Shown here: piece after piece, positions 1-64,000 of the stretch | Position numbering within the stretch: position 1 is the stretch's first letter | Layout: the number at the start of each line of letters is the position of its first letter | Assembly: GCA_029261035.1 (NCBI GenBank) | Contig: JAJDCD010000012.1 | Location: forward strand, 158,776 to 222,775 | From: Candidatus Omnitrophota bacterium | GTDB lineage: Bacteria; Omnitrophota; Omnitrophia; Omnitrophales; JACROU01 | Reading direction: 5' to 3' | DNA length: 64,000 bases | Position numbers and translations under genes: made by a program | Notes under the pieces: generated by a model | What the model was told of the DNA's origin: nothing | Seen by the model: only the letters and a program-made list of their open reading frames with translations | Databases searched by the model: none

Positions 1-3000
1 GTTGTTTTATAATTTCCTGTAAGACCGACAACATCCAACCCTGTTGAAAGAAGACTTGCCGCTAAAAATCCAAGAGGACCTGTTAATGTTCCTAAAGCAA
101 GAATAGATGCCGTTGTTACAGCTTGTGTGACTTCGTATGCTGCATTTAAAAACCCACCTCGAGATTGGATGATGTTTTTTCCTTCTTGGTGTTGAACGTT
201 CCATGTCGTCCAACCACTAATTGGAGTTGATTCTACGGGAGCACTTCCAGGTGCTGGTGGCAACTGACCTTTTGTATTGAATGGAATTTGAGCCATCTGT
301 TGTTGCTGAAAGTAGTCTTTTTTATCTTCACTGGAAACAAAAATTGCTCCAAGAGCTGGCGCAACAGAACCATTAAACCAGTTATTTTCTACTTCTGTGT
401 ATCCCAGAACAGCTCTACGCTCTCGATAAGATGTTTCTGTTAAATCATCACCAGTTGCATTGGCATTTTGAGGATTGGATCGAATAACATCTAAAGCATC
501 GGCTTGAGTATGCACTATTTGACCTGCTTTAGGGTGATCTTGTTGATTCCCTTCAGAGTCTGTCGTCTTAGCTGGATATCGAACCACCTCTCCATTGTGC
601 TTAAATGCTTGTAATGGGGGAACGACATTTCCTTTATGATCCCTTGTAACCTCTTCTGTTGCTTGTATTATAGTTCGTTGACCAAATTTATCAGAGCTCC
701 ATCCTCCAATTTGCTGATCAAATTCATTCATCACAGTAACACTCGTTTTCTCTATGGCGCTATCTGTCCCGTTAGGGTCAACTTCGCCATCTTCGTTATA
801 TTTAACTGCAGTAAAGTTCTGTCTAATAACAATTTTATTTCCTAAATCATCCACACTATTTGTTGTTAAGCTGACAGAACCATCAACAGCAAAACCTACA
901 CGCCCGACTACTTGCATTTTTCCGTCATCATCTGGTTTGTAAAAAGTCGTATTGACACTCCCGTCACTTCCTCTGCTTCGAATACCAACCGAGTCTTTAA
1001 TATCTTCAAAAGCACGATCTCTAAATCGACTACCTGTCTGATTGGACTCTCCACTTTCAGGATTAGCATAATCACTGAATAACTGTCGATAACTTTGTCC
1101 ACTGCCCAACCCTTCACCTTGACCCACAAAGAAAATAGTATCTCCAGATTTTGCAGGGACAAACGTAGGCTTATCACTACCATCCAAGAATAAGTTCACA
1201 CCCTGACGTTGCCACTCCCCATCAGAATCCTTATTATAAATAACTGATCCTTGAACCGTACTTTTCACTTTAGATGGATCTGACTGATCTCCTAATTCCA
1301 CTTGTACTTTTTCTGCAACCAAACGGGTCGTGGCAACAAAGGTACGAACACCTGCCGTATTAACAACATCCGAACCAATCAAAACTTCTCCTTGAGTCAC
1401 AATACTACCAACCATACGAGTATCCACAGAACTAAAGGTATAAACAACCTGTTTACCTTCGCTATCTTTTGTTTCAAGACGCGCTCCGGCTCTTAATGGA
1501 ATAAAGGTGTTCGTTCCAGCAGCATCCACACTTGTTTTAAGGTGAGTTCGGTTATTAATGGTAGAACCTACAAATTGATTATTTTGAATCACTATCCCAC
1601 CCAAGGTGCTTGTCGTAATCGTAGAACCTTTTGTTAAAGTCGTGGTAAATACATCCCCTGTATAGGTTCCTGTTTCATTCCCTTCATCATCTAGTGTTTT
1701 ATAAACTGTGTTGCCATTTTCATCCTGGGTTGCTCTTAATTTAACTCCATCCTTACCTTCATAACCGGTAATAAAATTATCACTCAAAACGGTTTGTGTC
1801 TTAGTTTTACTTCCAGGAACCGTTAATGTAATACCAAACACCGAACCCATTTGAATTTCACCAACAACCGTTCTCATCTGATTACCAGCATTATCGGTTT
1901 GAACCATTGCTCCAGAAATTAACTCCGTCTCACTCGTTTCATTACCATCTTCACCAATAACAGTCTTAATTTCAAAAACAGCGCCTTGCTCAAGCGTTAA
2001 ACTTCCACCTAGTTTATAATCATTGGATAATGCACGATGCCTTAATGTTTTAGAATCTACTGCAGAAATTTCTACTTTGTCACTAGTCATTGCACCACTA
2101 ATGAGACGGCCATCTCTCATCACAGAGCCTACTGCCATTTTAAACTTAGGAGACAGAATAGGGTTACCGTCTGCATCTAATTTAGGAGTACCATCTTCAT
2201 TTTTAAGAGGAACTCCACCTAATTCAATCCCATCACCTAAAAAAGTTTGTTCTGTATGTCTAGCACCATCGGAACCTTCATACTTCATTACATACATTCT
2301 TGTACTACCTTCTCCTTGCCAAATGCCTCCATCCACATGATTCATGGTGGTTTTTCCGTCTACCACATTAAACTCAACGACAGCGCCACCATCTAAGGTA
2401 ATACCACCTAACTCAATAGTTCCTAAATTAGCAGAATACGTAGTTTTAGTCGCTCCACCCTCCACAACTTCTTTAGAAGTACGTAACCCCGTTTTACTGT
2501 TATAACTTTCTCCAGTCGTTAATTGCCCATTCGTAACAATGGTTCCATCTTTATAAATCATGTTTCCAATTTGAGCATTGTCCTTAGTAATAGTTAAAGT
2601 ATCCGTAACCTCTCCGTTAGCACCTGCTTCTGTCACTTGAACAAAACCAATAGCTTCGTTGGTCTTAATCATTTTCCCACTAATCAGTTTCCCACCAACA
2701 AGTGTCGTGTTTTCTAATAATTGAGTCACAGTTCCGTCAGCACCTTCAATTTTAAAGTACTTGGTATAGGTCGTTGTACGAACAGTCGTTAATTCTCCCG
2801 TTTCATTACTAACTCGTTTTGTTGCTGTTGTAACAATACCCGTATTTTTATCCACCAATTTACCTTCAATCAAAACTCCATTTCTAAACACAGGTGTTTT
2901 TCCATTTTCTCCTCGTTCCAAAAAGACACCATCTCTAATTTCTGCTTTATCAACACCATCCAACAACTTCATCGTTTGTTCTGTCACACCATCTATCGTG

Positions 3001-6000
3001 TTATATATTTGACGAATTCCTTTTTTCTCGTTAACAACTTCTCCATTTGTAATTAAATCATTCACCATCTTAAGGCCTGCAGAATAAACCAAACCAGCCG
3101 CCTCGTTCTTTACTTCTCTTAATGTCGTGTTAATTTTGTATCCATTGCTAATCTCATTTCTCCACCCATTCACTTCATCCACAACCAAACCTTCCACCAT
3201 ACGACCACGCCAGAATGTTGTTCCTGCATCTGTTGTTATATTCCTAAGTACACCATCTACTTTACTGCGTCTTTGTTCTACCTTTTGAACCAATTGCTGA
3301 GTGTAAATAACTTTTCCAGCCGAATCCAAATGAACTTCCCCACCATCTTTAGTTACTGTAATGGTTCCAGATTTTTTACCTTCTGCATCGTATTGAAATT
3401 CGGAGGTTTGTCCTAAACCGCCCCCTTGGGTCGTTGATGTTCTTCGAAGAACCAATTCTCTCTGACCATCCTTTTCTTTGCCCACAGCTTCTCTTAACTG
3501 AGTCTCACGAACTGTTTTTATTTCCTTAACCTGTTTTCCCCCAATGTTATGAACCTCAACAACACGTCGAGCACTCGAAGTCTCTTCAGCCAACTTATTA
3601 CCACTATCCATATCATAAAGAGAGTTAACCGTAGTTCCGTTTGTTTTAACAATCTTAGAAGCTCTGCCATTCTGCATATCCCACCAAGACTTAAAGGAGG
3701 TTCGTGTGCCATCATCGGCTAAAATATTATGAGCTTCTTTTGCTCTATCAAAGAAGTCATCACTTGGAGGTTTGTTACCCGCAGTTGCTTCCTCATACTT
3801 TTTGCTAGCTTCAACCATTTTTGTAATGTAATTATTTACTTCTTCAAACATTACGTCATAATTCCCTCCAGAAGAAGTATTTTGAAATGCTCCTCCCTCA
3901 TAATCCATAGAACCTTTCAAACGTCTTTGTTCTGCTTCAATTAATCTCGTAAGCGCAGATCCGTCATTTCCTAAATCTGCCCCATGATTATGGTGGTCCA
4001 TATGATCCGGAGAACCGCACTGCGCTGGAGCTTTATGCGTGTAGCTTTTAACTTCTTTAATAACCCTTCTGCTTACAAAATCATTATCCAACTCTCTTTC
4101 GAACATTTTTTTCAAAGTAGTTTCTAATGTCTCTTTCATATCTTTAAATCGATCTACCACTCCATTGTTCAATCGAGCACCGTTAATTCTCTCAACTTCG
4201 TAAGCTTCCGTACGAGTCTGTGTATCTCGATCGTAAGTACTTCTCTGTCCCACTTTCCATTTAGAGCGGTAAGCAGTATATATAGTCGTGTCTTCATAAA
4301 TCTTTTTCATTAAGGTAGCAAGCTTTGCTGTATCTAAATCTGAAGCTTTTGATTTTTGAAAAGGGATATTGTTTAACTTTTCGCCCGTAAGAATCTCTTC
4401 TGTTTGGACATCACTATGAAAACGAACTCGAGAAGGTAAAATCTGAAGAGGATCCCAATCGCCAAAACGGTAAATAACTGTTTCATCCTGAACCAACTTA
4501 AAGTCTTGTTTAAACATATCTTCCCAGAGGTGCGCCATCTGATAAGTCTTTACATCTTTTTTAAATTCATCTACTTTAATTGGAGATGGCCATTTTTTAA
4601 TATATTCCAAAACTTTATTTCTCTCATATTTATCTTGTTCATAGGTAAATCCATCTTTCTCATAACTTCTATTTAAGATTTCATTCCCTTCTTGCTTTAA
4701 ATCTTCTTCTACAACCTCTGCAATAAGATCTGCTCTTTCATAAGCACTCATTTCATACCAGCTTTTCTTGGCTTCAACACGAGCAACAAACCTAATGTTA
4801 ATATCAAGCGCTGATAACTCATTCAAATCAACATCTGTAATGTTTGGGACTACTTCTCTTAAATGTTTTCTAGACGCTTTAATAAGAGCATTTCTATCCG
4901 CATCAATCAGCTTATCAATCTCTTCATTTACATATTTATCCATTGCATCGTCTACATATTTTTTCTTAATGATCAGCACATCTGTTTGTCCAACAGCGTC
5001 ATCTCTTTGTCGAACAGCATCATCAATTTGCTCTTGCGTGGAATTAGGATCATTCATAATACGTTGCAACTCTGCTTCTGCTTCGTTTTCTCCCCAAGCA
5101 TCAAAAAGTTTGGCTTTAATCTCATTGTAGTGATTATCATTTATAACAGTGTCCACAACACCTTCTTGAAACTCTGAAAAATCAAAATATTCGTGATTAA
5201 ATTTATCTCTTTCAACTTTAATTCCACGATCCGCTCCCATAAAACCTTCGTCTGTCTGAAAATCAATCCCACCGATCCCTTCTTCTATTTTATTGACTAA
5301 ATTCATCATACGACTAAACGACCCACCACCGCGTCCATCCGTATCCAAAATATCCTTAGTTGTAGGAAATGAAAGCGTTGTATCCTTTGTTGTTTCTGTA
5401 TAAGTACCATCCTCATTACGTCTATCTCCATAATATTGGCTATACCGTGGAGGCTCCCCAGTCATAATCCGTTCTTTTTCGTAAATTTTAAGAGGAGGAG
5501 TAGGCCCGTCTTGATATCTGTTTTCTTTATACTCATCGTATTTCTCTTCTGCACTTTTAAATACACCTCCCATACTGGTCATATCTAATTCAGGGGTGTA
5601 ACCTCCAGACATACTATAAAGTGAACGGCCATAATAATAGCCTGCATATTTGATAGGGTCGTCAGAAGTTCTATTCTTAGCAAGAATGCTTTCTGCCAAT
5701 GTTTTCATTTGAGGTTCGATCGTTGACTTTTGTTGCTTAATCCAATCTTTGTACGTATCAGCAGCATCACTAATCTTTCCTAAAGCTCCGTCCATCCCTG
5801 AAGATCCAACCAAAGCTTCATGTATTTGTTCAAATGCATCTCTGGATTTTTGAAATGCCTCTTGATAAGCTGCTTCTGTTTCATCCACAAATGTGGTGTA
5901 AGCTTCTCTAAATTCGTCTTGAGCTTTTTTATCAATTTCTTGTTTTGCATTTCGAATGGCATCTAACTGAGCAACAAACGTCTCTTCAATACCTTCTCTT

Positions 6001-9000
6001 TTCTCTTTCTCTTCTTTAAACATATCTTCTAAGGCTGTTTTAGCATCTTCTTGTTCTTGTTTTACTTTTGCTATTGCTGCATCCGTAGCATCCGCAAATG
6101 CTCTTTGCGCTGTTTTCCAAGCTGTTGTAATCCCATTCATGGTGCTTGCATAGTCTTGCTGAAATTGGCTTACTGCAGCTTCATAAATAGACTTTTCAGA
6201 GTTGATACTTGCAAGAAAGGTAGCTTCATCTTGATCTTCTAAGAATTGATTAAGAGCCACTCGCAAAGCTTCATCATAAGCTGTTTTAGCTTCAAAAATA
6301 CCATCGGTGTATTCCTGCTGAGCATTATCCCAACCTCTACGCGTTTTTTGTTCCTCCTGCTCTAGCGCAACTCTTGCTGTTCCTTTCAGTTTATTTTGAA
6401 GCTCTAAAGACAACTCTCTATTAGGGAACTCTTCTCTAAAATCTTGTATTTCTTTCTGAACATCTGGGTCTCCACCCATCACTTCGTAGTAGTCTTTCAT
6501 AGAGGCTTCAATTTGATAATCGTAATCCTGCAAAGCTCTATTAAAGGCTTGGTCACTCTCTCTAATCGCATCATATCTTGCTGTAACAGCATCATTAACC
6601 CATCTACTTTCATTAAAAGTATCATCAGCTCCAAGTTCATCCAAAACATCTCTCTCTTCCTGACTCAGAAGACCTCTAATTTCACTCATATCTGCCAAAG
6701 CATACCGTCTTTTGTATTGAGCAACAGGACCACCCTCATTCTCACCAAATCCATTCTCCCAAAAAGCTGCCGATAATTCGTCCGCCGCTAAAAGTTTCTT
6801 CTCATTCAGCATTCCAACCTGGTCTCCCCGTTCATGCAACCCTCTAAAGAATTTAGAAAAATCTAAAGCACTTCTTTTGTTAGGTGTGTAAGGTGCCATC
6901 CATCGTTCTACCGTCTCATTAACACTCAGTGGTGGCTCTTGCTTAGGATCGAATAAGAAAAATTTATCCCCATCATGTTCAAAAGAAATGGCAGCATCAA
7001 ATGCATCAAAATAGTCTTTGGTTTTGCTTGGTGTATAAGAGTAAGTGCCATCCTCATTTCGAACTTTCTTACCTAAACGCTCTTCTACGTAATCATTGTA
7101 AAGCTCTCTCATTTGTTCCCGTTCATCTGCCCCTGTGGTAGTTGTTCCTGAGGACGTAGGAGTATCAAAAGGAAAGCCAGAAAATGTACTACCAAACAAT
7201 TGAGTTCCTCTTAATGTTGAGCCTGTATCTGTTATAGATCCACTACCATACTGACTCACACTTTGAGTATAAAAAGGACTGTCCACTTCTTGTAGAAAGC
7301 TTTCCAAAGAATCTCTCTCTAAAGATAAGAACTGTGCGTAACGGTCAGAATCATTAAATAATTCTCTATCAAAAAATTCTTGGGTTTTAACTACATTCTT
7401 AGTAATTTGTTCCATAAAATCATTACTTCTCATATCCATTTCTGCTGCATTTTGAAGATAATCATCTAACACCATAGGATTCATTCCCGTTGTAATTCCT
7501 AACCCACCTGTAAAACTCCTAGACTCCCCATCCCAACGATCTTGGTTTGGATAAGTAGGAGCAACAAAACCACTACCAGCAACACCCGCATAAAGAACTA
7601 GGGTTGGAGGAGAAATTTGAATCATACCGCCACTATGGAAATAATCTCCTCGCTGATCTTTTAACCATGCTCTTAAATTTTCTTCCGTACGATTACGATA
7701 ATCAATAGAAGTCATATTCATCACATCAGCAAATTGAGCACTGTCTACATTCCATTTCTGCTCTGCGTCAGCAAGAGCTATCTCTCTCAAATGAACGGCT
7801 TCGGCTACTTTCTCTTGGTATGCTACAAGCTCTTTTTCCCATGTCGTTTCAACAGCTACGAGCTGATCCATCATATCTTTGTCTAAAGTAGCTATTGTTT
7901 CTTTAGAATCTGCTTCTGCCTGAGCTCTCTGAATTTCATAATCTTCAATAGCCTGTTTTGGTTGATGTGTTGTTTGTGATGTATTCGCTGCTGTTAAAAA
8001 GTCTTGAAGGGTCGTTTCGTACTGGCTAAAGGTGGCATTGGAATCGCTTGAACGATCATCTCCGAGCAACAGATCTACGCCTAGAGAACCTGCTTGCTCA
8101 GATAAGATTTCAACATAATGATCTAAAAATGATCTTCTATCATCCGACTGCATTCTTGCATCAAAATCTGCTTGAGAAATAGGTGATTGAGAGCCTGCTG
8201 CAGAAACAAAGGTTTGAACGACTCCTTGTAAAGCAGAATAATACTGAGACAACTTACTTTCTAAGGTATCCTCAAGAGTTAGAAGAGCTCCCTCAAGAGC
8301 TTTCTCCTGTGTAGCTCGCTGAACAGAAAAATTCTTTTCTATCTCTGTTTTAGCTTCGAAGTAAACTTGTCTTTTTGGGTCCAGATCTAAATCCAGTTGA
8401 ATTCGAGCCGCATTATAATTATCTGCAGCACTTTTTTTATCTTTCTCATAATCAATAATTGCTTGTTCCATCTTTAAAATTACAGGGTCTCGAGCTGTAT
8501 GGTATTCTTTATCAGAAAATAGTTGATAATTTTCAAAGTGAGATTTGTATCGTGCTAGCGAATCATCAGCATCCGCTTTAGCATCATTCCAAACGTCCAT
8601 AATGTCATCAAAGCGATTCGAAATACCATCATACTCCTTACTATCAACCATATCTGAAGCTGCCGCTTTCAAATCTGCCCAACGACTATCTCTGGAAACT
8701 TTAAAATTGTCTGCCTCACCCGTTCCCGTACCCATCATTTCATCTTTTACTCTATTAAGTCGATCTGTAGTGTTATCTATTAATGCTTCTACTTTTTCCA
8801 TATAGGCATCAATCATTTCATCAGAAGCCGTATCTAACTGAGCTTGTGTTGTCGTCTGTAAATTTAAAACATTCTGAGCAAGGTCCAGATCAGCAGTCTT
8901 AGAGTCAGCTTTTACTTTATCTGCAATTGCTTCTTTAGCAGCTCTTGCTGAAATAGATTGCCCTGTTTCAACCCACTTAATATTTCTTCCTGAAGGTGGT

Positions 9001-12000
9001 GTTGGGCGTGACTCTCCTATAATAAAATTCATAGCACTTTGAGCCATACTTACCATTTGAGTATAATTAGCCGCTTTTATATTGTTTCTTTTTTCTGTAT
9101 CCGTTTCACCATCATACATACTCGCTTCAAACTCACTTACCCATTGCGAAACAGATTTTCCACCAGGTTTATAACGTGTTCTTTCATGAGGTTGATAGGC
9201 TTCAACTTCTGAATTCCAACGATATGAAGTCCTTTCTTTTGATGCATACGCATTTAATTGCCCTAAAGCATAATCATAAAGGGCTATATAAGCAGCACGA
9301 TGGGTGTTGTGGTGACCTGTTAATGTAGTTTCAAAGCTATTAATTGCTGTTTCAACTTTGGCTTTGTTTGCACGATAATCTTTGACGAAATGTCCATCCG
9401 TTCCTTCTAAAGCTGGATCCAAAAAGTCAGGGTCATCTAATGCAATAGCATCTTCGTAAAAATTCTCAATATTATGAGGTTGATACAATTCTTTCAAATC
9501 GGTTGTGTGCTTTTTTAAATTCTCAAAGAGTTCCACCGTTCTCTTTCTTTGAACTAATATACGCTCCTTTACTTTTAACATATCCTTAGCATGCTCTAAA
9601 TCTCGAAGTAAAGGACTGCTGTCATCTCTATCGGAGGCTTGGTCATACAAAGCTTGTCTTTGTTCTACGATTTGTTTCGCTACATTGTAATCATGTTCTG
9701 CAAGAAACTTCTTCGCTGCCAAACCACGTATATCCAACTTACGAAGAACCATCATTCCAGCATCCACTTCTTCAAATGAGATATCATTCCAACTTTTATC
9801 TGAAATATCTTCAGCAAACTCTGCAGCTTGCCCCGGTTCTGCGCCGGCAGTCCCTTCTAATGCTTTTAAGTCTTTTTTAGCATTTGTGAGATCAAACTCT
9901 GCAGCTTTCACCGCTAACTCAGCTGCTGCAACAGCATCCCCCTCTGCCACTTTCAATTGATCTCTCGCATTTTTTAAAGCAATTTCTTTTGCTCGAATCA
10001 CTTCTCTCAAAGCAGCTCCCTGCCGACCCGACAAAGCTGCTTTTGCTGCTGTCATTGCTTGTTGAGCACGAGCCAAATCATCCCGATTATTCCCTTCAAG
10101 ATAATTACGAACATCATCATAATATTTTTCTGCAGATTTTAAGTTAGTTGCTAAATTCTCAGCAAAAACATCTTTATCTTGGAAAGAATTGATTGCTACA
10201 AAAAGCCGTCCTTCATCTTTTCTGAAATTCTCATGCGCTGTAACCACTTTAGATGTTTCTTTATAGAGTTTCTCCATGGTGGCATGTTCACGAATGCGAT
10301 TCGTAATCGCTTTAACAAATGCATTTTTCGCCTGAACAGGCATCACCAATTTAGGAGGAGGATCTTGAGATAAATACCTCGCGTTTTCAGCCATTTGATC
10401 CGTTAAACCTGTAAAATTCTTTAGATGAGGTGGAATGAATTTATATATTTCTGCTGTAGGACCAGCTGCACCAACCTGATAAGCAGCAAAGAGTTTGTGA
10501 ATTTGCGACATTGTTGGATCGTAGTTTGATTCTGTGTCCTTTTGATTTGCTGTGGCCTGCAAAGCAGCTGCGTCATTTCTTAACTCTACCGCTTCAGCTT
10601 CTTTCTTTACAGCAAATGCCTCTAACTCTTGGACTCGCTTCAACATATCTTGAGTCGGCTGACTTAAAGCGCTCAATTCGGAATTCGCTTTTACTGCAGA
10701 AGCTCGAGCTTCTGCTGCTGCTTCCTCTGCCACTTCCGCAGAAGTAATAGCCACATCCGCTTGATGCTGAGCTGAAGTCAAACTAAAGGTTTGATATGGA
10801 AGCTCTCCATCTAAGATGACGCTAGAAGGATCTCTGAAATTCGCATTTCTTGGATCTATATCATCCAAGAGTGACCCATCTCCTCTTTCATCAATAATAT
10901 CCTCAAAAGTTCCATCGGACATAATTGCAATTTGTTTTAAAACTTTTCTTGCCGAAATAACTGGCTGTCCATCCTCATCAAATTGATCTTCCAAATACCA
11001 TATCTCACCCTTAATTCCTGATGGATTCGTCCAAACAATTTTTCCGTTTGGAGTCATTGTTTCTCCATTTTGATAGAAAAGTTCATCTTGGGCCAAATTA
11101 GCTGTTCCAGCTACTCTGAAATCAGTAATCTCATCTCCTTCTTGAGGAGGTGGTGCATTCGCAGGAGAATTTGTATCTTTAATGTATTGCAAGGTCCAAC
11201 CATTTTTTAAACGCGCTGTCGTAACAGACCCAACAGAAGGCTGAAAACCCAATTGATTTCCTGCACCATCATAGTAAACCTCATTACCATCAAAATAAGC
11301 TGTTTTTAATGTAATGTTGCCACGATCATCTTTTTCATATTTATATTCATAAACTTTTGGTAAAGCTATGATAGAACCTATCTGAGTCCCTTCTGTAGGA
11401 GCCTCAGAAGGTACTGCTTCTTGATTTTGCAAAACTTGAAGAGCTGCACCATCATAAACTTCTGATTTAACCAAATCACCAGCATCATCATAATGATTAA
11501 CCGTTCTAGAAGCCCCATTAGGTCCTCCAGAAGAGTTATCAATCATTTTTACAAGCAACCCTTCTTCTCTAAAATATTCAAATTCGTGTGTAACACCATT
11601 TGCAATAGAAAGTGTCATATCTCCCTTTTCATCATATTCGATATGGCTTTCTAAGGTTTCTTCCTGTTGCGTGACTGGGTTGACCTGAACAGCAGTTCCA
11701 TCGACAATAGTTTTTAAAATTTTACCTTTAGGATCATCGTCTTCTCTTTCGTAAGTGTATTTCATTACAGAACCATCAGGACGGTTAACTTCTTTAATTG
11801 TTGTGTCCGAGTTAAATATGGTAACAGTTCCTAAAGTTGTTCTATCTTCTGGGAAAAATGGATCTTCTGTGATTTCAGAACGTTTAAACGCTTTTCCTTC
11901 ATCGTCAATACCGTAAGTCCAAGAAGTCACAATCCCTCGTCCATCAATGTTTTTAGTTAACTTTCCTTCAACATCGAATTCTTGAGCATTCATCGTTCCG

Positions 12001-15000
12001 ACCAACTCAGGGCGATCTGACTTAACCGTTCTAGCAATTTTCCCAATCACATTGCCGACCGCATCCGTTATATTTTGGTATTCAATACGATTGTTATCAT
12101 CTTCAAAAACAAGGAGATTATTGGTGATGGGGTCAAATTCTTTGGTGATGGTATTGTCTTCGAGGTGATCGATTTGCTTGATTAAATTTCCGTAAGAATC
12201 AAATACCTGCTCTACTTCTGCTTTTCCTTGGTCATCTTCAACGCTAACAAGCTCTCCATCCGATCCAAATTCTCGAATGATAGTGGATGCTGCAACGTTA
12301 GCCAACCCAACAAAGCCAGCAGATAGTGCTTGTTGCGCGACTTCATCTCCCAATCCTTTAAATAAGAAGTCGCCTTTGGCTTCAGGAGAATCCTCTGGTG
12401 GCGCTCTAACATTAGGTTGATCATCTAAAATTCCGTCTGGTTCTGAAATTTCGGGTGGCAATAAAGAAGATTCTGGGATTTCGGGAATGTCAAAAAGCTG
12501 AACTACAGGCGCTGAAGAAAAGTCAGAAACATCCAAAACCCCGCTAGGACCACCTAGCCCTAAAGGACTAATAACAGAAGGTGCTCCAATTGCTTGAAAA
12601 TCAGCTAGAATCGATTCTGCTGACTGCCCTCCTTCAACATCTAATACGGATAAGTTAACTGCGCTAGTAGAGTCCGCAATATGTTTACCCCACTGTGTTG
12701 GTGAGCCAATATTTAAAAATTGAAGGTTGGCAGCCGTTTGTATGACTTCCGCCCATTCTTCAGGGGTGTTCATATTAGGATAAGGTCCAATGATAGACGA
12801 CAAATTATTATTAATAATGGAAACGATTTGTGATTTTTGGTTTCCTGCTTCACTGACTGCCTTTAATAGTCCTCTTGCTTGAGTAATATTTTGAATCCCC
12901 CCTGAATTTCCATAATATCCTGGAGTTCCAAAAATCTGATCTTTACTGACACCTGCACTCAAAAGCTCTATTGCAATAGCAACACCTTCCCCTTTGTCAT
13001 AACGTAAGCTATCCAGAATACCCGCAATTTGTTTAAACGTGTTTCCTCTTTGTTCATAATAATTATAAATATTATTCGAACTGTCTGTAGGATCTTCATA
13101 GTCATATTGATATACAGAGCCATAATAATTTGTTTTTGCTGTCAACTGCCCTTTAGGAATATAATTTAATGATAGTAATTGGGAATTAAATGCAGCCTTG
13201 AACAAGTCTGTCGCTTCGCTCAACTCCCCACCAACATGCTCTAGATAACTATTAAGCATCTCGTTCAAATCAACAACGCGAGAATCTTCCAAAGCTCCAC
13301 TTTCATCTAAAAGCACGTCATAAAGTTGCTCTAACTCTAAAGTCTGATCAAAAATCATCACAGCCAGCAAAGAAACTCCCGCACTCACTAGTTGATTAAT
13401 AGATTCAGCTGAAATAATATTGTTTTGAACTTTATCTGAAATTAAATTTAATGTACTTTCTAAATCTAAACTTGAATGCATTTGAGCCATTGACTGAGCA
13501 GCGCTAACAAACGAAGCCGAAATACCCAAAGCAGCCAAATTATCTACTTTTTCTTTCATTACAGGATCCGAAATAAGTGCATGCATTGAATTTAAAGCAT
13601 CGATACTACTGATAGAAGAAAGATCTACGTCCTGAACAGCTAAATCAACAACCTTACTGACAACAGCATCCCATTCTTCTTCTGTGGAAGGGTCAGGATA
13701 TCTTCCAACAATATTAAACATGTTGTCTTTCAAGGCTGTAACTACTTTGTCTTTGTTTTCACCTGCTGCTTGAATTGCCTTTAAATAAGAAGCCATTTGT
13801 TCAACCGCCCCAACGTCATCCCCTGAGCTCCTACCATATCGATCTAATGTTCCAAACAAAAATTGAATATCAACACCCTCAGCAACAAATTGAGACAAGA
13901 CATTTACAGCGTCCCCTTCCTCATTTCTAAAATTATTAGAAAAATAATTTAAGAAAAGGTCTGCTTTTTCTTTTCTATCACCATAATAGTCATCCGTGTA
14001 ATCAGGATCTCCTGATTGTCCATAAGTGTAATTATAAACACTGCCGTAATAATTCGTATTAGCTGTTAATAAAGATGGATCAATAAAACCTTCAAACAAA
14101 GAATTTTCGAGTAAATTCTTAAATCCAGCTATTGCTGCATCAAGCCCCTCTCCAGCATTACCCTCCATGAAACCACTGACAATTGTATTAAATTTATCTT
14201 TACGATAACGATCAAAAGAACCATTCGTATTTTTAATCACATCCATAATTTTATTGAGCTCTAAATCAGAACCAAAAACCATCATGACTTGAGCGCTCAA
14301 CCCTGCTGTATTCGCCTGATCTAAAATATCTGAGGTTAAATCTCCATTTTGTAATTTAGTCATTAAATCTGTAAGAACAGCTGCTTTATCTATTCCCTCT
14401 GTTCCTCCAATACCAGCAACCATAGCCATAGATATTCCGGCATTTAAAGCATTTTCTGTTACTGTTTTTAAGTTGGGATCCGAAAGCAAGGCATTCATTG
14501 CTGATAACTGATCAGTACTTGTAATAGCATCTAAAGAAAAGTTTTGCGCCACCAACCCTGCCGCATCATTAACCACACTCAACCAATCTTCAACGGTTCT
14601 TTGTGATGGGTAACGACCAACAATAGTACTAATATTATTCTCTATTACTGTTATAACCGCTTCTAGATTATCTCCTGCGTTATTTAACGCCTGAATATAA
14701 GCTTGCATTTGCACTGTAGACTTCAAACCATCCCCTAATGTGCGTCCATACTGATCCAAACCACCAATCACTTTATCTAAATCAATGCCCAAATCATTCA
14801 ATTGAGCCATCAACTCCAACCCTTCTCCCTGATCATATCTTAATGTACTACTGGTAAGTAAAAAGAATCGATTTGCAATATTTTTTCGGTGAGTAAAATA
14901 GTTTTCTATATACCCTTCTTCTCCTTGAGTTCCATAACTATAATGACTAAAACTTCCATAATAGTTTGTTTCTGCCGTTAACTGATCAACAGGAATATAC

Positions 15001-18000
15001 CCATTATCTAGAAGAACCGATCTTAAAGCATTTTTTACATTACCTGGTATATTCTGCCAATTAGCTGCTCCAGAATGATCCAAATAGCTATCAATTAAAG
15101 CATTCATTTTATCTTTTCTATAACGATCTATATCAGAACCATCGTTAGACAATGCATCAAAAAGTTTCGTCAAATCCTCTGTTAAGTCAAAAGTCAAAAT
15201 AGTCTGCAAGCTAACTCCATTACTCACTAGCTGAGTGATAGAATCTGCCGTCATCGCTCCTTGATTTACTCTGGATATAAGCTCATTCAATACGTCTGCT
15301 AATACCATTTCCGGATGACGTCCCTGTGTATCCCCAGCCAAAATCAAAACACTCGAATCCATTCCTGCATCCGTAACAGCTTGGACTAAATTTTGAGTAT
15401 CTGGATTTGTTAATAACGAGTGCATCGTATCCAAAATAGAAGTACTGGTAATCGCATCTAAGGATGTATTTAGATTAACCAAATCAACAATTTTATTAAT
15501 AGTCTCTTTCCAACCTTCGACAGAGTAAATTCTTGGATAAGTCCCGACGATAGGAGTTACATTATTTTCCATTACTTGAATAAGCGTTGTAGGGTCTGCA
15601 GCTTCTTCAATAAGCTCTTGATATGCTGTTAACTGATCTTTATTTTGAATACCTCGAGTAACAACATAACCATATTGGTTATATTCCCCTAATAAAGTTG
15701 TCGAGTTCACTCCTGCTTTGTAGAGCGCTGCCATCGCTTGAAGAGCTATCCCTTTATCCGTCCCTTGAAAAGAGTTAAATCCATTAATCACATTGTTAAA
15801 TACTGTTTGGCGATTATTTCGATAAGTAGACTCATTAACTCCATCGAAATCATATTGAAGAGCACTGTTACTATCAACATACTGTGTTGGAACAACATAA
15901 CCATTTGAAAGCATCAACGTTTTTAACATATCTTTAGCATCCGACATTTCGTTTTTCCAGTTAGCACCCCCCACATGACTGATAAAACCATCGATTAAAG
16001 CACTCAAACTACTAGCTCTAGTCCCCTCAACAGCAGTGTAGTAACCGCTTCTTCCCAAAACATCCGCAAGTTGATTTATTTCTTCTTCAGTATCAAACAT
16101 AAGGATAGAAGTTAAACTTAAACCCATTTGAGTCATATGATTTATTAAACTGGCATCATACGCTCCACTCTGAATTCTTGTCTGAAGATCTGTAAGAACG
16201 TCTTTGGCTAACATTCCAGGGAAGTTTTCTTCCGATTCTTTTGCCATAGCAAGCACAGCAGGGCTTACATTAGAAGAACTGAGATTTGCCATCAAAGCCA
16301 GCGTCTCTGGGTCTTGAGTCATTACATTAAGTCTTTCTAAATCTTCAATACTCCTTGCCCCATTAACTGAAATTCCTGAGTTAATAATATTAACCGCATT
16401 TAAAACTAACCCTTTGTACACTTCTGCTTCCTCAAAGCCATTTGTAAAATTAATAAATCCCGCGATTCCACTGTTGATTGCAGCTACTCCTTGGGCAGAA
16501 TTACCACCTAGTTGATCCATTGCTTGTTTAAATCCATCTAAAATATTAATGCTATAAACACCATTATAAAGTAACGTTCCTTGTGCAATCCCACCTAACA
16601 TATAATCTCCACCTACTCCCTGCTCGTAGAGCGATGACAAAATATCAAGAGCTCTGCCTTGATTAGGAGAAGCAGAACTGATCACATCATTCATTCGATA
16701 AAACACCGATTGCCTATTTTTATAGTAATCATTTGTGTTGTACATATAAGGGCTGGTTTCTGTTCCATCACCTATAATTCCAAATTTCACTCTTTGCTCT
16801 GAAGTTAAAGCCCCCCAAGTTGTAGTATCCGTAATGTCCAAATAGTCATAATCCAGCAATGTCTCCATTAAAAAGGTTTTAACTCTGCCTTTTTCACTCT
16901 CCCAAGAAGCAGCCCCTTTATACTCAATAAATCCATTAATCATGTCGTTCATCATATCAACAACAATAGTGTTTGTTGTTACACCGTACCTTAAAATACC
17001 ATCAAAAATTTTTTCAAATTCAGCTTCTGAATCAAATAACATCAATGTTGTAATATCCAACCCAAATGCTGCCATGCGATTGATTGTGGTTACAGATAAA
17101 TTCCCTTGTTGAATTAAGTCCTGGATTAAATTCAAAGTTGATTCAGCTGTAAACTCGGGAAATCGCCCTTCTAACTCACTCGTAGCTCCTATAACACTTC
17201 CAGCAATTCCTTCAGCAGCCAGAGAGTCCACTAATGGTTTTGTGGCAGGATCCATAACTAAATCATATGTTTTACGAATAGATTCTAAAGTGGTGTTAAT
17301 AGGCACTGACAAATTGTTATTTTTAATAACAAGCGCTTTTTCCAATACTTCTTTCCAATCAGCAGAAGACATTACAGTGATATGTTCTACGGATTTTAAT
17401 TGGTTATTTACAATCTCTACCATTAATGTTCTGTCAGCCTCTGAAGCTTCTTCTAGCGCTTGGGCAAATCCGCTCATTTGATCTTTAGAATCCATTCCTG
17501 GCAATACCACATTTCCATAATACCCATATTCCCCTTGAATTCTCTTAGGGGTAACTCCAAAACCTGCCAAGGTCCCAGCACTCAACAAAACCTCTCCTTC
17601 ACTACCGCTAAATTTATTCATAAACGACTTAAAACTATTAAAAACTGTTTTGCGGTTATTGTAGTAAGTATAGGTATTTAAAGTAAGTCCTCCGCTGTAA
17701 TAATCCTCAGAAACACCTAGACGATAACGATCTTCTTCTGGAATCGCCTCTAAGTTTTGAGGATCGACATAATCCACCATGATAAGCAAGTTCATCAAGG
17801 CATCTTTTACTTTGGTTAACCCAGAGTCATCCAACGTCTCATAAGCATTCGAAACAATATTATTTAAATTTCCAACACGACTTGTATCAATTGAAACATC
17901 ATTACTTTTTAATACATCCATCAATTGTTGTAATTCAGAATCTGTATCAAATAGAAGAATCACTTTTAATTCAACTTGATTGGATACAAGCTGATCCAAT

Positions 18001-21000
18001 GTGTCCTTACTAAATTCCTGTGCATCTAATTTTGAAATCAATGAATTAATGGTATCTTGAAAGACAAAACTCGAATTCTCTGACTCGAGCGAAAGAGCCG
18101 CTGCAATCAAGGATCCTGAAATACCTGCGGCAGAAGCATCCAAAACAATTTGTCTCATCTGAGGGTCTAATAACAGTTCACCCATCCTCTTTAAAGAATC
18201 CACATCTGTAATTCCTTCTGTTGAAAACCCTAAATTTGAATCATTAACAATGGTATCCGTTAACGTTCCATTTGAGTCATAAACATAATCCTTAAGAGTA
18301 ATTTTCCCATCAATAATAGCAACCTCACTAACCAAACGATCATTAACATCGTAAGATTGACTGCTGCCATCATCTCCAAAAGCTTGCCTTGATCCATCTG
18401 GGTTTTGAATTGCAGTCACCTCTCCTTTAGAATTAATTTGTTGAATCGTAACTTGATTATCAACACTCGTTAATCTAACTTCTGAAAGTTTATTTTCTAC
18501 GTCATAACTATACTCTTCCATAGATCCGTCTAAAAATTCGATTTTTGTAACATTTCCACTAACATCATAAGTCTGTTGTGATCCATCTTCTAAATTAACC
18601 GTTGTACTTGTATCTTGAACGTCAAAAGACTGTTGAGACACATTTCCATCTTTGTCTGTTTTTTGGATTGAGGATATATTTCCAGATACATCATAAATAT
18701 AGTTCTGAGAGGAGCCATCAGATAAATTAATACTTAATAATTTGCCTGAAGCATCATAAACTTCTGTGGAACCATTAGGAAGACTTACAGTAAGAGTATT
18801 AGTGTCTGGATCAATTGCCTGTGTTGTAGTTTGATAGTTATTATCAGTAATCTCTACTTCTATAAGGTTGTTATCTGTATCATATTTAAACTGTCGAGAA
18901 CTTCCATCTACATTATCAATACGAGTTATATTTTCGTTATAGTAGTAATGAATACGTCCATCTGGAAAATCAATACGATTTAATGTGCCATCATACCCAA
19001 ATGATTGCGTTGTTTTCTCCCCATTAACCGCCGTAAGAGATATCTCTCGAAGAGTTGCTCCCCAATAAGAATAGTCAATAACTGTCCCGTCAACCTGAGT
19101 CACTTTTGCCAATTGACCTAATTCGTTATAATCGTGAACAGCTCCATCTGGCAAAACAGATTGCTGAATATTGCCATTCTCCGCCATTGTATGCACCGTC
19201 AAAGCATCATTAGAATCCCTAGCTTCAATCGTAATTAAATTATTGTTTTCGTCATATAAGTAAGTATGATTTGATCCATCAGGGTAAACGACAGAAGAAA
19301 CTAAATTATCGTCATTAAAGTAAGATACAATGCCATCAGAAGATGTTTCTGAAATAATTTTTCCTTCAGGACTTATCGCTTGAATTACTTCGGTTCCGTC
19401 TTCATCAATCAACTTTATAGATGACAACACTTCATTTGAGTACCCCAACTCTTTTGAACTACCATCCGTGTGCTCAATTCGGTATAACCGCCCCTCAGAG
19501 TTAAAGTACTTCATGTCTCCATTAGGCTCTTCAATAGAGACAACCTTTCTATTCTGATCTAAAGTTTGAGTGGTAACCTTCCCTTCACCATCCGTTATTT
19601 CAATTGTTTGCAACAATCCTAAAATACTGTAGGAATACTCTTGCTGGGTCCCATCCCCATTAACAACTAATTGAATTCTTCCAGACAAGTCATAAGTTTG
19701 TTCTGTTCCATCTTCCAATTGAACCACAAAACTATTGCCATCATCTCCAACAACTCTTTCCGTAACAGTTCCACCAGCTTCTGTAACCACAATTTTTGAT
19801 AAAACAGAATTTTCATCATATTGGTAGTCAACTCGATTTCCATTCGCTTTATTCACAGATTGTATTTGCTGGTTCTCTCCAAAAAACTGAACGCTACCAT
19901 CAGGTAACTCTACCGTTGAAATCAATCCTCTTGGGTCATAATTCTGAACTGTTTCATTACCCACAGCATCTGTTAGTTTTATTTTTTGCAACAACCCTTT
20001 ATCCGAATAAGAATAATTTTTACGGGTCCCATCCACAAACTCTATCTTCTCAAGATTCTTACTTTGGTTATAAAACTCTTTGGAGCCGTCTGGATTATCT
20101 ACAACAACCAAGAAACCCTCTACATTAAATCTCTGTATGGTTACATCGCCATCTAAGTTTCTCTCTGTAACCATGTCTAATTTACCTAAATCATCATAAA
20201 GGTAATTCACCTCTTCCCCTGAGACTTTGACTTCTCTCTCTAATTTTCCCAATGCATTATAAGTTTTTTCATCTCCTGCTATAGTCGTTTCACTCAAGAT
20301 ACGGTCGTTTTGATTGGAATCAAAAACCATCACTTTTCCATTGGACCGTGTCACTGTAATAACACCTTGATCTATAGCTAACGTGGCAAGGTTCTCATCC
20401 GTGTCTGCAGAAAAATATTTCTGATAGAAATTAATTACATTTGCATGAGCTTTTGCTTCTTCTACAGAAAAACTTGTCTTTGCCCCACTACTGATATCAG
20501 ACAATTGACCTCTAATTTCTCCATAGTTAAGAGATACATCCGCCCCATCAGTATCTTTTACAGTTTGTAGCAATGTGCTATTTCTATCTAAAAAGCTTTG
20601 GTAAGCCGCAAATTCTTCAGGGCTTTCAGTCATTAGATTGGCCATAAAAGCAACATTAAGTTCTTCTGAATTTATTTTCAGCCCAAAACCAGTTGAGCTA
20701 CCAGCTTCAGAAACAGCCTTAAAGGTTTTTCTATTAGAAAGATCTGATAGGTTTACATTCAACGCTGCTGAAACATCATTTAAATTTGCAACAACACTTT
20801 TTGCCTGTTGAATTTGCTCTTCTGTTGCATTTACATCGAAAATAACATCATCTTTTAAACTAACTGCTGATTGAATTAAGGCATTAATACTATCTATGTT
20901 TTGATTCGCTATATACAAATCACCTTCCGTCAAAGCCTCAATAGAAGATGTCCTCAATACATTGATTTGACCTGTAATTTCTGTAAGAATATTTAGTGAT

Positions 21001-24000
21001 ACATCTGAGGTCACTTCTCTACTCAAATTATTTACTCCATCTTCCAAAGAAGCTACAATGCCATTAATTGCATTTTTAATCGTTGCAGCATCCCCTAAGT
21101 CCTCTTGAGTTCCCCCTAAGGATTCCAATCCTAAAATCGCTAGATCCAACCCCTCTTGAATAGATTGAATTCGCTCCAAACTAATTGAGGCTCTTAAGCC
21201 ATCTTGGTCCTGAATTTGTTGGGTCAAATCACTAGCAATAGCAACTGCTCTATCATTCAAACTTTGAACAACTTCATTCAATTGCTCTAAAGAAGCAAAA
21301 GAGGAAACCCGAACAGCCTGCATCAAACTTTCATTATCCGCTAATTGAGTTTGTAATGACAAAACGAGATTCTCAGCTTCTTGAATTTGCTCAGCTGTAG
21401 AAAGCCCACTTTTCCTCATACGTTCCAGCGCATTAACAGCACTGTCATTAAGTATCTGAAGATTTTGCAACGCAGCTTTTGATTGATTAAAATCGTTTTG
21501 CTCTATTGCCCCACCTAGTGCAAGCTGTATATCTGCTGGAGAAATAGTACTCTGATAAGACTTCATAACACTACCATCAGCTCTTTTATCATAAGACATT
21601 CTATTCGCCTGTATTTCACCTGTTAAAGCAGAAATAGTCGCCGAAAGAGTCACGTCATTATCTTCATTGAATTGGGTAAGCAAAACAGTCCCGTTCTTAT
21701 TTACTTCAGTAATCTGTTCTGTTTGATTATTAGACCTTTTTACATAAGAGTAAGTACTAACACCACCAAAAGGATCTCTTTTTTCAATCATGTCTCCTTC
21801 TTTGTTAAACTTTTTAATGGTTCTTCGATCATTGGAGTCCGTTTCAATTAATTGGGTTAACACTCCATCTTCACGCGTATATTCCATCTTAATTCTTTTT
21901 TCATACGAACCATCTGCTGGTGTTGAAATTGTTTCTGTCATATCTCCATTAGAGGCATAAATCCGTGTGGTCTTATTTCCAGTTAAATCATCTGTTTCAA
22001 TAACCTTTTCCATCGTTCCTTCAGCATTTCTAATCGTTTCGGATGTTGTGGAAGAAATAATCACGCCGGATGAATTTTTTACTACATTTTTAGTAACATC
22101 TCCAGACGTAAGGTCCATGGTGCTGACAGTGTTATTACCCTGATCATCATCTGTGATTCTTGATAAAATATTTCCCAAACTATCTTTGTTATAACTCATA
22201 TTGGCCACAACATTGGTTTTACTATAAGGGTTATATGTTTCAATACGAATTAAGTCATTTTCTTTTGGATCAAAAACTTGTGTTTTAATGAAGCTTTTAG
22301 GATCAACTTCTATAATGTGTGTTGTATTTCCAACGGAGTCTAAAACATAAGAGTATTCTGTAATACCTCCAAATTCATCAATTTTCTTCTTAATTTGACC
22401 GGTAATGACGTCCATTTCTTTAGATACCAATAAACCTCGACCATCCTTCTCAGTAATAAACTTAACATTACCCACACCATCTCTTAAGTATTGAAAATCT
22501 GTCTTTCCTCCTAATGGATTGGTAAGAGAGATTAAATCTCTCAACAAATTAAATTCTTTTCTTGTTACAAGACCATTCGGATCTGTTTCAATAGTTTTGC
22601 TAATATTTCCTTTTCCATCTTTCTCGTGAATCATGCTGGTCAAACCACCAAACTTGTTACTAAAACCAGTCACATCTCCATGAATGTTAAAAGATTGAGA
22701 AGTTTCATTACCATTTTTATCGGTGGAAATCTGTTTGCTTAGATTTCCTTTTCCATCTTTTTCATTTGTGATATTGGTAACACCTCCATATTGATCAATC
22801 AAAGCAGTTGTGTCTCCATGGACATTCGTTTTTCTGTGAGTTTTGTTTCCATTTTTATCAATCGTGCTTGTAACCAAGACATTACCTTTTGCATCCTTAG
22901 TGTAATCTAAGACACTCACACCTCCGAAATTATCTACCTGAGTAATCAAGTCTCCACTGGTATTATAGTGTTCTTCTGTTTTTTCATTATTACGATCAAA
23001 ACGTGTGATCTTCTTATTGTTTCCTTTCCCGTCTTTTTCATACAACATTCTACTCGTCGATTCCCATCCTTCTTCCAAATTTTTAAAGGTTTGAGACAGA
23101 ACATCCCCATATTTGCTCATTTCTTTTTCTGTCACATTATTATTCTTATCTGTTTCAATTGTTTTCTCAATATTACCTTTATCATCCTTTTGGTATTCGA
23201 ATAAAGTGGTAGCAGACCATCCTTGCTCTACATTCTGAACAGTCAAACTTTGAATATCACCATATTTACTTTGTGCTTTCTGAGTAATATTTCCATTCTT
23301 ATCTGTTTCTGTAACTAAATTTACATTTCCTTTATCATCTTTACCATACACAAACTCCGTGGAAGCTTCCCAACCTTGATCTTTGTTTTTAAAGGTAAGT
23401 CGAATCAAATCTCCATGGATGTTATTTTGTTTAATAGTTTCATTTCCATTTTTATCTGTTTCTGTAATTTTTACAAGATTACCAACACCATCTCTTTCAT
23501 AAACAAATTCTGTCGTCGCCTCCCAACCTTCTTCATTGTTTTTAAAGGTAGAGCTCGTAATATCTCCAGCTACATTAAAGTCCTTAATTGTTTGGTTTCC
23601 ATTCTTGTCCGTCTCTGTTGTTTTAGTGATATTTCCAATTTCATCTCGTTCATAGCTTGTCGTTGTAATCGCTTCCCAACCTTCTGAGAGGTTTTTAAAA
23701 GTAACCTTAACAACATCACCAGCGTCATCAAACTCTTTAATGGTTTTATCCCCATTCTTATCTGTCTCTGTAGTTTTAGAAACATTTCCTAGCTCATCAT
23801 GTTCATATTCATAAGTTGTTGTATCTTCCCAACCTTGGTCTATATTTTGAATTGTTAATTCGACAAGTTCTTGTCTGCCGTTAAATTTTTCTGTTTTAAT
23901 ATTTCCATTTTTGTCTGTTTCTCTACGTTCTATCATATTTCTATTTTCATCAAACTCATATTCAAAGGTTGATTTCGCTTCCCAACCTTCAACACTTCTA

Positions 24001-27000
24001 AAAACTCTTTCCGTAATATTATTGTTAATATCAAATTTTTCTATAGTTGTATTTCCATTAGGATCCACCTTAGTCGATTTTAAAATTTGAGAAGTTACAG
24101 GATCTCTATCATAAGAAATATTTGTTTCCTGAGTCCATCCTTGCGCACTTTGAACAACAATTTTTATTGGATCCCCAAAGATATCCAATGTTTTTTCTGT
24201 TATATTTCCATTTTTATCTGTCGCAATCGATTTCGTAATTCTTCCATTATCTCTTTCATAAGCAAAAGTAGTTTCTCCACCAAATCGGTCCACTATGGAT
24301 TTAACATCTCCAAAAGCATCCAAAGTCCTAATTTCTTGAATATCCGCTGTGCCTGGATTGACAGCAATTACAAAACCATCTGCATCTTGCTCTAGAACAT
24401 ACCCTTCAGCATTTGCTTCCGTTCGGGTCACAATCGTTTCTAGTAACTTACTATCATCATCTTTGACTGTTTCATTAATAGTTAAAGACCCATCCGAAGA
24501 TAAAATAGCTACATTTTCACCCGCGCTATTGTAAAGAAACGTATTTGTTCTATATGCAGTTGGGGTTCCATCTTCGGCAAACAAAATAGGCTCTTCTGTT
24601 GTATCAATAACACTGACTTGATTTCCATCCACGTTAATTTGCTTATATCTAGTGCGAGTAGTCTCTTCTGTTCCTACAACCTGAAGCACCGACTCTCCGG
24701 AAGAGGTGTCATAGATATAAGGGGTGACTTTCCCCGTAGGATCAATTGTTCTATCAATCAAATCTTGTCCAAACTGATCTCTACGATAGTAGTTGATGGT
24801 TCCGTCATCATCTTCAACTCGGTCTAATATGCCAGTATTCTCATCGTAAAAATAGGTGCTTTTTTTATCTAGAGAGCCATCTCCGTTGTAAAAAGAGATC
24901 TCTGAGACTCTTTCACTTCCAGGATCCCCTTCATAGGTAGATACACTGGAACGCCCGTCCTCTGTTTGAGTCACTGTCGTCAAAGCTCCATTAGCAGCAT
25001 AAGTATAATCCGATGTTGAAGAGACATCTGGGTCTGTGTCTGCATCATCACCATCTTCTTCATAAGTTACAACCTGAGACATTCTTTCTCTTCCCCTTTC
25101 AGTCCCTTCGTATTTAACCGTAGAAAGAAGAACATCTGTATCTTCTTTAAATTGATTTACTTGTTTAAGCGCCTCATTTTCATCATATTCAAAGGTACTT
25201 CGAGACAACACTTTGCCTGGTTGGGAAATATCGTATTCCGTAGTTTCAACAACTCGCTCTCTTCCAGGCTCTCCTTCGTAAGTTGAAGCTGATTTTATTG
25301 CAGCGCTGTCACTGTCCTGAAGTCTAATTTGAGTTTCGCTAATAGCTCCACCGTCTCCATAAATATAATCTTGTCGAGATGCCAAAGCATAAGCACCGTC
25401 TTCTTTTTTGAAATAATTAAGAGCACGGTAGATACGCTCTTGACCCTGTTCACCTTCCATCAAGTTTATAGCAATAGGATGTTCATTAAGGTCGTCCTTA
25501 TCTCTAATCTCTGTTTTAAGCAGCTTGCCATTAGAGTCATATACAAATTTTTGATGTGTAGAAAAACTAGATTGGTTTGTTTGGGGGTCAATACCGAAAG
25601 TAATCATTTCGGTTGTTAATTCCTCACCACGATCTCCTTCAAGTCGAGCTTCTTGAATAATGGGAGCCGTAGGATCTTCACTATTTCTATATTGAATTTT
25701 CTTAATACGATCCTTGTCGTCATGTTCCATATGCTGCCAAAGACTGAGCTCTGCCTCACCCGCTTCATTAATACGGTAATTTAATACATCGGAAGCAATT
25801 TCACTTCCTGCAGCACCTTTAAACTTCGTTTTTTGCAAGACAGGATCTGTTTCATTAGGACCTGATCTTCTACTGATTTCTTGAAGAGCTCCCGTTACGT
25901 CATAAGCGTAATCCGTACGGTTATCAGGAACAGACAAGGTAGGATCATTTTCATCTACTCTATATTCAATATTATACAAAGTTCGCTCTTTACCAGGCTC
26001 ATCTCCCTCGTAAAAACTTTCAAACAAAATAGCTCCATCTAAGTCTCCAGAATTTCTTCGCACGATTTTCTTCAACACACCTTGATCATAAAAGAAGTCT
26101 GTTCTGCCTGTAGCAATTCCAGCATCATCATATTGGACTGTATAGTCAATCAAAGTGGTTCCTGGCAAGTACTGAATATCAGAAACAAGAACATCATCCA
26201 CTAAATTGTCCAACGCATCCACTTCATTATTAACTCTATATTGTTTTAAGCCCGTATTATCGCCATCTTCATTGTATTCATAAACACTCATACTGCCTGG
26301 CTTAGTCTCCGAAGCTCCAGGGCTGTCTAAATCAACTTCATAATTAATAACAGCTTTAATGCGTTCATCTCTAAATAAACCTTTTTCATAAATTGCTTCA
26401 CTGACAATATTACGAAGAGCATTCGTTGTGACCGTTTTTAGAATATAACCCGCAGCATCATATTCATAAGTCGTTTTATTTCCAACACCATCTTGGGTGT
26501 AATCAATGACTGGCACATTAAAGTTATCCAATTTTTTATAATAAAGTGTATTCTGAAAAGCTCCTGTTCCTTTTTGCACTGCGTCTGCAGCATTCTCAAC
26601 ATCACTGACATCAAAATTCTGTATCCCGGTCATTTCCCCATCTTCATTATAAAGATACTCACTTCTAGATATAATCTCCTGTCCGATTTCATCATAACTG
26701 ACTGAAGTATCTACCTGACCTTCTTCATTAAAAAAGCTCTCACTAATCTTAGTGTTATCTTCTAAGCTTTTTTCTCTAACTGTTTTCAAAACCTTATCTG
26801 GACTCTCTGGATCATAAACACTTCTATTGACACTACCTGTTCTAGAGACGACATAATCCACCTTAGCATTACCTTCACCGTCCGTTACCACATTACCTTC
26901 TGCGTCTTTCAAATAAACTGTTTTTTCAATAACACGAATAGGACCATCTGTGGAATTTGTCTGCTTACTAATCGCTTCTAACTCTCCCTGATCATTGTAT

Positions 27001-30000
27001 AGATAAACATCCACCTCTCCTCTGAGGTTGGTTATTTTATCGATCACATCTTCATCTGTTACAGGATTCTTCTTATAATTTATTTTTCTTCCATCATTAA
27101 GAAAAATAAGTGTATTTCCATCTTCATCTTCTTGAACAGACTGAATAACTGCATGAGAATTAGTAAAAAAGTCTAAAGCACCATCTTTTTTATAATAACT
27201 AATAGTTCCATTATGAAACACATCCCGACTCATTCCATCAATAATTTGTGAATTTGTATTTTGAGGCGTATAGTCTACTTGGGTAAAATCAATAATAGCG
27301 TTTGTTTCTGGGTCTCTAACTAAATCAAAAGTCTGTATCACATCTCCATTCTTATCTATAATTTGCTTAATATACCCATCTTCGTAGAGAGATTTTTCTC
27401 CATTCTTATTCGTAAATTCAACCAACTCTTCATTTTCATTAAATACACTTAACTCCCCATCAGCGAGAACTTCATTACGAATTAACTGATCATTACTATC
27501 TAATGTTTGAGTACTAACAACACCTGTTTGTGGGTTTTCAGATGTAACAATAGTTTTAGCATCATCCCCTTCACCTTCATATTGATAGGATGTTATTTGC
27601 TGTATGTCATCTGGAAGATCCCCAATTCGAGTTGTTATTTTGCTGGCTCTATTTTCAGAGTCATATTCATAGTCTTGAATTGTCCCATCAGGGGATATGA
27701 CTTGTTGAACATCTTCATTTTCATTAAATAACTGCCGTGTTCCATCAGGAGTAACAACCTCGGAAATTTTTCCTTCAGAGTCAAACTTTTGCGCTGTGAC
27801 ATCCCCTTCTGGATCCGTAACATTAATTTGAGATAATTGATCTGCTTGATTATAAACAAAGTCTTGAGTCGTTCCATCCGGTTGTACCACTTGAGAAACA
27901 TCTCCATTAGAGTTAAATGACTGGATAGTTCCATCTGCAAGTTCAACAGAAGAAACTTCACCATTTGCACCCATATTCTGGATTGTAAGTTCCCCCTGCG
28001 AATTTGTGATTCTAATTTGCGTTAATTCTTGAGCTTCGTCATAGACAAATATCTGCGTTGATCCATCCGTCTGATCAACTTGCGAAACATCTCCATTCGC
28101 ATTAAAAAATTGCTTTGTTCCATCATCAAGTTCAACAGATGAAATCTCTCCATTCTCGCCCATATTTTGAATAGTGATATTGCCGCTAGGATCTGTCACT
28201 TGTATCTGAATTAGCTTTTCCTCATCACTATAAATAAAATCTTGAATCGTTCCGTCATTTTGCTCTACACGTGAAATGTCACTATTTTCATTAAAAAATT
28301 GCTTTGTTCCATCGGCAAGCTCTATAGAAGATACCTCTCCATTCTCATTCATATTTTGAATCGTTAGTATATTATTTTCATCTGTAATTCTGATTTGGGT
28401 TAAAACACTTTCTTGATAAATATATTCTTGCTTACTGGTATCTGGATTTTCAACCCTACTTATTGCTCCATCTTCGTTAAATGTTTGCTTCGTACCATCA
28501 GGCAATTCTACCGTTTGAACTTCTCCTGCTTCGCTCATTCTTTGCAATGTTTCATTGCCATCAGCATCAATCAATTTAATTGCAGCCAAAATAGCGTTTT
28601 CATCATAGATATACTCTTGCGATGATCCATCTAGATTATCAACACCTGTTACTTTACCTTCAAAATCAAAATATTGCTTTGTTCCATCAGGCAGTTCAAT
28701 CGAAACAACATCTCCATTTGAATTCATTTCCTGCTTTGTTGTTTCACCTTCTGGGGTCGTAATATTCACAAAAGTCAAAACACCTAAGTCATTGTAAATG
28801 TAATCTTGGATAGTTCCATCTGTCTGTTCAACACGACTTACATTCCCATTAGCATTAAAAAACTGTTTTGTTCCATCAGCCAGTTCAACAGATGTTGCAT
28901 TTCCATCCACATCTACGTTTTGATAAGTAATCTGATTATCTGGGCTCGTTATTTTAATTTGAGATAAATTACCTTCATCATCATAATCATATTCCTGTTT
29001 TGTTCCATCGGCTGTTTGAACAAATAAAGTCTGATCTGCATCAACTCCTTCACCCCCCAATTCTCCATCAGCACCCAAATCCAATGTTTGAACTTGCTCT
29101 AAAATACCCGAAGCATCTCCATAGTCATCCCCATAATAAGAAGAGAAATAAGCTTTAAATCGATTGAAGTACTGCGAAACAGCTTGCTTCATTCCCTCAG
29201 AAATATTAACAGGGTTCCCTTGTTGTAAATCAGAGCGAATCACATTAATTTGATCCGCAACATCTTGATAACTCACTTCAGCTCCATCAACAACAACACC
29301 TCCAATATGTCGATAAGCAGGATTTGTCAAAAAAGCCTCATAATTATCAAACTCTGTCGTGCCTAGGTTATTTTGAAAAAATGTTTGATTAATATCATCA
29401 GGAGAAACCCCAACGATCGCAGGGCCTGCCCCTTCTTCTAAACTCGCTCTCAAAGCCACTTCTTCTGCAGAGTCTTCTGGGACAGCGATCCCCATAAAGT
29501 TACGATAACGCTTAATATATTCGTCATGAGCTTGAATCATCACTTCGGAAGGAACCTGATTAAATGCCGCTTGATTTCCATCCGTAACCATTAAGTCAAA
29601 ATGCTCTCCTACCTGTCTGTAAGTAATAGTATGAGGATTACCCTGAGCATCAGAAAACGTAGCATTAATATCTGCAAATTGACCTTTAAGAAAATCAACA
29701 TAGTTATCTGCTTCACCATTATTTGCTCTAAAAGAAGCTAATAAGCGATTCACTGCTTCATCATTGGAAGCTGGGGCAACATACCCATCTGGAAGCTCAA
29801 CATCTCCAACAGGAGCTCCTACAACCTGATCATTTAAAGTTGGATCTATCAATGTTTCAGTACCATTTGGATTAATAATTTTTATAGTTCCATCCGCTTG
29901 AAGTTCAATCTCTGGGTAAGAAACAATAGCCGTTGGAGCGCTAAAGACGCGAATGGTAGCTTTATTCGCCGAGGCTACTCCATCCTGATCATAGCCATAA

Positions 30001-33000
30001 GTGTATTCTTGACGACTACCATCCGGATTGACTACTTTGCTAATATTTCCATCCGTATTAAAATGCTGTTCTGTTCCATCTGGAAGTTCCACTAAAGAAA
30101 CATTTCCATTTTCATCAAATACTTGTATCGTTCCATCCGGCAACTCTATAATTTGAACCTGCCCTGTTCCTGACATACTTTGAACCGTCTCATTCCCATC
30201 CGCATCCACTGTCGTTATCTCTGTTAAAACACCTTGATCACTATAGGCATAACTTTGCGTTGCACCATCCGCTGCTACTACTTGAGATAAAGTGCCGTCC
30301 TTATTCATATATTGCGAGCTTCCATCAGGCAATTCTATATGGGTAAGATCACCATCACTATCAAGGTGCTGAGTGGTAACTAAACCATCCACATCGGTAA
30401 TAGCAACCGAACTCAATGATCCCCCCGGAGCATATTGAAAACTCTGTTCACTTCCATCCGCATTCACAACTCGACTCACATCCCCAAGCGCATTAAAAAA
30501 TTGTTGAGTTCCATCCGGCAAAGCAACAGAAGTTACCCCACCTGTCACATTTAAGTTCTGAGTTGTTACAGCATTATTCGGATCTGTAATTTTAATTTGA
30601 GTTAAGTTCTTGGCGTTATCATAAAAGTATTCTTGCTCACTTCCATCTGGAAGCTCTACTCGAGTAACATCCCCATCCGCATTAAAAAATTGTTGGGTTC
30701 CATCAGAAGTGACAACAGAGGTCACATTACCATCCACATCCAAATTCTGTTCTGTTATATCCCCATTGGCATCTGTGATTCTTATTTGAGCTAGATTTGA
30801 ATTAGAATCATACAAATAGGCTTGATCTGTTCCATCCGGAAGCTCCACTAAAGTTACATTTCCAGATCCATCAAAGGTCTGTCTCGTTCCATCCGGCAAT
30901 GTAATTGTCTGAACCTCTCCTGTCGCAGATACATTCTGTATCGTTTCATTGCCATCCACATCAACAATTGAGATAGAAGAAAGAACCCCATTGTCATCAT
31001 AACTATACCGTTGTTCACCACCATCAGCTCCCACCACCCGAGATATATTTCCATCTTTATTAAAATGCTGCGTGCTTCCATCACCCAACTCTATCCGAGT
31101 TACATCTCCATCTATATCTAAATACTGTGTAACCACACCTCCATCCACATCCGTTATAGCAACAGAATTAAGAATCCCATCAGAAGAATATTGATAATTC
31201 TGCTCACTTCCATCTGAGTTTAAAACACGCTTCACATTCCCATTCACATCAAAAAACTGCCCACTCCCATCAGGAAGAATGACAGATGTCACATCTCCCG
31301 ATAAGTTTAAATTTTGAAGTGTTATATCATTGTTAGCAGCAGTGATTTTGATTTGACTTAGGTTTCCTGAAGCATCATATAAATACTCTTGCTTACTTCC
31401 ATCTAGAAGCTCAACACGACTCACATCTCCATTGTCATTAAAAAATTGTTGGGTACCCTCTGGCGTTTTAACAGATGTGACATTGCCATCTAAGTCTAAG
31501 TTTTGTTCTGTAACCCCTCCATCAACATCTGTAATTTTAATCTGAGTTAAATTGGAGTTCGCATCATAAAGATAAGCTTGACTACTTCCATCTAGAAGCT
31601 CAACCAAGGAAACATTTCCGTTAGCATCAAATGTTTGTTTTGTACCATCAGGCAGTTCAATTGTTTGAACTTCTCCGCTTGCAGATATGTTCTGAATTGT
31701 TTCACTTCCATCTATATCAATGATTGTGATAGAGGTAAGAACTCCACTATCATCATAATTGTATCTTTGTTCACTTCCATCACTAGCAGTAACCTTTGTT
31801 ACATTTCCTTCTAAATCAAAAAACTGAGCTCCTCCATCTGGAAGCTCAACACGAGATATATCTCCAAGTGCATTAAAATTTTGTGTCGTTACGTCTCCAT
31901 CAATATCTGTAATTGAGATAGAAGAAACATTTCCGCCAGCACCATAAACATAGTTTTGCTCACTTCCATCAGCGGCAATAACGCGACTTACATTTCCGAG
32001 AGCATTAAAAAATTGAGAACTTCCGTCTGGAAGAACAACTGAAGAGACATTACCTGCTGCATCTAAGTTTTGAACTGTCGATTGATTGTAAATATCGGTA
32101 ATTGTAATACGAGTTAAAGCTCCTCCTACGTCATAAGTGAATTCCTGAACACTCCCATCAGGCTGCTCAACTCTAGAAACATCTCCATTTTCATTTAAAA
32201 ATTGTTTTGTTCCATCAGGAGTCATAATTGAAAGAACATCTCCCTCTGGACTCAAATTCTGAATTGTTACTCCACCCTCTAACCCAGTAAGCAAAATTTG
32301 CTTTAATTGAGAATTATCATCATATATATATTGTTGACGAGTTCCGTCGGGTAATTCGACCAGAAGAACATTTCCCTGTTCATCAAATGTCTGACGAGTT
32401 CCATCCGCGAGTGTAATTGCTTGAACATCCCCGGTAGCCGATACGTTTTGAACTGTCTCATTCCCATCAACATCTATTGATGTAATGGAGCTCAAAACAC
32501 CCTGTTCGTCATAGCTATATCTCTGCTCTGTATTATCTGCTCCAAAAACCGTATCAACAGATCCGTCTTTATTAAAAAATTGAGTACTTCCATCAGGAAG
32601 AAAAATCTGACTTAAATCCCCATCTCCATCAAAAAGCTGAGTTGTTGTCGATCCATCCGAATCCGTAATTGCCAGGGTTCGCAAACTACCATCAGCAAGA
32701 TACGAATAGCTTTGAACGCTTCCGTCAGGACTAACAACTCGGCTAACGCTCCCATCAAAATTAAAAAACTGTTCTATACCATCCGACAATACAATCGAGG
32801 TCACATTGCCATCTGCATCTAAATTTTGGGTAGTCACAGAATCAAAAGAATCTGTTATTTTAATTTGATTTAAGTTACTATCCGCATCATAGAAATACTC
32901 TTGCTTACTCCCGTCTACAGACTCAACACGAGTAATATTTCCATCTTCGTCAAAAATTTGTTGAGTTCCATCAGGTGTCGTTATTGAAACAACATTTCCA

Positions 33001-36000
33001 GCACTATTCAAATTTTGCTGAGTAACATCTCCACTTTCATCTGTAATATTAATTTGAGTTAAATTAGAAGTATTATCATAGATATAAGATTGACTCGATC
33101 CATCTGGAAGCTCTACCAAAGTCACGTTACCAGCAGCATCAAATGTCTGTTTGGTTCCATCAGGCAATTCTATGTTTTGAACATCTCCAGTAGCAGATAC
33201 GTTTTGTATCGTCTCATTCCCATCGACATCGACAGATGTAATAGAGAGCAGACCCCCATTCCCATCATAGCTGTATCTTTGCTCCGTCCCGTCTACATTA
33301 ACAACTCTTGAAACATCTCCACTTTCATTAAAATGTTGCTCAGAACCATCAGGCAGTTCAACGCGCTTTATACTCCCATTAACATTTAAAAATTGTTTGG
33401 TTATCTCTTGATTCACGTCTCTAATTTCTACTTGATTTAAAGTTCCTGTAATAGCGTCATAAGAATAAATAGATTCACTTCCGTCTGGGTTTACAATGCG
33501 ACTCAGATTTCCATCCCCATTAAAAAACTGCTCTGTTCCATCAAAGGAAACCATTGAACCAATACTTCCGTCTGAATTTAAATTTTGTATCGTTACATCA
33601 TTATTTATATCCGTTATTGTGATTGAGCTTAAATCGCCATTAGCATCATAAGTGTAATCTTGGGAACTCCCATCTACAGATTCAACCCTAGAAACATTAC
33701 CTTCTGAATTTAAAAATTGTTTGGTTCCATCAGAAAGAAATATAGATGTAATATTTCCAGCAGCATCCAAATTTTGGATTGTTATTTGATTAAAGATATC
33801 GGTGTTTCTAATTTGACTCACATTATTATTCGTATCATAAAAATACTCTTGTTTCGTCCCATCTACATTTTCAATGAGGGCGATATTTCCTGAAGCGTCA
33901 AAGGTTTGTTTAGTTCCATCCCCAAGAACAATACTCTGAACTTGGCCTGTTGAAGAAATATTTTGAACTGTTTCACTTCCAGCCACATCCACAGAAGTAA
34001 TAGAAGTTAAAACACCTGTATCATTGTAATCATATCTTTGCTCGGAACCATCCTCATTAACTACCTTTGTAACATCCCCTTCTTTATTGAAGTGTTGGAC
34101 AACCCCATCTGGAAGATCTATATGTGTAAGATCACCATCCGTATCAAAATGTTGAGTTGTCTTCAGCCCTACAGCATCCGTAAACTCAACAGAGGTTAAT
34201 TCGCCTGAAACATCATAATTATTGACCTGAACACTAAAATCTGGGTTAACCTGATTTAATAAATATCCATCAGGATGAAATTGCTGAGTCGTTCCATCGG
34301 GTAACTCCAAAGCAGATAGAACCCCGTTATCATCAAAATTCTGCACCGTAACCAAACCATCTATATCTGTGACAGTAATATCTGTCAACAAACCTGTAGC
34401 GTTATAGCTATAATCTTGAACTGTTCCATCAACCAAAGTTCTCTTCTCAATTAAATTAGTAATAGAGTCCACTATATCCACTTGTCCATCAGGGTATGTG
34501 GTCGTTATAAGACCTGTATTTTCATCCAACACAGAAACCGGGGCTGGAAAATAGGTATCTCTTAATAAAGTGATACTACCCGTCAACTGATCAAATTCCG
34601 TTTGAGTTAGCGTTTGATTCGTAAGAGCATCGTTGACTGAAACTTCAAGAGCATCAATCAGATCTTCATTTTCCAAAGCATCCGCAACAGCTAATTGAGT
34701 CAAATTTTGTAATGTTTGATCATGGGTAACAAATGCTGGGCTTGCTTGTCCAGCATAAATCTGCTCTCTTTTTCTTTCTAACTCATTTTCCAGATCAACT
34801 TCTTTTAAAAAGTTAGACAAAGCTCGTCTTGAATTAATAGGATTGTAATCCTCAGAACCTCTTTCTAGCTTTACCGCTGCTTGTAGTCCTTGAATAAAAG
34901 CCCTTAAATCATCTGTCTCAGAAATAATTCCATCCTGATTAAATTCAAAAAGCTTAGGTCCTTCATTTGTATAAGCAATTACAAATTGACTCTCTTCACC
35001 TGCTACCTCAAAATCTCGAAGACTGGGTTCAACACTAGAAACACCACTAGGATGCGTGTGTGATTTAAAAGATGACTTTTGAATAAGTGAAGCTACGGAT
35101 TGAGAAGCGGTAATTTCATCATCTTGCCCACTAGAAAATAATACTATTTCTCCCTCAACAACAGTAATAGCAACTTCCATAGGCCAGTCAAGTAGACTTT
35201 GAAGACTATCAGCAGTAATTGCTCCAGGATCCAAAATAACAGCAGCGGCTACATCTTTATCAAAACCACCCATTTCCAAAGCGTCTTCAATACTGTAACG
35301 TTCTATTTCTCGAACATCTGCCCATAAATCTCGTTCAATACGATCTCTTTTTAGAAGCTCAGCTTCTCTTTCATATTCTTCAATAGTAACAACGTCCCCT
35401 TCGGGTTTTTCGATTAATAAATTCCCATCTTTGTCTTGAACCAACTTTGGAAGCGCTTGATCAGGATAACGGTAAGAATTCCTAAAATGCTGACGATAGA
35501 TATTCCAAACTTGAGCATGAGCTTCTGCTTTAATAGGATCGATTTTAGAACTTGGATTAACAGACCTGTCTTTGATTGATTTTAAATCCCCCAACAAATC
35601 CATCATTGAAATGGAAATACCAGCCTTCCCCTCTTCCCTCTGAACCTGAACCGTTCTACGTGCATTAGATTCAAGAAATTCCATATAGTAATTAAATTCC
35701 AAAGGCTTTTCTTCGCTAAAATTTTCCAAAGATTGATTAGAAACATCTTCACTTTTAACAGCTTCTTTTTCAATGAAATCTACAGCAGCTTTTGGAGCTT
35801 CTTTCTTTTCAACTTTGACGTAAGAAAAATAATCCTCTTCCACTTCTTTTCCTGTAAATGATTTTAGGGTTTCTTCTTTTGTTAAGAACTCCCCTAATTC
35901 TTTTTCTTTATCCTCTTCTTCTTTTGCAATTCTTGTTTCTTCATAAGCTTTTTCATCTTCAGCTTTTTTAGCAGCATCTTCGGCTGCAATTGTTTGAATT

Positions 36001-36230
36001 TCTTCTTCGGGTTGAGGCGCTACCATCTCTTGTAAGAAATCTTGTTGGTAACGGATATGTTCTAAATTAGCAGAGTTATTTTGAACAACTTTATTGATTG
36101 GAGTTAAAGAAAATGCGAATAGAATATCGTTCTGAGTAAATAGAAAGGTAACGAGAACCACCCAAGATATAATCTTGCGAGTGGAACGAAGAAAGGATTT
36201 CTTTTCCGATCGAGCCTTTTTTAATCTCAT
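1..36230 (-). CDS. Giant multi-repeat secreted/surface protein (YD/Rhs-repeat family). Start codon in window, C-terminus beyond the left edge; at least 12,076 codons in-window.
   Basis: ATG (plus 'cat') at 36228-36230 preceded by AGGAGG (36241-36246, 10-nt spacing) and by an in-frame upstream TAA. Hand translation reads cleanly everywhere sampled: N-terminus MRLKKARSEKKSFLRSTRKIISWVVLVTFLF (signal-like); LPDGSTQFFNKDGSVDT near 32560; DQTDGSTQIFVYDEAQEL at 28021-28080; NEDVQQVISPDGTIQDYEYDSENRASKITTRIGDLPDDIQ at 27601-27720; VTFKNLSEGWEAITTTSYERDEIGNITKTTETDKNGNQTIKDF near 23600; DQLKVAEGDAVAAAELAVKAAEFDLTNAKKDLKALEGTAGA at 9841-9963; YTHKAPAQCGSPDHMDHHNHGADLGNDG near 4000; EVVEGGATKTTYSANLGTIELGGITLDGGAVVEFNVVDGKTTMN at 2341-2470; VTTASILALGTLTGPLGFLAASLLSTGLDVVGLTGNYKT at 3-119. 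The ORF track lists no minus-strand true-frame fragment of 60 aa or more anywhere in 1-36230, consistent with one uninterrupted frame that lacks an in-window stop. Confidence 0.85.
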   Translation of the reverse strand, partial: MRLKKARSEKKSFLRSTRKIISWVVLVTFLFTQNDILFAFSLTPINKVVQNNSANLEHIRYQQDFLQEMVAPQPEEEIQTIAAEDAAKKAEDEKAYEETRIAKEEEDKEKELGEFLTKEETLKSFTGKEVEEDYFSYVKVEKKEAPKAAVDFIEKEAVKSEDVSNQSLENFSEEKPLEFNYYMEFLESNARRTVQVQREEGKAGISISMMDLLGDLKSIKDRSVNPSSKIDPIKAEAHAQVWNIYRQHFRNSYRYPDQALPKLVQDKDGNLLIEKPEGDVVTIEEYEREAELLKRDRIERDLWADVREIERYSIEDALEMGGFDKDVAAAVILDPGAITADSLQSLLDWPMEVAITVVEGEIVLFSSGQDDEITASQSVASLIQKSSFKSHTHPSGVSSVEPSLRDFEVAGEESQFVIAYTNEGPKLFEFNQDGIISETDDLRAFIQGLQAAVKLERGSEDYNPINSRRALSNFLKEVDLENELERKREQIYAGQASPAFVTHDQTLQNLTQLAVADALENEDLIDALEVSVNDALTNQTLTQTEFDQLTGSITLLRDTYFPAPVSVLDENTGLITTTYPDGQVDIVDSITNLIEKRTLVDGTVQDYSYNATGLLTDITVTDIDGLVTVQNFDDNGVLSALELPDGTTQQFHPDGYLLNQVNPDFSVQVNNYDVSGELTSVEFTDAVGLKTTQHFDTDGDLTHIDLPDGVVQHFNKEGDVTKVVNEDGSEQRYDYNDTGVLTSITSVDVAGSETVQNISSTGQVQSIVLGDGTKQTFDASGNIALIENVDGTKQEYFYDTNNNVSQIRNTDIFNQITIQNLDAAGNITSIFLSDGTKQFLNSEGNVSRVESVDGSSQDYTYDANGDLSSITITDINNDVTIQNLNSDGSIGSMVSFDGTEQFFNGDGNLSRIVNPDGSESIYSYDAITGTLNQVEIRDVNQEITKQFLNVNGSIKRVELPDGSEQHFNESGDVSRVVNVDGTEQRYSYDGNGGLLSITSVDVDGNETIQNVSATGDVQNIELPDGTKQTFDAAGNVTLVELPDGSSQSYIYDNTSNLTQINITDESGDVTQQNLNSAGNVVSITTPDGTQQIFDEDGNITRVESVDGSKQEYFYDADSNLNQIKITDSFDSVTTQNLDADGNVTSIVLSDGIEQFFNFDGSVSRVVSPDGSVQSYSYLADGSLRTLAITDSDGSTTTQLFDGDGDLSQIFLPDGSTQFFNKDGSVDTVFGADNTEQRYSYDEQGVLSSITSIDVDGNETVQNVSATGDVQAITLADGTRQTFDEQGNVLLVELPDGTRQQYIYDDNSQLKQILLTGLEGGVTIQNLSPEGDVLSIMTPDGTKQFLNENGDVSRVEQPDGSVQEFTYDVGGALTRITITDIYNQSTVQNLDAAGNVSSVVLPDGSSQFFNALGNVSRVIAADGSEQNYVYGAGGNVSSISITDIDGDVTTQNFNALGDISRVELPDGGAQFFDLEGNVTKVTASDGSEQRYNYDDSGVLTSITIIDIDGSETIQNISASGEVQTIELPDGTKQTFDANGNVSLVELLDGSSQAYLYDANSNLTQIKITDVDGGVTEQNLDLDGNVTSVKTPEGTQQFFNDNGDVSRVELLDGSKQEYLYDASGNLSQIKITAANNDITLQNLNLSGDVTSVILPDGSGQFFDVNGNVKRVLNSDGSEQNYQYSSDGILNSVAITDVDGGVVTQYLDIDGDVTRIELGDGSTQHFNKDGNISRVVGADGGEQRYSYDDNGVLSSISIVDVDGNETIQNVSATGEVQTITLPDGTRQTFDGSGNVTLVELPDGTDQAYLYDSNSNLAQIRITDANGDITEQNLDVDGNVTSVVTSDGTQQFFNADGDVTRVELPDGSEQEYFYDNAKNLTQIKITDPNNAVTTQNLNVTGGVTSVALPDGTQQFFNALGDVSRVVNADGSEQSFQYAPGGSLSSVAITDVDGLVTTQHLDSDGDLTHIELPDGSSQYMNKDGTLSQVVAADGATQSYAYSDQGVLTEITTVDADGNETVQSMSGTGQVQIIELPDGTIQVFDENGNVSLVELPDGTEQHFNTDGNISKVVNPDGSRQEYTYGYDQDGVASANKATIRVFSAPTAIVSYPEIELQADGTIKIINPNGTETLIDPTLNDQVVGAPVGDVELPDGYVAPASNDEAVNRLLASFRANNGEADNYVDFLKGQFADINATFSDAQGNPHTITYRQVGEHFDLMVTDGNQAAFNQVPSEVMIQAHDEYIKRYRNFMGIAVPEDSAEEVALRASLEEGAGPAIVGVSPDDINQTFFQNNLGTTEFDNYEAFLTNPAYRHIGGVVVDGAEVSYQDVADQINVIRSDLQQGNPVNISEGMKQAVSQYFNRFKAYFSSYYGDDYGDASGILEQVQTLDLGADGELGGEGVDADQTLFVQTADGTKQEYDYDDEGNLSQIKITSPDNQITYQNVDVDGNATSVELADGTKQFFNANGNVSRVEQTDGTIQDYIYNDLGVLTFVNITTPEGETTKQEMNSNGDVVSIELPDGTKQYFDFEGKVTGVDNLDGSSQEYIYDENAILAAIKLIDADGNETLQRMSEAGEVQTVELPDGTKQTFNEDGAISRVENPDTSKQEYIYQESVLTQIRITDENNILTIQNMNENGEVSSIELADGTKQFFNENSDISRVEQNDGTIQDFIYSDEEKLIQIQVTDPSGNITIQNMGENGEISSVELDDGTKQFFNANGDVSQVDQTDGSTQIFVYDEAQELTQIRITNSQGELTIQNMGANGEVSSVELADGTIQSFNSNGDVSQVVQPDGTTQDFVYNQADQLSQINVTDPEGDVTAQKFDSEGKISEVVTPDGTRQLFNENEDVQQVISPDGTIQDYEYDSENRASKITTRIGDLPDDIQQITSYQYEGEGDDAKTIVTSENPQTGVVSTQTLDSNDQLIRNEVLADGELSVFNENEELVEFTNKNGEKSLYEDGYIKQIIDKNGDVIQTFDLVRDPETNAIIDFTQVDYTPQNTNSQIIDGMSRDVFHNGTISYYKKDGALDFFTNSHAVIQSVQEDEDGNTLIFLNDGRKINYKKNPVTDEDVIDKITNLRGEVDVYLYNDQGELEAISKQTNSTDGPIRVIEKTVYLKDAEGNVVTDGEGNAKVDYVVSRTGSVNRSVYDPESPDKVLKTVREKSLEDNTKISESFFNEEGQVDTSVSYDEIGQEIISRSEYLYNEDGEMTGIQNFDVSDVENAADAVQKGTGAFQNTLYYKKLDNFNVPVIDYTQDGVGNKTTYEYDAAGYILKTVTTNALRNIVSEAIYEKGLFRDERIKAVINYEVDLDSPGASETKPGSMSVYEYNEDGDNTGLKQYRVNNEVDALDNLVDDVLVSDIQYLPGTTLIDYTVQYDDAGIATGRTDFFYDQGVLKKIVRRNSGDLDGAILFESFYEGDEPGKERTLYNIEYRVDENDPTLSVPDNRTDYAYDVTGALQEISRRSGPNETDPVLQKTKFKGAAGSEIASDVLNYRINEAGEAELSLWQHMEHDDKDRIKKIQYRNSEDPTAPIIQEARLEGDRGEELTTEMITFGIDPQTNQSSFSTHQKFVYDSNGKLLKTEIRDKDDLNEHPIAINLMEGEQGQERIYRALNYFKKEDGAYALASRQDYIYGDGGAISETQIRLQDSDSAAIKSASTYEGEPGRERVVETTEYDISQPGKVLSRSTFEYDENEALKQVNQFKEDTDVLLSTVKYEGTERGRERMSQVVTYEEDGDDADTDPDVSSTSDYTYAANGALTTVTQTEDGRSSVSTYEGDPGSERVSEISFYNGDGSLDKKSTYFYDENTGILDRVEDDDGTINYYRRDQFGQDLIDRTIDPTGKVTPYIYDTSSGESVLQVVGTEETTRTRYKQINVDGNQVSVIDTTEEPILFAEDGTPTAYRTNTFLYNSAGENVAILSSDGSLTINETVKDDDSKLLETIVTRTEANAEGYVLEQDADGFVIAVNPGTADIQEIRTLDAFGDVKSIVDRFGGETTFAYERDNGRITKSIATDKNGNITEKTLDIFGDPIKIVVQSAQGWTQETNISYDRDPVTSQILKSTKVDPNGNTTIEKFDINNNITERVFRSVEGWEAKSTFEYEFDENRNMIERRETDKNGNIKTEKFNGRQELVELTIQNIDQGWEDTTTYEYEHDELGNVSKTTETDKNGDKTIKEFDDAGDVVKVTFKNLSEGWEAITTTSYERDEIGNITKTTETDKNGNQTIKDFNVAGDITSSTFKNNEEGWEATTEFVYERDGVGNLVKITETDKNGNETIKQNNIHGDLIRLTFKNKDQGWEASTEFVYGKDDKGNVNLVTETDKNGNITQKAQSKYGDIQSLTVQNVEQGWSATTLFEYQKDDKGNIEKTIETDKNNNVTEKEMSKYGDVLSQTFKNLEEGWESTSRMLYEKDGKGNNKKITRFDRNNEKTEEHYNTSGDLITQVDNFGGVSVLDYTKDAKGNVLVTSTIDKNGNKTHRKTNVHGDTTALIDQYGGVTNITNEKDGKGNLSKQISTDKNGNETSQSFNIHGDVTGFSNKFGGLTSMIHEKDGKGNISKTIETDPNGLVTRKEFNLLRDLISLTNPLGGKTDFQYLRDGVGNVKFITEKDGRGLLVSKEMDVITGQIKKKIDEFGGITEYSYVLDSVGNTTHIIEVDPKSFIKTQVFDPKENDLIRIETYNPYSKTNVVANMSYNKDSLGNILSRITDDDQGNNTVSTMDLTSGDVTKNVVKNSSGVIISSTTSETIRNAEGTMEKVIETDDLTGNKTTRIYASNGDMTETISTPADGSYEKRIKMEYTREDGVLTQLIETDSNDRRTIKKFNKEGDMIEKRDPFGGVSTYSYVKRSNNQTEQITEVNKNGTVLLTQFNEDNDVTLSATISALTGEIQANRMSYDKRADGSVMKSYQSTISPADIQLALGGAIEQNDFNQSKAALQNLQILNDSAVNALERMRKSGLSTAEQIQEAENLVLSLQTQLADNESLMQAVRVSSFASLEQLNEVVQSLNDRAVAIASDLTQQIQDQDGLRASISLERIQSIQEGLDLAILGLESLGGTQEDLGDAATIKNAINGIVASLEDGVNNLSREVTSDVSLNILTEITGQINVLRTSSIEALTEGDLYIANQNIDSINALIQSAVSLKDDVIFDVNATEEQIQQAKSVVANLNDVSAALNVNLSDLSNRKTFKAVSEAGSSTGFGLKINSEELNVAFMANLMTESPEEFAAYQSFLDRNSTLLQTVKDTDGADVSLNYGEIRGQLSDISSGAKTSFSVEEAKAHANVINFYQKYFSADTDENLATLAIDQGVITVTRSNGKVMVFDSNQNDRILSETTIAGDEKTYNALGKLEREVKVSGEEVNYLYDDLGKLDMVTERNLDGDVTIQRFNVEGFLVVVDNPDGSKEFYNQSKNLEKIEFVDGTRKNYSYSDKGLLQKIKLTDAVGNETVQNYDPRGLISTVELPDGSVQFFGENQQIQSVNKANGNRVDYQYDENSVLSKIVVTEAGGTVTERVVGDDGNSFVVQLEDGTEQTYDLSGRIQLVVNGDGTQQEYSYSILGLLQTIEITDGEGKVTTQTLDQNRKVVSIEEPNGDMKYFNSEGRLYRIEHTDGSSKELGYSNEVLSSIKLIDEDGTEVIQAISPEGKIISETSSDGIVSYFNDDNLVSSVVYPDGSNHTYLYDENNNLITIEARDSNDALTVHTMAENGNIQQSVLPDGAVHDYNELGQLAKVTQVDGTVIDYSYWGATLREISLTAVNGEKTTQSFGYDGTLNRIDFPDGRIHYYYNENITRIDNVDGSSRQFKYDTDNNLIEVEITDNNYQTTTQAIDPDTNTLTVSLPNGSTEVYDASGKLLSINLSDGSSQNYIYDVSGNISSIQKTDKDGNVSQQSFDVQDTSTTVNLEDGSQQTYDVSGNVTKIEFLDGSMEEYSYDVENKLSEVRLTSVDNQVTIQQINSKGEVTAIQNPDGSRQAFGDDGSSQSYDVNDRLVSEVAIIDGKITLKDYVYDSNGTLTDTIVNDSNLGFSTEGITDVDSLKRMGELLLDPQMRQIVLDASAAGISGSLIAAALSLESENSSFVFQDTINSLISKLDAQEFSKDTLDQLVSNQVELKVILLFDTDSELQQLMDVLKSNDVSIDTSRVGNLNNIVSNAYETLDDSGLTKVKDALMNLLIMVDYVDPQNLEAIPEEDRYRLGVSEDYYSGGLTLNTYTYYNNRKTVFNSFKSFMNKFSGSEGEVLLSAGTLAGFGVTPKRIQGEYGYYGNVVLPGMDSKDQMSGFAQALEEASEADRTLMVEIVNNQLKSVEHITVMSSADWKEVLEKALVIKNNNLSVPINTTLESIRKTYDLVMDPATKPLVDSLAAEGIAGSVIGATSELEGRFPEFTAESTLNLIQDLIQQGNLSVTTINRMAAFGLDITTLMLFDSEAEFEKIFDGILRYGVTTNTIVVDMMNDMINGFIEYKGAASWESEKGRVKTFLMETLLDYDYLDITDTTTWGALTSEQRVKFGIIGDGTETSPYMYNTNDYYKNRQSVFYRMNDVISSASPNQGRALDILSSLYEQGVGGDYMLGGIAQGTLLYNGVYSINILDGFKQAMDQLGGNSAQGVAAINSGIAGFINFTNGFEEAEVYKGLVLNAVNIINSGISVNGARSIEDLERLNVMTQDPETLALMANLSSSNVSPAVLAMAKESEENFPGMLAKDVLTDLQTRIQSGAYDASLINHMTQMGLSLTSILMFDTEEEINQLADVLGRSGYYTAVEGTRASSLSALIDGFISHVGGANWKNEMSDAKDMLKTLMLSNGYVVPTQYVDSNSALQYDFDGVNESTYRNNRQTVFNNVINGFNSFQGTDKGIALQAMAALYKAGVNSTTLLGEYNQYGYVVTRGIQNKDQLTAYQELIEEAADPTTLIQVMENNVTPIVGTYPRIYSVEGWKETINKIVDLVNLNTSLDAITSTSILDTMHSLLTNPDTQNLVQAVTDAGMDSSVLILAGDTQGRHPEMVLADVLNELISRVNQGAMTADSITQLVSNGVSLQTILTFDLTEDLTKLFDALSNDGSDIDRYRKDKMNALIDSYLDHSGAANWQNIPGNVKNALRSVLLDNGYIPVDQLTAETNYYGSFSHYSYGTQGEEGYIENYFTHRKNIANRFFLLTSSTLRYDQGEGLELMAQLNDLGIDLDKVIGGLDQYGRTLGDGLKSTVQMQAYIQALNNAGDNLEAVITVIENNISTIVGRYPSQRTVEDWLSVVNDAAGLVAQNFSLDAITSTDQLSAMNALLSDPNLKTVTENALNAGISMAMVAGIGGTEGIDKAAVLTDLMTKLQNGDLTSDILDQANTAGLSAQVMMVFGSDLELNKIMDVIKNTNGSFDRYRKDKFNTIVSGFMEGNAGEGLDAAIAGFKNLLENSLFEGFIDPSLLTANTNYYGSVYNYTYGQSGDPDYTDDYYGDRKEKADLFLNYFSNNFRNEEGDAVNVLSQFVAEGVDIQFLFGTLDRYGRSSGDDVGAVEQMASYLKAIQAAGENKDKVVTALKDNMFNIVGRYPDPSTEEEWDAVVSKVVDLAVQDVDLSSISSIDALNSMHALISDPVMKEKVDNLAALGISASFVSAAQSMAQMHSSLDLESTLNLISDKVQNNIISAESINQLVSAGVSLLAVMIFDQTLELEQLYDVLLDESGALEDSRVVDLNEMLNSYLEHVGGELSEATDLFKAAFNSQLLSLNYIPKGQLTAKTNYYGSVYQYDYEDPTDSSNNIYNYYEQRGNTFKQIAGILDSLRYDKGEGVAIAIELLSAGVSKDQIFGTPGYYGNSGGIQNITQARGLLKAVSEAGNQKSQIVSIINNNLSSIIGPYPNMNTPEEWAEVIQTAANLQFLNIGSPTQWGKHIADSTSAVNLSVLDVEGGQSAESILADFQAIGAPSVISPLGLGGPSGVLDVSDFSSAPVVQLFDIPEIPESSLLPPEISEPDGILDDQPNVRAPPEDSPEAKGDFLFKGLGDEVAQQALSAGFVGLANVAASTIIREFGSDGELVSVEDDQGKAEVEQVFDSYGNLIKQIDHLEDNTITKEFDPITNNLLVFEDDNNRIEYQNITDAVGNVIGKIARTVKSDRPELVGTMNAQEFDVEGKLTKNIDGRGIVTSWTYGIDDEGKAFKRSEITEDPFFPEDRTTLGTVTIFNSDTTIKEVNRPDGSVMKYTYEREDDDPKGKILKTIVDGTAVQVNPVTQQEETLESHIEYDEKGDMTLSIANGVTHEFEYFREEGLLVKMIDNSSGGPNGASRTVNHYDDAGDLVKSEVYDGAALQVLQNQEAVPSEAPTEGTQIGSIIALPKVYEYKYEKDDRGNITLKTAYFDGNEVYYDGAGNQLGFQPSVGSVTTARLKNGWTLQYIKDTNSPANAPPPQEGDEITDFRVAGTANLAQDELFYQNGETMTPNGKIVWTNPSGIKGEIWYLEDQFDEDGQPVISARKVLKQIAIMSDGTFEDIIDERGDGSLLDDIDPRNANFRDPSSVILDGELPYQTFSLTSAQHQADVAITSAEVAEEAAAEARASAVKANSELSALSQPTQDMLKRVQELEAFAVKKEAEAVELRNDAAALQATANQKDTESNYDPTMSQIHKLFAAYQVGAAGPTAEIYKFIPPHLKNFTGLTDQMAENARYLSQDPPPKLVMPVQAKNAFVKAITNRIREHATMEKLYKETSKVVTAHENFRKDEGRLFVAINSFQDKDVFAENLATNLKSAEKYYDDVRNYLEGNNRDDLARAQQAMTAAKAALSGRQGAALREVIRAKEIALKNARDQLKVAEGDAVAAAELAVKAAEFDLTNAKKDLKALEGTAGAEPGQAAEFAEDISDKSWNDISFEEVDAGMMVLRKLDIRGLAAKKFLAEHDYNVAKQIVEQRQALYDQASDRDDSSPLLRDLEHAKDMLKVKERILVQRKRTVELFENLKKHTTDLKELYQPHNIENFYEDAIALDDPDFLDPALEGTDGHFVKDYRANKAKVETAINSFETTLTGHHNTHRAAYIALYDYALGQLNAYASKERTSYRWNSEVEAYQPHERTRYKPGGKSVSQWVSEFEASMYDGETDTEKRNNIKAANYTQMVSMAQSAMNFIIGESRPTPPSGRNIKWVETGQSISARAAKEAIADKVKADSKTADLDLAQNVLNLQTTTQAQLDTASDEMIDAYMEKVEALIDNTTDRLNRVKDEMMGTGTGEADNFKVSRDSRWADLKAAASDMVDSKEYDGISNRFDDIMDVWNDAKADADDSLARYKSHFENYQLFSDKEYHTARDPVILKMEQAIIDYEKDKKSAADNYNAARIQLDLDLDPKRQVYFEAKTEIEKNFSVQRATQEKALEGALLTLEDTLESKLSQYYSALQGVVQTFVSAAGSQSPISQADFDARMQSDDRRSFLDHYVEILSEQAGSLGVDLLLGDDRSSDSNATFSQYETTLQDFLTAANTSQTTHQPKQAIEDYEIQRAQAEADSKETIATLDKDMMDQLVAVETTWEKELVAYQEKVAEAVHLREIALADAEQKWNVDSAQFADVMNMTSIDYRNRTEENLRAWLKDQRGDYFHSGGMIQISPPTLVLYAGVAGSGFVAPTYPNQDRWDGESRSFTGGLGITTGMNPMVLDDYLQNAAEMDMRSNDFMEQITKNVVKTQEFFDRELFNDSDRYAQFLSLERDSLESFLQEVDSPFYTQSVSQYGSGSITDTGSTLRGTQLFGSTFSGFPFDTPTSSGTTTTGADEREQMRELYNDYVEERLGKKVRNEDGTYSYTPSKTKDYFDAFDAAISFEHDGDKFFLFDPKQEPPLSVNETVERWMAPYTPNKRSALDFSKFFRGLHERGDQVGMLNEKKLLAADELSAAFWENGFGENEGGPVAQYKRRYALADMSEIRGLLSQEERDVLDELGADDTFNESRWVNDAVTARYDAIRESDQAFNRALQDYDYQIEASMKDYYEVMGGDPDVQKEIQDFREEFPNRELSLELQNKLKGTARVALEQEEQKTRRGWDNAQQEYTDGIFEAKTAYDEALRVALNQFLEDQDEATFLASINSEKSIYEAAVSQFQQDYASTMNGITTAWKTAQRAFADATDAAIAKVKQEQEDAKTALEDMFKEEKEKREGIEETFVAQLDAIRNAKQEIDKKAQDEFREAYTTFVDETEAAYQEAFQKSRDAFEQIHEALVGSSGMDGALGKISDAADTYKDWIKQQKSTIEPQMKTLAESILAKNRTSDDPIKYAGYYYGRSLYSMSGGYTPELDMTSMGGVFKSAEEKYDEYKENRYQDGPTPPLKIYEKERIMTGEPPRYSQYYGDRRNEDGTYTETTKDTTLSFPTTKDILDTDGRGGGSFSRMMNLVNKIEEGIGGIDFQTDEGFMGADRGIKVERDKFNHEYFDFSEFQEGVVDTVINDNHYNEIKAKLFDAWGENEAEAELQRIMNDPNSTQEQIDDAVRQRDDAVGQTDVLIIKKKYVDDAMDKYVNEEIDKLIDADRNALIKASRKHLREVVPNITDVDLNELSALDINIRFVARVEAKKSWYEMSAYERADLIAEVVEEDLKQEGNEILNRSYEKDGFTYEQDKYERNKVLEYIKKWPSPIKVDEFKKDVKTYQMAHLWEDMFKQDFKLVQDETVIYRFGDWDPLQILPSRVRFHSDVQTEEILTGEKLNNIPFQKSKASDLDTAKLATLMKKIYEDTTIYTAYRSKWKVGQRSTYDRDTQTRTEAYEVERINGARLNNGVVDRFKDMKETLETTLKKMFERELDNDFVSRRVIKEVKSYTHKAPAQCGSPDHMDHHNHGADLGNDGSALTRLIEAEQRRLKGSMDYEGGAFQNTSSGGNYDVMFEEVNNYITKMVEASKKYEEATAGNKPPSDDFFDRAKEAHNILADDGTRTSFKSWWDMQNGRASKIVKTNGTTVNSLYDMDSGNKLAEETSSARRVVEVHNIGGKQVKEIKTVRETQLREAVGKEKDGQRELVLRRTSTTQGGGLGQTSEFQYDAEGKKSGTITVTKDGGEVHLDSAGKVIYTQQLVQKVEQRRSKVDGVLRNITTDAGTTFWRGRMVEGLVVDEVNGWRNEISNGYKINTTLREVKNEAAGLVYSAGLKMVNDLITNGEVVNEKKGIRQIYNTIDGVTEQTMKLLDGVDKAEIRDGVFLERGENGKTPVFRNGVLIEGKLVDKNTGIVTTATKRVSNETGELTTVRTTTYTKYFKIEGADGTVTQLLENTTLVGGKLISGKMIKTNEAIGFVQVTEAGANGEVTDTLTITKDNAQIGNMIYKDGTIVTNGQLTTGESYNSKTGLRTSKEVVEGGATKTTYSANLGTIELGGITLDGGAVVEFNVVDGKTTMNHVDGGIWQGEGSTRMYVMKYEGSDGARHTEQTFLGDGIELGGVPLKNEDGTPKLDADGNPILSPKFKMAVGSVMRDGRLISGAMTSDKVEISAVDSKTLRHRALSNDYKLGGSLTLEQGAVFEIKTVIGEDGNETSETELISGAMVQTDNAGNQMRTVVGEIQMGSVFGITLTVPGSKTKTQTVLSDNFITGYEGKDGVKLRATQDENGNTVYKTLDDEGNETGTYTGDVFTTTLTKGSTITTSTLGGIVIQNNQFVGSTINNRTHLKTSVDAAGTNTFIPLRAGARLETKDSEGKQVVYTFSSVDTRMVGSIVTQGEVLIGSDVVNTAGVRTFVATTRLVAEKVQVELGDQSDPSKVKSTVQGSVIYNKDSDGEWQRQGVNLFLDGSDKPTFVPAKSGDTIFFVGQGEGLGSGQSYRQLFSDYANPESGESNQTGSRFRDRAFEDIKDSVGIRSRGSDGSVNTTFYKPDDDGKMQVVGRVGFAVDGSVSLTTNSVDDLGNKIVIRQNFTAVKYNEDGEVDPNGTDSAIEKTSVTVMNEFDQQIGGWSSDKFGQRTIIQATEEVTRDHKGNVVPPLQAFKHNGEVVRYPAKTTDSEGNQQDHPKAGQIVHTQADALDVIRSNPQNANATGDDLTETSYRERRAVLGYTEVENNWFNGSVAPALGAIFVSSEDKKDYFQQQQMAQIPFNTKGQLPPAPGSAPVESTPISGWTTWNVQHQEGKNIIQSRGGFLNAAYEVTQAVTTASILALGTLTGPLGFLAASLLSTGLDVVGLTGNYKT
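12560..18050 (-). repeat. Six divergent tandem ~310-aa modules inside the giant CDS, each carrying a (L)TA(E/K/N)TNYYG motif.
   Basis: Motif copies translated at about 13125 (GQLTAKTNYYG), 14050 (LLTANTNYYG) and 14965 (DQLTAETNYYG), with diverged copies near 15880, 16770 and 17660. The ~0.9-0.95-kb spacing is visible on the plus strand. Confidence 0.6.
18250..20400 (-). repeat. Second YD-repeat block inside the giant CDS.
   Basis: Sampled translation DKDGNVSQQSFDVQDTSTTVNLEDGS near 18600, and the recurring DG...Q..YD..G.L pattern in flow-read translation. Boundaries are approximate. Confidence 0.45.
22580..24260 (-). repeat. About 10 tandem ~56-aa repeats (FKN..EGWEA.TT..YE.D..GN....TETDKNGN.T.K.F...GD) inside the giant CDS.
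   Basis: Recurrent 'tttccatctttttc / ttccatt(c/t)ttatc' strings on the plus strand, which read EKDGKGN / DKNGN on the minus strand. One unit (23530-23706) was translated explicitly. Confidence 0.65.
24400..27500 (-). repeat. Irregular Rhs-like repeat region (YEG-x-PG-x-ER...Y-x-YD motifs) inside the giant CDS.
   Basis: Flow-read translation shows motifs such as YEGDEPGKERTLYNIEYRVDENDP and YEGEPGRERVVETTEYD. Only partially verified codon by codon. Confidence 0.4.
27560..34430 (-). repeat. YD-repeat block 1 inside the giant CDS: about 36 tandem copies of a ~63-aa (189-nt) unit made of three ~21-aa YD-type repeats (Y-x-Y-D-x-x-G-x-L... / ...PDGT-x-Q-x-F...GN-V).
   Basis: The recurring nucleotide motif 'ccatc(a/c)gg...ttc' is visible on the plus strand across this span. 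Sampled translations: DGSVQSYSYLADGSL; QIFVYDEAQELTQIR; PDGTIQDYEYD. The copies are divergent at the DNA level, not identical. Confidence 0.7.
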
Positions 36231-36301
36231 GTTCAAAGGACCTCCTAGTTGCCTAACTAGTTCCCAGAACAAGAGAAAAAGGAATATTTGTTTACACTAT
36301 A

Positions 36302-36330
36302 ACTATACCTAGTGTTTCCTATTGTGTCAA
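36302..36330 (-). promoter_or_regulatory. Near-consensus sigma70 promoter for the giant gene: -35 TTGACA (36325-36330), 17-nt spacer, -10 TATAGT (36302-36307).
   Basis: Minus-strand sequence ttgacaCAATAGGAAACACTAGGtatagttatagtgt lies 30 nt downstream of the rndB stop and about 70 nt upstream of the giant-gene ATG. AGGAGG sits at 36241-36246. Confidence 0.55.
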
Positions 36331-36359
36331 AACACCCAATTTAAGGGGGCATTTATGTA

Positions 36360-39300
36360 CTAATTTACGGGTATTTCTGTCTTCTTCTTTAGTGATAATT
36401 TAGGTATTTTTATGTTTCTCAATTTAGAGAACCCTCTTTTAAGATCATCTAACCCATAATAAAGACATGGGATAATGAATAAGGTAAGAATAGTAGAACT
36501 AATAAGCCCTCCCATAACGGTTATTGCTAAAGGCGCCCATAATTCAGCTGATTGCCCGAAGCTAATAGCCATAGGAGCAAATCCAAGCAACGTAGAGGTC
36601 GTTGTCATCATAATCGGTCTTAAGCGGTCTTGACAAGCCCTCATGAGCAAACTCTCTACATGAGTGTAATCCTCCTTCAACATATTAATTCTATCTATTA
36701 AAATAATAGAACTATTAACCACAGTACCTGCAAGCATAATCATCCCTATAAAAACAGATTGGCTCAAAGGCTTTCCGGTCAAAGTCAAACCTGCCCAAAC
36801 ACCAATGGCAGCTAAAGGAACTGCAACCATAATTAACAACGGCTGAACAAAAGACTGAAACAAACATGCCAGTAACATATATATAAGTACAACTGTGATA
36901 ATCATAGCTTGGCTCAACTGACCTCTTCCTTTAATGAGCTCTGGGTATTTTCCTCCAAATCGAAAATAATAATCTTTTGGAAACTCAACATCTTTTACAG
37001 CCTCCTTAACATCTTTTGCTACGGCTTCAATAGCTCTGGATGTATCTGCTTTTACAAAGACATATCGATGTTTATCTTTTCGATCAATTGTAGAGGGGCC
37101 CGTAGATGGAAAAAAACTAGCCACTTGAGAAATAGGAATTTGATCTCCTCCTTTATTCCCAACCAATATTCTTCTAAGATCCTCTAGCTTTTCACGATAA
37201 ATAGGTTGTAACCGAGTTATTGTTTCTACTTCTTCACCCTTTTCCTGCTCTCTGAATTTTGTTGGCCTCATACCTCTAACCTGCGCATGAATGGAGTCCG
37301 CTACTTGCTTGACGGTTAAATTGTAATAAGAAGCACGGCCACGATCTACAATCAAACTGTACTCAGGCCTTTTTCTCAAATCTGTCATAACAACATTGGA
37401 AAGTCCCGGGACCTTCCCCATAATACCTGTGAATTCATGGGCTAGTTTTTCAAGTTTGTCATTTTCATGACCGTAAATATCGATAACAAGTTTCGTCGAC
37501 TCATCACCAGAAACTCCCTCATCCACAATAACAGAATAATCTTCGTGAACAGTTTTCGCTTCTTCCCCTCCTTTTTCTCTAATATATTTTATAATTTCTT
37601 CCTTAGAAGTTTTTCGTTTTCGTTTCGGCAGTAATTTAACATAAAGCTTTAAGTCATCTTTTCTAACAACCGTATTCATTGTCTCTACTTCAGGAAATTC
37701 GCTCAACAAATCTTCAATTATTTTAGCCACACGATCATTAGCCCCTAATTTAGCCCCTGCAATAGGAAACACAATAACAGAGAATTCATTCTCTTCGTAA
37801 GAACTAGGCATATCCATATCTTTTTTACCAATTTCACCTGCCGCATACACAAAGGAAAGAAAAACAATTAAGAGAACAATGTACTTGTTTTTGAATGTTT
37901 TAGACAAAAGGAAACGATAGCCTGAAAAAAATCGACTCCGCTCTAATTTCTTAAGATCTTCAGCCCCACCTGAACGCCCTAATTTAATACGGCTCATAAG
38001 CATAGGAATAAGCATAACAGCAACGAATAGAGAACAAATAAGAGATGCGCTAATGGTAAAGGCTAAGCCTTGATACATGAGTTGAATTTCTTTATCAATG
38101 AATATAATAGGGAGAAAAACAATGATTGTTGTAGCTGCCGATGCTGCCAACGGAAGCCAAACCTCTTCAGCTCCAACAATGACCGCTTCAAAATGGTGCA
38201 TCCCTTCTTGTTTTTTCTTATAAATATTTTCTATTACAACAATAGAACTATCAACCAACATACCCATAGCTAAAGCCAAACCCGTTAATGTCATCACATT
38301 AATACTAACGCCCAAAGCAGCCATAAATATAAACGTCCCAATTACAGCGGATGGAATAGATAACATAACAATAAAAGCCAAACTAACCTTTCTAAGAAAA
38401 GCAAATATCGTTAATACGGTCAATATCACACCTAACAATAAAGAATTTCGAACTTCTCCAATCGCTTTTTTTATAGACTCAGCCCGATCTGTTATTACGG
38501 AGATTCGGATATCTTCATCTAGAAATTTACGAATTAACTCGACTTCACTTTGAACGGATCTAGAAACCTTAATTGTATTAGAGGTACTTGTCTTTTTAAT
38601 TTGGAGTGAACAATTGTCTTGGTTATTGAGTCTGGCGTAATCCTGCGGCTCCGAATAAGCATCTTTAACTGTGCCAACTTCTTTTAATGGGACAATAGAG
38701 CCTTCTGAAGTTGTCCCCACACCAATTTCACCAATATCTTCTACTTCTGTAAACCCACCAATAGTTCTAATGGCAATATTTAAGGAACCTTGCTGAAAAT
38801 CTCCTGCCAGCAAGTTAACATTAGCACTCCCTACTGTCTCCATTATTTTTTCAACAGTAATATTTTGAGCAAACATGCGGTCGCGATCTAACTCAATTAA
38901 AATCTTTCTTTCTCGACCACCGTAGACATCAACACTCGCGACCCCCTGAACGCGAGCTACTGCAGGTTTAATATTTTTTTCAACATATTCGCGAAGTTCT
39001 TCTGGCGTCTTTACTCCTGAAACAATTGAAAATATTAAAATAGGACTGTCTGAATCATTAAAGTTAGCTATGATCGGTTTTTCAATTTCTTCAGGTAATT
39101 TATTTTTTACTTTGGCAAATTTTTCTCTTACTTCTAGAGCAGCAAAATCCATATTCGTTCCAGGTTCAAACTGCAACGTAACTTTAGATTCCCCTTCACG
39201 CGAATTAGAAAATAAGTTTTTAAGGCGTGCAACAGTAGCTACCGATTCTTCAACGGGCTTGGTGATCAAAGACTCTACTTCAACGGGAGCTAAACCACCT

Positions 39301-39455
39301 CTAGCTCTTGTTGTAACTGAAATAATTCCTCGAGACATGTTTTGATAGAGTTCAACTTGAAGACTGATTAAGGAAATAACACCTAGGAGGATAATCCCAA
39401 CAAAGAATATGATAGTAAAAACAGGTCGTCTAACAGAAAAATTTGGAAGTCCCAT
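36360..39455 (-). CDS. RND family efflux permease (HAE1/AcrB-MdtC-like), 1031 aa.
   Basis: ORF track. RND N-terminus MGLPNFSVRRPVFTIIFFVGIILLG, 12-TM architecture, size typical of AcrB/MdtB/MdtC. Confidence 0.9.
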   Translation of the reverse strand: MGLPNFSVRRPVFTIIFFVGIILLGVISLISLQVELYQNMSRGIISVTTRARGGLAPVEVESLITKPVEESVATVARLKNLFSNSREGESKVTLQFEPGTNMDFAALEVREKFAKVKNKLPEEIEKPIIANFNDSDSPILIFSIVSGVKTPEELREYVEKNIKPAVARVQGVASVDVYGGRERKILIELDRDRMFAQNITVEKIMETVGSANVNLLAGDFQQGSLNIAIRTIGGFTEVEDIGEIGVGTTSEGSIVPLKEVGTVKDAYSEPQDYARLNNQDNCSLQIKKTSTSNTIKVSRSVQSEVELIRKFLDEDIRISVITDRAESIKKAIGEVRNSLLLGVILTVLTIFAFLRKVSLAFIVMLSIPSAVIGTFIFMAALGVSINVMTLTGLALAMGMLVDSSIVVIENIYKKKQEGMHHFEAVIVGAEEVWLPLAASAATTIIVFLPIIFIDKEIQLMYQGLAFTISASLICSLFVAVMLIPMLMSRIKLGRSGGAEDLKKLERSRFFSGYRFLLSKTFKNKYIVLLIVFLSFVYAAGEIGKKDMDMPSSYEENEFSVIVFPIAGAKLGANDRVAKIIEDLLSEFPEVETMNTVVRKDDLKLYVKLLPKRKRKTSKEEIIKYIREKGGEEAKTVHEDYSVIVDEGVSGDESTKLVIDIYGHENDKLEKLAHEFTGIMGKVPGLSNVVMTDLRKRPEYSLIVDRGRASYYNLTVKQVADSIHAQVRGMRPTKFREQEKGEEVETITRLQPIYREKLEDLRRILVGNKGGDQIPISQVASFFPSTGPSTIDRKDKHRYVFVKADTSRAIEAVAKDVKEAVKDVEFPKDYYFRFGGKYPELIKGRGQLSQAMIITVVLIYMLLACLFQSFVQPLLIMVAVPLAAIGVWAGLTLTGKPLSQSVFIGMIMLAGTVVNSSIILIDRINMLKEDYTHVESLLMRACQDRLRPIMMTTTSTLLGFAPMAISFGQSAELWAPLAITVMGGLISSTILTLFIIPCLYYGLDDLKRGFSKLRNIKIPKLSLKKKTEIPVN

Positions 39456-39475
39456 AACGTTGTCCTCGAATCCAT

Positions 39476-39630
39476 TAGCGGACAGCGTTTAGCGTGGAGC
39501 GTATAGGGTCTTTTGTCAATAGGCTCATCTGTCCAAAACATGTCCACTTAATCTATAATTCACTTTATTTATACTACGCGTCACAAAAGAACCCAGTTTT
39601 ACTATCCGCTCTACGCTATGCGCTACACGC
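39476..39630. repeat. Imperfect ~22-bp GC-rich inverted repeats (gcgtttagcgtggagcgtatag / ctctacgctatgcgctacacgctag) flanking a ~75-bp AT-rich spacer in the 167-bp gap between the two RND genes.
   Basis: Reverse complement of the right arm, gcgtgtagcgcatagcgtagag, matches left arm gcgtttagcgtggagcgtatag at about 80%. Islands of this GC content are unusual here. Confidence 0.45.
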
Positions 39631-42600
39631 TAGTAGTAGTTTCCTCAGTTTCTTCATAATCTTCATCTTCTTCTAGCTCGTCATCAAAATCTTCTGGTTG
39701 TCCTAATATAAGATTGGTCAATCGAGTTACTAACACATAAAGAGACGGCACTACAAAAAGTGAAAATACGGTAGAAGAAACTAATCCCCCCATGACAACG
39801 ATTGCTAGTGGGGCTCTTAATTCAGCCCCTTCACCTGTTCCTATAGCCATAGGAACCAAACCCATAGCCGAGGTGGCTGCTGTTAACATAATCGGACGAG
39901 CTCTCACCTTAGCGGCTGTAATAGCAGACTCTACGACACCCATCCCTTTTTCCCTTAAGTTATTAATATATTCAATCAATACGATTCCATTATTAACCAC
40001 AATACCACCCAGCATCACAATTCCCAGAAGCACAATCACATTCACACTTTTCCCTGCTAAAAAGAGCGCCACAGAAACACCAAAAATAGACAAAGGAACT
40101 GTAAACATAATAATGAGTGGTTGAATAAAAGATTCAAACTGCGCTGCCATAATCATATAAACTAAAACAATAGCCAATACGAGAGCAAAAATGATTTTTT
40201 GAAAAGATTCCTGAACCTCTTTAGCCTCACCCGCTGGAGCAACAAAATAACCTTCCTCCAACTGAATCTTATCCAACTCCATTTCAATATAAGAAATCAC
40301 CTCTTTTTTATCTGCTTCTTTAATCAAATCAGCTGTAACAGTTACCGTTCTTTGCTGATCTTTCCTTCTGATTTCACTTGGCCCTCGGCCAACCTCTAAA
40401 GTGGCCACTTCTTTCAAAGGAACCATCGCATCAATCACATTACTCTTAATCAAGAGACTGCTCAAAGTACTCAAGTCTTCCCGATCTTCAGCTCTAAGCT
40501 GCACACGAATATCAAACTCTCTCCCCTCAGATTTAAATTTTGTAGGAACCATCCCTTCAATAGCAGCTTTAGCTGTTAAGGAAATATCACGTGCTGAAAT
40601 TCCGTACAAAGCAGCTTTCTTTTTATCAATAATAATTCTAGTTTCAGGACTCGACTTTCCTAAGTCATCCGTTATGGCAATAATTTCTTCTTTTGAGCCC
40701 AAAATATCTTTAACTTGTGATGTTAATTCAGCTAACCGTTTTAAATCATACCCCTTAACTTCGACAACAATTGGCTTACTACCTCCAGCAGCAAAAGCAA
40801 ATTCGCTCTCACCCGCTATAAATTGAACTTCAGCTCCTTTAACATCGAGCTTCAATACTTCGGCTCTAATTTCTTCAATAACATAAGAGGATGGTACTTT
40901 TCGTTCAGAATTTAAATTAATCAATATTTGAGCTTGTGACGCCCTTAATCCTTCAGCTCCTCCTCCAGAGTCTGCTGAGGAACCAATACTCACAGCCATT
41001 TTTTCAACGAGAGGATGGGCAGAAACCACTTTTTCTAATATTTCCACCAATTCATCCGTCGCTGAAATCGTTGTTCCTACAGGCATATCCACCTTAACCA
41101 AGAACTGACCTTGATCTACCTTGGGCAGAACTTCTTGAGGCAAACTTCCTAGAATTTGTGTCCCAATAAAAAATAGAAAAAATGAAGCAATAACAAAACT
41201 ACCAAAAATCATATTTTGCTTTTTAGGGGATTTTGAACAAATAGACTCTTGAAAAGAGTTAACTTTTTTCATTAAATTATTAGGTTCTTTGTTCGGATTT
41301 AATTGTTTATCATTCAGTTTAATTTTAACTGCAAACAAAGGAATAATAAAAAGAGCTGCAAAAATAGCTACAACAAGTGAAAAAATCACTGTCCACGATA
41401 AATCTTTAAATAATTGGCCAGCAACTCCTGGAACAAAAATAATAAGCGGAAAAAATACAGCAATATTTGTTAAAGAAGAAGAAACAATGGGCCACATAAC
41501 TTCTTCTGTCCCTTCAACAGTAGCCTCTCTTGCCTCCTTACCTTCTACGCGTAAACGAAATATATTTTCGATCAACACAATCCCATTATCAATAACCATA
41601 CCAATACCTAAAGCAACACCCGCCAAGGACATCATATTAAAAGTAATACCTCGAGCAAACATTAAAAAGAAAACACCCATCACAGTAACTGGAATAATTA
41701 AAACAACCGCAAAAGAAGTAATGAAATTACGCAGAGCAATCAACAAAACAATAAAAGCCAAAAGACCTCCTTGCCATGCATTGTTGACGACATCTTGAAT
41801 AGAGGCTTTGATAAATATGGAACCATCATAAATGATCTCAACATCAACATCTCTAGACTCTAATTCTTCTCTTAATATCAATAGGGTATCGCGAATTCGT
41901 TCTGCCACTTTAATCGTATTTGCTTCTGCTTGTTTTTGAATGGAGAGGGAAATATTTGGAAGGCTATTATAACGAGAAATACTACTCACATCTTTAAATG
42001 TATCATTAACCTGAGAAATGTCTTGAAAGTAAATAAGTCTCTTTCTAACAACACCTCTTCGGCTCTTATCCCGCTCTCCCTCAACCGTATCTCTCGCAGA
42101 AAAAGAAGAAGATCTTTCTAAAAATGAAGTCTCTTTTTGTTGGGACTGATCTTTTTGTTCTATTCCGGCTACTACAAAAGGAATTTCTTCTACCTTTTTA
42201 AATTCCCCTACGGTGCGAATTAAATATTCATATAAACCTTTTTTAATACTTCCGGCTGGATACGAAAGGTTTGTTTGTTCTAATTTTTCAGAAATCCCCA
42301 ATAGAGAGAGTTTAGAAGCTAGCAAACGACCCTGATCCACTTCAACAAGAATATGTCTATCTAAACCACCACTCAATGAAGCTGATGCGACACCTTCTAC
42401 TTTCTCTAAATTATCTTTTAATGTTTTTTCAGCAATGTATTTCAAATCCATCAGCTCTAGGCTTCCTGTCACAGACAAAATCATTACAGGCTTAGCCAAT
42501 GGATCAAATTTTAAAACTTGAGGATCTTGAGATTCTTTTGGAAGCTTTTCTTTTACAAGGTCGATTTTTTCACGAACCGCGAGAGCAGCAAAATCAATAT

Positions 42601-42898
42601 CCGTTCCCCATGAAAATGAAATGGAAATTAAACTCTTTCCTTCCCTTGAGACAGACTCCATTCTTCTTAAGCCCCCAACAGAACCCAAAGTTTCTTCTAT
42701 AGGCTTTGTAATCAAGGCCTCGATTTCTTCTGGAGCAGCATTAGGATATTCGGTGACAACACTAATTTGGGGAAAAGTGATAGGTGGAAATAATTGCTGA
42801 GGTATTCGAGCAATGGCAATGAATCCCAGCAAAACAATTCCTAAGACTAGCATAATCACAGTTACGCGACGACTCAGGGTAAATTCGGATAATGTCAT
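39623..42898 (-). CDS. RND family efflux permease (HAE1), 1091 aa, with a low-complexity insert and an acidic C-terminal tail.
   Basis: ORF track. N-terminus MTLSEFTLSRRVTVIMLVLGIVLLG, RND architecture, C-terminus ...QPEDFDDELEEDEDYEETEETTTSV. Confidence 0.9.
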   Translation of the reverse strand: MTLSEFTLSRRVTVIMLVLGIVLLGFIAIARIPQQLFPPITFPQISVVTEYPNAAPEEIEALITKPIEETLGSVGGLRRMESVSREGKSLISISFSWGTDIDFAALAVREKIDLVKEKLPKESQDPQVLKFDPLAKPVMILSVTGSLELMDLKYIAEKTLKDNLEKVEGVASASLSGGLDRHILVEVDQGRLLASKLSLLGISEKLEQTNLSYPAGSIKKGLYEYLIRTVGEFKKVEEIPFVVAGIEQKDQSQQKETSFLERSSSFSARDTVEGERDKSRRGVVRKRLIYFQDISQVNDTFKDVSSISRYNSLPNISLSIQKQAEANTIKVAERIRDTLLILREELESRDVDVEIIYDGSIFIKASIQDVVNNAWQGGLLAFIVLLIALRNFITSFAVVLIIPVTVMGVFFLMFARGITFNMMSLAGVALGIGMVIDNGIVLIENIFRLRVEGKEAREATVEGTEEVMWPIVSSSLTNIAVFFPLIIFVPGVAGQLFKDLSWTVIFSLVVAIFAALFIIPLFAVKIKLNDKQLNPNKEPNNLMKKVNSFQESICSKSPKKQNMIFGSFVIASFFLFFIGTQILGSLPQEVLPKVDQGQFLVKVDMPVGTTISATDELVEILEKVVSAHPLVEKMAVSIGSSADSGGGAEGLRASQAQILINLNSERKVPSSYVIEEIRAEVLKLDVKGAEVQFIAGESEFAFAAGGSKPIVVEVKGYDLKRLAELTSQVKDILGSKEEIIAITDDLGKSSPETRIIIDKKKAALYGISARDISLTAKAAIEGMVPTKFKSEGREFDIRVQLRAEDREDLSTLSSLLIKSNVIDAMVPLKEVATLEVGRGPSEIRRKDQQRTVTVTADLIKEADKKEVISYIEMELDKIQLEEGYFVAPAGEAKEVQESFQKIIFALVLAIVLVYMIMAAQFESFIQPLIIMFTVPLSIFGVSVALFLAGKSVNVIVLLGIVMLGGIVVNNGIVLIEYINNLREKGMGVVESAITAAKVRARPIMLTAATSAMGLVPMAIGTGEGAELRAPLAIVVMGGLVSSTVFSLFVVPSLYVLVTRLTNLILGQPEDFDDELEEDEDYEETEETTTSV

Positions 42899-43024
42899 AG
42901 TTCACCTCAAGGTTCTTTATAAGTATACACCATATTTGCATTTATGACATTTCTTAGTTGCTAAACGGTGTTCCGAGGAGGGATTTAGATATTTATCCTT
43001 GCTACTATAGTAAATATCTCTTAA

Positions 43025-44263
43025 TTATAGCTGTAATTCCTGCTTCTCTAATATCTTAACTTTACTACCATCTTCTAGCTTTTCATACCCATAATTCACC
43101 AGCAATTCCTCATCATTTAAACCATAATCAATTTGAGTATAATCTTCTCTTTGGTAGCCAATTTTTATCGATTTTTTTGAAGCCGTCATAGTTTCTTCAT
43201 CTACAACAAAGGCATAAGCATCATCTTTTTTACCCAAAACTGTTTCTGTAGGGACAACTACGGTATTCTTTTTACTATAAATTAAAATTTTAATACGTGA
43301 AAACATTCCAGGAAGTAATAAACCTTCTGGGTTTTCAACACGAACTCGCACAGAAGCCGTTCTAGATGTTCCTGCCACAACAGGTGAAATATTTTCTACA
43401 GTCCCTTCAAATGTCTTTTCAGGGTAAGCATCAATAAAAACTCGTGACCTCTGACCTAAAGCCAGTTTATTCACATCTCTTTCTACGACACCAAATTCAA
43501 TTAGTACATATTCTGTAAATACATGCGTCCCGACTAAAGTATTCTGCGTAATCGCCTCGCCCTCTTCTACATAAAGTTCCCCAATCATTCCATCAGAGAC
43601 CGCATACAAATTGGTCTTTTCTAACAAAGATTCATTCGTCTTAACTTCTAAAGCCGTCGACTCAGCCTCATACTGTGCACTTTCAAGTTCTAATTTAACT
43701 GCATCTGAAGTCGATTTAGGAATAGCTCCAATCTCAAAAAGCATTTCATGCTCCCGAACTTTTTCTTCAGCAATTTTCAAAGCAGTAAGAGATTTATTGG
43801 ATTGAGCCTGAGAACGTTTTAAATTAAGAAGAATATCATCTTGCTTCAACGACATCAACAAAGCTCCTTCTTCATAGTTCTCACCTTCACGATAGTTGAT
43901 CGAATTGATCAAACCAGGCACTTCAAAACTTAACTTAAATTCAATAGCTCCCTTTACCGTCCCCAAACCCTTTAGAGAGTCTTCAAAATTAAATCGCTTA
44001 ATAGGAAAAACTTTAACCGAAACTAAATCCTGATCTTCATTTTGAGCTTGCTCTTGGGCCTGTTCTGGCTTAGGACCTTTTTTACTAAAGAAGAATTGAT
44101 TCGCAAACAAAAGACCAAAAAAACTCAAGATAATAATAACGACAAGAGGCTTTGATAATTTAAACTTGAAATTGGGAGGAATTATATTGAACGAGGATTT
44201 CTTTTCTGGAACTTCCTCACCTTCACCCTTATTCACATTTGAATTTTCATCTTCTAACGTCAT
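43025..44263 (-). CDS. Periplasmic adaptor / membrane-fusion protein of an RND pump, 412 aa.
   Basis: ORF track. N-terminal TM anchor, coiled-coil segment, and beta-barrel/lipoyl-like C-terminus typical of AcrA/MdtA-family adaptors. Gene position between the OMF and the RND genes. Confidence 0.85.
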   Translation of the reverse strand: MTLEDENSNVNKGEGEEVPEKKSSFNIIPPNFKFKLSKPLVVIIILSFFGLLFANQFFFSKKGPKPEQAQEQAQNEDQDLVSVKVFPIKRFNFEDSLKGLGTVKGAIEFKLSFEVPGLINSINYREGENYEEGALLMSLKQDDILLNLKRSQAQSNKSLTALKIAEEKVREHEMLFEIGAIPKSTSDAVKLELESAQYEAESTALEVKTNESLLEKTNLYAVSDGMIGELYVEEGEAITQNTLVGTHVFTEYVLIEFGVVERDVNKLALGQRSRVFIDAYPEKTFEGTVENISPVVAGTSRTASVRVRVENPEGLLLPGMFSRIKILIYSKKNTVVVPTETVLGKKDDAYAFVVDEETMTASKKSIKIGYQREDYTQIDYGLNDEELLVNYGYEKLEDGSKVKILEKQELQL

Positions 44264-46326
44264 TATCTAACCTTCCCTTGAAAAGACTCCATTTTGAGAA
44301 TATCTTGTTTCCCAATTGCTTTATTTAATGAAATCCTTGCAATAATAAAATCTGATACTGATTGCGTATACTCTTGTTTCGCATCCAACAAATCTTTTTC
44401 AGCTTGCAAATACTCTGAAATTTGAATTTGATTTTTCCCCAACTGATAAAACTTCAACTGCGCTACGCGTTTTCTATGTTCCATTTTCTTCACCGTTGAA
44501 TCTAATTGGATCAGAGCCCTGTTATACCCATAAAAAGTCTCTTTAACTTCTTTAACTACCTCATTTTCCTTCTCTTGTAATTCTACCATCTGTTCCATCA
44601 TTTGAATACGTGCTTCTTTTTCATCCACAAAAGCATCAATTGCGTCAAAGAGGGCAAATGTAAATTTATGCGTGTTAGTTCGAGTCCCAGATCCCCCTTG
44701 GAACTCCGTTACACTAGGGCCTCTCTGGTCTGTGTCAAAGCTATATTCGAAGGTATTTCCAAAAACATTAGAGGTTGTTTCTACACCAAATTTAAATTCA
44801 GAAGACCAAGAAGGGTCCGGGTTATTATCCAAGAAAGACTCTGCTGTCTGCCCCGTTTCAAGAATGACATCAAATTGAGGTAAAAGTTTACCAACCTCTC
44901 CCTTCAATTTATGTCTATTAGCCAAGAGCTTAAACTCTTCTAATCTTAAATCCGCCCTGTTTTGATAAGCAACCTCAACAAGGTCCTCTAACTGTTGAGA
45001 AACTCGATCTATTTTCTCAACATCTGCAACAGCAAAAAAAGAAGAAGTGTCCATCATTTCCTCTGGAAGAGCTTCGTTTTTTAACCGATCCATAGAATCT
45101 ACTTCAATCATCTCCCCTTCAGGCAACTTCAAGAAACGAGATAGATCTAATTGTGCCAGAGCCAGGTCTTGATAAGAGGTTTCCAGTTCTGCTCGCAATT
45201 CTCCCAAAAGAGAATCTGTATTAAGAAACTCTATTTCTGAAACAATCCCAGCTTTTCTCTTTTCAACATTTTGTATTTTTAATTTATTCATTCGTAAAGA
45301 AAAATCAGACATTCCAGTAAACAAGGTTTGAGCACGAGAATAGTTCAAATACGCTTCAGCAACTTGCATTACTAATTCCGAAAGCTCAGACAACGACTCT
45401 TCTTTACTAGCTTTGTAACTAGCCCTTTCTTCCTTATATGCATTCCAAAGTGTTCCACCTCTAAAAATAGGCTGCTTCAAATTGATTCTCCAGGAATCCC
45501 CTGTAAAAGCGCCTTGACTCAAAGAACCTCCCTTTTCATTAAGCTCAACATCCATTTCAGGAAATAGGTCTCTAAATGATTTCAGCAATCTTATTTTTGC
45601 TGTCTTTTCTTTCTCCTTTGCAATTCTCACAGGAATAAAGACCTCCATCGCCCTCATAACAACTTCTTCTAGAGACTTCGCTTCTTGAGCAAGAAAAATT
45701 TCCCTCTCCAACAAATCTTTTTTGTTAACCACTTCCTTAAAATATTTTTTATCCAGATTTGGAAAACGCTTCTGCAAAGCAGCTCTTTCTAGCTTTACCT
45801 GCGCCTTAATTAATTTTCTATCCTGCTTCTCAAGGTCCTTATAGGATGTGACTGAATTCAATTCTGAGGAGTTTTCTTTGAATGAGTTCCAACGATCGTT
45901 AATTTCACTAACCGTCATTCCATAATATTTTTGTGTTTTCTTACGGTGCTTCACTAAATCAGAAGATGATTGAGCTTCTAGACGCATAACTTCTTTTTCC
46001 TGCCGCAAGCTCTCTTCTTGTTGCTTAACTTTTTCTTCAGCCAATTTTTCTCGCTCTGTATTCAGCTTCTCTTCAAGCTCTTGACTCTTAATTTCTTCTT
46101 GTTTTTTGATTTCTAATTTTGTTTTTTGAGGACTAACTAAAGGAGGTTGAACAGATGAACTCGTGGTTGTTTTTTGCTGATCCACAAACGAAAACACCTC
46201 TTCCCCCTCATCAACGTAAGGAGATTGAGGCCCATACACACCCTCGGTGTTTTCAGACCAAGATGAAGGAATACAAAATATTAATACTAAGATGGTGATT
46301 GGTAGTAAAAACTTCCATGCTTTCAT
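44263..46326 (-). CDS. TolC-family outer membrane efflux factor with a ~300-aa K/E-rich N-terminal extension, 687 aa.
   Basis: ORF track. Signal peptide MKAWKFLLPITILVLIFCIPSSWS; long charged coiled-coil-like segment; C-terminal two-repeat OEP/TolC-like region. Overlaps the adaptor start by 1 nt. Confidence 0.8.
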   Translation of the reverse strand: MKAWKFLLPITILVLIFCIPSSWSENTEGVYGPQSPYVDEGEEVFSFVDQQKTTTSSSVQPPLVSPQKTKLEIKKQEEIKSQELEEKLNTEREKLAEEKVKQQEESLRQEKEVMRLEAQSSSDLVKHRKKTQKYYGMTVSEINDRWNSFKENSSELNSVTSYKDLEKQDRKLIKAQVKLERAALQKRFPNLDKKYFKEVVNKKDLLEREIFLAQEAKSLEEVVMRAMEVFIPVRIAKEKEKTAKIRLLKSFRDLFPEMDVELNEKGGSLSQGAFTGDSWRINLKQPIFRGGTLWNAYKEERASYKASKEESLSELSELVMQVAEAYLNYSRAQTLFTGMSDFSLRMNKLKIQNVEKRKAGIVSEIEFLNTDSLLGELRAELETSYQDLALAQLDLSRFLKLPEGEMIEVDSMDRLKNEALPEEMMDTSSFFAVADVEKIDRVSQQLEDLVEVAYQNRADLRLEEFKLLANRHKLKGEVGKLLPQFDVILETGQTAESFLDNNPDPSWSSEFKFGVETTSNVFGNTFEYSFDTDQRGPSVTEFQGGSGTRTNTHKFTFALFDAIDAFVDEKEARIQMMEQMVELQEKENEVVKEVKETFYGYNRALIQLDSTVKKMEHRKRVAQLKFYQLGKNQIQISEYLQAEKDLLDAKQEYTQSVSDFIIARISLNKAIGKQDILKMESFQGKVR

Positions 46327-46417
46327 TAGAGGTTCCTCTATAAAATAAGGTGCTGATCCATTTACAAAAACAGTGTTATATTATCGGCTATAATAGCTTT
46401 TAACTAAAGCAGCTTGT

Positions 46418-48121
46418 TTATAGGACCAAACCTTCTATTCTCTTATAAAAATCCACTACAGACAGAATTTCAACTTCCCCACTATGACGTGTTTTTAATT
46501 CTACTTTGCCTTCTTTAGCATTTTTAGAGCCAATAATCAGTTGATAAGGCAACCCTATTAAATCAGCATCATTAAATTTGACTCCAGCCCTCTCATTCCT
46601 ATTATCATAAATGACATCGATAGAAGACTTCTTAAAATATTCATACAATTCATTAGCTATAGAGACAACAACCTCATCTGCTTGATTCATAGTAATCATA
46701 TGAAACAAAGCAGGTGCAATAGAAACAGGCCAGCAAATTCCTTTTTCATCATGGTTTTGCTCAATCGCTCCCGCAACCATCCGATTAACCCCTATTCCAT
46801 AGCACCCCATAATAATATCTTGTTCTTTTCCGCTCTTATCAATAAAGCGCGCCTCCAGAGGTTTTGAGTAACGCGTTCCTAACTTAAAAATATGCCCAAT
46901 TTCCATGGCTCTTTTCATTTCGATAACACCATCTTCTGCGGACGGAGACCTTTCGCCAGGTAGAACGGTTCTAACATCCCCATAACTCTCTACGCTACAA
47001 TCTCGATCAAGGTTCACTCCTTTATAGTGCTTATCATTCTGATTAGCACCGGAAACATAGCTTCCCCCTAACTTTAATGCTTCATCACCAACAACTCTAA
47101 TATTCTTTAAACCAACAGGACCACAAAAACCCGTAGAGCAACCGACCCATTTCAAAATTTCTTCATCAGAAGCCAGAACTAATTCCTTTGCATCTAAATA
47201 TTTTTTCAGTTTCAACTCACTAATTTCATGATCTCCACGAACCAAACATGCAACGGGATTTTTATCTGCCACATAAATTATCGTCTTCATCAAATGTGTT
47301 TTTGCTAAATCTAATTTTTTTGAAATTGCTTCTATCGTTTTCAAACCTGGGGTTTCGATCAACAACAACTCTTCTAAGTCAGATGGCTCTGCTAAACTTT
47401 CATTAAAACATGGTACCAGTTCTGGGGTTGATCGGTAATCGGTTTTTGTACAAGAAGCAATGGTATCTTCCCCAAAATCTGCTAAAAGCATAAACTCATG
47501 AGACACATTTCCACCCATTAACCCAGGATCAGCATTTACAACTTCCACATTTAAATGACATCTCTTAAATATGTTTTTATATGCTTGCAGCATTACTTGA
47601 TATGTCTTATCCAAACCTTCCCAATCTGTATCAAAACTGTATGCATCTTTCATAATAAATTCTTTCGATCGTATTACTCCAAATCGGGGCCTCAACTCAT
47701 CTCTAAATTTTGTTTGAATTTGAAACAATGTCATTGGTAGTTCTTTATAACTTTTAACATTATGACTAATCAAATCAGTAATCACCTCTTCATGAGTTGG
47801 ACCCAAAACAAACTCTTGTGCCGATCGATTTTCAAAAGAGATCTTATCTCCACCTAAAGAATCATAGCGTCCTGTTTTTTTCCATAATTCTGCTGGATGA
47901 AGCGCTGGCAACAGCAGTTCCACAGCTCCCACTGAAACCATTTCTTCTCGAATAATCTTTTGAATTTTATTTAAAGCCAAAACTCCCAAAGGCAAATAGC
48001 TGTAAACTCCTGAGGAAAGTTTGCGAACCATGCCCGAACGAATCATCAATTGATGACTAGTTGCTTCAGCATCTTTAGGGATATCTCTTAAGGTTGGAAT
48101 GAGTGTTTCTGTCCATTTCAT
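46418..48121 (-). CDS. proS: Prolyl-tRNA synthetase.
   Basis: ORF track, 567 aa, with class II aaRS motifs and the ProRS anticodon-binding C-terminus. Confidence 0.92.
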   Translation of the reverse strand: MKWTETLIPTLRDIPKDAEATSHQLMIRSGMVRKLSSGVYSYLPLGVLALNKIQKIIREEMVSVGAVELLLPALHPAELWKKTGRYDSLGGDKISFENRSAQEFVLGPTHEEVITDLISHNVKSYKELPMTLFQIQTKFRDELRPRFGVIRSKEFIMKDAYSFDTDWEGLDKTYQVMLQAYKNIFKRCHLNVEVVNADPGLMGGNVSHEFMLLADFGEDTIASCTKTDYRSTPELVPCFNESLAEPSDLEELLLIETPGLKTIEAISKKLDLAKTHLMKTIIYVADKNPVACLVRGDHEISELKLKKYLDAKELVLASDEEILKWVGCSTGFCGPVGLKNIRVVGDEALKLGGSYVSGANQNDKHYKGVNLDRDCSVESYGDVRTVLPGERSPSAEDGVIEMKRAMEIGHIFKLGTRYSKPLEARFIDKSGKEQDIIMGCYGIGVNRMVAGAIEQNHDEKGICWPVSIAPALFHMITMNQADEVVVSIANELYEYFKKSSIDVIYDNRNERAGVKFNDADLIGLPYQLIIGSKNAKEGKVELKTRHSGEVEILSVVDFYKRIEGLVL

Positions 48122-48202
48122 TAATTCTGTCCTTTGTCATTAAAACGTGAAGCGTTATTCCTGAAGTGCATTTCACTCTTAAACCAAAAACCAAAAACTG
48201 GT

Positions 48203-49288
48203 TTATTTAAAAAAACCTATAATCCAATCAAAGAATTTTAGGTTCACTAAGTCGTTATACATAACAACCACCATCAAAATCATAAGAAGCAGGAATCCTA
48301 TTTGCGTAGCAATTCCTTGTACTTTCAATGAAACTGGCTTTCTGAAAATAGCTTCTATGGATAGAAAAAGAAAATGACCTCCGTCCAAAGCTGGAAATGG
48401 AAGCATATTAAATATAGCCAAAGTAGCACTAATAAGAGCTGTTAATTGAAGTAAATATACAATCCCCATCTCTGCTGCCTTACCCGTAACAGCAATAATT
48501 CCAATAGGCCCTGCTAAATTTTTAAGAGATAATTGACCTGTAACTAAACGTCCTAATGCTTTTAGTGTGAGTGTTGTCGTATTGTATAAAGTAATACCAC
48601 CCTGCTTGAAAGATTCAGCTACCCCATATTTTTCTATAGCATACTCATCTGACGGTTTAATCCCAATACGTGTTAGCTTCTTCTTGTCGCCAAACATATC
48701 TTCAGCCTCTTCCACCTGAGGCTTGATTACAATTTGCTCAACCTTATTTTCACGTTTAACATTTAAAAGAATTTGGATTGAATCATTTGTTAATATTTGG
48801 CTGGTCAATTCAGTCCAATTTGAAACAGAAACATTGTTTACAGAAATAATTTTATCCCCTACAAGCAAACCACTTTTTTCTGCAGGGTACCCCTCAACAA
48901 AGCCACCAACGGAAGAAGATAGCGTTGGTTTTCCGACCATAAAAATAGCTGAAAATAAAATAAAAGCAACCAAGAAATTCATAAACACCCCACCCGAAAC
49001 AATCACCATACGAGCCCAAAGAGGCGCTTTTAAATAGTCCCCTTCCTTCGGCTCATAATCTTCCCCTAACTCACTCAAATCTTCACCTTGAGGTTTAACA
49101 AAACCCCCAAAAGGAATAGCTGAAATTGTAAAACGGGTTTCTTTTCCCTGCCATGCAAATAGCTCAGGACCAAACCCGATAGAAAACTTCTCTACACGAA
49201 CCCCCGTCATTCGACATGCTATAAAATGACCGCCTTCATGAAGAAAAATCAAAAGTCCTAAAACTAAAATGGTAATAAGAATACTCAT
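48203..49288 (-). CDS. rseP: RIP zinc metalloprotease RseP (site-2 protease).
   Basis: ORF track, 361 aa. HEGGHF (HExxH) in the first TM segment, a PDZ domain, and a conserved position next to dxr/cdsA/uppS. Confidence 0.9.
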   Translation of the reverse strand: MSILITILVLGLLIFLHEGGHFIACRMTGVRVEKFSIGFGPELFAWQGKETRFTISAIPFGGFVKPQGEDLSELGEDYEPKEGDYLKAPLWARMVIVSGGVFMNFLVAFILFSAIFMVGKPTLSSSVGGFVEGYPAEKSGLLVGDKIISVNNVSVSNWTELTSQILTNDSIQILLNVKRENKVEQIVIKPQVEEAEDMFGDKKKLTRIGIKPSDEYAIEKYGVAESFKQGGITLYNTTTLTLKALGRLVTGQLSLKNLAGPIGIIAVTGKAAEMGIVYLLQLTALISATLAIFNMLPFPALDGGHFLFLSIEAIFRKPVSLKVQGIATQIGFLLLMILMVVVMYNDLVNLKFFDWIIGFFK

Positions 49289-49313
49289 TTACATACCTTC
49301 CTTTTTTATTTAC

Positions 49314-50507
49314 CTAAGCTGTTTTACTACAAATATTATTAGATTTCATTTCATAAATAAGCTGAGCTGCTATTTTGCGAGCCCATCCATCTGCTGTTAA
49401 CACTTCTTCTAAATTAGGCTTCTTAACCCCTTCATGCTGCTTAAGAACAGCTTCTATAACCACAGGAATTTGGGTGAAAAGAATTTTATTTTTCAAGAAC
49501 TGGTCGACACAAACTTCATTCGCAGCATTTAAAACACAAGGGAAAGTCCCTCCTTTTTCTCCAGCTTCATATGCCAATCTTAAACATGGGAATTTTCCCA
49601 TATCAGGCTTCATAAAATTTAGCTGCTTTACATCAGAAAGATTTAAAGACAAACCTTTCATAGGAATTCGTTTAGGGTAAGATAATGCAAATTGAATGGG
49701 TAACTTCATGTCCGTTGCCGCAATCTGAGCCAACTGAGAACCATCTACAAATTCACTCAAAGCATGAACTACAGCCTCTGGGTGAATCAAAACATGAATT
49801 TGGTCAAAATTAAATTGAAACAAACTATTTGCTTCAATAACTTCTAACCCCTTATTCATTAAAGTTGCAGAATCTACTGAAATCTTTTGTCCCATACTCC
49901 ACTTTGGATGTTTTACAGCTTCTTCTGGAGTTATTTCTGAAAAAGTTTCTTCGTCTCTATTTAAGAAGGGCCCTCCTGAAGCAGTAAGATAAATAGAAGA
50001 AATTTCATTTCGACTCCGGTCTTGTATACACTGAAACACCCCGCTATGCTCACTATCAACTGGAATCAGATGCACCCCATGTTCACGAACTAAATCATGA
50101 ATAAGTTCGCCCGCCATAACTAAGGGTTCTTTATTTGCTAAAGCAATATGTTTTTTAGCCTCAATTGCTTTTACAAGAGGCACTAATCCTTGAGCTCCCA
50201 TCAAAGCAAGCAACACTTGATCTACTTCCGGATGTGTAACGGCCGCAATAAGCCCTGCAGCCCCAGAGTAAACTTCTATGGGTTCTGAGTATTCCTTTGT
50301 CAATTTCTGACAAAACAAATCCTTCTTATCTTCATCATGAACAACAACTAATTTAGGCTTAAACTTAACAACCTGTTCGAAAAGCAAATCAATACTCGTA
50401 TTCACCGCTAAAGCATAAACAGAGAATTCATCCGGGTGTTGAGAAATAACTTCCAGCGCATTTTTACCAATCGAGCCTGTTGACCCAATAATACAAACTT
50501 GTCTCAT
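49314..50507 (-). CDS. dxr: 1-deoxy-D-xylulose 5-phosphate reductoisomerase.
   Basis: ORF track, 397 aa, N-terminus MRQVCIIGSTGSIGKNALEV (Rossmann fold). Sits in the conserved neighbourhood. Confidence 0.93.
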   Translation of the reverse strand: MRQVCIIGSTGSIGKNALEVISQHPDEFSVYALAVNTSIDLLFEQVVKFKPKLVVVHDEDKKDLFCQKLTKEYSEPIEVYSGAAGLIAAVTHPEVDQVLLALMGAQGLVPLVKAIEAKKHIALANKEPLVMAGELIHDLVREHGVHLIPVDSEHSGVFQCIQDRSRNEISSIYLTASGGPFLNRDEETFSEITPEEAVKHPKWSMGQKISVDSATLMNKGLEVIEANSLFQFNFDQIHVLIHPEAVVHALSEFVDGSQLAQIAATDMKLPIQFALSYPKRIPMKGLSLNLSDVKQLNFMKPDMGKFPCLRLAYEAGEKGGTFPCVLNAANEVCVDQFLKNKILFTQIPVVIEAVLKQHEGVKKPNLEEVLTADGWARKIAAQLIYEMKSNNICSKTA

Positions 50508-50522
50508 TATTTTTTCCTAAAA

Positions 50523-51416
50523 TTAAAATCTAGATATGGCATTTAAACCAACAAATGCCGTCAGGTAATAGTATGTAAAGGGTACGGTAAAAAGCAAACT
50601 ATCCATCATGTCCAGAACACCACCCAATCCAGGAATAATACCCGAATCTTTAACATTCACATCTCTCTTAATTAAACTCTCTGCCAAGTCTCCTAATTGA
50701 GACAACAAGCCTAAAACAATACCCAAAACCAATAAATGTATAAAATGAACTCCTTCTATAAAAAACCCTGCACATAAGGATACAACAATGGAAGCTATAA
50801 AATTAGCCACAGCCCCTTCAATTGTCTTATTGGGGCTAATATGCGGAACTAAAGGACGCTTCCCAAACCAGTTACCAACAAAGTACGCTGCTGTGTCTCC
50901 TAATTTGGTAACACAAAGAATATAAGCAACCCAAAACGTTCCATCTTCCAAATATTTAACTTTCGTAACGAAAGAAAAAAGCCAAGCTATATAAAAAATA
51001 CCAAAAACGGTTACCGCGGTGCTAATAAGAGAATTTGACTTAAGAGATCTATGGAAGTTGAAAATAAATAAACAGAGGATGGTCACTAAAATAATTACAG
51101 ATTCTCCTTGAAAAAAAATGGAGAAAGGCAAAATAGCTCCAAAAATCAAGCCAAGGACTTTATTTATAAATATGCCCTTCTTCTCTGCCATCTGATAAAA
51201 CTCGTATAAAGCTAACAAAGAAAAAGCTTCAACCATGACAAAGAAAAACCAATTAGGCGCAAAAAAAACGGCATAGGTACATAAGGATATAAAAAATGCG
51301 GAAAATAAAAGTCTTTTAGTTAGAGAAGTTTGTCCGGCCAAAGCGACGCTCTCTTTTTTGAAAGGATTGAATTGCATTAAGAAAATTTTGTTTTCTGAAA
51401 TCAGGCCAGAAAACAT
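50523..51416 (-). CDS. cdsA: Phosphatidate cytidylyltransferase (CDP-diglyceride synthase). The start codon is uncertain because the reported 5' end overlaps the uppS 3' end by about 100 nt.
   Basis: ORF track, 297 aa, multi-TM, with a CTP_transf_1 signature near the C-terminus (GDLAESLIKRDVNVKDSGIIPGLGGVLD). Confidence 0.85.
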   Translation of the reverse strand: MFSGLISENKIFLMQFNPFKKESVALAGQTSLTKRLLFSAFFISLCTYAVFFAPNWFFFVMVEAFSLLALYEFYQMAEKKGIFINKVLGLIFGAILPFSIFFQGESVIILVTILCLFIFNFHRSLKSNSLISTAVTVFGIFYIAWLFSFVTKVKYLEDGTFWVAYILCVTKLGDTAAYFVGNWFGKRPLVPHISPNKTIEGAVANFIASIVVSLCAGFFIEGVHFIHLLVLGIVLGLLSQLGDLAESLIKRDVNVKDSGIIPGLGGVLDMMDSLLFTVPFTYYYLTAFVGLNAISRF

Positions 51417-52092
51417 CTGTTACAAAAATTTCAGTATAAGACAATTGCCATAGCAAAAAATTACTTACCCTCATCTCTCCACTGGTACGAATCAGAAAGT
51501 CTGGGTCTGGCATATCTTTGGTGTACAAATGCTGTTGAATAACTTCTTCATTAATATCTTCAGGACTCAGAATACCGTCTTTAACTTTAAGAGCTAAATC
51601 CTTCATCGCGTCTACAATTTCGCAACGACTGGAATAACTTAAAGCTAAAGTTAAGGTTAACCCTGTATTGTTTTCAGTCTCTTTCACATTGAAAGCAATT
51701 TTCTTTTGAATTTCTTTTGGTAATGTATGAATTCGACCAATCACTTGAAACCGAACATTGTTTTTCGTCAGAGTCTTCAATTCTTTGTCTAAATAATCAG
51801 ATAAAAGATGCATCAAAACATCAATTTCCAGCTTAGGTCTTTGCCAATTCTCTGTCGAAAACGCATATAAAGTTAAGTACTGAATCCCTAAGTCGCAAGA
51901 AGCTGTAACCACTTCACGGATGCTTTCAACCCCAGCCTGATGTCCTTGGATACGCTTTAAACTCTTAGACTCAGCCCATCGCCCATTCCCATCCATAATA
52001 ATAGCAATATGAGCAGGCAAACCTTCCTTGCTTTCAGAAACCCCTGATTCAAAATTACTCTGTGTCATATCTTTAAAAATAGATTTAATCAT
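51316..52092 (-). CDS. uppS: Undecaprenyl pyrophosphate synthase (cis-prenyltransferase).
   Basis: ORF track, 258 aa, with HIAIIMDGNGRWA and a C-terminal ...RERRFG motif. The true start is probably an internal Met (MTQSNFES...). Confidence 0.9.
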   Translation of the reverse strand: MIKSIFKDMTQSNFESGVSESKEGLPAHIAIIMDGNGRWAESKSLKRIQGHQAGVESIREVVTASCDLGIQYLTLYAFSTENWQRPKLEIDVLMHLLSDYLDKELKTLTKNNVRFQVIGRIHTLPKEIQKKIAFNVKETENNTGLTLTLALSYSSRCEIVDAMKDLALKVKDGILSPEDINEEVIQQHLYTKDMPDPDFLIRTSGEMRVSNFLLWQLSYTEIFVTDVFWPDFRKQNFLNAIQSFQKRERRFGRTNFSN

Positions 52093-52099
52093 TTATTAT

Positions 52100-53386
<1,287 letters not shown>

Positions 53387-53395
53387 TTAATTATT

Positions 53396-53440
53396 CCAAA
53401 CAGTAAACGAGCGGGTCACTGCTTAGTAAACCCGCTCTAA
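53396..53440 (-). terminator. Candidate Rho-independent terminator after serA (stem GAGCGGG...CCCGCTC followed by a U-rich GUUUACUGUUU stretch).
   Basis: Inverted repeat at 53409-53415 / 53431-53437 with a 15-nt loop; on the minus strand it is followed by gtttactgttt. Confidence 0.3.
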
Positions 53441-53461
53441 ACTTTAAGGCCTAATAAAAAT

Positions 53462-55048
53462 TTATAAACTTAATAACTTAACATCAATAACCTTGGAAGC
53501 ACTCTTTATTTCATCTAAAACAGCCGAGCTCACATCGCTATCTGTATTGATAACAGTAATAGCTTTAGCACCTTCTTCATTTCTACCCAAAGTCATTTCT
53601 GCAATATTAATATTATTGTTCGCAAGAATGGTTCCTATCTCACCCACAACGCCTGGTTTATCTTCATTCTCAACAACCAGAATATTCCCTTTAGGAACTG
53701 CATCCAAAAAGAAATTATCAATTTTCACAATTCGAGAATCTGTTTTACCAAAAAGCGTTCCCACAATGACATGAGACCCTTTATCCATTACTATTTCAAC
53801 AGAAATGAAATTAGCAAAATCTTCCAATTGAGAAGTCTTGCTCTCATTAATCGTAATCCCTCGTTCTTTAGCAAACAAAGGAGCGTTAACATAATTAACA
53901 ACACCTTCCCCACAAAAAGGCTCTAACAATCCCTTAACTGCAGCTAGAGTAAGAGGCGCTAGAGGAAATTGAGTCACTTCCCCACTATACTTCAAATTGA
54001 CTTCTTTAATACTCCCGGCAAAAAGCTGCGCTTGTGCTTTTCCAAGTTTTTCAGCCAACTTAATCCAAGGCCTCAATATCTCCATCGATTTTATGTCTAA
54101 CGAAGGCATGTTTACTGCGTTTTTAATTTCGCGTCCTAAAAGAACGTCCACAACCTGCTTCACAACGGCGACAGAAACGTTTTCTTGAGCTTCTGCTGTA
54201 GAGGCCCCTAAATGAGGAGTCGCAATCACCTCGTCTAAATCTAATAGTGGGTTTTCGAGTGGAGGTTCACTCTCAAAAACGTCCAGAGCAGCTCCTTTTA
54301 CTTTTCCGCTTTTAATAGCATCATACAAATCCTTCTCATTAATGATACCGCCACGAGCACAGTTTATTATCCGAACTCCATCTTTCATTTGCGCAAAAGT
54401 TTTTTTATTTAACATATGTTTTGTATCATTTGTTAACGGTGTGTGAAGAGTAATATAATCTGCCTTTGCATAAATTTCATCTAGCGTTGTTATTTCAACA
54501 CTCAAATCAGAAAAAGTTGTATTAGCAGCAATAAAGGGATCGTACGCCAATATATTCATACCAAAGCTCTGCAACCGCTTCGCCACTTCACGACCAATAC
54601 GACCAAACCCAACAACTCCCAAAGTTTTTCCGTAAATTTCACTCCCTTGAAACTTTCCACGTTTCCACTCTTTATCTCTAACGGAAACATGCGCTTGAGG
54701 AATATTTCGATTTAATGACAACAACATACTAACGGTATGCTCACAGGTGGAAATGGTATTCCCTTCTGGAGTATTCATCACAATAATACCTTTTTTGGTC
54801 GCTGCTTTTATATCTACGTTGTCTACTCCAACACCAGCCCTACCAATAACTTTAAGTCGATCTGCTTTTTCTATTAATTCCGCAGTTACTTTTGTGCCAC
54901 TGCGAACAAGTAAAGCGTCATAATTACCAATAATATTTTTCAATTCTTCAGGGTCTAATTTAGGCTTTACATCAAACTCTATTTCTGTTTGCTCTTTCAA
55001 TAATTCTAAACCTTTATCCCCCAAAGGATCTGAAATTAATATTTTCAT
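53462..55048 (-). CDS. serA: D-3-phosphoglycerate dehydrogenase with a C-terminal ACT domain. The start was moved to the MKILISD Met; the ORF track extends to 55114.
   Basis: ORF track. NAD-binding GxGxIG motif (GVVGFGRIGREVAKRL) and a ~528-aa length from the internal Met. Confidence 0.9.
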   Translation of the reverse strand: MKILISDPLGDKGLELLKEQTEIEFDVKPKLDPEELKNIIGNYDALLVRSGTKVTAELIEKADRLKVIGRAGVGVDNVDIKAATKKGIIVMNTPEGNTISTCEHTVSMLLSLNRNIPQAHVSVRDKEWKRGKFQGSEIYGKTLGVVGFGRIGREVAKRLQSFGMNILAYDPFIAANTTFSDLSVEITTLDEIYAKADYITLHTPLTNDTKHMLNKKTFAQMKDGVRIINCARGGIINEKDLYDAIKSGKVKGAALDVFESEPPLENPLLDLDEVIATPHLGASTAEAQENVSVAVVKQVVDVLLGREIKNAVNMPSLDIKSMEILRPWIKLAEKLGKAQAQLFAGSIKEVNLKYSGEVTQFPLAPLTLAAVKGLLEPFCGEGVVNYVNAPLFAKERGITINESKTSQLEDFANFISVEIVMDKGSHVIVGTLFGKTDSRIVKIDNFFLDAVPKGNILVVENEDKPGVVGEIGTILANNNINIAEMTLGRNEEGAKAITVINTDSDVSSAVLDEIKSASKVIDVKLLSL

Positions 55049-55127
55049 TTTCTCTATTCCCTTATCCGGATCGATCTCTCGACTAGTTTTTTGGACTGTT
55101 TCTACTGACATCATTTTCCTTTTTAAA

Positions 55128-55733
55128 TTATTTTTTCTTTGGAACGACAGGAGCTGCTTCTATTACAGAATCCACTAAGCCATACGCAGCCGCTTCTGCA
55201 CCTGTAAGAAAGTAGTCTCTATCTGTATCTTGTTCTATTTTTTCAAAAGGTTGCCCTGAATGATGGGCTAAAATATGATTCAACTCGTCTTTCAACTTCA
55301 ATATTTCCTTAGCTTGGATATGGATATCTGAAGCAGTTCCTTGAGCTCCTCCCCACGGTTGGTGAATCATAACCCTAGAATGAGGAAGCGCGTATCTTTT
55401 TCCCTTAGTCCCCGCTGTTAAAAGAACAGCTCCCATACTCGCCGCCATACCCACACAATAAGTAGCTACATCACATTTAATAAACTGCATCGTATCGTAA
55501 ATAGCAAGTCCTGCACTCACAGACCCACCCGGAGAATTTACATAAATATTAATATCTTTATCCGGATCTTCCATTTGCAAAAAGAGTAATTGAGCAATAA
55601 TTAAGTTTGCAACCATATCATCAATTCCAGAACCAATAAAAATAATTCTATCTTTTAACAAACGACTATAAATATCGTAAGAACGTTCACCTCTACCCGT
55701 TTGTTCAATTACCATAGGAACCAAAGTACTCAT
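55128..55733 (-). CDS. clpP: ATP-dependent Clp protease proteolytic subunit.
   Basis: ORF track, 201 aa. The full minus-strand translation was reproduced by hand and matches, with the Ser-His-Asp catalytic context (GMAASMGA...). Confidence 0.95.
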
Positions 55734-55767
55734 AAAACCCTCCTCAAAATGTTATCTTCTAATTAAA

Positions 55768-57036
55768 CTAAGAATTTTCTATTGTCGCCTTATCTTTAAT
55801 CAATTGAATTACTTTTTCATTTAATATTTGATTCACAAGACCACTAATCTGATCCTGCCCTTTGAAATGTTCTTGAATTTTTTCTACTGGAACATGATAT
55901 TGCACAGACATTTTCTGAAACTGTGTATCTAAGTCCGACTTTTCAACTTTAATATTTTCTTTTTCTGCTACCTTTTCCAAAATAAAAGCTAATCGAACTT
56001 GTTTTTCAGCTTCGGGTTTTAAATCTTTTCTCAAACGATCCACTTGTTTTTCAGCTTCTTCTTGTTTTTGTCCACTTTGCATCAAACGCTGAACACCATC
56101 AGAAACCATTTTCTTCAAATGTCGGTCAACAACTCCTCGAGATACCTGAAAAGAGTTTTTCTCTATCAATCGATCCATAAGATCACGCTCTACCTGACTC
56201 TGAAGTTCCTGATCTTTCTGTTTCTTAATATCATCTTCAATTGCTTTTTTAAATTCATCGACCGTCTTGTAACCTCCAGCTTTATTAGCCAAGTCATCAT
56301 TAAGCTCAGGCACTTTTTTAATTTTGACGTCTTTTACTGTAATCCAAAATTCAGCTTCTTTGTTTTTAAGCTCTGGATTAGGGTGATCTTTTGAAATTGC
56401 GATTTTAAAATTTTTAGTTTCACCTGCCTTAACACCTACTAGATGTTTGGGGAAATCTCCTAAATAATCAATGTCTTTTATCTGGATCATCTCTTCCTTA
56501 TGATCTTCTTTTGGCTTATCCCCAAATTGAGTTTCGTAGTCTGCTATTAAAAAATCATCTAACTCAGCAGCTCGATCTACAGGCTCAAAAGAAGACAATG
56601 AATCACGAACTCTTTCTACCACAGAATTTATTTCCTCTTCTTTAACTTCAACACTTGGTTTCTTTACTTTAATTCCAGAATAATCAGCAACTTCAACCTC
56701 AGGCTCTAACTCAACATCAACCTTAAATGTCAATTCTGTATCTAAAAAATTTACATCTTTAACATTAGGATACGAAATAAGCTTCAATCCTTCAGAATCA
56801 GAAATTTTTTTCACAGCAAAAGATATAATCTTTCGAAGAACTTCCTCTTGTGCTTTATCTGCAAAATGCTCCTCAATGACTTTACGAGGAGCCTTCCCTT
56901 TTCTAAACCCAGGCAAATTAGCATCTTTTGCCGCTTCATCAAAAAACTCTGTCCGTACCTCTGTGATAATTTCCGGCCCTACCTTTATTGTGATTTCTTT
57001 TTCACAAGCTTGCACATCTTTAACTGAATATTCCAT
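55768..57036 (-). CDS. tig: Trigger factor. The start is set at MEYSVKD; the 26-codon N-terminal extension in the ORF track overlaps tRNA-Gly.
   Basis: ORF track. Ribosome-binding N-domain, FKBP-like middle domain, and a position immediately upstream of clpP. Confidence 0.9.
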   Translation of the reverse strand: MEYSVKDVQACEKEITIKVGPEIITEVRTEFFDEAAKDANLPGFRKGKAPRKVIEEHFADKAQEEVLRKIISFAVKKISDSEGLKLISYPNVKDVNFLDTELTFKVDVELEPEVEVADYSGIKVKKPSVEVKEEEINSVVERVRDSLSSFEPVDRAAELDDFLIADYETQFGDKPKEDHKEEMIQIKDIDYLGDFPKHLVGVKAGETKNFKIAISKDHPNPELKNKEAEFWITVKDVKIKKVPELNDDLANKAGGYKTVDEFKKAIEDDIKKQKDQELQSQVERDLMDRLIEKNSFQVSRGVVDRHLKKMVSDGVQRLMQSGQKQEEAEKQVDRLRKDLKPEAEKQVRLAFILEKVAEKENIKVEKSDLDTQFQKMSVQYHVPVEKIQEHFKGQDQISGLVNQILNEKVIQLIKDKATIENS

Positions 57037-57069
57037 GAGTCTTTCTCTCTTTCTTAAGTATTTATAAAC

Positions 57070-57144
57070 TGGAGCGAGCGAAGGGATTTGAACCCTCGAC
57101 ATCAACCTTGGCAAGGTTGCGCTCTACCACTGAGCTACGCTCGC
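57070..57144 (-). tRNA. tRNA-Gly (anticodon GCC), with CCA encoded.
   Basis: Minus-strand sequence gcgagcgtagctcagtggtagagcgcaaccttgccaaggttgatgtcgagggttcaaatcccttcgctcgctcca folds as a cloverleaf with a 7-bp acceptor stem, anticodon loop uuGCCaa and T-loop ttcaaat. Confidence 0.9.
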
Positions 57145-57302
57145 ACTGATATACGGGGTACATCCATACCCCACACATATTGATTGACTGATGCCCAAAT
57201 ACTCTAAATGTGCTAAAACACACGTATTAAGGCAAAGTCCCACAATCAAACTAGACATTTTATATAGGAATCAAACCCTTGTCTACTATTATTAGAGGCT
57301 AT

Positions 57303-57689
57303 TTAAGGACATATTTCGGAGTTTAGAACTTTTTCTACTTCTTCTTGTAACCGGATTAAATTAAAGGGTTTAGATAAAAAGGAATCACAACCCAATTTTT
57401 TTGCATTTTCTTTAACTGTGAAATCGATATACCCGGTATTCACAATCACTTTACTCTTCTTATTAGAGGCTTTCATTTCTTTTAAGACCTCTAGTCCAGA
57501 TATGTCTGGCAGCTTCAAATCAAGTAAAATAAGGTCAAAATCGCCACTGTCAAATAGGTCCAATCCCTTCCGACCCGTATCTGCAACGGCAACTTGGAAG
57601 CCTTCATCTTCGAAAAACAGCTTCACTTCCTGAATAATGTCTTCTTCGTCATCAATGACTAATAGTTTCTTCATGTTCCACTTCCTCAA
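57303..57689 (-). CDS. Single-domain response regulator (CheY-like receiver, no output domain). The likely start is MKKLLVIDD.
   Basis: ORF track, 128 aa: VIDDEEDI...D...KLPD...K with receiver-domain acidic pocket and Lys. Confidence 0.85.
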   Translation of the reverse strand: MRKWNMKKLLVIDDEEDIIQEVKLFFEDEGFQVAVADTGRKGLDLFDSGDFDLILLDLKLPDISGLEVLKEMKASNKKSKVIVNTGYIDFTVKENAKKLGCDSFLSKPFNLIRLQEEVEKVLNSEICP

Positions 57690-59322
57690 AGATAGGAATT
57701 CTTATGATAAATTGGGTTCCAAGATCTGGATTACTGATTACCTCAATATCACCCCCATGAAGCTCAATAATATATTTACTCATATACAAACCAATACCAG
57801 AACCTTTACCTTCTTTTTTTGTTGTAAATCTGAAATTAAAAATTTTCTTCTTTATTTCATCAGACATCCCACAGCCATTATCTGAAAAATCAACCTTCAG
57901 CAAAGACTCATTTTCTTCATCACGAGATGCTTTAACCGTTATTCTTTTTTCCCTCTGACTTAGTAAAGCATGTGTAGAGTTAATAAACAAATTCAAAAAC
58001 ACTTCTTGCAAACGCTCTAAATCCCCTTTAATCAAAGGTACATCAGGAGCAATATCTATATCCACATCCACCCCAGATAAGTTATCCATATAAGTCTGGA
58101 ACCGAACCAAAGGAAGAGTCTCTTCTAATACAAGTTTTAACGATAGAGGCTGCATATGCCCCTTCTCATGTTTTCGCAAAAGTCCTGTCAGCGTGTTAAC
58201 AACAGCCTTAATACGCCCTATATTTGAATCAATCTTTTTAAATACATCCAAAACTTCACTTACCTTTAAATCTTTATTTTTTCTGTATTTCAAAATAACA
58301 CGACTTACATTCATTGACAGAATAGTTAAAGGATTATTGATTTCATGCCCTACAGAAGAAGATAAACGTCCTAATGTTGCCATCTTTTGCTCGTGCAATA
58401 GTTGAGCCTGTTTATCTTGCAATTGTTTGTTAGCCTCTTCCGTTTCCTTTAATGCTTCAATTAACTTATTTTGAGCGTCTGAAAATTCAAAATTAATAGA
58501 CTCCAATTTCTTACTTTTTGTAAGGGCTTCCTCATACAAACGTGAGTTTTCCATCGAGATTGCTAATTCTTGAACTAACTGAAACAATAAAGCCAGGTCG
58601 TCCTTATGAAAACTTTTCTTATCTTTTCTTTCCCCCAATAACAAAATAATTTTCATTTCACTGCCCAGAAAACTAGGAATAATACTAGCCGATTGAAGCC
58701 TCATCATTTCTTGTTTTAACAACTCACAGGAATAAGGTGCTGGAGCCCAACTTAAACCTCGGTTAGATTCCTGAATTACAGCTTCTAATCTCTCCAAACA
58801 AACAGATTGTTTTTCATTTTCCAAAAAGCTAATTAAAGGATTTCTCTCATCTACAGACAAAGCTATTTCTTCTTTTATCAAATATCCACGTTGATAAGCT
58901 AAACGAAACAAGCCTTCTTGGTCCTTATAAAGAATAGCAGCGTTCTTAACTTCAAGTATCAGTGTAGCGAAATGTACGATCAAACTAAACAATCTTCTTC
59001 TACTGCTAACTTTTGCTAAACGACGACTCACATCTTCAAGTAAATGCTTATATATAAGTTTTCTTGGAAAAAAGACCCAATCTAGGATCGTTTCTGTATG
59101 AGGGTATAAAAGATCATAAATAACGAAGGATAAAAAAGAAACCAACCCTACCAAAACCCAATGATTAATAGTTGTGGCAGATAAAAAATATCGGTTGCAG
59201 ATATAAAGAACAAAGTAGAGAGATAAAAAAACAGTAAGGAAGAATAAAGATTTTACAGCTTGTTTTGAAATGAAGTTGATTAGCGTAGGTTTTGAACCTG
59301 GATTGAATTTTTCTCTTGCCAT
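57652..59322 (-). CDS. Membrane sensor histidine kinase (HisKA + HATPase_c).
   Basis: ORF track, 556 aa. N-terminal TM helices, H-box SSVGHEINNPLTIL, and N/G1/G2 boxes (DNGCGM...GSGIGL). Overlaps the receiver gene start. Confidence 0.88.
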   Translation of the reverse strand: MAREKFNPGSKPTLINFISKQAVKSLFFLTVFLSLYFVLYICNRYFLSATTINHWVLVGLVSFLSFVIYDLLYPHTETILDWVFFPRKLIYKHLLEDVSRRLAKVSSRRRLFSLIVHFATLILEVKNAAILYKDQEGLFRLAYQRGYLIKEEIALSVDERNPLISFLENEKQSVCLERLEAVIQESNRGLSWAPAPYSCELLKQEMMRLQSASIIPSFLGSEMKIILLLGERKDKKSFHKDDLALLFQLVQELAISMENSRLYEEALTKSKKLESINFEFSDAQNKLIEALKETEEANKQLQDKQAQLLHEQKMATLGRLSSSVGHEINNPLTILSMNVSRVILKYRKNKDLKVSEVLDVFKKIDSNIGRIKAVVNTLTGLLRKHEKGHMQPLSLKLVLEETLPLVRFQTYMDNLSGVDVDIDIAPDVPLIKGDLERLQEVFLNLFINSTHALLSQREKRITVKASRDEENESLLKVDFSDNGCGMSDEIKKKIFNFRFTTKKEGKGSGIGLYMSKYIIELHGGDIEVISNPDLGTQFIIRIPIFEEVEHEETISH

Positions 59323-59484
59323 TGCAACTCCTGTTGCTATCTTATTTTATTTCATTCATACGTTCTCACTGAAATAATATATCGGCACTCAGAACCAGAA
59401 CCTAAGCCTTGATGTCCAAGGAAAAATACTTAGATTTACTTAATAAACTACTTCATCCCCTACCAAATGTCAAACCATTGAAAA

Positions 59485-59569
59485 TGGTGGCGCCGGAGAG
59501 ACTTGAACTCTCACACCTTGCGGTACATGATCCTAAGTCATGCGCGTCTGCCAATTCCGCCACAGCGCC
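59485..59569 (-). tRNA. tRNA-Leu (anticodon UAG), class II with a long variable arm, CCA encoded.
   Basis: Minus-strand sequence ggcgctgtggcggaattggcagacgcgcatgacttaggatcatgtaccgcaaggtgtgagagttcaagtctctccggcgccacca: 7-bp acceptor stem (one G-U), anticodon stem catga/tcatg with loop cuUAGga, 13-nt variable arm. Confidence 0.85.
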
Positions 59570-59599
59570 AGAACTAGATTAAAATTCAGCTTGTATTAC

Positions 59600-59860
59600 T
59601 AATTAATAATTTCACAAAGTGCACCGTGCACCCAAGGGAATATCCCCTTCAGCACCAGGCTAATCACTTCGCTACGCTTCGTAGCCGATGCTGGACTCAT
59701 ACCTTCCACATTTTATGATGTGGTGCATGGTCTGCCAGTCGACAAAACGATGTTTGCCTGTCGTGCACTTAGCTGTGAACCGTTTTTTGTGTTCACGCTT
59801 AGCATAGTGCATGGCCAATTCCCTGCCTGCCGGCAGGCAGGCGCCAGCTTCAGCGCCCTG
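59600..59860. other. GC-rich, palindrome-dense ~260-bp non-coding island between tRNA-Leu and tRNA-Lys. Candidate structured RNA or integration/recombination scar.
   Basis: Perfect 20-mer palindrome cctgcctgccggcaggcagg; other self-complementary stretches gtgcaccgtgcac, ggggatattccc, gctacgcttcgtagc, cttcagggcgctgaag, tgaacacaaaaaacggttca. GC content is markedly above surroundings. No ORF, and no match I can recognise to RNase P, tmRNA, SRP or 6S consensus elements. Confidence 0.35.
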
Positions 59861-60009
59861 AAGAGATCAAAATTATAAAGTATAAGCTAAAAAATAGCGA
59901 GAAAATCATATATATGATTTTCACTCTCATTTTGAATTTTTACTCTTCCATCTTTATTTGTATGGCCTACCATACGAAGCTAAGGACACGCTAGTGCCTT
60001 AGCGTAGTA

Positions 60010-60086
60010 TGGTGCCCGCACTAGGACTTGAACCTAGGACCCACTGATTAAGAGTCAGTTGCTCTAGCCAACTGAGCTATGCGGGC
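60010..60086 (-). tRNA. tRNA-Lys (anticodon CUU), CCA encoded.
   Basis: Minus-strand sequence gcccgcatagctcagttggctagagcaactgactcttaatcagtgggtcctaggttcaagtcctagtgcgggcacca: acceptor stem gcccgca/tgcgggc, anticodon loop cuCUUaa, T-loop ttcaagt. Confidence 0.85.
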
Positions 60087-60174
60087 AAAGTTATACCGCA
60101 TAGCTAAGTTGGCGTTATAGCTGCCTGTCTGCCATCTTGCTGGGCAGAAGCTATGCGGACTTATTATTTTATCT

Positions 60175-60849
60175 TTACGCCCTGTTTCTCTTCTTATCGA
60201 AATAGTCAAGGTCAGATAAAGGAACAGCTACAGATGTCGCAATATTGGTTAAATGCGCTGTAATTCGTTTAAAATACCTTGCTGTCAAAGTTAGGGAAAC
60301 GGTTTCATCGGACGGATAATTACTTTTTACTAGCTTCTTTAAAATTTCATCACAAGTCTCAGAAACTTCTCTCTCAACTTCCCATACAGATTCTGCCTTT
60401 TTTTCATCCGAATTCATAAAAGCTGTTTTTGTTTGTTTAAACAGTTGGAGAATTTTCTCATCAATAGAGTCAAACAATTCAACAAACTTCTGATTGTCTA
60501 AAGGTTTACCTGTAAATGTAGTAACTTCGTATAAGTTTTTTGAGTAATCCCCCAATCTCTCAGCATCCTTAACCACACTCATCAGCAATAACGAGGTCGA
60601 CATATCCACGGAGGGCTGAACGGCCAAATGTTCAACAATCCGTTTGCGAATTTCTTTTTCACGACTATTTACGCGGAAATCTATGTCATAAATAATCTTC
60701 TTAAGATCACCTTCTCCTTTATCGCGAATTAATTTGTCGCAAACAATCACAAACATCTCTTCTGTGTCATCCAGCATTTTTTTAAAATCCCCTAATACTT
60801 CGCTGACAAAATCACTACCTTTCCAAAACTGCATTAAATTTTTAAACAT
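60175..60849 (-). CDS. phoU: PhoU-family phosphate transport regulator.
   Basis: ORF track, 224 aa, with the two-repeat PhoU helical architecture and a position downstream of a Na/Pi cotransporter gene. Confidence 0.8.
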   Translation of the reverse strand: MFKNLMQFWKGSDFVSEVLGDFKKMLDDTEEMFVIVCDKLIRDKGEGDLKKIIYDIDFRVNSREKEIRKRIVEHLAVQPSVDMSTSLLLMSVVKDAERLGDYSKNLYEVTTFTGKPLDNQKFVELFDSIDEKILQLFKQTKTAFMNSDEKKAESVWEVEREVSETCDEILKKLVKSNYPSDETVSLTLTARYFKRITAHLTNIATSVAVPLSDLDYFDKKRNRA

Positions 60850-60885
60850 AGCACCTTCTCCTTTTAACCCTAAGTGGACTCATCT

Positions 60886-62019
60886 TTAATTAAATAACTT
60901 TGATATCAAAATCATCAATGCCGGAAGAATAAAAAACACTCCGGTAACATAAAATATGGCATACCTTCTCTTCTTAAATGCTAACTCACTCAAACCTTTA
61001 GCTAAGCGAATTGGAATGGTTCTAAAAATCTTAATAGGGTAAATAATAACCACACCAATAAAATTAAAGAGGAAATGAACAAATGCAATCGTAATTGCTG
61101 CTATATTCCCTGTCGCTAAAGAAGCTAAAATGGCTGTCCCCGTAGTTCCAATATTAGCTCCAAGAGTTACGGGGAAAGCAAACTCAATTGTAACAATACC
61201 AGCCGCAATCATAGGAATTAACAAGGATGTTGTAATAGAACTACTCTGAACAATGATCGTAAAAATAATCCCTGCAAAAATCCCAACAATCCCCCCTTTA
61301 GTCAAAATGTTATTTAAAACCGTTTCTGTTTTATCTAACACAAGTGACTTCATAACCTTAACAATGCCAAAAAGAGTAAAATACATAATAATAATTGAGA
61401 CCACTAAAATGAGTATGTAACTTAGATTATGTGAAGCTTCGAAAAGGTCAAGAAACATATTTTTAATATAGTTTATCGTTGGTTTGGTTACCATCTTAAG
61501 AGGGCTCGTAAATTTAATCCCTCCTATTGATTCAAACTGAGAAGACATAAACATAGCTGTTTTCTGAAGAAACCCGGTCATCAGCTCTAAAGGAAATATA
61601 ATAGCAACACAAATTAAATTGAAGAAATCATGAACCGTCGCGCCTGCAATCGCACGTTTAAATTCTTCACGGCGCGTAATATGTGCCAGAGATACTAATG
61701 TATTCGTTACCGTTGTCCCAATATTGGCACCCATAATAACAGGGATCGCATTTTCAATAGTAATCACACCCGATGCAACAATACCGACCAGAATGGAGGT
61801 TGTGGTTGAGGAACTTTGAACCAAACTTGTAGCAAGAATACCAATAAACAAACCAACGAAAGGGTTATTCGTTGTCGTCAACAAGGTTTCAGCAAAACCT
61901 TTGCCAAATCCCTTGAAAGCAGCTCCCAGCAACCCAATACTAACTAAAAACCAATAAATTAAACCAATAACAATAAGTAGCTTAAGAATGGTTTTAATTA
62001 TTTTATTATCCATACCCAC
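60886..62019 (-). CDS. Na+/phosphate cotransporter (NptA / Na_Pi_cotrans family), membrane protein.
   Basis: ORF track, 377 aa, with two internal repeats carrying QSSS.TTS motifs (VQSSSTTTSILV ... VQSSSITTSLLI). Confidence 0.82.
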   Translation of the reverse strand: MGMDNKIIKTILKLLIVIGLIYWFLVSIGLLGAAFKGFGKGFAETLLTTTNNPFVGLFIGILATSLVQSSSTTTSILVGIVASGVITIENAIPVIMGANIGTTVTNTLVSLAHITRREEFKRAIAGATVHDFFNLICVAIIFPLELMTGFLQKTAMFMSSQFESIGGIKFTSPLKMVTKPTINYIKNMFLDLFEASHNLSYILILVVSIIIMYFTLFGIVKVMKSLVLDKTETVLNNILTKGGIVGIFAGIIFTIIVQSSSITTSLLIPMIAAGIVTIEFAFPVTLGANIGTTGTAILASLATGNIAAITIAFVHFLFNFIGVVIIYPIKIFRTIPIRLAKGLSELAFKKRRYAIFYVTGVFFILPALMILISKLFN

Positions 62020-62141
62020 CTAAACGAAAAATGCATTCTACATTCAGAAATCAATAAGAAATTAGATTTAAACTTTATACAGGAACGTAATACTATAACA
62101 AAACCTCTACATTGTCACATTGAAATTGCACCAAAAAGCAA

Positions 62142-62174
62142 CTTTTACATTCACCTTACAATTGCTTTACATTC
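62142..62174 (-). promoter_or_regulatory. Array of 7-bp direct repeats with 11-bp phasing (GAATGTA-aagc-AATTGTA-aggt-GAATGTA), plus further (C/T)AATGT(A/G) copies at 62036-62047 and 62107-62122, upstream of the Na/Pi cotransporter-phoU operon. The architecture resembles a Pho box.
   Basis: Minus-strand gaatgtaaagcaattgtaaggtgaatgtaaaag has the repeat starts exactly 11 nt apart. It lies 120-160 nt upstream of the ATG at 62019. Confidence 0.45.
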
Positions 62175-62214
62175 AAGGGCTAAAACACTCATTCAATTCA
62201 AAACTCAACACAAT

Positions 62215-62258
62215 AAAAAGGGTCAAGATTACAACTTCACGTATCCTTGACCCTTTTT
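62215..62258. terminator. Bidirectional Rho-independent terminator: 8-bp GC-containing stem GGGTCAAG...CTTGACCC flanked by A5 upstream and T5 downstream.
   Basis: Plus-strand aaaaaGGGTCAAGattacaacttcacgtatcCTTGACCCttttt. On the minus strand it lies 27 nt downstream of the stop of the small secreted-protein gene. Confidence 0.7.
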
Positions 62259-62284
62259 AATTTTAAATTAAAATCTCAACAAGC

Positions 62285-62674
62285 TTATTTTACAGTAAAT
62301 ACAATAATTGACGTTGCCCCATTTGCAACAAAATTAGCTCTGTACTTACCTGACTTCAATTTTTCACCACTTAATAGTTTATCCAAAGCACCTTTTGGAG
62401 CTTCAAATAATAATAGAGCTGGAGCAGCTCCCGCTTGTGGGTTCCCAGAAGCATCTGCTTTAAAAATATTAACAATTACTTGACCTTCTCCTTCAACTTC
62501 AATCTTTGAATTAGAAGGAACTGTACCTTCAACTTCAGCGAAAACACTCCCCTTCACAGCTTCTTGTCCATTGATAGAAACTTTAAAAGGATATATTGGA
62601 TCCGTTTCTGCATTTGCAATAGAACCTAAAGAACAAAAAATACCCATCATTAAAATCACCAACATTTTATTCAT
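62285..62674 (-). CDS. Small secreted protein of unknown function (signal peptide plus ~105-aa mature domain).
   Basis: ORF track, 129 aa. N-terminus MNKMLVILMMGIFCSLGSIANA (Sec signal, AxA cleavage site); no motif I recognise. A terminator follows it. Confidence 0.6.
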   Translation of the reverse strand: MNKMLVILMMGIFCSLGSIANAETDPIYPFKVSINGQEAVKGSVFAEVEGTVPSNSKIEVEGEGQVIVNIFKADASGNPQAGAAPALLLFEAPKGALDKLLSGEKLKSGKYRANFVANGATSIIVFTVK

Positions 62675-62785
62675 AACACTTCTCCTCTTTTGAGATCCTA
62701 TCAGTCGCGCTTGGTCGCGCTCCTTCAGGATAAATTAGTACGGGCAACTTCAGCCTCACTGCGTGAGTCTAAGTTGTGTACTCAT

Positions 62786-63313
62786 TTACTTGTCTTGAAA
62801 AACTCGACTCCCCACAGTTTGAAGTTGTCCCTGGTACTTCCCACTATAAGGTGTTTCTGCCGCGTTATCCATTTTACAAAAAACCAACTGACAAACCCGT
62901 CTACCAGCCTCTAACTTGATGGGTAATGAATTTGCATTATATAGCTCTAATGTAATCCTTCCTTTAAAACCAGGATCTACCCATCCTGCATTTTGAATAA
63001 ACAGACCCATACGACCAATAGAGCTTCGCCCTTCAACAAAAGCCGTTAGGTCCTCAGGAAGTTCGATGTACTCTTGAGTTGTAGCTAAAATAAAGGAATG
63101 AGGTGGAAGTGTTATTTCTTTGGATTGTAACTTGCGGTATTTAATTTCGGAATTTAAGGTAAGGATATCCATGTTGTTTTCATCGACAACAAGAAAATCA
63201 TCTCCCAAAGTGCAATCAACCGAAGCTGGTTGAACACCATTTGAAGCCAAAGGTTCAATTTTTAATTTCTTTTGTTCTAGATATTGTTTAATTGTCTTAT
63301 CAGATAAAATCAT
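62786..63313 (-). CDS. dcd: dCTP deaminase (Dcd/dUTPase superfamily).
   Basis: ORF track, 175 aa: MILSDKTIKQYLE...PASVDC...GRSSIGRMGLF...GWVDPGFKG signatures. Confidence 0.88.
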   Translation of the reverse strand: MILSDKTIKQYLEQKKLKIEPLASNGVQPASVDCTLGDDFLVVDENNMDILTLNSEIKYRKLQSKEITLPPHSFILATTQEYIELPEDLTAFVEGRSSIGRMGLFIQNAGWVDPGFKGRITLELYNANSLPIKLEAGRRVCQLVFCKMDNAAETPYSGKYQGQLQTVGSRVFQDK

Positions 63314-63319
63314 AAAACC

Positions 63320-63778
63320 CTAACTTTTGTTATTCGCTGTTAATTGTTCAACAGCAATTTGCTTCATCTTTTCAACCATAGAATAAAAACCATTAGTACG
63401 ATTTGCACTAAGCTGATTTTCCAAACCCAATTGGGTGAATATATTTTTAACATCCGTTGTTAATATAGTTTCAGGAGTTTGATGATTGAATAAGGCCATC
63501 AAAACAGCAACAAGGCCTTTTACAATATGAGAGTCACTATCCGCTTTAAAAGAAACAACACCTTTGTCTTCTAATAAAGATTCTCTAACTAACCATACCT
63601 GGCTAGAACAACCGCGAACACGATATTCCTCAACCTTAAATTCTTCAGGAAAAGCAGAGATTTTTTTGCCTAACTGGATAAGAAAACGATACTTCTCTTC
63701 CCATGAGTCTAGTAGCTGAAAATTTCTAAGAATACGATCAATCGTAATTGTTTTGTTTTCCGGAGTAACTGTAGACAT
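63320..63778 (-). CDS. sufE: Cysteine desulfuration protein SufE (sulfur acceptor).
   Basis: ORF track, 152 aa, with the conserved active-site context RVRGCSSQVWL. Confidence 0.88.
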   Translation of the reverse strand: MSTVTPENKTITIDRILRNFQLLDSWEEKYRFLIQLGKKISAFPEEFKVEEYRVRGCSSQVWLVRESLLEDKGVVSFKADSDSHIVKGLVAVLMALFNHQTPETILTTDVKNIFTQLGLENQLSANRTNGFYSMVEKMKQIAVEQLTANNKS

Positions 63779-63785
63779 GGGGAAA

Positions 63786-64000
63786 TTAAACCAATCCGCC
63801 TTCTATTCCCTTACGAATAACTGCTGTGGCATTGTGGCTATGAAGAGATTCCCAGTGCTCCACAGAAACAACCCAATCCTTAATTCTTTTCTCTGCATTC
63901 AACTCTACACTTAAATTTCTAGACGCATGCTCCACAAAAATAGGATTAGCTCCGTTCAAAATTGCAAATGCTTGTTCATCTACTCTTTTTACTAAACTTT
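63786..64000 (-). CDS. 3' end of a gene truncated by the window edge. By synteny with sufE it is probably a SufS/CsdA-family cysteine desulfurase.
   Basis: Minus-strand translation ...SLVKRVDEQAFAILNGANPIFVEHASRNLSVELNAEKRIKDWVVSVEHWESLHSHNATAVIRKGIEGGLV* ends at TAA (plus 'tta' at 63786-63788), 7 nt upstream of the sufE start. It is not in the ORF track because it has no in-window start. Confidence 0.4.
   Translation of the reverse strand, partial: SLVKRVDEQAFAILNGANPIFVEHASRNLSVELNAEKRIKDWVVSVEHWESLHSHNATAVIRKGIEGGLV

Follow-up and report, generated by a model that had tools for sequence, protein, structure and literature searches.

Two types of giant protein, Archaeovorin and Dockerin, both exceeding 30,000 aa, have been described in Omnitrophota, and proteins of the Dockerin type reportedly have a hydrophobic segment toward the C-terminus (West-Roberts et al., bioRxiv 10.1101/2023.11.21.568195). 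The gene analysed here belongs to the same phylum and resembles them in its huge single ORF, its N-terminal signal, its mostly unannotatable and predicted extracellular product, its RHS-like β-helical parts and a hydrophobic segment, a candidate transmembrane one, on the C-terminal side. On the other hand, its visible part amounts to at least 12,076 aa, compared with more than 30,000 aa, and it is dominated by true Pfam RHS repeats. Furthermore, Pfam detected no glycosyltransferase, methylase, peptidase, NUDIX, SecA_DEAD, Dockerin or TSP3 domain in the visible 12,076 aa. Since neither Dockerin/TSP3 nor the Archaeovorin domain sets are present, this gene appears to lie outside the two described types of Omnitrophota giant proteins.

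In bacteria, YD proteins of the teneurin-like kind are toxins exposed at the surface (PMC13018210). With such Rhs/teneurin-like toxins the protein shares YD/RHS repeats, an N-terminal membrane or signal segment and a fast-evolving C-terminal part. However, its YD array is about 4-8 times the length of a cocoon and consists of near-regular 63-aa units, its C-terminal part spans 3,800 aa where a toxin has 100-300 aa, and the window, that is, the whole stretch of 64,000 nucleotides that was analysed, shows neither an Rhs-associated core nor a DPxGL autoproteolysis motif, nor any toxin domain or immunity gene.

Two further systems invite comparison. The CdiA two-partner-secretion toxins are of the same size class and embody a similar idea, a long filament outside the cell that bears a separate C-terminal part, but none of their defining domains occurs in the visible 12,076 aa. 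The Ebh-type giant surface proteins of Gram-positive bacteria are rods of FIVAR/GA helical bundles with a C-terminal membrane anchor. A possible likeness to Ebh lies in the great size, the export, a long region of short helical bundles, the FIVAR-like unit and a hydrophobic segment near the C-terminus. In contrast to Ebh, the helical region is non-repetitive, the single FIVAR match falls below the Pfam cut-off and the host is a diderm with RND/TolC genes.

One gene exceeding 12,000 codons

A six-frame stop map with translation revealed a stop-free minus-strand frame at 36296..3, comprising 12,098 codons. Residues are numbered by counting codons down from window position 36296, so that aa i occupies 36297-3i..36299-3i and the start codon, ATG at 36230, counts as aa 23. 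From this ATG a giant single gene (3..36230, minus strand) runs stop-free through the window and continues past its low end at base 3, encoding at least 12,076 aa. Positions 3-10800 of this strand, the stretch highlighted by the sequence-only reading, correspond to residues ~8500-12098 of the frame and are not a separate gene; the frame translated in that reading is thus genuine but much longer than was stated there. They make up the final third, within the window, of a gene of over 12,000 codons, whose front two thirds are mostly RHS/YD and Leu-rich repeats. Overall, about 7,800 aa consist of repeats, after which the protein continues as a non-repetitive tail of ~3,800 aa. The effector end had been said to lie outside the window and, indeed, the frame is still open at base 3.

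The start codon is preceded by an AGGAGG ribosome-binding site, 8 nt to its 5' side, and, about 70 nt upstream, by a sigma-70-like promoter (TTGACA-17-TATAGT, 36302..36330, minus strand), which is a consensus match only, at 11 of 12 positions. The hydrophobic segment at aa 42-65 (36102..36173, minus strand) follows a Lys/Arg-rich stretch and is predicted to be a Sec-type signal peptide or signal anchor, the N-terminus being Sec-like. The protein is very acidic, with a strongly negative net charge along its whole length, and Cys10760 (4017-4019) is the only cysteine downstream of the start. This charge and the single cysteine fit the expectation for an extracytoplasmic protein.

The resemblance to CdiA put forward in the sequence-only reading did not survive domain searches. 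A contact-dependent inhibition toxin of this type would account for the large size and for the logic of a filament followed by a tail. However, the TPS (Haemagg_act), FHA-1, FHA-2 and PT-VENN domains are absent from the 12,076 aa, the tail having been checked to E values up to 10. The repeats are of the YD and not the FHA kind, and no TpsB/CdiB gene occurs among the upstream genes in the window. With its defining domains absent and the N-terminus Sec-like, the CdiA identity was rejected for the visible 12,076 aa; its remaining probability is negligible.

RHS/YD arrays without an Rhs core or cleavage motif

The RHS/YD arrays, delimited by Pfam, self-BLAST, a unit HMM and offset periodicity, occupy aa ~531-6040 (~5,500 aa; 18177..34706, minus strand). 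Pfam RHS_repeat PF05593 matches with E = 1.7e-100 in aa 23-4000 and 1.3e-39 in aa 4001-8000, TIGR01643 also matches the arrays, and the unit HMM gives 62 matches below aa 6100. The 63-aa units are organized within 252-aa super-repeats, to which an array of 51-aa period is added. Next come about six Leu-rich repeats of ~305 aa (aa 6041-7900; 12597..18176, minus strand), without any family match, and finally a degenerate module of YD-like hairpins (aa 8010-8480; 10857..12269, minus strand), which passes into the helical region. Neither Pfam nor the unit HMM finds an RHS/YD match within aa 8300-12098.

The likeness to Rhs-type delivery proteins is real, though for a reason not given in the sequence-only reading: the frame itself contains, further upstream, an enormous RHS/YD array. 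The core and the cleavage motif of such proteins are nevertheless missing. The protein could be a giant Rhs-type polymorphic toxin, in which the YD arrays would bear cargo or enclose it, the regions of helical and β type would be pre-toxin or translocation modules, and the Gly-rich hydrophobic segment would open an effector that inserts into membranes or forms pores and that ends, with its immunity gene, beyond the window. We consider this rather unlikely. RHS repeats are plentiful in the protein, its tail is lineage-specific and fast-evolving like toxin ends, the bacterial teneurin-like YD proteins offer a precedent (PMC13018210), and pore-forming Rhs effectors are known from work cited in PMC12057145. 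However, the Rhs-associated core TIGR03696 is absent from every third of the giant protein, and the PxxxxDPxGL motif is absent at the end of the YD region, including the degenerate module at aa 8010-8480. The only two DPxG[LIVMW] matches (aa 4572 and 5454) lie within YD repeats, NF041261 reaches 229 bits against a cut-off of 2000 and at repeat positions only, and Pfam finds no PAAR, VgrG, SpvB or TcB-type domain at the N-terminus. Moreover, judging from the known Rhs shell size, the tail would be far too big for a YD cocoon, exceeding a cocoon-enclosed Rhs toxin more than tenfold, and its best-conserved block is internal (aa 10831-11080) rather than a variable tip.

A helix-rich region composed of many short segments

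Composition, Chou-Fasman propensities and AlphaFold2 delineate an acidic, non-repetitive, helix-rich, multi-segment region at aa 8501-10850 (3747..10796, minus strand), for which the searches found no family or homologue. Its Ala content reaches 16% at aa 8500-9000, compared with 7-8% elsewhere, and its Chou-Fasman Pa-Pb is +0.11, compared with -0.06 to 0 in the protein's own YD β arrays. Offset-7 residue similarity is raised in aa 8500-9500 (z = 5). AlphaFold2, applied to the single sequence of aa 8499-9698, gave an all-α, strand-free model of low confidence (mean pLDDT 39.8), with 34 helices of 4-66 aa each.

These data agree with the earlier description of ~2,300 aa as helical, given the Ala-rich shift, the helix bias and the all-α model, but not with its coiled-coil character. 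Indeed, a crude heptad scan retrieved only two segments, aa 8503-8546 (10659..10790, minus strand) and aa 8787-8814 (9855..9938, minus strand), the latter inside the peptide previously given as an example; together they represent 2.8% of the residues. Three islands without helix bias (aa 9501-9700, 10201-10400 and 10601-10700, Chou-Fasman), Pro/Gly breaks and helices of at most 66 aa are incompatible with a single helix several hundred nm long. A long uninterrupted coiled-coil stalk was likewise ruled out, the longest run without Pro or Gly in the region being 103 aa.

A single FIVAR-like helical unit was recognized at aa 10399-10437 (4986..5102, minus strand) by its similarity to the FIVAR repeats of P0002, every one of which it matches at 50% identity over 40 aa. 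This lone unit stays below the Pfam FIVAR threshold (E = 0.16, 13 bits against a cut-off of 29), and a weak protein A match overlaps it. Units of this type are typical of surface proteins.

A β-biased region and an uncharged segment at the window edge

The next region, aa 10851-12058 (123..3746, minus strand), is Gly/Thr/Val-rich, non-repetitive and β-biased according to composition and Chou-Fasman propensities. With 10-17% Gly, high Thr and Val and a Pa-Pb of -0.02, it resembles the YD arrays in bias, with no YD likeness detectable in its sequence; the β-type composition noted earlier below ~3400 thus holds. AlphaFold2 was uninformative here, producing scattered hairpins (pLDDT 32.5). Since both models are of low confidence (39.8 and 32.5), the secondary-structure calls rest on composition together with weak models.

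The region is followed by the uncharged, Gly/small-residue-rich 29-mer AVTTASILALGTLTGPLGFLAASLLSTGL (aa 12059-12087; 36..122, minus strand), assessed by shuffles and Kyte-Doolittle hydropathy and the one candidate transmembrane segment near the C-terminal side. Nowhere else in the giant protein is there so long a run lacking D/E/K/R/H/N/Q, and none of 300 shuffles reaches 29 residues. On the Kyte-Doolittle scale it averages 1.8 over 19 residues, only a borderline value for a membrane helix, which 261 of the 300 shuffles also attain; a Gly-Pro pair is present in its middle. The exceptional uncharged run supports the earlier idea of a membrane-interacting Gly-rich end, whereas the borderline hydrophobicity weakens it.

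We tentatively favour the view, at somewhat less than an even chance, that the region is the visible C-terminal part of a giant acidic Sec-exported Omnitrophota surface protein, serving as a membrane-proximal stalk and anchor. The protein would first be exported by Sec, and its terminal hydrophobic segment would then keep the C-terminus in the cytoplasmic membrane. The β-rich and helix-rich regions could form a jointed membrane-proximal stalk, in which numerous short helical bundles, including the FIVAR-like one, would take the place of a single coiled coil. Such a stalk would hold the long YD array outward, where it could touch prey or host cells. Since the true C-terminus is beyond the window, an anchor and a toxin or translocation element are indistinguishable.

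The succession of α-rich, β-rich and hydrophobic parts beside YD repeats could also recall a Tc-toxin-like fusion, with the helix-rich region as a TcA-type α shell, the β region as receptor-binding domains and the hydrophobic segment as a channel tip, joined to a TcB/TcC-like YD part. Apart from this succession nothing speaks for it: Pfam VRP1, TcA_TcB_BD, SpvB and TcdB_toxin_mid gave no match even at E values up to 10, no PDB sequence match to Tc components was obtained, and the parts are in reverse order relative to Tc systems. This fusion is thus highly improbable.

Genomic context and the single relative of the tail

Pfam, NCBIfam and PHROG yielded nothing significant for the tail, and its PDB sequence match is weak only. 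When aa 10250-11449 were scanned in full with HMMER against 1.84 billion proteins, one relative emerged, an Omnitrophota gene fragment. This only homologue, MBI4399103.1, comes from another MAG, annotated Ca. Omnitrophica, and is collinear with the tail at 33-52% identity. The most conserved block, aa 10831-11080 (3057..3806, minus strand), is 44-52% identical to it, with one 50-aa window at 36%, holds SFKSWWDMQ and TDAGTTFWRGRM and straddles the α/β junction. Furthermore, the neighbouring AcrB is 78% identical to one in Ca. Omnitrophota MAG JACROU010000024. This identity and the sole tail homologue point to an Omnitrophota origin.

We also considered that the frame is an artefact, either an assembly chimera or a decaying pseudogene, with functionless composition zones. 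Gene and genome lack a match in every collection searched, leaving no independent copy for comparison. However, 12,098 sense codons in DNA of 37% GC cannot stay open by chance, and the collinear homologue belongs to an independent MAG. Moreover, the repeat copies differ from one another in their DNA, Tandem Repeats Finder detecting only two arrays, at 73-74%, which makes collapse or mis-joining unlikely. An artefact is therefore extremely improbable.

The upstream genes on the same strand encode two AcrB (RND), a membrane-fusion/HlyD-like protein and an OEP/TolC-like protein, the last two 7-10 kb away. Together with the β-biased C-terminal region, they could suggest an outer-membrane-anchored adhesin, either with an autotransporter-type C-terminal barrel or of the type I-secreted RTX kind, which would make use of these TolC-like and HlyD-like proteins. 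We regard this as very unlikely: the upstream system is of the RND type, with two AcrB and no ABC exporter among the upstream genes in the window, and RTX/HemolysinCabind and autotransporter domains were not found. In addition, the β-amphipathic periodicity is weak (z at most 2.2), the 29-residue uncharged stretch is unlike a barrel, and the giant gene has its own promoter and is missing from the 78%-related Omnitrophota MAG at the syntenic site, next to the AcrB orthologue. Several points also weigh against the stalk-and-anchor reading: an inner-membrane anchor does not account for passage across the diderm outer membrane, the hydrophobicity of AVTTASILALGTLTGPLGFLAASLLSTGL is moderate and interrupted by its central Gly-Pro, both structure models are of low confidence, the domain sets of the described Omnitrophota giants are lacking, and the gene is absent from that syntenic site.

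A lineage-specific His/Cys loop

The His-rich loop YTHKAPAQCGSPDHMDHHNHGADLGNDG (aa 10752-10779; 3960..4043, minus strand) emerged from His-density shuffles and from a gap in the homologue alignment. It contains HMDHHNH (3984-4004), whose four His in 7 residues form the densest cluster in the giant protein, unreached in 500 shuffles. The loop, which also carries Cys10760, sits in a 17-residue insertion without counterpart in the only homologue and, accordingly, is not a conserved catalytic centre. The metal-binding or processing site suggested by the sequence-only reading is thus statistically striking as a motif but not conserved as a site. In the stalk-and-anchor reading, it would most likely be a lineage-specific metal-binding surface loop rather than a conserved processing site.

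A more ambitious and doubtful proposal is that the gene represents a further, third class among the giant surface proteins of Omnitrophota, one based on RHS, in which a phylum-restricted α/β stalk would carry a YD array that is open-ended and exceeds 5,000 aa. The junction at aa 10831-11080 would then be a new fold, and the Cys/His loop a metal-dependent switch or self-processing site, which would release or activate the distal array upon prey contact. As for positions, those given earlier agree with ours to within a few bases overall, except for the His motif, formerly placed at 3985-4045 and found here at 3960-4043, a difference of 25 bases at the lower bound.

A giant YD-repeat protein

Window positions 1-10800 do not constitute a separate gene; they encode the final ~3,600 residues, as far as the window shows them, of a protein at least 12,076 aa long. 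The six-frame stop map reveals one minus-strand frame free of stops, which runs for 12,098 codons from 36296 to base 3 and leaves the window there. The ATG at 36230, preceded by AGGAGG at a distance of 8 nt, is the first good start; with residues numbered here by codon from 36296, this ATG becomes aa 23, while aa i occupies 36297-3i..36299-3i. A near-consensus sigma-70-type motif on the minus strand (TTGACA-17-TATAGT, 36302-36330, 11/12 consensus match) makes it probable that the giant gene is transcribed from a promoter of its own. This motif is placed between the stop of the preceding AcrB gene and the ATG of the giant gene, an interval that yielded no terminator-like site.

The N-terminus, MRLKKARSEKKSFLRSTRK followed by a hydrophobic segment at aa 42-65, resembles a Sec signal or signal anchor. 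RHS/YD repeats, as in Rhs-type proteins, occupy aa ~531-6040 (Pfam PF05593, E = 1.7e-100 and 1.3e-39; also TIGR01643), and much of this array consists of 63-aa units arranged in 252-aa super-repeats, along with an array of 51-aa period. In organization, it resembles an open-ended fibre more than it does a closed Rhs cocoon. Each 63-aa unit comprises three YD hairpins, 200-aa tiles are up to 68% identical, and the array is unusually regular at window ~30000-34500 (aa ~590-2100) and 21296-24296 (aa 4000-5000). About six tandem Leu-rich repeats of ~305 aa follow on the same minus strand (aa 6041-7900, window 12597-18176; 26-38% mutual identity), for which neither Pfam nor NCBIfam gave a match, and then a final degenerate YD-like module, also on the minus strand, at aa 8010-8480. 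A moderately hydrophobic segment, aa 6050-6070, lies inside the Leu-rich repeat region. All sections of the protein are strongly acidic, and only one cysteine occurs after the start codon. Taken together, these data describe a giant YD-repeat protein that is exported, acidic and poor in Cys.

The C-terminal third is a phylum-restricted module

A full HMMER pass with aa 10250-11449 against 1.84 billion representative proteins retrieved one true relative (E = 3.6e-70), MBI4399103.1, a partial hypothetical protein of 1,208 aa that takes up a whole contig (3.6 kb) in a Ca. Omnitrophica MAG and is collinear with aa 10136-11270 of the giant protein. The best-conserved block, aa 10831-11080 (window 3057-3806), is mostly 44-52% identical, with one 50-aa window at 36%, and sits at the junction of the alpha and beta regions. 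Searches of the tail against Pfam (E up to 10), NCBIfam and PHROGs gave nothing significant, and tblastn against phages and plasmids gave no match. Scans with the last 500 aa (species-representative genomes, JGI metagenomes, viral contigs) and with an alignment of two sequences over the conserved block (metagenome and viral contigs) revealed no further copies. Homologue searches by word index returned nothing for aa 10899-12098, 8299-10898 or 6001-8499; these negatives are weak, since the last query holds YD repeats and yet came back empty, suggesting that the 8000-candidate prefilter may lose sensitivity on long queries. The data show that the C-terminal third is a phylum-restricted module, passing from alpha-rich to beta-rich to hydrophobic.

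The helix-rich region

The sequence-only reading had described a low-repeat, coiled-coil-like region here, which as a single helix would make a very long stalk or spacer. In the helical region, aa 8501-10850 (window 3747-10796, minus strand), the shift in composition is real: Ala reaches up to 16%, helix formers account for 44-62% of many 100-aa windows, and the Chou-Fasman Pa-Pb value is +0.11, compared with values from -0.06 to 0 for the YD beta arrays of the same protein. The low-repeat character was also confirmed, as self-BLAST and offset analysis show that internal repeats are absent from aa 8300 onward. Residue similarity is elevated at offsets 7, 11 and 18 within aa 8500-9500. A low-confidence single-sequence AlphaFold2 model of 1,200 aa (aa 8499-9698; mean pLDDT 39.8) contains helices only. 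The region is neither one helix nor a long coiled coil: the model shows 34 helices of 4-66 residues each, and a crude heptad scan detected two segments only, aa 8503-8546 and 8787-8814, the latter falling inside the peptide originally chosen as an example. The longest run free of Pro and Gly is 103 aa, and the helix bias is lost in three islands (aa 9501-9700, 10201-10400 and 10601-10700).

Residues 10399-10437 share 50% identity over 40 aa with the FIVAR repeats of a wall-associated protein, a resemblance below the Pfam threshold. PDB sequence and profile searches with the tail gave only a weak match, to eukaryotic Mago nashi (aa ~10363-10468, window 4737-5396, 25 bits, E = 1e-4; E = 0.003 in another PDB-sequence search of the tail). 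This match overlaps the FIVAR-like unit, as does a weak match to protein A helical bundles (E = 0.03), and both are probably fortuitous.

The His/Cys-rich motif

Near the end of the helical region lies the His-rich motif YTHKAPAQCGSPDHMDHHNHGADLGNDG (window 3960-4043, minus strand), previously proposed as a metal-binding or processing site. The motif itself is real: HMDHHNH is the densest His cluster among the 12,098 residues and was matched by none of 500 shuffles. Five residues ahead of it stands the sole Cys of the protein, Cys10760 (window 4017-4019). The combination of His cluster and Cys is well beyond chance and would fit a metal-binding loop. On the other hand, a conserved catalytic or processing site is unlikely, because in the sole homologue the motif corresponds to an alignment gap where conservation is lowest (12-14% identity, 32-40% gaps) and Cys is absent altogether from that protein.

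The beta region and the hydrophobic end

The beta-type, Gly/Thr/Val-rich composition noted at first was borne out for aa 10851-12058 (minus strand). Single-sequence AlphaFold2 modelling of this region (1,200 aa) was uninformative, with a pLDDT of 32.5, and hydrophobic-moment periodicity gave weak signals only. A degenerate YD array as the origin of the beta region was rejected: an HMM of the 63-aa unit and hhalign each found nothing past aa 8177 (probability <1%), while positive controls scored 78-99.6%. The final visible residues include AVTTASILALGTLTGPLGFLAASLLSTGL, a run of 29 residues without a charged or amide residue that exceeds all 300 shuffles. The hydrophobic end noted at first is real, with a hydropathy of 1.8 that is only borderline for a membrane helix and is matched by most shuffles.

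A tentative reading of this arrangement, to which we give somewhat less than an even chance, is that the tail anchors a surface protein and forms its membrane-proximal stalk, with the YD array presented to other cells. The main rival reading is an Rhs-type toxin, with an effector beginning at or after the hydrophobic segment. The repeats do make it Rhs-related, as first proposed, but both the Rhs-associated core and the DPxGL motif are absent, the N-terminus is of neither T6SS nor Tc type, and the tail would be far too large for the cargo of a cocoon; we consider this toxin unlikely. As far as it is visible, the protein is thus not a canonical Rhs or CdiA toxin. CdiA, the contact-dependent toxin also suggested initially, is rejected because every defining domain is missing, and no positive evidence was found for Tc-toxin-like, autotransporter or RTX-adhesin readings.

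If the tail is indeed an anchoring stalk, it would provide defined pieces for structure work on the surface retention of such proteins, namely the conserved block at 3057-3806, the Cys/His loop and the terminal hydrophobic segment. A tail leading into a toxin would instead make this an Rhs system without the canonical core. The result is descriptive, and function is what we infer from it.

Comparison with other giant genes of Omnitrophota

Omnitrophota, very small bacteria that appear to be predatory or epibiotic, have giant genes that rank with the largest known. No phylum is better known for giant genes (bioRxiv 10.1101/2023.11.21.568195; 10.64898/2026.06.04.730025), and such genes, for the most part unannotatable, have already been described in it. 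In contrast to the known giant proteins, the one analysed here is made mainly of true RHS/YD repeats and fits neither described domain set. Furthermore, its 3,800-aa tail is almost an orphan, with one relative in 1.84 billion representative proteins.

Genomic context

The upstream part of the window, 36360-64000, lies entirely on the strand of the giant gene and has ordinary chromosomal content. Its minus-strand genes encode two AcrB, a membrane-fusion protein, a TolC-like OEP, ProRS, RseP, Dxr, CdsA, UppS and PurA, as well as SerA, ClpP, trigger factor, a histidine kinase, PhoU, a Na/Pi transporter, Dcd and SufE; three tRNAs are also present. Directly upstream of the giant gene is an RND efflux cluster (36360-46326) with tandem AcrB paralogues of 1,031 and 1,091 aa, the membrane-fusion protein and an unusually long OEP/TolC-like protein of 687 aa. 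The AcrB adjoining the giant gene shares 78% identity with one from a groundwater MAG of Candidatus Omnitrophota (JACROU010000024); the remaining matches reach 30% at most. In the closest Omnitrophota relative, AcrB is followed by unrelated genes for proteins of 1,172 and 1,705 aa, and the linkage of RND cluster and giant gene is not conserved there. These two proteins (positions 4739-13470 of the AcrB locus in that relative) look paralogous, carry signal peptides and share an N-terminal motif (IILIQDVHA / IVYLIQDAHE); neither is related to the giant protein.

Barring one antisense shadow ORF, the minus strand carries all ORFs >150 aa, and GC skew stays negative throughout the window (-0.15 to -0.33). 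This indicates that the strand bias is strong and that the skew does not switch within the 64 kb. A tRNA-Gly(GCC) at 57070-57144 overlaps the listed TTG start of the trigger factor ORF (55768-57114); the true tig start must therefore be further downstream in this ORF.

Follow-up and report, generated by a model that had tools for sequence, protein, structure and literature searches.

The giant gene and its setting

The window (the whole 64,000-nt stretch of DNA that was analysed) contains on its minus strand a giant open reading frame, in which one frame runs stop-free from nt 3 to nt 36296, a total of 12,098 codons. To judge from the sequence preceding it, the ATG at 36230 is the likely start, and the C-terminus of the protein, like the gene downstream of it, falls outside the window, past its left edge. 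According to a Pfam scan, the ten upstream genes covered are housekeeping genes and those of an RND efflux operon. The nearest relatives of PurA are mostly Candidatus Omnitrophota MAGs, with 57-61 % identity.

The protein begins with an N-terminal signal anchor (hydrophobic segment at aa 42-60), and hydrophobic segments occur at three places in all (aa 42, 6050 and 12065). Cysteine is almost absent, and the charge shifts along the chain, with lysine rising from 1.8 to 9.4 %. RHS_repeat, with 328 bits over aa 23-3999 and 135 bits over aa 4000-7999, is the sole Pfam family above its curated cutoff, and the Pfam scan found no dockerin, CBM or enzyme domain in the visible protein. Sequence of the YD type makes up more than 5,000 residues, arranged as several arrays with spacers between them, and about 6,000 residues follow the last clear YD block. 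The repeat array that is the main subject here is one module of this >12,000-residue protein, whose source is, to judge from PurA, a probable Omnitrophota bacterium.

An earlier, sequence-only reading of this DNA had placed the repeats between two YD blocks, and both blocks are real. Arrays of 63-aa period lie at aa ~600-2150 (array A) and ~2400-2950 (array B), and the second of the two blocks is the weaker array C at aa ~5300-6200 (Table 1). In array A, each 63-aa unit is made of three YD repeats (23+21+19 aa), with a super-period of 252 aa, and TRF reports a 189-nt period at 30448-30790. The best stretches of array C are aa 5847-5885 for RHS_repeat and aa 5787-5823 for TIGR01643. Standing between the main array and array C is a spacer that, from its sequence, is probably alpha-helical.

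Table 1. Features of the giant gene and its upstream region, with nucleotide positions in the window
Feature	Residues	Position	Strand	Basis or remark
Sigma-70-like promoter match, TTGACA-17-TATAGT		36302..36330	-	11/12 consensus positions; consensus match only; upstream of giant ORF
Giant ORF	>12,076 aa	3..36230	-	RBS AGGAGG + ATG at 36230; carries all repeat arrays
YD array A	~630-2150	29847..34409	-	Lag 63, up to 49 % identity; Pfam RHS_repeat + TIGR01643
YD array B	~2400-2950	27447..29099	-	Lag 63, 36-38 % identity; YD-HMM matches
Whole irregular segment	2950-3990	24327..27449	-	Between second 63-aa array and 51-aa array; scattered YD motifs
Seven irregular ~60-aa units	3414-3830	24807..26057	-	Motif anchors, spacing, alignment
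Nine 51-aa units	4000-4457	22926..24299	-	Autocorrelation lag 51, unit table, alignment
51-aa unit 1		24147-24299	-	FGG type
51-aa unit 2		23994-24146	-	
51-aa unit 3		23844-23996	-	
51-aa unit 4		23691-23843	-	
51-aa unit 5		23538-23690	-	
51-aa unit 6		23385-23537	-	
51-aa unit 7		23232-23384	-	
51-aa unit 8		23079-23231	-	
51-aa unit 9		22926-23078	-	
Five 46-aa units	4458-4687	22236..22925	-	Lag 46; related to 51-aa units, without GWEA insertion
Degenerating array tail	4688-4910	21567..22235	-	Irregular YD-like hairpins; unit HMM matches
Non-YD spacer	4911-5300	20397..21566	-	Leu/Ala/Gln/Ser-rich; no periodicity, no Pfam match
YD array C	~5300-6200	17697..20399	-	Weaker 63-aa period; lag 63, 19-20 % identity

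Layout and age of the 51-aa array

Where the sequence-only reading described about ten copies of a 56-aa unit, a tandem repeat does exist, but its period is 51 aa and its copies number nine, followed by five shorter ones. BLOSUM62 autocorrelation over aa 4001-4620 rises to a sharp peak at lag 51 (mean score 1.13, 31 % identity), above all of 100 shuffles (maximum -0.37), with harmonics at lags 102 and 153, whereas lag 56 is at background (-0.84); the periodicity was thereby confirmed. TRF likewise reports a 153-nt period at 23516-23807. The consensus proposed earlier proved essentially correct on alignment, its string of 54 residues including a repeated FKN and so leaving 51 per unit. The aligned consensus is xxEGWEATTxFxYExDxxGNxxKxTETDKNGNxTIKxFNxxGDxxxxTFKN, and its GWEA motif occurs in eight of the nine units, the first having FGG instead. 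Pairwise identity among the units averages 36 % (range 14-61 %). The 46-aa units that follow (consensus GGVTxxxYEKDGKGNVSKTIETDKNGNxTSKEFNVHGDxTxLxNxx) align with the 51-aa units in hhalign at a probability of 98.6 % (E 1.3e-15), and in the tail the unit HMM still matches at aa 4699-4741 (22.7 bits), 4803-4840 (18.9 bits) and 4843-4883 (13.7 bits).

At the DNA level, the copies are 42-69 % identical, and the structural G, W, Y, D and N positions are invariant in the alignment of the array units. Because pS between units is saturated (~0.68) as against a pN of ~0.38, the duplications are, on the evidence of these comparisons, old and under purifying selection.

Family of the 51-aa unit

Pfam RHS_repeat (PF05593), whose curated gathering threshold is 22 bits, matches the 14 units together (693 aa) in five stretches with 69.7 bits (E 2.4e-19), and the eight GWEA units alone with 37.7 bits (E 2.5e-9). 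In hhalign, the 51-aa unit aligns with the canonical 63-aa unit of array A at a probability of 95.5 % (E 1.4e-8), its positions 8-49 pairing with canonical positions 1-41, i.e. two YD repeats in 41 columns. Among PDB sequences, the Salmonella bongori T6SS Rhs core (8qjd/8qjb/8qjc) aligns with the 46-aa units in phmmer at E 4e-5. The array resembles the PF05593/TIGR01643 repeat in its tandem arrangement, in two predicted strands for each repeat, and in a Y..D..G[NR] motif at the passage from strand to turn, here in non-canonical form, with a TDxxG turn after it. TIGR01643 (YD_repeat_2x), a 42-aa two-repeat model with a cutoff of 15.8 bits, is already built on a higher-order double unit like that of the array. 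Neither it nor any other NCBIfam model matched the 693-aa array at E<=10 when this was scanned alone, and its matches of 221 and 49.8 bits in the giant protein have their best stretches outside the array. The differences lie in the length of the double unit, which is 51 or 46 aa and not 42, in a motif that reads YExDxxGN, with one inserted residue, once per 51 aa (Y, D and N invariant), where the family has YxYDxxG[RN]L about every 21 aa, in a second hairpin carrying FNxxGD, in an insertion of about nine residues (KNxxEGWEA) with an invariant tryptophan, and in a composition rich in lysine and glutamate. The hairpins average 25.5 aa, whereas those in the canonical units elsewhere in this protein measure 19-23 aa.

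Searches for relatives gave a similar picture. Among 1.84 billion representatives, the unit profile found 250 matches at E<=1e-3, the best with 98.9 bits, and nothing at E<=1e-30. All seven of the proteins scanned with Pfam from the top 150 matches contain RHS_repeat (58-650 bits). Within those 150, the typical spacing is 42 or 21 aa, a recurring 51-aa spacing is found in none, and GW[EDST] motifs are sporadic. A metagenome scan returned three loci, all of them canonical YD proteins of 21-aa period that contain ETDKNGNI by chance, and a word-indexed search of 5.8 billion proteins found no homologue.

Given the Pfam score, the hhalign result, the relatives and the AlphaFold strands described below, the unit probably consists of two stretched YD hairpins plus an insertion. 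In all likelihood it is a YD (Rhs) repeat of higher order, in which two YD beta-hairpins follow one another. It represents a lineage-specific, stretched form of YD/Rhs and not a new domain family, and what the locus offers is an ordinary repeat family in an unusual giant scaffold. Of the two identities that the sequence-only reading had entertained, a divergent YD/Rhs variant is the one upheld, by the RHS_repeat score, the hhalign alignment and the seven relatives scanned. A family not yet described, which by that reading's own account a clear match to a well-characterised domain would refute, is discarded, as the unit matches the well-characterised RHS_repeat; the profile-building and database search that it recommended yielded this match above cutoff and nothing close among the 1.84 billion proteins.

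The irregular segment upstream of the array

The YEGxPGxER...YxYD motifs reported earlier for the region preceding the array are indeed present, in seven units of 56-63 aa with the consensus RxxxxxxxxxxxxxxYEGxxGxERxxxxxxYxxxExGxxxLSxxxxYxYDxNGALxxxxx. Their [YFLM][EK]GxxGxE anchors stand at aa 3429, 3492, 3552, 3613, 3673, 3729 and 3788 (spacings of 63, 60, 61, 60, 56 and 59 aa), and all but one of the seven close with a YxYDxxG-like motif; isolated YxYDxxG motifs occur across the segment at aa 3277, 3463, 3584, 3644, 3764, 3815 and 3860. The description of this segment as Rhs-like has weak support: it holds for one YD motif per ~60 aa, amounting to 18 residues, but not for the remainder. In hhalign, only the last 18 of the ~60 aa align with canonical YD units (probability 76-86 %). 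No Pfam family matched at E<=1 when the segment was scanned alone, nor did any match the individual ~60-aa units, and searches for a PDB sequence match or a homologue found none. AF2 gave an unusable model of these units (pLDDT 36.7). Most likely, in view of their period, their position and the one retained YD motif, they are a strongly diverged three-hairpin YD unit.

Predicted structure and possible roles

The AF2 model of the array, obtained from single-sequence input, is all-beta with four antiparallel strands per 51 aa, pLDDT being 80-90 over the first ~240 residues and confidence low in the second half. The top Foldseek matches of this model in the PDB are Tse5 (5.6e-11) and then Tse15, VgrG-Rhs, YenC2 and teneurins. 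In this interpretation, the canonical hairpins of 19-23 aa would be stretched to about 27 + 24 aa in the 51-aa unit, with most of the extra length supplied by the KNxxEGWEA insertion, which would lengthen one hairpin; its tryptophan is the only conserved one in the YD part of the giant protein. The 46-aa units are the same double repeat minus the insertion. By analogy with the known structures of Rhs proteins, Tc toxins and teneurins, neighbouring hairpins probably line up to form a single uninterrupted antiparallel beta-sheet. In that case, the array would contribute a structural module of some 56 strands to a protein that is secreted or sits on the cell surface and has a membrane anchor at the N-terminus. 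The change of unit length from 63 to ~60, 51 and 46 aa, together with the lysine shift, would probably alter the width, curvature and surface chemistry of the sheet.

A tentative proposal is that the YD hairpins build an open-ended beta-sheet spiral, fibre or tubule of several thousand residues on the Omnitrophota cell surface, and not a closed toxin container. Such a scaffold would comprise successive arrays with higher-order periods of 252/63, ~60, 51, 46 and ~305 aa, among which the tryptophan-bearing, lysine-rich 51-aa array and the YEGxxGxER units could be segments differing in width, curvature or binding surface. If true, an open YD scaffold would put the Rhs repeat to a new architectural use and would provide a sequence link to the 'novel antiparallel beta-helix tubules' that have been predicted for giant proteins of Omnitrophota.

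The foremost competing explanation, which we regard as improbable, is that the array belongs to an Rhs toxin container of the canonical kind, i.e. a closed hollow shell around a C-terminal toxin that is released autoproteolytically, as in T6SS Rhs effectors or TcB/TcC. The known containers (Tse5, Tse15, RhsP, S. bongori Rhs, TcB/TcC and the teneurin YD shell) are built by this same repeat family with a similar antiparallel hairpin sheet to that predicted here, they are the best Foldseek and PDB-sequence matches of the array, and the C-terminus outside the window could hold a core and toxin. However, their hallmarks, from the N-terminal plug to the toxin, are not visible in the giant protein. 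A regular-expression search of the 12,098 visible residues found neither PVxxxxGE, the N-terminal Rhs cleavage motif (bioRxiv 10.1101/2024.02.26.582050), nor PxxxxDPxG[LWF], and the two DPxGL matches fall in ordinary YD turns. The same residues contain no TIGR03696 Rhs-associated core and no toxin domain that could be found, and NF041261 RHS_core scores 229.5 bits against a cutoff of 2000, which amounts to repeat-level similarity only. As for a delivery context, the Pfam scans of the giant protein and its ten upstream neighbours brought up no PAAR, VgrG or T6SS domain and no TcA partner. Scale argues in the same direction, in that the YD content, spread over several arrays of differing unit length with a probably helical spacer between them, is several times that of one shell, the Rhs chains in the PDB matches having roughly 1,000-1,300 residues, and the chain continues well past its last clear YD block.

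It is very unlikely that the 51-aa unit founds a domain family of its own, with no relation to YD repeats or a likeness to them by convergence only. The failed word-indexed search, the empty result at E<=1e-30 in the exhaustive search, the silence of TIGR01643 and the absence of both the period and the GWEA/Trp motif as recurrent features of the top 150 matches would all fit that idea, but they are outweighed by the RHS_repeat match above cutoff, the alignment to the canonical YD units that the polypeptide itself carries, the sampled relatives, and the continuous gradation of the unit, via its FGG-type first copy and the 46-aa units, into a stretch alignable with a solved Rhs core. It is scarcely credible that the array has no maintained function and arose by recent tandem expansion or as an artefact of assembly (repeats collapsed or expanded, or a pseudogene). 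Tandem repeats are, it is true, easily misassembled, metagenomic data are the only source for the genome, and the exact matches of a neighbouring gene are confined to short Logan contigs. However, an assembler cannot collapse or duplicate copies as divergent in DNA as these, pS is saturated with the structural residues invariant, and the frame is open across 36 kb.

Comparison with other repeat proteins

The resemblance of the array to the OspA central sheet, the CPAP/TCP10 G-box and MORN repeats is topological only, with no significant sequence relationship. The giant proteins described from Omnitrophota (West-Roberts et al. 2023, bioRxiv 10.1101/2023.11.21.568195; 2026 preprint 10.64898/2026.06.07.730766) are likened to the present protein by length and architecture and not by sequence relationship. 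Shared features are an ORF of >10,000 aa, a probable Omnitrophota genome, a chain largely without annotated domains and tandem repeats that are old and diverged. The present protein differs in that its repeats are, by sequence, genuine RHS repeats, that its hydrophobic segments number one to three and not dozens, that none of the dockerin, CBM or enzyme domains of the Archaeovorin/Dockerin type was found in it, and that an RND efflux operon stands upstream in place of a T2SS-like locus. In the Omnitrophota giant proteins, the tandem repeats are decayed at the nucleotide level but persist in the architecture of the protein (10.64898/2026.06.07.730766), and the same is seen in the array described here.

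Period, copy number and age of the repeat array

The interval 22580-27500 encodes aa ~2933-4572 of a giant protein, the product of a stop-free minus-strand frame that runs for 12,098 codons from nt 36296 to nt 3 and leaves the window at its left end. Within this interval, the sequence-only reading had described a tandem repeat of 56 aa. The repeat is real, but its period is 51 aa, as autocorrelation over aa 4001-4620 peaked sharply at a lag of 51 (31% identity) and showed the harmonics of this period at lags of 102 and 153; no shuffle approached the observed peak, and a lag of 56 was at background. The figure of 56 was a miscount, the string then written out being 51 residues plus a repeated FKN; the 51-aa consensus itself proved correct when checked against the unit alignment. 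Delimited by the anchor TETDKNGN, the array resolves into nine units of exactly 51 aa, the first with FGG in place of EGWEA, followed by five units of 46 aa and a degenerating tail. At the DNA level, TRF saw the 153-nt period for 1.9 copies only, because the copies have diverged. Unit-versus-unit DNA identity is 42-69%, mean pS across the units is saturated at 0.68, mean pN (0.38) is about half of that, and the G, W, Y, D and N positions are invariant. Since pS is saturated, pN is about half of it and these structural positions do not vary, the copies are old and under purifying selection; the saturation, the lower pN and the range of DNA identity also rule out that the array expanded recently or arose as an artefact of assembly.

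Family identity of the 51-aa unit

The unit had also been presented as a domain without a named match. It is in fact matched by Pfam RHS_repeat, a well-characterised family whose curated cutoff is 22: the 14 units of the 51-aa and 46-aa arrays together score 69.7 bits, and the eight GWEA units by themselves 37.7 bits (E 2.5e-9). NCBIfam TIGR01643 did not detect the array when it was scanned alone. By hhalign, positions 8-49 of the 51-aa unit fall onto positions 1-41, equal to two YD repeats, of the 63-aa unit found elsewhere in the giant protein (probability 95.5%, E 1.4e-8). An equivalent alignment is obtained for the 46-aa unit, and the 51-aa and 46-aa units align to each other with a probability of 98.6%. 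The ~9 residues left over in the 51-aa unit are KNxxEGWEA, standing where the 46-aa unit has an FGG turn. In a phmmer search of PDB sequences, the 46-aa units aligned to the Salmonella bongori T6SS Rhs core (8qjd, 8qjb and 8qjc; E ~4e-5). Matches of the array to GFP-like chromoproteins (E 0.02-0.8) were dismissed as beta-strand noise.

An exhaustive search of 1.84 billion representative proteins with a 102-position double-unit profile returned 250 hits at E<=1e-3. Of these, 13 reached E<=1e-10, none reached E<=1e-30 and the top score was 98.9 bits; within the giant protein, the unit HMM gives 60-82 bits for a single unit of the array. All seven relatives sampled from this search carry RHS_repeat (58-650 bits). 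Among the best 150 of the 250 hits, a recurring 51-aa spacing was absent, the spacings being typically 42 or 21 aa, and GW[EDST] motifs were merely sporadic. A word-indexed search of a 5.8-billion-protein collection with the 51-aa array found no homologue, and a metagenome scan with a single protein yielded three loci (27-31% identity), all of them canonical YD proteins with a 21-aa period, their 'ETDKNGNI' being the ordinary xTDxxGN turn. On this evidence, which establishes the family of the repeat at the level of sequence, the 51-aa unit is a stretched double YD repeat, a lineage-specific addition to a well-characterised family, and is therefore no candidate for a new one; the RHS_repeat match, the hhalign alignment to canonical YD units and the RHS-repeat relatives together largely rule out a new domain family. 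The unit is of value as a measure of how far a YD repeat can drift in length, motif and charge while still being recognisable.

Organization of the giant protein

No other sizeable ORF was listed in nt 1-36,000 of the window. The likely start of the giant ORF is the ATG at 36230, which is preceded by AGGAGG and has a promoter-like site, TTGACA-17-TATAGT, on its 5' side. The N-terminus consists of a basic stretch and then a hydrophobic segment that looks like a signal anchor, and Cys is nearly absent from the protein (~2 in 12,098 residues).

Features of the giant protein and of its neighbourhood (window coordinates; -, minus strand)
Feature	Residues (aa)	Window position (nt)
Hydrophobic segment, putative signal anchor	42-60	
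Acidic N-terminal region	to ~600	
63-aa YD array A, 252-aa super-period	~630-2150	29847-34409 (-)
63-aa YD array B	~2400-2950	
Irregular segment	~2950-3990	
51-aa array	4000-4457	22926-24299 (-)
46-aa array	4458-4687	22236-22925 (-)
Degenerating tail of the array	4688-~4910	
Spacer, ~390 aa, Leu/Ala/Gln/Ser-rich, non-repetitive, probably alpha-helical	4911-5300	20397-21566 (-)
Weaker 63-aa YD array C	~5300-6200	
About seven ~305-aa repeats	~5790-7920	12537-18929 (-)
Stretches with weak similarity to YD arrays	~7950-8390 and ~10870-11550	11127-12449 and 1647-3689 (-)
Region past array C, ~6,000 residues	~6200-12098	3-17700 (-)
Hydrophobic segment at the window edge	12065-12083	48-104 (-)
RND tripartite efflux operon		36360-46326 (-)
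Dxr gene		49314-50507 (-)

The 63-aa arrays are textbook YD sequence (RHS_repeat 328 bits, TIGR01643 221 bits), each unit being made of three YD repeats of 23 + 21 + 19 aa. Array A has a hierarchical repeat organization, in that every fourth unit is nearly identical (e.g. those at aa 1004, 1256, 1508 and 1760), producing the higher-order period of 4 x 63 aa; TRF registers a 189-nt period at 30448-30790 within it. The composition of array A (1.8% Lys, no Trp, net charge -12 per 100 aa) can be set beside that of the 51-aa array (9.4% Lys, one Trp per GWEA unit, net charge -6.6 per 100 aa), and Trp is wholly absent from arrays A and B (2,072 aa). The spacer, which is without a family match, breaks up the YD arrays. 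A YD regular expression applied strictly was too restrictive to chart the repeats of the giant protein, and a single-hairpin HMM derived from array A was over-specific, tiling the 63-aa arrays only.

The irregular segment

The YEGxPGxER and YxYD motifs reported for the irregular segment are indeed present: aa 3414-3830 hold seven units, each 56-63 aa long, that share RxxxxxxxxxxxxxxYEGxxGxER...YxYDxNGAL. Taken alone, the segment matched no Pfam family at E<=1 and no PDB sequence, and the word-indexed search of the 5.8-billion-protein collection found no homologue of it; a per-unit Pfam scan detected RHS_repeat in none of the seven units, and a profile of the unit gave non-significant LptE matches only among PDB sequences. 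Only the last 18 residues of the unit align to a canonical YD repeat (hhalign probability 76-86%), and against doubled canonical units the alignment stays within that 18-aa YD motif; the first ~45 residues have no family assignment. The ~60-aa unit is most economically read as a strongly diverged three-hairpin YD unit, since its period is near 63 aa, its segment lies between YD arrays and each copy keeps a single YD motif. Beside the array, ~1,000 residues have drifted past recognition by every library tried. An AlphaFold2 model of the segment (pLDDT 36.7) was unusable.

The C-terminal half

Pfam gave no match past aa ~5900, and the ~6,000 residues beyond array C had no Pfam, NCBIfam or meaningful PDB-sequence match, a Mago-nashi match at E 0.0015 being judged spurious. 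Copies of the ~305-aa tandem unit, to which autocorrelation limited to lags <=150 was blind, are 21-34% identical, with blastp self-hits at E 1e-14 to 1e-60. As the first copy overlaps the Pfam-positive array C, the ~305-aa unit could represent about five 63-aa units in degenerate form. Two stretches farther on weakly resemble the upstream YD arrays (blastp E 1e-9 to 1e-5, 21-27% identity), which suggests more diverged YD-like blocks undetected by the libraries. This half also includes an Ala-rich part (aa 8500-9500, 12-16% Ala) and a Gly/Thr-rich part (aa 11000-12098). Two further 19-residue hydrophobic segments of the giant protein, at aa ~6050 and at the window edge (mean Kyte-Doolittle 1.75-1.81), could be membrane-spanning or buried.

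Predicted structure and possible role

Modelled from its single sequence by AlphaFold2, the stretch aa 4051-4503 reached a pLDDT of ~80-90 over its first ~240 residues. That part was all-beta, with four antiparallel strands, or two hairpins, per 51-aa unit; the longest strands (10-11 residues) border the GWEA turn. The model thus speaks for a sheet of hairpins, two to each unit. When it was compared with the PDB by Foldseek, Tse5 ranked first (5.6e-11), followed by Tse15, VgrG-Rhs, YenC2, RhsP and teneurins, with TM-scores of just 0.15-0.3 for the Rhs/YD-shell matches; the fold searches agree with a predicted hairpin sheet and do not single out Rhs.

YD-type hairpins appear to make up >5,000 residues of the giant protein, without visible parts of a container, i.e. 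a closed Rhs shell around a toxin. We infer that the array is probably a structural module within a surface scaffold anchored in the membrane. This module would hold about 56 strands of YD-type hairpins, and the width of the sheet, its curvature or the chemistry of its surface would be tuned as unit length and charge shift. The hairpins could possibly form an open fibre or tubule instead of a container; if so, their sequence would tie the structure to the beta-helix tubules that have been predicted for the giant proteins of Omnitrophota (bioRxiv 10.1101/2023.11.21.568195; preprint 10.64898/2026.06.07.730766), and an open rather than closed sheet would bear on the make-up of those proteins. A canonical Rhs toxin container is disfavoured, because no container-specific part occurs in the visible 12,098 residues and because of the amount of YD sequence and its division into segments. 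The C-terminus lies outside the window, which leaves the container a small probability. A regular-expression search of the visible residues found neither PVxxxxGE nor PxxxxDPxG[LWF] (motifs as in bioRxiv 10.1101/2024.02.26.582050), and the same residues contain no TIGR03696, PAAR or VgrG, NF041261 being far below its cutoff. The residual interest of the locus lies in the hierarchical repeat organization, the ~1,000-aa unrecognised segment and the option of an open fibre or tubule.

Genomic context and host

Giant genes are already on record in Omnitrophota (bioRxiv 10.1101/2023.11.21.568195; preprint 10.64898/2026.06.07.730766), and for PurA, most of the closest species representatives are MAGs of Candidatus Omnitrophota (57-61% identity). 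The organism itself appears essentially unrepresented in public genome sets. The last 400 aa of the giant protein in the window were not found in GTDB species representatives, and exact matches to the neighbouring Dxr came solely from two short Logan contigs (SRR15505516 and SRR15505518), from which the giant gene is absent. Upstream on the same strand are housekeeping genes and a complete RND efflux operon encoding an outer-membrane factor (OEP), an HlyD-family adaptor (MFP) and two AcrB-family pumps, and 130 nt with the promoter-like site separate this operon from the giant gene.

Follow-up and report, generated by a model that had tools for sequence, protein, structure and literature searches.

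A conserved putative promoter and a leader predicted to fold over the ribosome-binding site lie between a tandem RND efflux operon and a giant gene in Omnitrophota

The window, which is the whole 64-kb stretch of DNA that was analysed, carries an efflux operon (OMF, adaptor, RND1, and RND2) followed on the same strand by a giant gene (Table 1). ACR_tran covers the full length of both RND permeases (E = 2e-218 and 3e-221), and the full-length permeases, the HlyD-type adaptor, and the OEP factor together place the system among the RND (HAE1-like) tripartite efflux systems. RND1 and RND2 are paralogous and about 30% identical to each other. An OMF, an adaptor, and two tandem RND permease genes are also found in MdtABC and MuxABC-OpmB; the resemblance is confined to the tandem arrangement, and the OMF here has a long N-terminal extension. 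The MdtB/MdtC (MuxB/MuxC) NCBIfam equivalogs gave 346-384 bits against cut-offs of 1584-1774. All scores with NCBIfam equivalog and RND-permease subfamily models were far below the curated cut-offs, and the generic adaptor subfamily model TIGR01730 was the only NCBIfam model to pass its cut-off. No described Mdt/Mux system is known to have a giant gene after it.

Table 1. Features of the efflux operon, the gap, and the giant gene in the window
Feature	Coordinates	Strand	Remarks
Upstream efflux operon	36360-46326	-	OMF, adaptor, RND1, RND2
OMF	44263-46326	-	687 aa; Pfam OEP, E = 7e-28
Adaptor	43025-44263	-	HlyD_D23, E = 4e-24
RND1	39623-42898	-	ACR_tran permease
RND2	36360-39455	-	ACR_tran permease
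RND2 stop codon TAG	36360-36362	-	end of the distal RND permease gene
Weak hairpin AAAUGCCC / GGGUGUUU and T-tract running into the -35 hexamer	36330-36354	-	below terminator criteria
-35 hexamer TTGACA	36325-36330	-	6/6 consensus positions
-10 hexamer TATAGT	36302-36307	-	5/6 consensus positions; 17-nt spacer after the -35 hexamer
Second TATAGT	36296-36301	-	directly after the -10 hexamer
Predicted transcription start	36293-36296	-	inferred, ~7 nt after the -10 hexamer
Long imperfect leader hairpin	36215-36282	-	predicted fold
Leader core TCTGGGAACTAGTTAGGCAACTAGGAGGTCCT	36237-36268	-	conserved with L005; contains the palindrome
Palindrome CTAGTT-AGGC-AACTAG	36245-36260	-	overlaps the first two SD bases
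Shine-Dalgarno AGGAGGT	36240-36246	-	9 nt before the ATG
ATG start of the giant gene	36228-36230	-	N-terminus aligns with L005
Giant ORF	3-36230	-	at least 12,076 codons; runs off the window
N-terminal anchor of the giant	36105-36173	-	
JAMM/MPN-like domain of the giant	34743-35318	-	residues 305-496
YD/RHS repeats of the giant	about 24531-34553 and 18231-21233	-	Pfam RHS_repeat

The reading frame of the giant gene has no stop codon between 36296 and position 3, at the edge of the window. RHS_repeat (PF05593) matched its product in three segments (E = 1.5e-28, 1.1e-34, and 6.8e-93), spanning residues ~560-3900 and 5000-6000, and no Pfam family matched the distal half (the distal 6,000 residues). 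Such strong matches are shared with the RHS/YD-repeat proteins (Rhs toxins, Tc toxin C components, and teneurins), although the giant, whose C-terminus lies outside the window, is far longer than the classical Rhs proteins. Residues 305-496 conform to the MPN fold. The JAMM motif (Glu ... His-x-His ... Ser-x-x-Asp) was recognized in 30 sequences, with E67, H106-T-H108, and D121 invariant and S118 nearly so, and with a spacing from HxH to Ser longer than the canonical 7 residues. Prok-JAB matched 7 of the 30 relatives (best E 4e-4), the window sequence itself having no Pfam match in this domain, and a PDB profile search with the domain found nothing. The relatives of the giant N-terminus were found by an exhaustive HMMER search; word-indexed homology searches with residues 1-560 and 200-520 found nothing, nor did a metagenome scan with the giant N-terminus.

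The first-pass annotation of this DNA had claimed, for the giant gene, a near-consensus promoter of its own and a strong Shine-Dalgarno (SD) sequence directly after the RND operon. We confirmed these motifs, and they are conserved in relatives (see below). TTGACA and TATAGT were located at 36302-36330 with the 17-nt spacer, as had been described, and the -35 hexamer lies 29 nt from the RND2 stop codon on the minus strand. A motif scan of both strands of the whole window gave this site as the sole match of at least 11/12 positions, and with its 11/12 positions it also ranked first in a separate scan of 30000-48500. When the 129-nt gap was shuffled by mononucleotides, the probability of the gap promoter was P = 0.002. 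In addition, intergenic DNA showed an enrichment of about 8-fold for TTGACA on the transcribed strand: it makes up 4.1% of the sequence and contains 4 of the 12 occurrences.

Orthologous OMF-adaptor-RND1-RND2 operons, with RND2 proteins 52-83% identical, were compared at eight distinct loci in Omnitrophota, and TTGAC(A/T)-17-TAnnnT occurred in the equivalent gap of all eight; L008 has the -35 variant TTGAAT in the same gap. In the alignment of the three closest loci (the window, L005, and L015), the -35 block TTTTGACA was invariant, as were the TA and T positions of the -10 hexamer. The per-locus P values outside the window were modest (0.03-0.38). Judging from these alignments, the putative promoter in the gap is evolutionarily conserved, with the same 17-nt spacing in the relatives.

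TTGACA-17-TATAGT resembles sigma-70 promoters, including the internal promoters of gene clusters, at 11/12 positions, and, like a suboperonic promoter, the site lies after the fourth of five same-strand genes without an intervening terminator. It differs in that the -10 hexamers of the relatives are looser (TAGACT, TAGTCT, and TATACT), and in that the host is an uncultured Omnitrophota bacterium, whose sigma factors may differ in specificity; activity is deduced from conservation only. As promoters go, the predicted element is ordinary, but it is real. We regard as rather probable the explanation, taken as a whole, in which the gap (36231-36362) holds the giant gene's own housekeeping-type (sigma-70-like) promoter, the promoter activity being presumed. 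In the proposed layout, the efflux operon is followed by a fifth, giant gene with a separate, strong promoter.

The criterion for an intrinsic terminator was a GC-rich stem, 5 bp or longer, with a T-run behind it. The scan found no terminator-like site between the RND2 stop codon and the -35 hexamer in the window gap, in agreement with the earlier remark that no convincing terminator lies there; the best local hairpin in this interval had a stability of -7.9 kcal/mol (z -1.3). The mini-hairpin after RND2 was considered as a terminator and rejected, as it fails the terminator criteria and its stability is not unusual. Most relatives, like the window, have no terminator after RND2, and L015 has a strong terminator after RND2 and ahead of the promoter, with an 11-bp stem that contains 9 GC pairs and leads into a T-run. 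Because no terminator follows RND2, read-through from the efflux operon into the giant gene, which had been raised as a possibility, is plausible in the window; the terminator of L015 indicates that the efflux and giant units can be insulated from each other, and the giant gene of L015 would therefore be untranscribed without the promoter that lies downstream of this terminator.

These data also bear on the opposite reading, in which the promoter is a chance match in an AT-rich spacer and the giant gene is the fifth gene of the efflux operon, transcribed by read-through. This reading accords with the missing terminator in the window and most relatives, and with a genome of 37% GC in which weak promoter-like matches were as common as expected from shuffled sequence (46 found, 52.9 expected). 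However, it does not account for why 128 kb of scanned strand contain just one site of at least 11/12, for the 17-nt architecture that recurs in each of the eight orthologous gaps, for the invariant -35 block, or for a strong terminator placed upstream of the promoter in L015. We consider it very unlikely indeed.

Downstream of the predicted promoter, AGGAGG was found at 36241-36246, next to the small overlapping palindrome noted at first pass; the next T extends it to the 7-nt AGGAGGT. The predicted 65-nt leader and the first five codons would fold into a long imperfect hairpin, in which a pyrimidine-rich 5' arm (36262-36282) pairs with a 3' arm (36215-36240) containing part of the SD sequence, the AUG, and the first 5 codons. 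The pairing in the lower stem consists partly of U-runs with the Lys/Asn-rich first codons, and AT-rich genomes can yield such pairing without selection. The leader of the window folded at -23.3 kcal/mol (z -2.5) and that of L005 at -26.8 kcal/mol (z -4.5; 0 of 200 shuffles folded as well), and the L015 leader was no more stable than its own shuffles (z 0.03). In all three loci, two of the three AUG bases were paired with a probability of at least 0.9. Across the three leader sequences, 87% of the cells were paired, and pairs changed on both sides numbered 5 against a shuffle mean of 1.9, with 2 of 500 shuffles reaching 5 in this comparison of three sequences only. Slid controls were all worse than the leader alignment, and the RNAalifold covariation term, again from three sequences, was slightly unfavourable (+0.56). 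The group-B loci have long, unrelated leaders.

According to these models, the folded leader appears to hide the ribosome-binding site of the giant gene. Since the pyrimidine-rich 5' arm is predicted to pair part of the SD sequence and the AUG, translation initiation would probably be held back, or conditional, even under strong transcription. The predicted arrangement is like that of the 5'-UTR hairpins that sequester the SD sequence and the start codon through a pyrimidine-rich upstream strand; a difference is that the apical sequence is more conserved here than pairing would demand, a hint of a trans-acting factor. The leader core was 94% identical between the window and L005, whereas the flanking coding DNA was 59-69% identical. 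The leader also shares with RNA thermometers (ROSE and fourU) a predicted stability that depends strongly on temperature (-35.5 kcal/mol at 15 C, -18.8 kcal/mol at 45 C), but its stem is much longer and more stable than is typical, and no Rfam family was matched at the gathering threshold by the leader in the window or in six loci. The only Rfam match, to the 'OppA thermometer', was discarded (wrong strand; 14.5 bits against a gathering score of 290 bits). Further copies of the leader core in viral contigs were also discarded; the three matches, all inside phage helicase genes, were due to chance.

The suggestion that the palindrome modulates translation can be kept in part. It forms the tip of the larger predicted hairpin that pairs the SD sequence and the AUG, but its symmetry is kept in L005 only; L015 retains TAGCTAGGCAA without the symmetry. 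As a perfect 6+6 palindrome, unique within the window, it might instead be a DNA operator and not an RNA structure, with a dimeric repressor bound to CTAGTT-N4-AACTAG, at about +36 to +51, blocking elongation. The conservation of the core between the window and L005 beyond base-pairing needs would fit such an operator, as would the XRE-type regulators that accompany the operon in more distant loci. Nevertheless, the centre of the L005 palindrome is 5 nt, not 4, which shifts the half-sites; the symmetry is lost in L015; no regulator gene adjoins the operon in the window, L005, or L015; and a DNA operator leaves the compensatory changes in the outer helix unexplained. We consider an operator quite unlikely. 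The putative control region is compact, joining within about 130 nt a conserved promoter and a leader whose fold appears to cover the ribosome-binding site, ahead of a message of at least 36 kb.

The informative loci of the relatives came from a metagenome scan with an RND2 alignment. A large or giant same-strand gene follows RND2 in eight of the nine informative loci. An ORF with more than 3,200 open codons follows RND2 in seven of the eight orthologous loci, and the eighth has genes of 1,172 and 1,705 residues; the ORF of L009 is cut at 1,551 codons by the contig end. The giant ORF starts 125-350 nt after RND2 in L005, L006/7, L008/9, L010/13, L011, and L015. RND2 identities of 52-86% indicate several independent lineages, and the genes upstream of the block vary (rseP-proS in some loci, an XRE/cupin regulator in others). 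As read from these loci, the gene order OMF-adaptor-RND1-RND2-promoter-giant or large anchored protein is kept in several Omnitrophota lineages. The first-pass annotation had named unlinked loci in relatives as a finding that would speak against its view; the linkage held in these eight loci and was broken in L012, where housekeeping genes follow RND2 and the giant gene is missing.

The occupants of the last slot belong to two families with unrelated N-termini: one has the JAMM-like domain and YD repeats, and the second has an unrelated N-terminal module. Consequently, a single giant conserved at all loci was rejected. L002 and L015 have different occupants although their RND2 proteins are 86% identical. 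Linkage to RND genes as a property of the JAMM-type giant family was likewise rejected; four members with context adjoin unrelated genes. In L014, an IS110-like transposase starts right after RND2, and the contig, which ends at this gene, is uninformative for the slot; in L010, an IS4/5 fragment lies upstream. That the protein in the last slot is replaceable suggests maintenance of the position beside the pump, not of one particular giant protein.

We give an even chance to the reading in which the gene order was inherited, or the slot is permissive for insertions, and pump and giant have no functional connection; the site after RND2 would tolerate or attract genes for large secreted proteins, and the giant gene would be a self-contained unit. 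The two unrelated giant families in the slot, the differing occupants of L002 and L015, the lack of a giant gene in L012, the IS110-like transposase of L014, the IS4/5 fragment of L010, the JAMM-type giants elsewhere that are not RND-linked, and the giant gene's own promoter, insulated by a terminator in L015, all agree with this reading. On the other hand, the block persists down to 52% RND2 identity and in two upstream contexts, and replacement of one giant by another in place is also expected from selection for co-location.

Beyond the observed synteny, the pump and the giant protein may be functionally linked. A tentative and somewhat unlikely reading is that the tandem-RND pump and the separately promoted giant anchored protein form a functional cassette in an Omnitrophota clade, with the occluded leader timing the 36-kb-plus message. 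The pump, or its extended TolC-like channel, might for instance help to export the giant, display it on the surface, or process it. In another version, the pump would guard the cell against whatever the giant protein sets free while a host or prey is attacked. Such a cassette, if true, would be a pairing distinct from the known pairings of type I secretion systems (T1SS) with adhesins and of T2SS-like systems with giants. Type I secretion loci with giant adhesins (LapA-LapEBC and RTX adhesins) also have an OMF and an adaptor beside a giant repetitive surface protein, but they contain an ABC transporter, whereas an ABC gene is absent from the block here and the inner-membrane components are a pair of RND permeases. 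Furthermore, the giant has an N-terminal anchor or signal and no demonstrable C-terminal T1SS signal, its C-terminus being outside the window.

Giant genes were discovered in Omnitrophota only recently and are poorly understood. A functional neighbourhood would mean that giant proteins are handled with a new partner system; a non-functional one would mark a recombination slot through which close relatives exchange giant genes. The RND-giant neighbourhood is not mentioned in West-Roberts et al. 2023 (doi 10.1101/2023.11.21.568195) or in a 2026 preprint (doi 10.64898/2026.06.07.730766), and the words efflux, TolC, AcrB, and promoter are absent from both. These studies focus on proteins with a minimum length of 30,000 or 80,000 aa, and describe N-terminal peptidases of the C39 and S8 types, not JAMM; as neighbours of the giants they report T2SS/T4P-like loci, glycoside hydrolases, PilZ, and sugar importers (doi 10.1101/2023.11.21.568195; doi 10.64898/2026.06.07.730766). 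The locus in the window is like the described neighbourhoods in its phylum, in the position of a very large membrane-anchored protein beside envelope-spanning machinery, and in the peptidase-type domain near the N-terminus of the giant.

Every gene of the 64-kb window lies on the minus strand, and, in the order of transcription, dxr, rseP, and proS are followed by the genes for an outer-membrane factor (OMF), a membrane-fusion adaptor, and two RND permeases (RND1 and RND2), and then by the giant ORF. Omnitrophota is a phylum known for giant genes; here, the ORF runs without a stop codon from the ATG at 36230 to the window edge (at least 12,076 codons). The GC content of the window is 37%, and the closest genomic relative of RND2 (78% identity) is found in a Candidatus Omnitrophota MAG. 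Between RND2 and the giant ATG is a gap of 129 nt. The first-pass annotation had placed at this junction the stop of the distal RND gene, TTGACA and TATAGT with a 17-nt spacer, AGGAGG, and a small palindrome, and these coordinates are right when read on the minus strand.

Coordinates of features in the window and in loci found by RND2 homology
Locus	Feature	Position	Strand	Remark
Window	OMF	44263-46326	minus	687 aa
Window	Adaptor	43025-44263	minus
Window	RND1	39623-42898	minus
Window	RND2	36360-39455	minus	stop TAG 36362-36360
Window	-35 TTGACA	36330-36325	minus
Window	-10 TATAGT	36307-36302	minus	17-nt spacer after -35
Window	Palindrome CTAGTT-AGGC-AACTAG	36260-36245	minus
Window	SD AGGAGG	36246-36241	minus	AGGAGGT (7 nt) with next T
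Window	tRNA-Gly(GCC)	57070-57144	minus
Window	tRNA-Leu(TAG)	59485-59569	minus
Window	tRNA-Lys(CTT)	60010-60086	minus
L005	Promoter			TTGACA, TAGACT
L015	Promoter			TTGACA, TAGTCT
L002	Promoter			TTGACA, TAGTTT
L006, L010, L011	Promoter			TTGACT, TATACT
L008	Promoter			TTGAAT, TAAACT
L006	Group-B gene	from 13335
L008	Group-B gene	from 12502
L010	Group-B gene	from 12429
L011	Group-B gene	from 7680
L002	Group-B genes	from 4739; from 8353
L006	XRE-type regulator	2029-2601
L008	XRE-type regulator	248-823
L012	XRE-type regulator	1316-1933		cupin domain detected
L014	XRE-type regulators	696-1331; 1504-2118		cupin in one of two

The gap promoter was the best-scoring match in the 18.5 kb scanned and the sole site matching at 11 or more of 12 positions on either strand of the entire window (P = 0.002 against shuffled gaps). 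Weak promoter-like matches showed no excess (46 found, 52.9 expected from shuffled sequence); thus, only the quality and placement of the gap promoter are informative. On the transcribed strand, TTGACA was enriched about 8-fold in intergenic regions, which make up 4.1% of the sequence and hold 4 of its 12 occurrences; this suggests that TTGACA truly serves as a -35 element in this organism.

From RND2 scans, one of genomes and one of metagenomes, we kept the loci with the same OMF-adaptor-RND1-RND2 block and an RND2 52-83% identical to that of the window. After near-duplicates were removed, eight distinct loci, including the window, had a readable gap (L002, L005, L006, L008, L010, L011, and L015), and all eight contained the same promoter architecture, the spacer always being 17 nt. 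When the three closest loci (window, L005, and L015) were aligned, TTTTGACA was invariant amid drifting surroundings, as were the T-A...T positions within the -10 element. Shuffles at each locus outside the window gave modest P values (0.03-0.38), so the argument rests on recurrence at the same position and on no single locus. Conservation across orthologous gaps supports the earlier proposal that the giant gene has its own near-consensus promoter, which, judged from its sequence, appears to be a standard sigma-70-type element and, as such, adds one more example to a known kind.

The earlier remark that no convincing terminator separates RND2 from this promoter agrees with our scan of the window gap, which found no terminator-like site between the RND2 stop and the -35 element; the best hairpin there was -7.9 kcal/mol (z = -1.3). 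The window and most other loci, which have no terminator, could also allow read-through from the efflux operon. For L015, a strong intrinsic terminator is predicted between RND2 and the promoter (a stem of 11 bp, 9 of them GC, and a T-run), and the giant gene there would depend on its own promoter. The 159-nt giant-gene leader of L011 contains, between the promoter and the ATG (about 7602-7639), a hairpin of 12 bp that is followed by a T-run and resembles a terminator; it may be an attenuator, and this leader had no Rfam match.

Transcription of the giant gene in the window is predicted to start near 36295, leaving a leader of 65 nt; together with the first codons, it folds into a single hairpin, long and imperfect (-23.3 kcal/mol, z = -2.5). 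The palindrome noticed in the first pass is present as given, but forms no more than the tip of this longer predicted hairpin. The 5' arm of the hairpin (36282-36262) is rich in pyrimidines and holds four of the six SD bases, along with two of the three in the AUG, in base pairs. The L005 leader has the same, more stable fold (-26.8 kcal/mol, z = -4.5, 0 of 200 shuffles as good), and its lower-stem sequence differs from that of the window. Three consecutive pairs just 5' of the AUG are, in window/L005/L015, U-A/C-G/C-G, G-C/U-A/G-C, and U-A/G-U/U-A, and two of the three AUG bases are paired with a probability of at least 0.9 in each. In the alignment of these three sequences only, 87% of cells were paired, both-side pair changes numbered five against a shuffle mean of 1.9 (five reached in 2 of 500 shuffles), and slid controls were all worse. 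The RNAalifold covariation term was slightly unfavourable, the L015 fold was no more stable than its shuffles (z = 0.03), and the pairing consists partly of U-runs against the A-rich first codons. On these predicted folds, occlusion of translation by the hairpin is plausible, with the balance about even. No Rfam family matched the leader. Its core, TCTGGGAACTAGTTAGGCAACTAGGAGGTCCT, occurs once in the window; over this core, the window and L005 share 94% identity, as against 59-69% for the flanking coding DNA; because this conservation exceeds what pairing alone requires, a trans-acting factor may also recognise the core.

A same-strand ORF starts 125-350 nt after RND2 in L005, L006/L007, L008/L009, L010/L013, L011, and L015, and no stop interrupts it in the flank, over more than 3,200 codons (in L009, over 1,551 codons up to the contig end). 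In L002, this position is taken by two large genes (1,172 and 1,705 aa), and in L012 by housekeeping genes including infB. The linkage pointed out in the first-pass annotation thus recurs in most relatives and fails in L012. By their RND2 identities, these loci represent several independent lineages. The block is preceded by rseP-proS in three loci (window, L005, and L015) and, in four others (L006, L008, L012, and L014), by an XRE/cupin regulator (XRE-type HTH, about 200 aa, just upstream of the OMF gene); since the preceding genes differ, the block is what persists. The L014 contig ends right after RND2 at the N-terminus of an IS110-like transposase (MITIGVDFSK, about 13240-13280), and in L010 the operon has an IS4/5 fragment upstream; therefore, mobile elements flank some copies of the block.

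The slot after RND2 holds more than one gene family. Group A (window, L005, and L015) shares an N-terminal domain, and group B (L006-L011 and both L002 genes) has a different one of about 500-900 residues, with the conserved HIQDAH motif ([IV]HIQDAH-x-N-x-E-AQKNI) and no Pfam match. RND2 is 86% identical between L002 and L015, yet their occupants belong to groups B and A, respectively; thus, the occupant has been exchanged between close relatives. The group-A domain is found near the N-terminus in about 110 protein clusters elsewhere, many of 1,000-7,000 aa, and RND genes adjoin none of the four other family members whose context was examined. The pattern fits selection for some giant anchored protein beside the pump, and also fits a recombination slot; a true functional link between the two we regard as rather unlikely.

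Both groups, and most of the proteins inspected from the wider JAMM-giant family, share a hydrophobic anchor (residues 20-42 in the window; 36105-36173, minus strand) with the pattern K-[FI]-I-[SA]-x2-[VL][VLI][LI]-T-F-x2-[ST]-[QN], which may be a dedicated sorting signal. YD/RHS repeats occupy residues of about 560-3900 and 5000-6000 of the window protein, and the distal 6,000 or so residues (about 6000-12076; window 3-18230, minus strand) had no Pfam or other family match. The 12,076 residues include a single Cys. TM-like segments were seen at residues 6028-6046 and 12043-12061.

With two RND genes in tandem, the efflux operon is similar to MdtABC/MuxABC, but its genes score far below every equivalog cut-off. 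Reported neighbours of Omnitrophota giant genes are T2SS/T4P-like loci, glycoside hydrolases, PilZ, and sugar importers, and the reported N-terminal peptidases are C39 and S8 (doi 10.1101/2023.11.21.568195; doi 10.64898/2026.06.07.730766). The words efflux, TolC, AcrB, and promoter are absent from both texts, and none of the papers searched brings Omnitrophota, RND, and giant together; hence, within that literature, an RND-giant neighbourhood and a JAMM-type N-terminus seem not to have been described before. A promoter with a structured leader is ordinary in kind; the moderate interest comes from the conserved neighbourhood and the plausibly occluded leader of a gene of more than 36 kb.

The OMF is much longer than is typical of its family (about 450 aa), and is 577-795 aa in relatives; it has an N-terminal extension, about 170-270 residues long, that is poorly conserved. 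The 448-aa ORF at 55768-57114 overlaps tRNA-Gly, and its true start is therefore further downstream. The RND1 stop and the gap before RND2 are enclosed by a 157-nt inverted-repeat element (39476-39632). Its arms, of 31 nt and 77% complementary, each consist of tandem units of 14 nt with a period of 7 nt (AGCGT/ACGCT), and the element includes a perfect TTGACA at 39519. Because the RND1-RND2 gap is much shorter in L005 and L015, the element may be a MITE- or REP-like insertion. The adaptor-RND1 gap contains ATGTCA-17-TATACT followed by TAT (42922-42950, minus strand). This site is similar to the promoters of the group-B giants and may serve the RND genes as an internal promoter.

Follow-up and report, generated by a model that had tools for sequence, protein, structure and literature searches.

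Partial tRNA 5'-end copies and palindromic insertions as the probable origin of a GC-rich spacer between tRNA-Lys and tRNA-Leu in an Omnitrophota genome

Introduction

Yeast mitochondrial GC clusters are GC-rich palindromic mini-elements of AT-rich organelle genomes. Small hairpin-forming repeats termed SDRs have reportedly been described from heterocystous cyanobacteria by Elhai et al. in 2008 under the title [quoted passage not shown]. Integration at tRNA genes by integrases leaves a second copy of the tRNA 3' part downstream of the intact gene, and Williams is said to have defined, in 2002, sublocation classes for the tRNA-gene att sites of integrative elements. Quasi-palindrome template-switch mutagenesis, a subject associated with Ripley and Lovett, is an established replication-error mechanism.

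Among bacterial chromosomal repeats, REP and REPIN sequences are mobilised by RAYT transposases, which are IS200/IS605-like Y1 enzymes, and REP families have been reported in the PVC superphylum (PMC3116915, PMC3733652). A conserved GTAG or CGTC tag is found at one end of these repeats (PMC3733652). For organellar palindromic mini-elements, algal mitochondria provide a comparison case (PMC4524435). Here we describe a spacer between two tRNA genes within a 64-kb stretch of Omnitrophota DNA (the window, that is, the whole stretch analysed), for which an initial annotation had proposed either an integration scar or a structured RNA, and compare it with these systems.

Locus organization

ARAGORN and Rfam alike identify tRNA-Lys(CTT) and tRNA-Leu(TAG), both encoded on the minus strand, an orientation that the initial annotation had not given (Table 1). 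As the initial annotation had stated, the two genes are separated by about 440 bp without an ORF of note (exactly 440 bp, 59570-60009, the longest ORFs having at most 52 aa) and the central part is GC-rich, the core (59615-59863) having 53.8% GC versus 37.2% for the window; the AT-rich spacer parts flanking the core have 20-23% GC and the tRNAs 54-59%. The spacer region also contains the 300 bp with the highest palindrome density in the window, where perfect stems of at least 6 account for 114 nt against a window mean of 12.9 (sd 15.9). Four of the palindromes reported initially, the perfect CCTGCCTGCCGGCAGGCAGG (hereafter PAL) and GTGCACCGTGCAC, GCTACGCTTCGTAGC and CTTCAGCGCCCTGAAG, are real; a fifth, ggggatattccc, is not a perfect one, since its minus-strand form includes a G:U pair. 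A further perfect palindrome, GAAAATCATATATATGATTTTC, lies in the AT-rich portion of the extra DNA and had escaped that list. A hairpin directly follows tRNA-Lys, and the relative L001 has one at this position too.

Table 1. Features of the tRNA-Lys/tRNA-Leu locus, in window coordinates
Feature	Position	Strand	Remarks
tRNA-Leu(TAG)	59485-59569	-	intact, CCA encoded; ARAGORN, Rfam
AT-rich tail including true tRNA-Leu leader	59570-59614	-	
Rest of GC-rich core	59615-59729	-	hairpin series, 51% GC
Palindrome GTGCACCGTGCAC	59619-59631		
Palindrome GCTACGCTTCGTAGC	59671-59685		
AGAC, copy of tRNA-Leu nt 21-24	59730-59733	-	
80-nt insert	59734-59813	-	two imperfect hairpins, TGGC direct repeats at its bounds
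GAATTGGC, copy of tRNA-Leu nt 13-20	59814-59821	-	
PAL CCTGCCTGCCGGCAGGCAGG	59822-59841	.	perfect palindrome, 10+10; precise 20-nt insertion in tRNA-Leu fragment
TGGCG, copy of tRNA-Leu nt 8-12	59842-59846	-	
4-nt insert AAGC	59847-59850	-	with leader copy completes perfect palindrome CTTCAG-GGCG-CTGAAG
Palindrome CTTCAGCGCCCTGAAG	59848-59863		
GGCGCTG, copy of tRNA-Leu nt 1-7	59851-59857	-	
tRNA-Leu 5' leader copy AATTTTGATCTCTTCAG	59858-59874	-	compare true leader AATTTTAATCTAGTTCT at 59570-59586
TATAAT hexamer, possible -10 element	59872-59877	-	15 nt upstream of pseudo-tRNA-Leu start; sequence reading
Palindrome GAAAATCATATATATGATTTTC	59901-59922	.	perfect, 22 nt, AT-rich
Hairpin directly after tRNA-Lys	59969-60013	-	overlaps ACCA end of tRNA-Lys
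tRNA-Lys(CTT)	60010-60086	-	intact, CCA encoded; ARAGORN, Rfam
Inverted copy of tRNA-Lys nt 3-20	60096-60113	-	17/18 matches
AGCTAT, second short inverted copy, tRNA-Lys nt 7-12	60117-60122	-	sequence reading
Small leader hairpin TCTGCC-CAGCAAGAT-GGCAGA	60128-60148	-	
GTCCGCATAGCT, direct copy of tRNA-Lys nt 1-12	60149-60160	-	11/12 identical
phoU-like gene (PF01895)	60175-60849	-	stop codon 60175-60177; context

The GC-rich core opens with a copy of the tRNA-Leu leader and of tRNA-Leu nt 1-24, split by inserts of 4, 20 and 80 nt. With the inserts taken out, the tRNA part is identical to the gene at all 24 positions (24/24), and the leader copy agrees with the true leader at ~11 of 17. Aligned to tRNA-Leu and its leader, the minus-strand core scored 45.7 compared with 24.7±4.3 for shuffled sequences, a value reached by 0 of 3000 shuffles; the same alignment test gave no signal for the other strand, for tRNA-Lys or for tRNA-Gly. 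The two copies form a direct repeat 288 nt apart. ARAGORN found no tRNA in the core with the inserts deleted, and the segment, having significant identity to tRNA-Leu and no complete cloverleaf, is a tRNA pseudogene or partial tRNA duplicate. The partial tRNA duplications claimed initially are therefore present and more extensive than had been seen, since the core itself begins with one. Beyond this copy, the core and tRNA-Leu share no significant similarity, so the idea that the core as a whole is a decayed tRNA was rejected. The 80-nt insert bears a weak, marginal resemblance to the 3' end and trailer of tRNA-Lys (p ~0.02), and did not align significantly with the Lys-Leu spacer of L001, taken as ancestral.

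Ahead of tRNA-Lys, the inverted copy of its 5' end and the second copy in tRNA orientation are both where the initial annotation had placed them, the 10-nt core of the latter, CCGCATAGCT, being exact (60149-60158). No chance match to the tRNA-Lys 5'-end copies arose in 100 shuffles, and the direct repeat of nt 1-12 has its copies 74 nt apart. The longer inverted copy can pair with either the direct copy (10 bp) or the true tRNA-Lys 5' end (18 bp), and the minimum free energy structure predicted for tRNA-Lys with its leader swaps strands, the decoy copy standing in for the true 5' strand (-66.4 kcal/mol versus -54.1 kcal/mol for hairpin plus cloverleaf). The hairpin 3' of phoU had been regarded as the probable terminator of that gene; it has no T-run and is followed by UAUAACUUUG, and no terminator-like site was called on the minus strand, which leaves this designation unsupported.

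Comparative and database searches

The closest relative is another Omnitrophota species represented by three assemblies, identical to each other at this locus, and the gene order NaPi-PhoU-tRNALys-tRNALeu-kinase is common to it and the source genome. Its Lys-Leu spacer is just 55 bp long, and its 63-bp tRNA-Lys leader contains neither tRNA copies nor the leader hairpin. The comparison with relatives that had been suggested thus shows the segment to be a presence/absence polymorphism and missing in the nearest relative, the source genome having ~385 bp of extra DNA in the Lys-Leu spacer and ~64 bp ahead of tRNA-Lys; as the comparison covers a single related species and no outgroup, the difference could reflect insertion here or deletion there. 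Synteny anchored on PhoU was also compared across 80 further loci of Omnitrophota and PVC members. No tRNA followed PhoU in any of the 60 that were scanned for tRNAs, and these loci consequently add no comparative depth.

At the gathering threshold, only three tRNAs passed in Rfam 15 and the spacer matched no family, yielding just noise far below threshold at E<=10. The earlier exclusion of tmRNA, RNase P RNA, SRP RNA and 6S RNA is borne out by the lack of any Rfam family, and the proposed check for a known housekeeping RNA in the spacer found none. By blastn the spacer had no counterpart in plasmid and phage collections, the segment does not recur in the window, and four 20-22-mers from the core outside PAL had 0 matches in IMG/VR viral contigs. 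An exact 20-mer from the 80-nt insert had three chance matches in JGI metagenomes, with unrelated flanks. Six small spacer ORFs had no match in Pfam, and the 48-aa ORF, the only one so searched, produced a single weak, repetitive match (E = 7e-5) in an exhaustive HMMER search of 1.84 billion representatives. The segment does not resemble a MITE or IS derivative either: its sole candidate for a terminal inverted repeat is a weak 13-nt pair rich in A and T, no second copy was found in the window or the collections, and PAL has no target duplication in the unambiguous case described below.

A dispersed 20-nt palindrome

Exact matches to PAL were found in another Omnitrophota genome (L047) and in 35 IMG/VR viral-contig stretches, versus 0 for two composition-matched control palindromes. 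The loci examined contain 44 exact copies, with up to 6 in one 29-kb viral contig and 1 in the window; the palindrome is known from many independent data sets, sequence variants among them, and the identical 20-mer occurs in widely differing hosts (37-68% GC) and in viral contigs. The flanks of the 44 copies are unrelated. In five cases PAL is a precise insertion without target duplication, including inside the variable loop of a tRNA-Met (L108) and the D-loop of a tRNA-Lys (L115, the unambiguous case); empty sites were compared for L047 versus L042, within L087, and at L108 and L115. Of the 44 copies, 4 lie in tRNA or tRNA-derived sequence, two of them in otherwise intact tRNA genes. No Y1 transposase or RAYT was found among the 10 ORFs of the one PAL-rich viral locus scanned (L104), where just phage structural and lysis genes were seen, nor was a RAYT gene seen in the window, and a literature search for the 20-mer string found no paper.

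PAL is a member of a widely dispersed family of precise mini-insertions. We tentatively raise the possibility that it may be a self-contained mobile unit, a 20-nt perfect palindrome among the smallest known, that inserts precisely without target duplication, probably as a single-stranded hairpin, and that has spread across Omnitrophota, other bacteria and their viruses with an apparent preference for tRNA-like or hairpin-loop targets; the GC-rich core might then be a graveyard of such insertions in a dead tRNA fragment. If so, PAL in intact tRNA genes would either add an extra arm or need removal at the RNA level, and palindromic selfish DNA would have a smaller minimum size and a wider host range. 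Of interest would then be what enzyme mobilises a hairpin with nothing else attached, and whether PAL is tolerated in tRNAs or excised from them.

Origin of the extra DNA

In our view, the extra DNA around both tRNAs is no gene but an expansion that is non-coding, lineage-specific and young, made up of local tRNA 5'-end duplications and palindromic insertions, and we assign this reading a probability of about 0.58. The 5' ends of the adjacent tRNA genes would have been partly duplicated at the outset, as a direct copy of leader and nt 1-24 in the case of tRNA-Leu, and as a direct copy of nt 1-12 plus inverted copies of nt 3-20 and nt 7-12 in the case of tRNA-Lys. The most likely mechanism is slippage during replication, or template switching within a strand, at sequence prone to hairpins; the AAGC insert makes CTTCAG...CTG a perfect palindrome, which is a signature of quasi-palindrome template switching. 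Later insertions, PAL among them, would have entered the dead tRNA-Leu fragment. We infer that transcription of the tRNAs probably includes the segment, which would form a long structured 5' leader on pre-tRNA-Leu as well as the leader of pre-tRNA-Lys, that RNase P and 3' processing would then remove it, and that it is expected to have no function of its own. The core had been called compositionally foreign, a description that is not supported, given that the core matches the tRNAs in GC content and is in part demonstrably tRNA- or palindrome-derived; we read the high GC as tRNA-derived and hairpin sequence in an AT-rich genome and not as a foreign gene.

Direct repeats of tRNA 5' segments flanking the extra DNA (288 nt apart for Leu, 74 nt for Lys), a relative without that DNA and ~200 nt with no local source are also what might be expected if a mobile element had recombined with tRNA-Leu in its 5' part, and another likewise with tRNA-Lys, so that crossover direct repeats and a few hundred bases of an element arm survived the loss of most of the element. 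However, the duplicated parts are 5' ends upstream, whereas tRNA integrases duplicate the 3' part downstream, and there is no integrase, excisionase or other element gene between phoU and the kinase gene. Nothing similar was found in phage or plasmid collections, and site-specific recombination does not explain the two inverted copies. The scar suggested initially is not supported in its classical integrase form, which has a 3' repeat downstream and an adjacent integrase, and we regard an integration or excision scar of any kind as unlikely. Chimeric inverted duplications of the kind generated by amplification could give similar junctions to the inverted partial copies, and an assembly or amplification artefact in this metagenome-assembled contig was considered for this reason. 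It is very unlikely, as the tRNAs and the genes beside them are undamaged and collinear with those of the relative, PAL recurs with variants in independent data sets, and the structures nest within one another in a self-consistent way.

The minus strand might instead encode a functional structured RNA: a new small RNA, or a long regulatory 5' leader in which the 5' fragments that mimic tRNA would pair with the tRNA acceptor strands and so modulate precursor folding or processing. Such an RNA could account for the very stable predicted minus-strand fold (z = -5.8), for the preferred swapped fold of leader plus tRNA-Lys and for the retained GC content. A TATAAT hexamer is present 15 nt ahead of the core, but the promoter scan did not flag it and found nothing convincing. 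DNA palindromes lower z on both strands (plus strand z = -7.2), and the structure is plainly a composite of duplications and of an insertion that behaves selfishly elsewhere. The discrete conserved ncRNA envisaged initially has neither a family match nor a homologue in the collections searched and is missing from the only close relative, making a functional RNA improbable. A small protein gene is extremely improbable: the basic ORF of 46-48 aa at 59672-59818 on the minus strand has ATG and TTG starts and a plausible ribosome-binding site (an AGGGA Shine-Dalgarno-like motif), but it overlaps hairpins and insert junctions and is absent from the relative, and the idea was dropped on the Pfam and HMMER results given above.

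Some properties of the core sit less easily with an expansion by duplication and insertion. No source was found for about 200 nt (the 80-nt insert together with 59615-59729), which nonetheless remain at ~50% GC in a 37% GC genome. The tRNA-sense strand folds ~11 kcal/mol better than its complement (-102.7 on the minus strand versus -91.9 kcal/mol on the plus strand) and has more G:U pairs (11 versus 6), as a selected RNA would. Under neutral decay, a more even pattern would be expected than a perfectly matching tRNA-Leu fragment beside a more poorly matching leader copy.

The candidate "new ncRNA or genomic island" is replaced under our preferred reading by an explained anatomy of dead tRNA 5' fragments and hairpin insertions, and annotators may take from it the caution that GC-rich structured islands beside tRNAs in AT-rich genomes can be duplication debris.

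Comparison with known systems

Like the att sites of tRNA genes, this locus combines an intact tRNA gene with a directly repeated partial copy of it, the two flanking lineage-specific DNA. Known cases involve a 3' portion downstream, beside an integrase gene, whereas here a 5' portion lies upstream with no integrase. Template switching matches the locus in producing inverted copies of adjacent sequence, as in the inverted tRNA-Lys copies, and in perfecting imperfect palindromes, as with the AAGC insert, but it is a mechanism and not an element, and leaves the constant-sequence PAL and 200 nt unexplained. Organellar GC clusters are likewise GC-rich palindromic islands in AT-rich intergenic DNA and, like PAL, are sometimes inserted in RNA genes, making extra helices; unlike PAL, they are organellar, usually longer and often accompanied by short target duplications, with no sequence link to it.

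SDRs are said to resemble PAL in being mobile-looking and hairpin-forming, with units of ~21-27 nt, and in showing clean presence/absence insertions nested in each other and in other repeats. They differ from it in sequence and phylum, and PAL additionally occurs in tRNA genes and viral contigs. In contrast to REP and REPIN sequences, PAL is a perfect palindrome without a GTAG or CGTC tag (GTAG precedes only 2 of the 44 copies), occurs as singlets instead of inverted doublets, is identical across hosts of 37-68% GC and in viral contigs, and has no RAYT seen in the window or in L104. REP sequences are short (20-40 bp) GC-rich extragenic palindromes with many dispersed copies, a pattern that PAL may share, with 44 copies across the loci examined but 1 in the window. 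Both are found nested in other palindromes and occasionally within genes, and the insertion of PAL without target duplication fits single-strand "peel and paste" chemistry.

Locus organization and composition

Three tRNA genes were identified concordantly by ARAGORN and Rfam in the window, two of which flank the spacer. The transcriptional order is Na/Pi transporter, PhoU-like gene, tRNA-Lys, 440-bp spacer, tRNA-Leu and sensor kinase, and PhoU homologues assign the window to Candidatus Omnitrophota. The CCA end of tRNA-Leu(TAG) is encoded in the window, and the gene in L001, an assembly of the closest relative, ends ...GCGCCA followed by GTT (5865-5946). GC content is 53.8% in the spacer core, 37.2% in the window, 20-23% in the AT-rich spacer sequence flanking the core and 54-59% in the two tRNAs. 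The core value is that expected for tRNA-derived and hairpin sequence in a 37% GC genome, and the foreign DNA proposed in the initial annotation need not be invoked. All palindromes quoted in that annotation were found in the sequence with one correction, as ggggatattccc requires a G:U pair and is not a perfect palindrome, and a perfect 22-mer was absent from its list. The region ranks as the top 300 bp of the 64 kb for palindrome density: perfect stems of at least 6 take up 114 nt (mean 12.9, sd 15.9). A second perfect 20-nt palindrome, GCAGAAGCTCGAGCTTCTGC, is unrelated in sequence to the one in the core (PAL) and lies within a single frame that stays free of stops for 12,098 codons or more, runs off the window start and looks like a giant gene of the type reported for Omnitrophota; no other ORF of at least 120 aa is present in window positions 1-36000.

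Features of the window and of comparison loci
Feature	Location	Strand	Remark
Stop-free frame	3-36296	minus	
Palindrome GCAGAAGCTCGAGCTTCTGC	10696-10715		
Sensor kinase gene	57652-59322		downstream of tRNA-Leu in transcriptional order
tRNA-Leu(TAG)	59485-59569	minus	ARAGORN, Rfam
Core	59615-59863		
PAL	59822-59841		
Perfect 22-mer palindrome	59901-59922		
tRNA-Lys(CTT)	60010-60086	minus	ARAGORN, Rfam
Inverted copy of tRNA-Lys nt 3-20	60113-60096	minus	17/18
AGCTAT, inverted copy of tRNA-Lys nt 7-12	60122-60117	minus	
GTCCGCATAGCT, direct copy of tRNA-Lys nt 1-12	60160-60149	minus	11/12
PhoU-like gene	60175-60849	minus	
Inverted-repeat units	L047 3325-3454; L042 1031-1109, 2834-2900; L087 3945-3975		
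PAL sites of phage region	L090 2773-2825, 3829-3848, ~3921-3936		

Partial copies of tRNA 5' ends

On the tRNA-sense strand, the core begins at 59874 with AATTTTGATCTCTTCAG, similar to the true tRNA-Leu leader AATTTTAATCTAGTTCT, and continues as GGCGCTG-(AAGC)-TGGCG-(CCTGCCTGCCGGCAGGCAGG)-GAATTGGC-(80 nt)-AGAC, where parentheses mark three inserts. Their excision yields GGCGCTGTGGCGGAATTGGCAGAC, which matches tRNA-Leu nt 1-24 at every position (24/24). When the core was aligned locally, with gaps tolerated, to leader plus tRNA-Leu, the score was 45.7 (shuffles 24.7±4.3; 0/3000 reached 45.7), the 24-mer alone outscored all 3000 shuffles and 420 other window pieces, and no signal was obtained from the opposite strand, tRNA-Lys or tRNA-Gly. 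The core remainder (59615-59729) has no significant similarity to the rest of tRNA-Leu and ARAGORN called no tRNA in the insert-deleted core; a whole decayed tRNA-Leu gene was therefore rejected in favour of a partial 5' copy. The 4-nt insert AAGC turns CTTCAG...CTG into the perfect palindrome CTTCAG-GGCG-CTGAAG, which would be a classic product of quasi-palindrome template switching.

The copies of the tRNA-Lys 5' end noted in the initial annotation are genuine and far beyond chance (inverted, 60096-60113; direct, 60149-60158), and tRNA-Gly has no comparable copies. For leader plus tRNA-Lys (60010-60175, minus strand), the predicted minimum free energy structure is a swapped fold at -66.4 kcal/mol versus -54.1 for leader hairpin plus cloverleaf, and is thus 12 kcal/mol more stable in silico; in this model the genuine 5' end would be sequestered by the inverted copy, and the 3' acceptor strand would pair with the direct (decoy) copy. 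The hairpin previously taken as the phoU terminator is followed by UAUAACUUUG and was not flagged by a terminator scan.

Comparison with relatives

The closest relative is a single species, with 83% identity in PhoU and 68-79% DNA identity in the flanking genes; its three independent assemblies from JGI, ENA and Logan data (L001-L003) are mutually identical here. Gene order is as in the window, but phoU and tRNA-Lys are 63 bp apart without tRNA copies and the tRNA-Lys to tRNA-Leu spacer is 55 bp; the segment is therefore missing, and the window is longer by ~385 bp in the spacer and by ~64 bp in the leader of tRNA-Lys. Among Omnitrophota and PVC genomes further removed, tRNAs are not retained after PhoU, so that polarity is argued from content without an outgroup.

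Dispersal of PAL

The only blastn match between the spacer and the Omnitrophota loci compared is the PAL 20-mer. An exact scan of IMG/VR recovered PAL in 35 stretches (43 copies, six of them in one 29-kb contig), and 0 matches for each of two control perfect palindromes of the same half-site composition. Four other core 20-22-mers had no matches in viral contigs and a 20-mer from the 80-nt insert had chance matches only in JGI metagenomes, making PAL the sole dispersed component of the core. A 19-nt variant in six viral stretches and Omnitrophota locus L080, together with further variants beside exact copies, argues against a laboratory artefact. Flanks are otherwise unrelated, with GTAG directly before PAL in 2/44 copies, and the PAL string was not found in the literature searched.

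Five clean empty-site comparisons are available: the tRNA-Leu fragment versus the real tRNA-Leu gene; L047, another Omnitrophota locus, where exact PAL interrupts the repeat unit GAGATTG/CTTCGCTTCGCTCGCAATGAC, versus L042, where the unit is uninterrupted; viral contig L087, with two copies of TTGCG/TCGCACTCTTGTACGT, one with and one without PAL; a tRNA-Met of L108 with PAL in its variable loop, still called by ARAGORN and scored at 50.2 bits by Rfam with PAL as an insertion; and the D-loop (GGTA/GAGC) of an otherwise intact, intron-split tRNA-Lys(UUU) in viral contig L115. At the L115 junction, which leaves no ambiguity, precisely the PAL 20-mer has been inserted, without target duplication. 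This tRNA (IMGVR_UViG_3300035537_000177, 497-1467) was missed by ARAGORN, and its anticodon loop is split by an ~880-nt intervening sequence with a GIY-YIG ORF, an HNH-like ORF and a group I intron core (RF00028, 86 bits).

A family of inverted-repeat units (GTCATTGCGAGGAGC...GACGAAGCAATCTC / GAGATTGCTTCG...CTCGCAATGAC) is shared by Omnitrophota and a viral contig. The palindromic inserts nested in the units differ: the L047 unit has PAL in one arm and CCCGAAACTTCGGGG in the other, and L042 has a GTCCTGAGCGAAGTCGAAGG-type insert, which suggests that such nesting of mini-insertions is frequent in these genomes. Within a region of phage structural genes (L090; IMGVR_UViG_3300009494_000027), PAL copies directly follow stop codons with common flanks (caagtgca-PAL-ttgaa), one site having a shorter 16-nt version, CCTGCCTGCAGGCAGG; here PAL may also serve, or have been co-opted, as an intergenic hairpin.

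Origin of the segment

In the simplest account, to which we assign a probability of roughly 0.58, the segment consists of young debris, specific to this lineage, from tRNA 5' duplications and later insertions, and is probably transcribed as a leader. Slippage or template switching where the DNA is prone to hairpins would have partly duplicated both tRNA genes at their 5' ends, in keeping with copies in direct and inverted orientation and with small palindromes made perfect, and the dead tRNA-Leu fragment would then have gained insertions, including one copy of the selfish 20-nt palindrome. With a TATAAT located 15 nt ahead of the fragment and no terminator before tRNA-Leu, the core is probably transcribed with pre-tRNA-Leu, as a long structured 5' leader that RNase P would remove.

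Known att duplications of tRNAs are 3' parts, located downstream and beside an integrase. An integrase scar, as proposed initially, would account for the direct repeats and for ~200 nt without a local source, but there is no integrase here, the duplicated parts are 5' and inverted copies are unexpected, making this origin improbable. We consider a functional structured RNA similarly doubtful: the tRNA-sense strand has the better fold and extra G:U pairs, and GC has been retained, but no homologue was found in the collections searched, the segment is missing from the only close relative, and its origin is visibly from duplications and a selfish insert. The check for a known RNA family returned only the tRNAs at the Rfam gathering score, and only noise for the 1.1-kb region at E<=10; plasmid and phage collections held no DNA similar to the spacer, which has no second copy in the window. 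The initial observation is thus confirmed and its interpretation partly supported, in that the tRNA duplications hold and the terminator role lacks support. An assembly artefact is very unlikely, and a small protein gene even more so: no spacer ORF exceeds 52 aa, six small ORFs had no Pfam match, and the most gene-like (48 aa, minus strand, AGGGA motif upstream) had one weak, repetitive match (P0121) among 1.84 billion protein representatives. That match is spread over five short stretches of an 867-aa protein and is probably a low-complexity or repeat coincidence.

Relation to known repeat systems

The whole locus is a pseudo-tRNA fragment plus a mini-palindrome insertion, both of known kinds; it is ordinary once decoded, and its follow-up value lies in a dispersed 20-nt palindrome inserting cleanly into tRNA genes. 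Small dispersed repeats of 21-27 nt are reportedly present in cyanobacteria (Elhai 2008), and PAL resembles these elements. It also behaves like REP/REPIN elements (PMC3116915, PMC3733652). REPs are defined by a GTAG/CGTC tag and by a cognate RAYT; PAL is without the tag, and is therefore filed, by analogy, as a sequence that functions like a mobile palindromic repeat of very small size, rather than as a REP.
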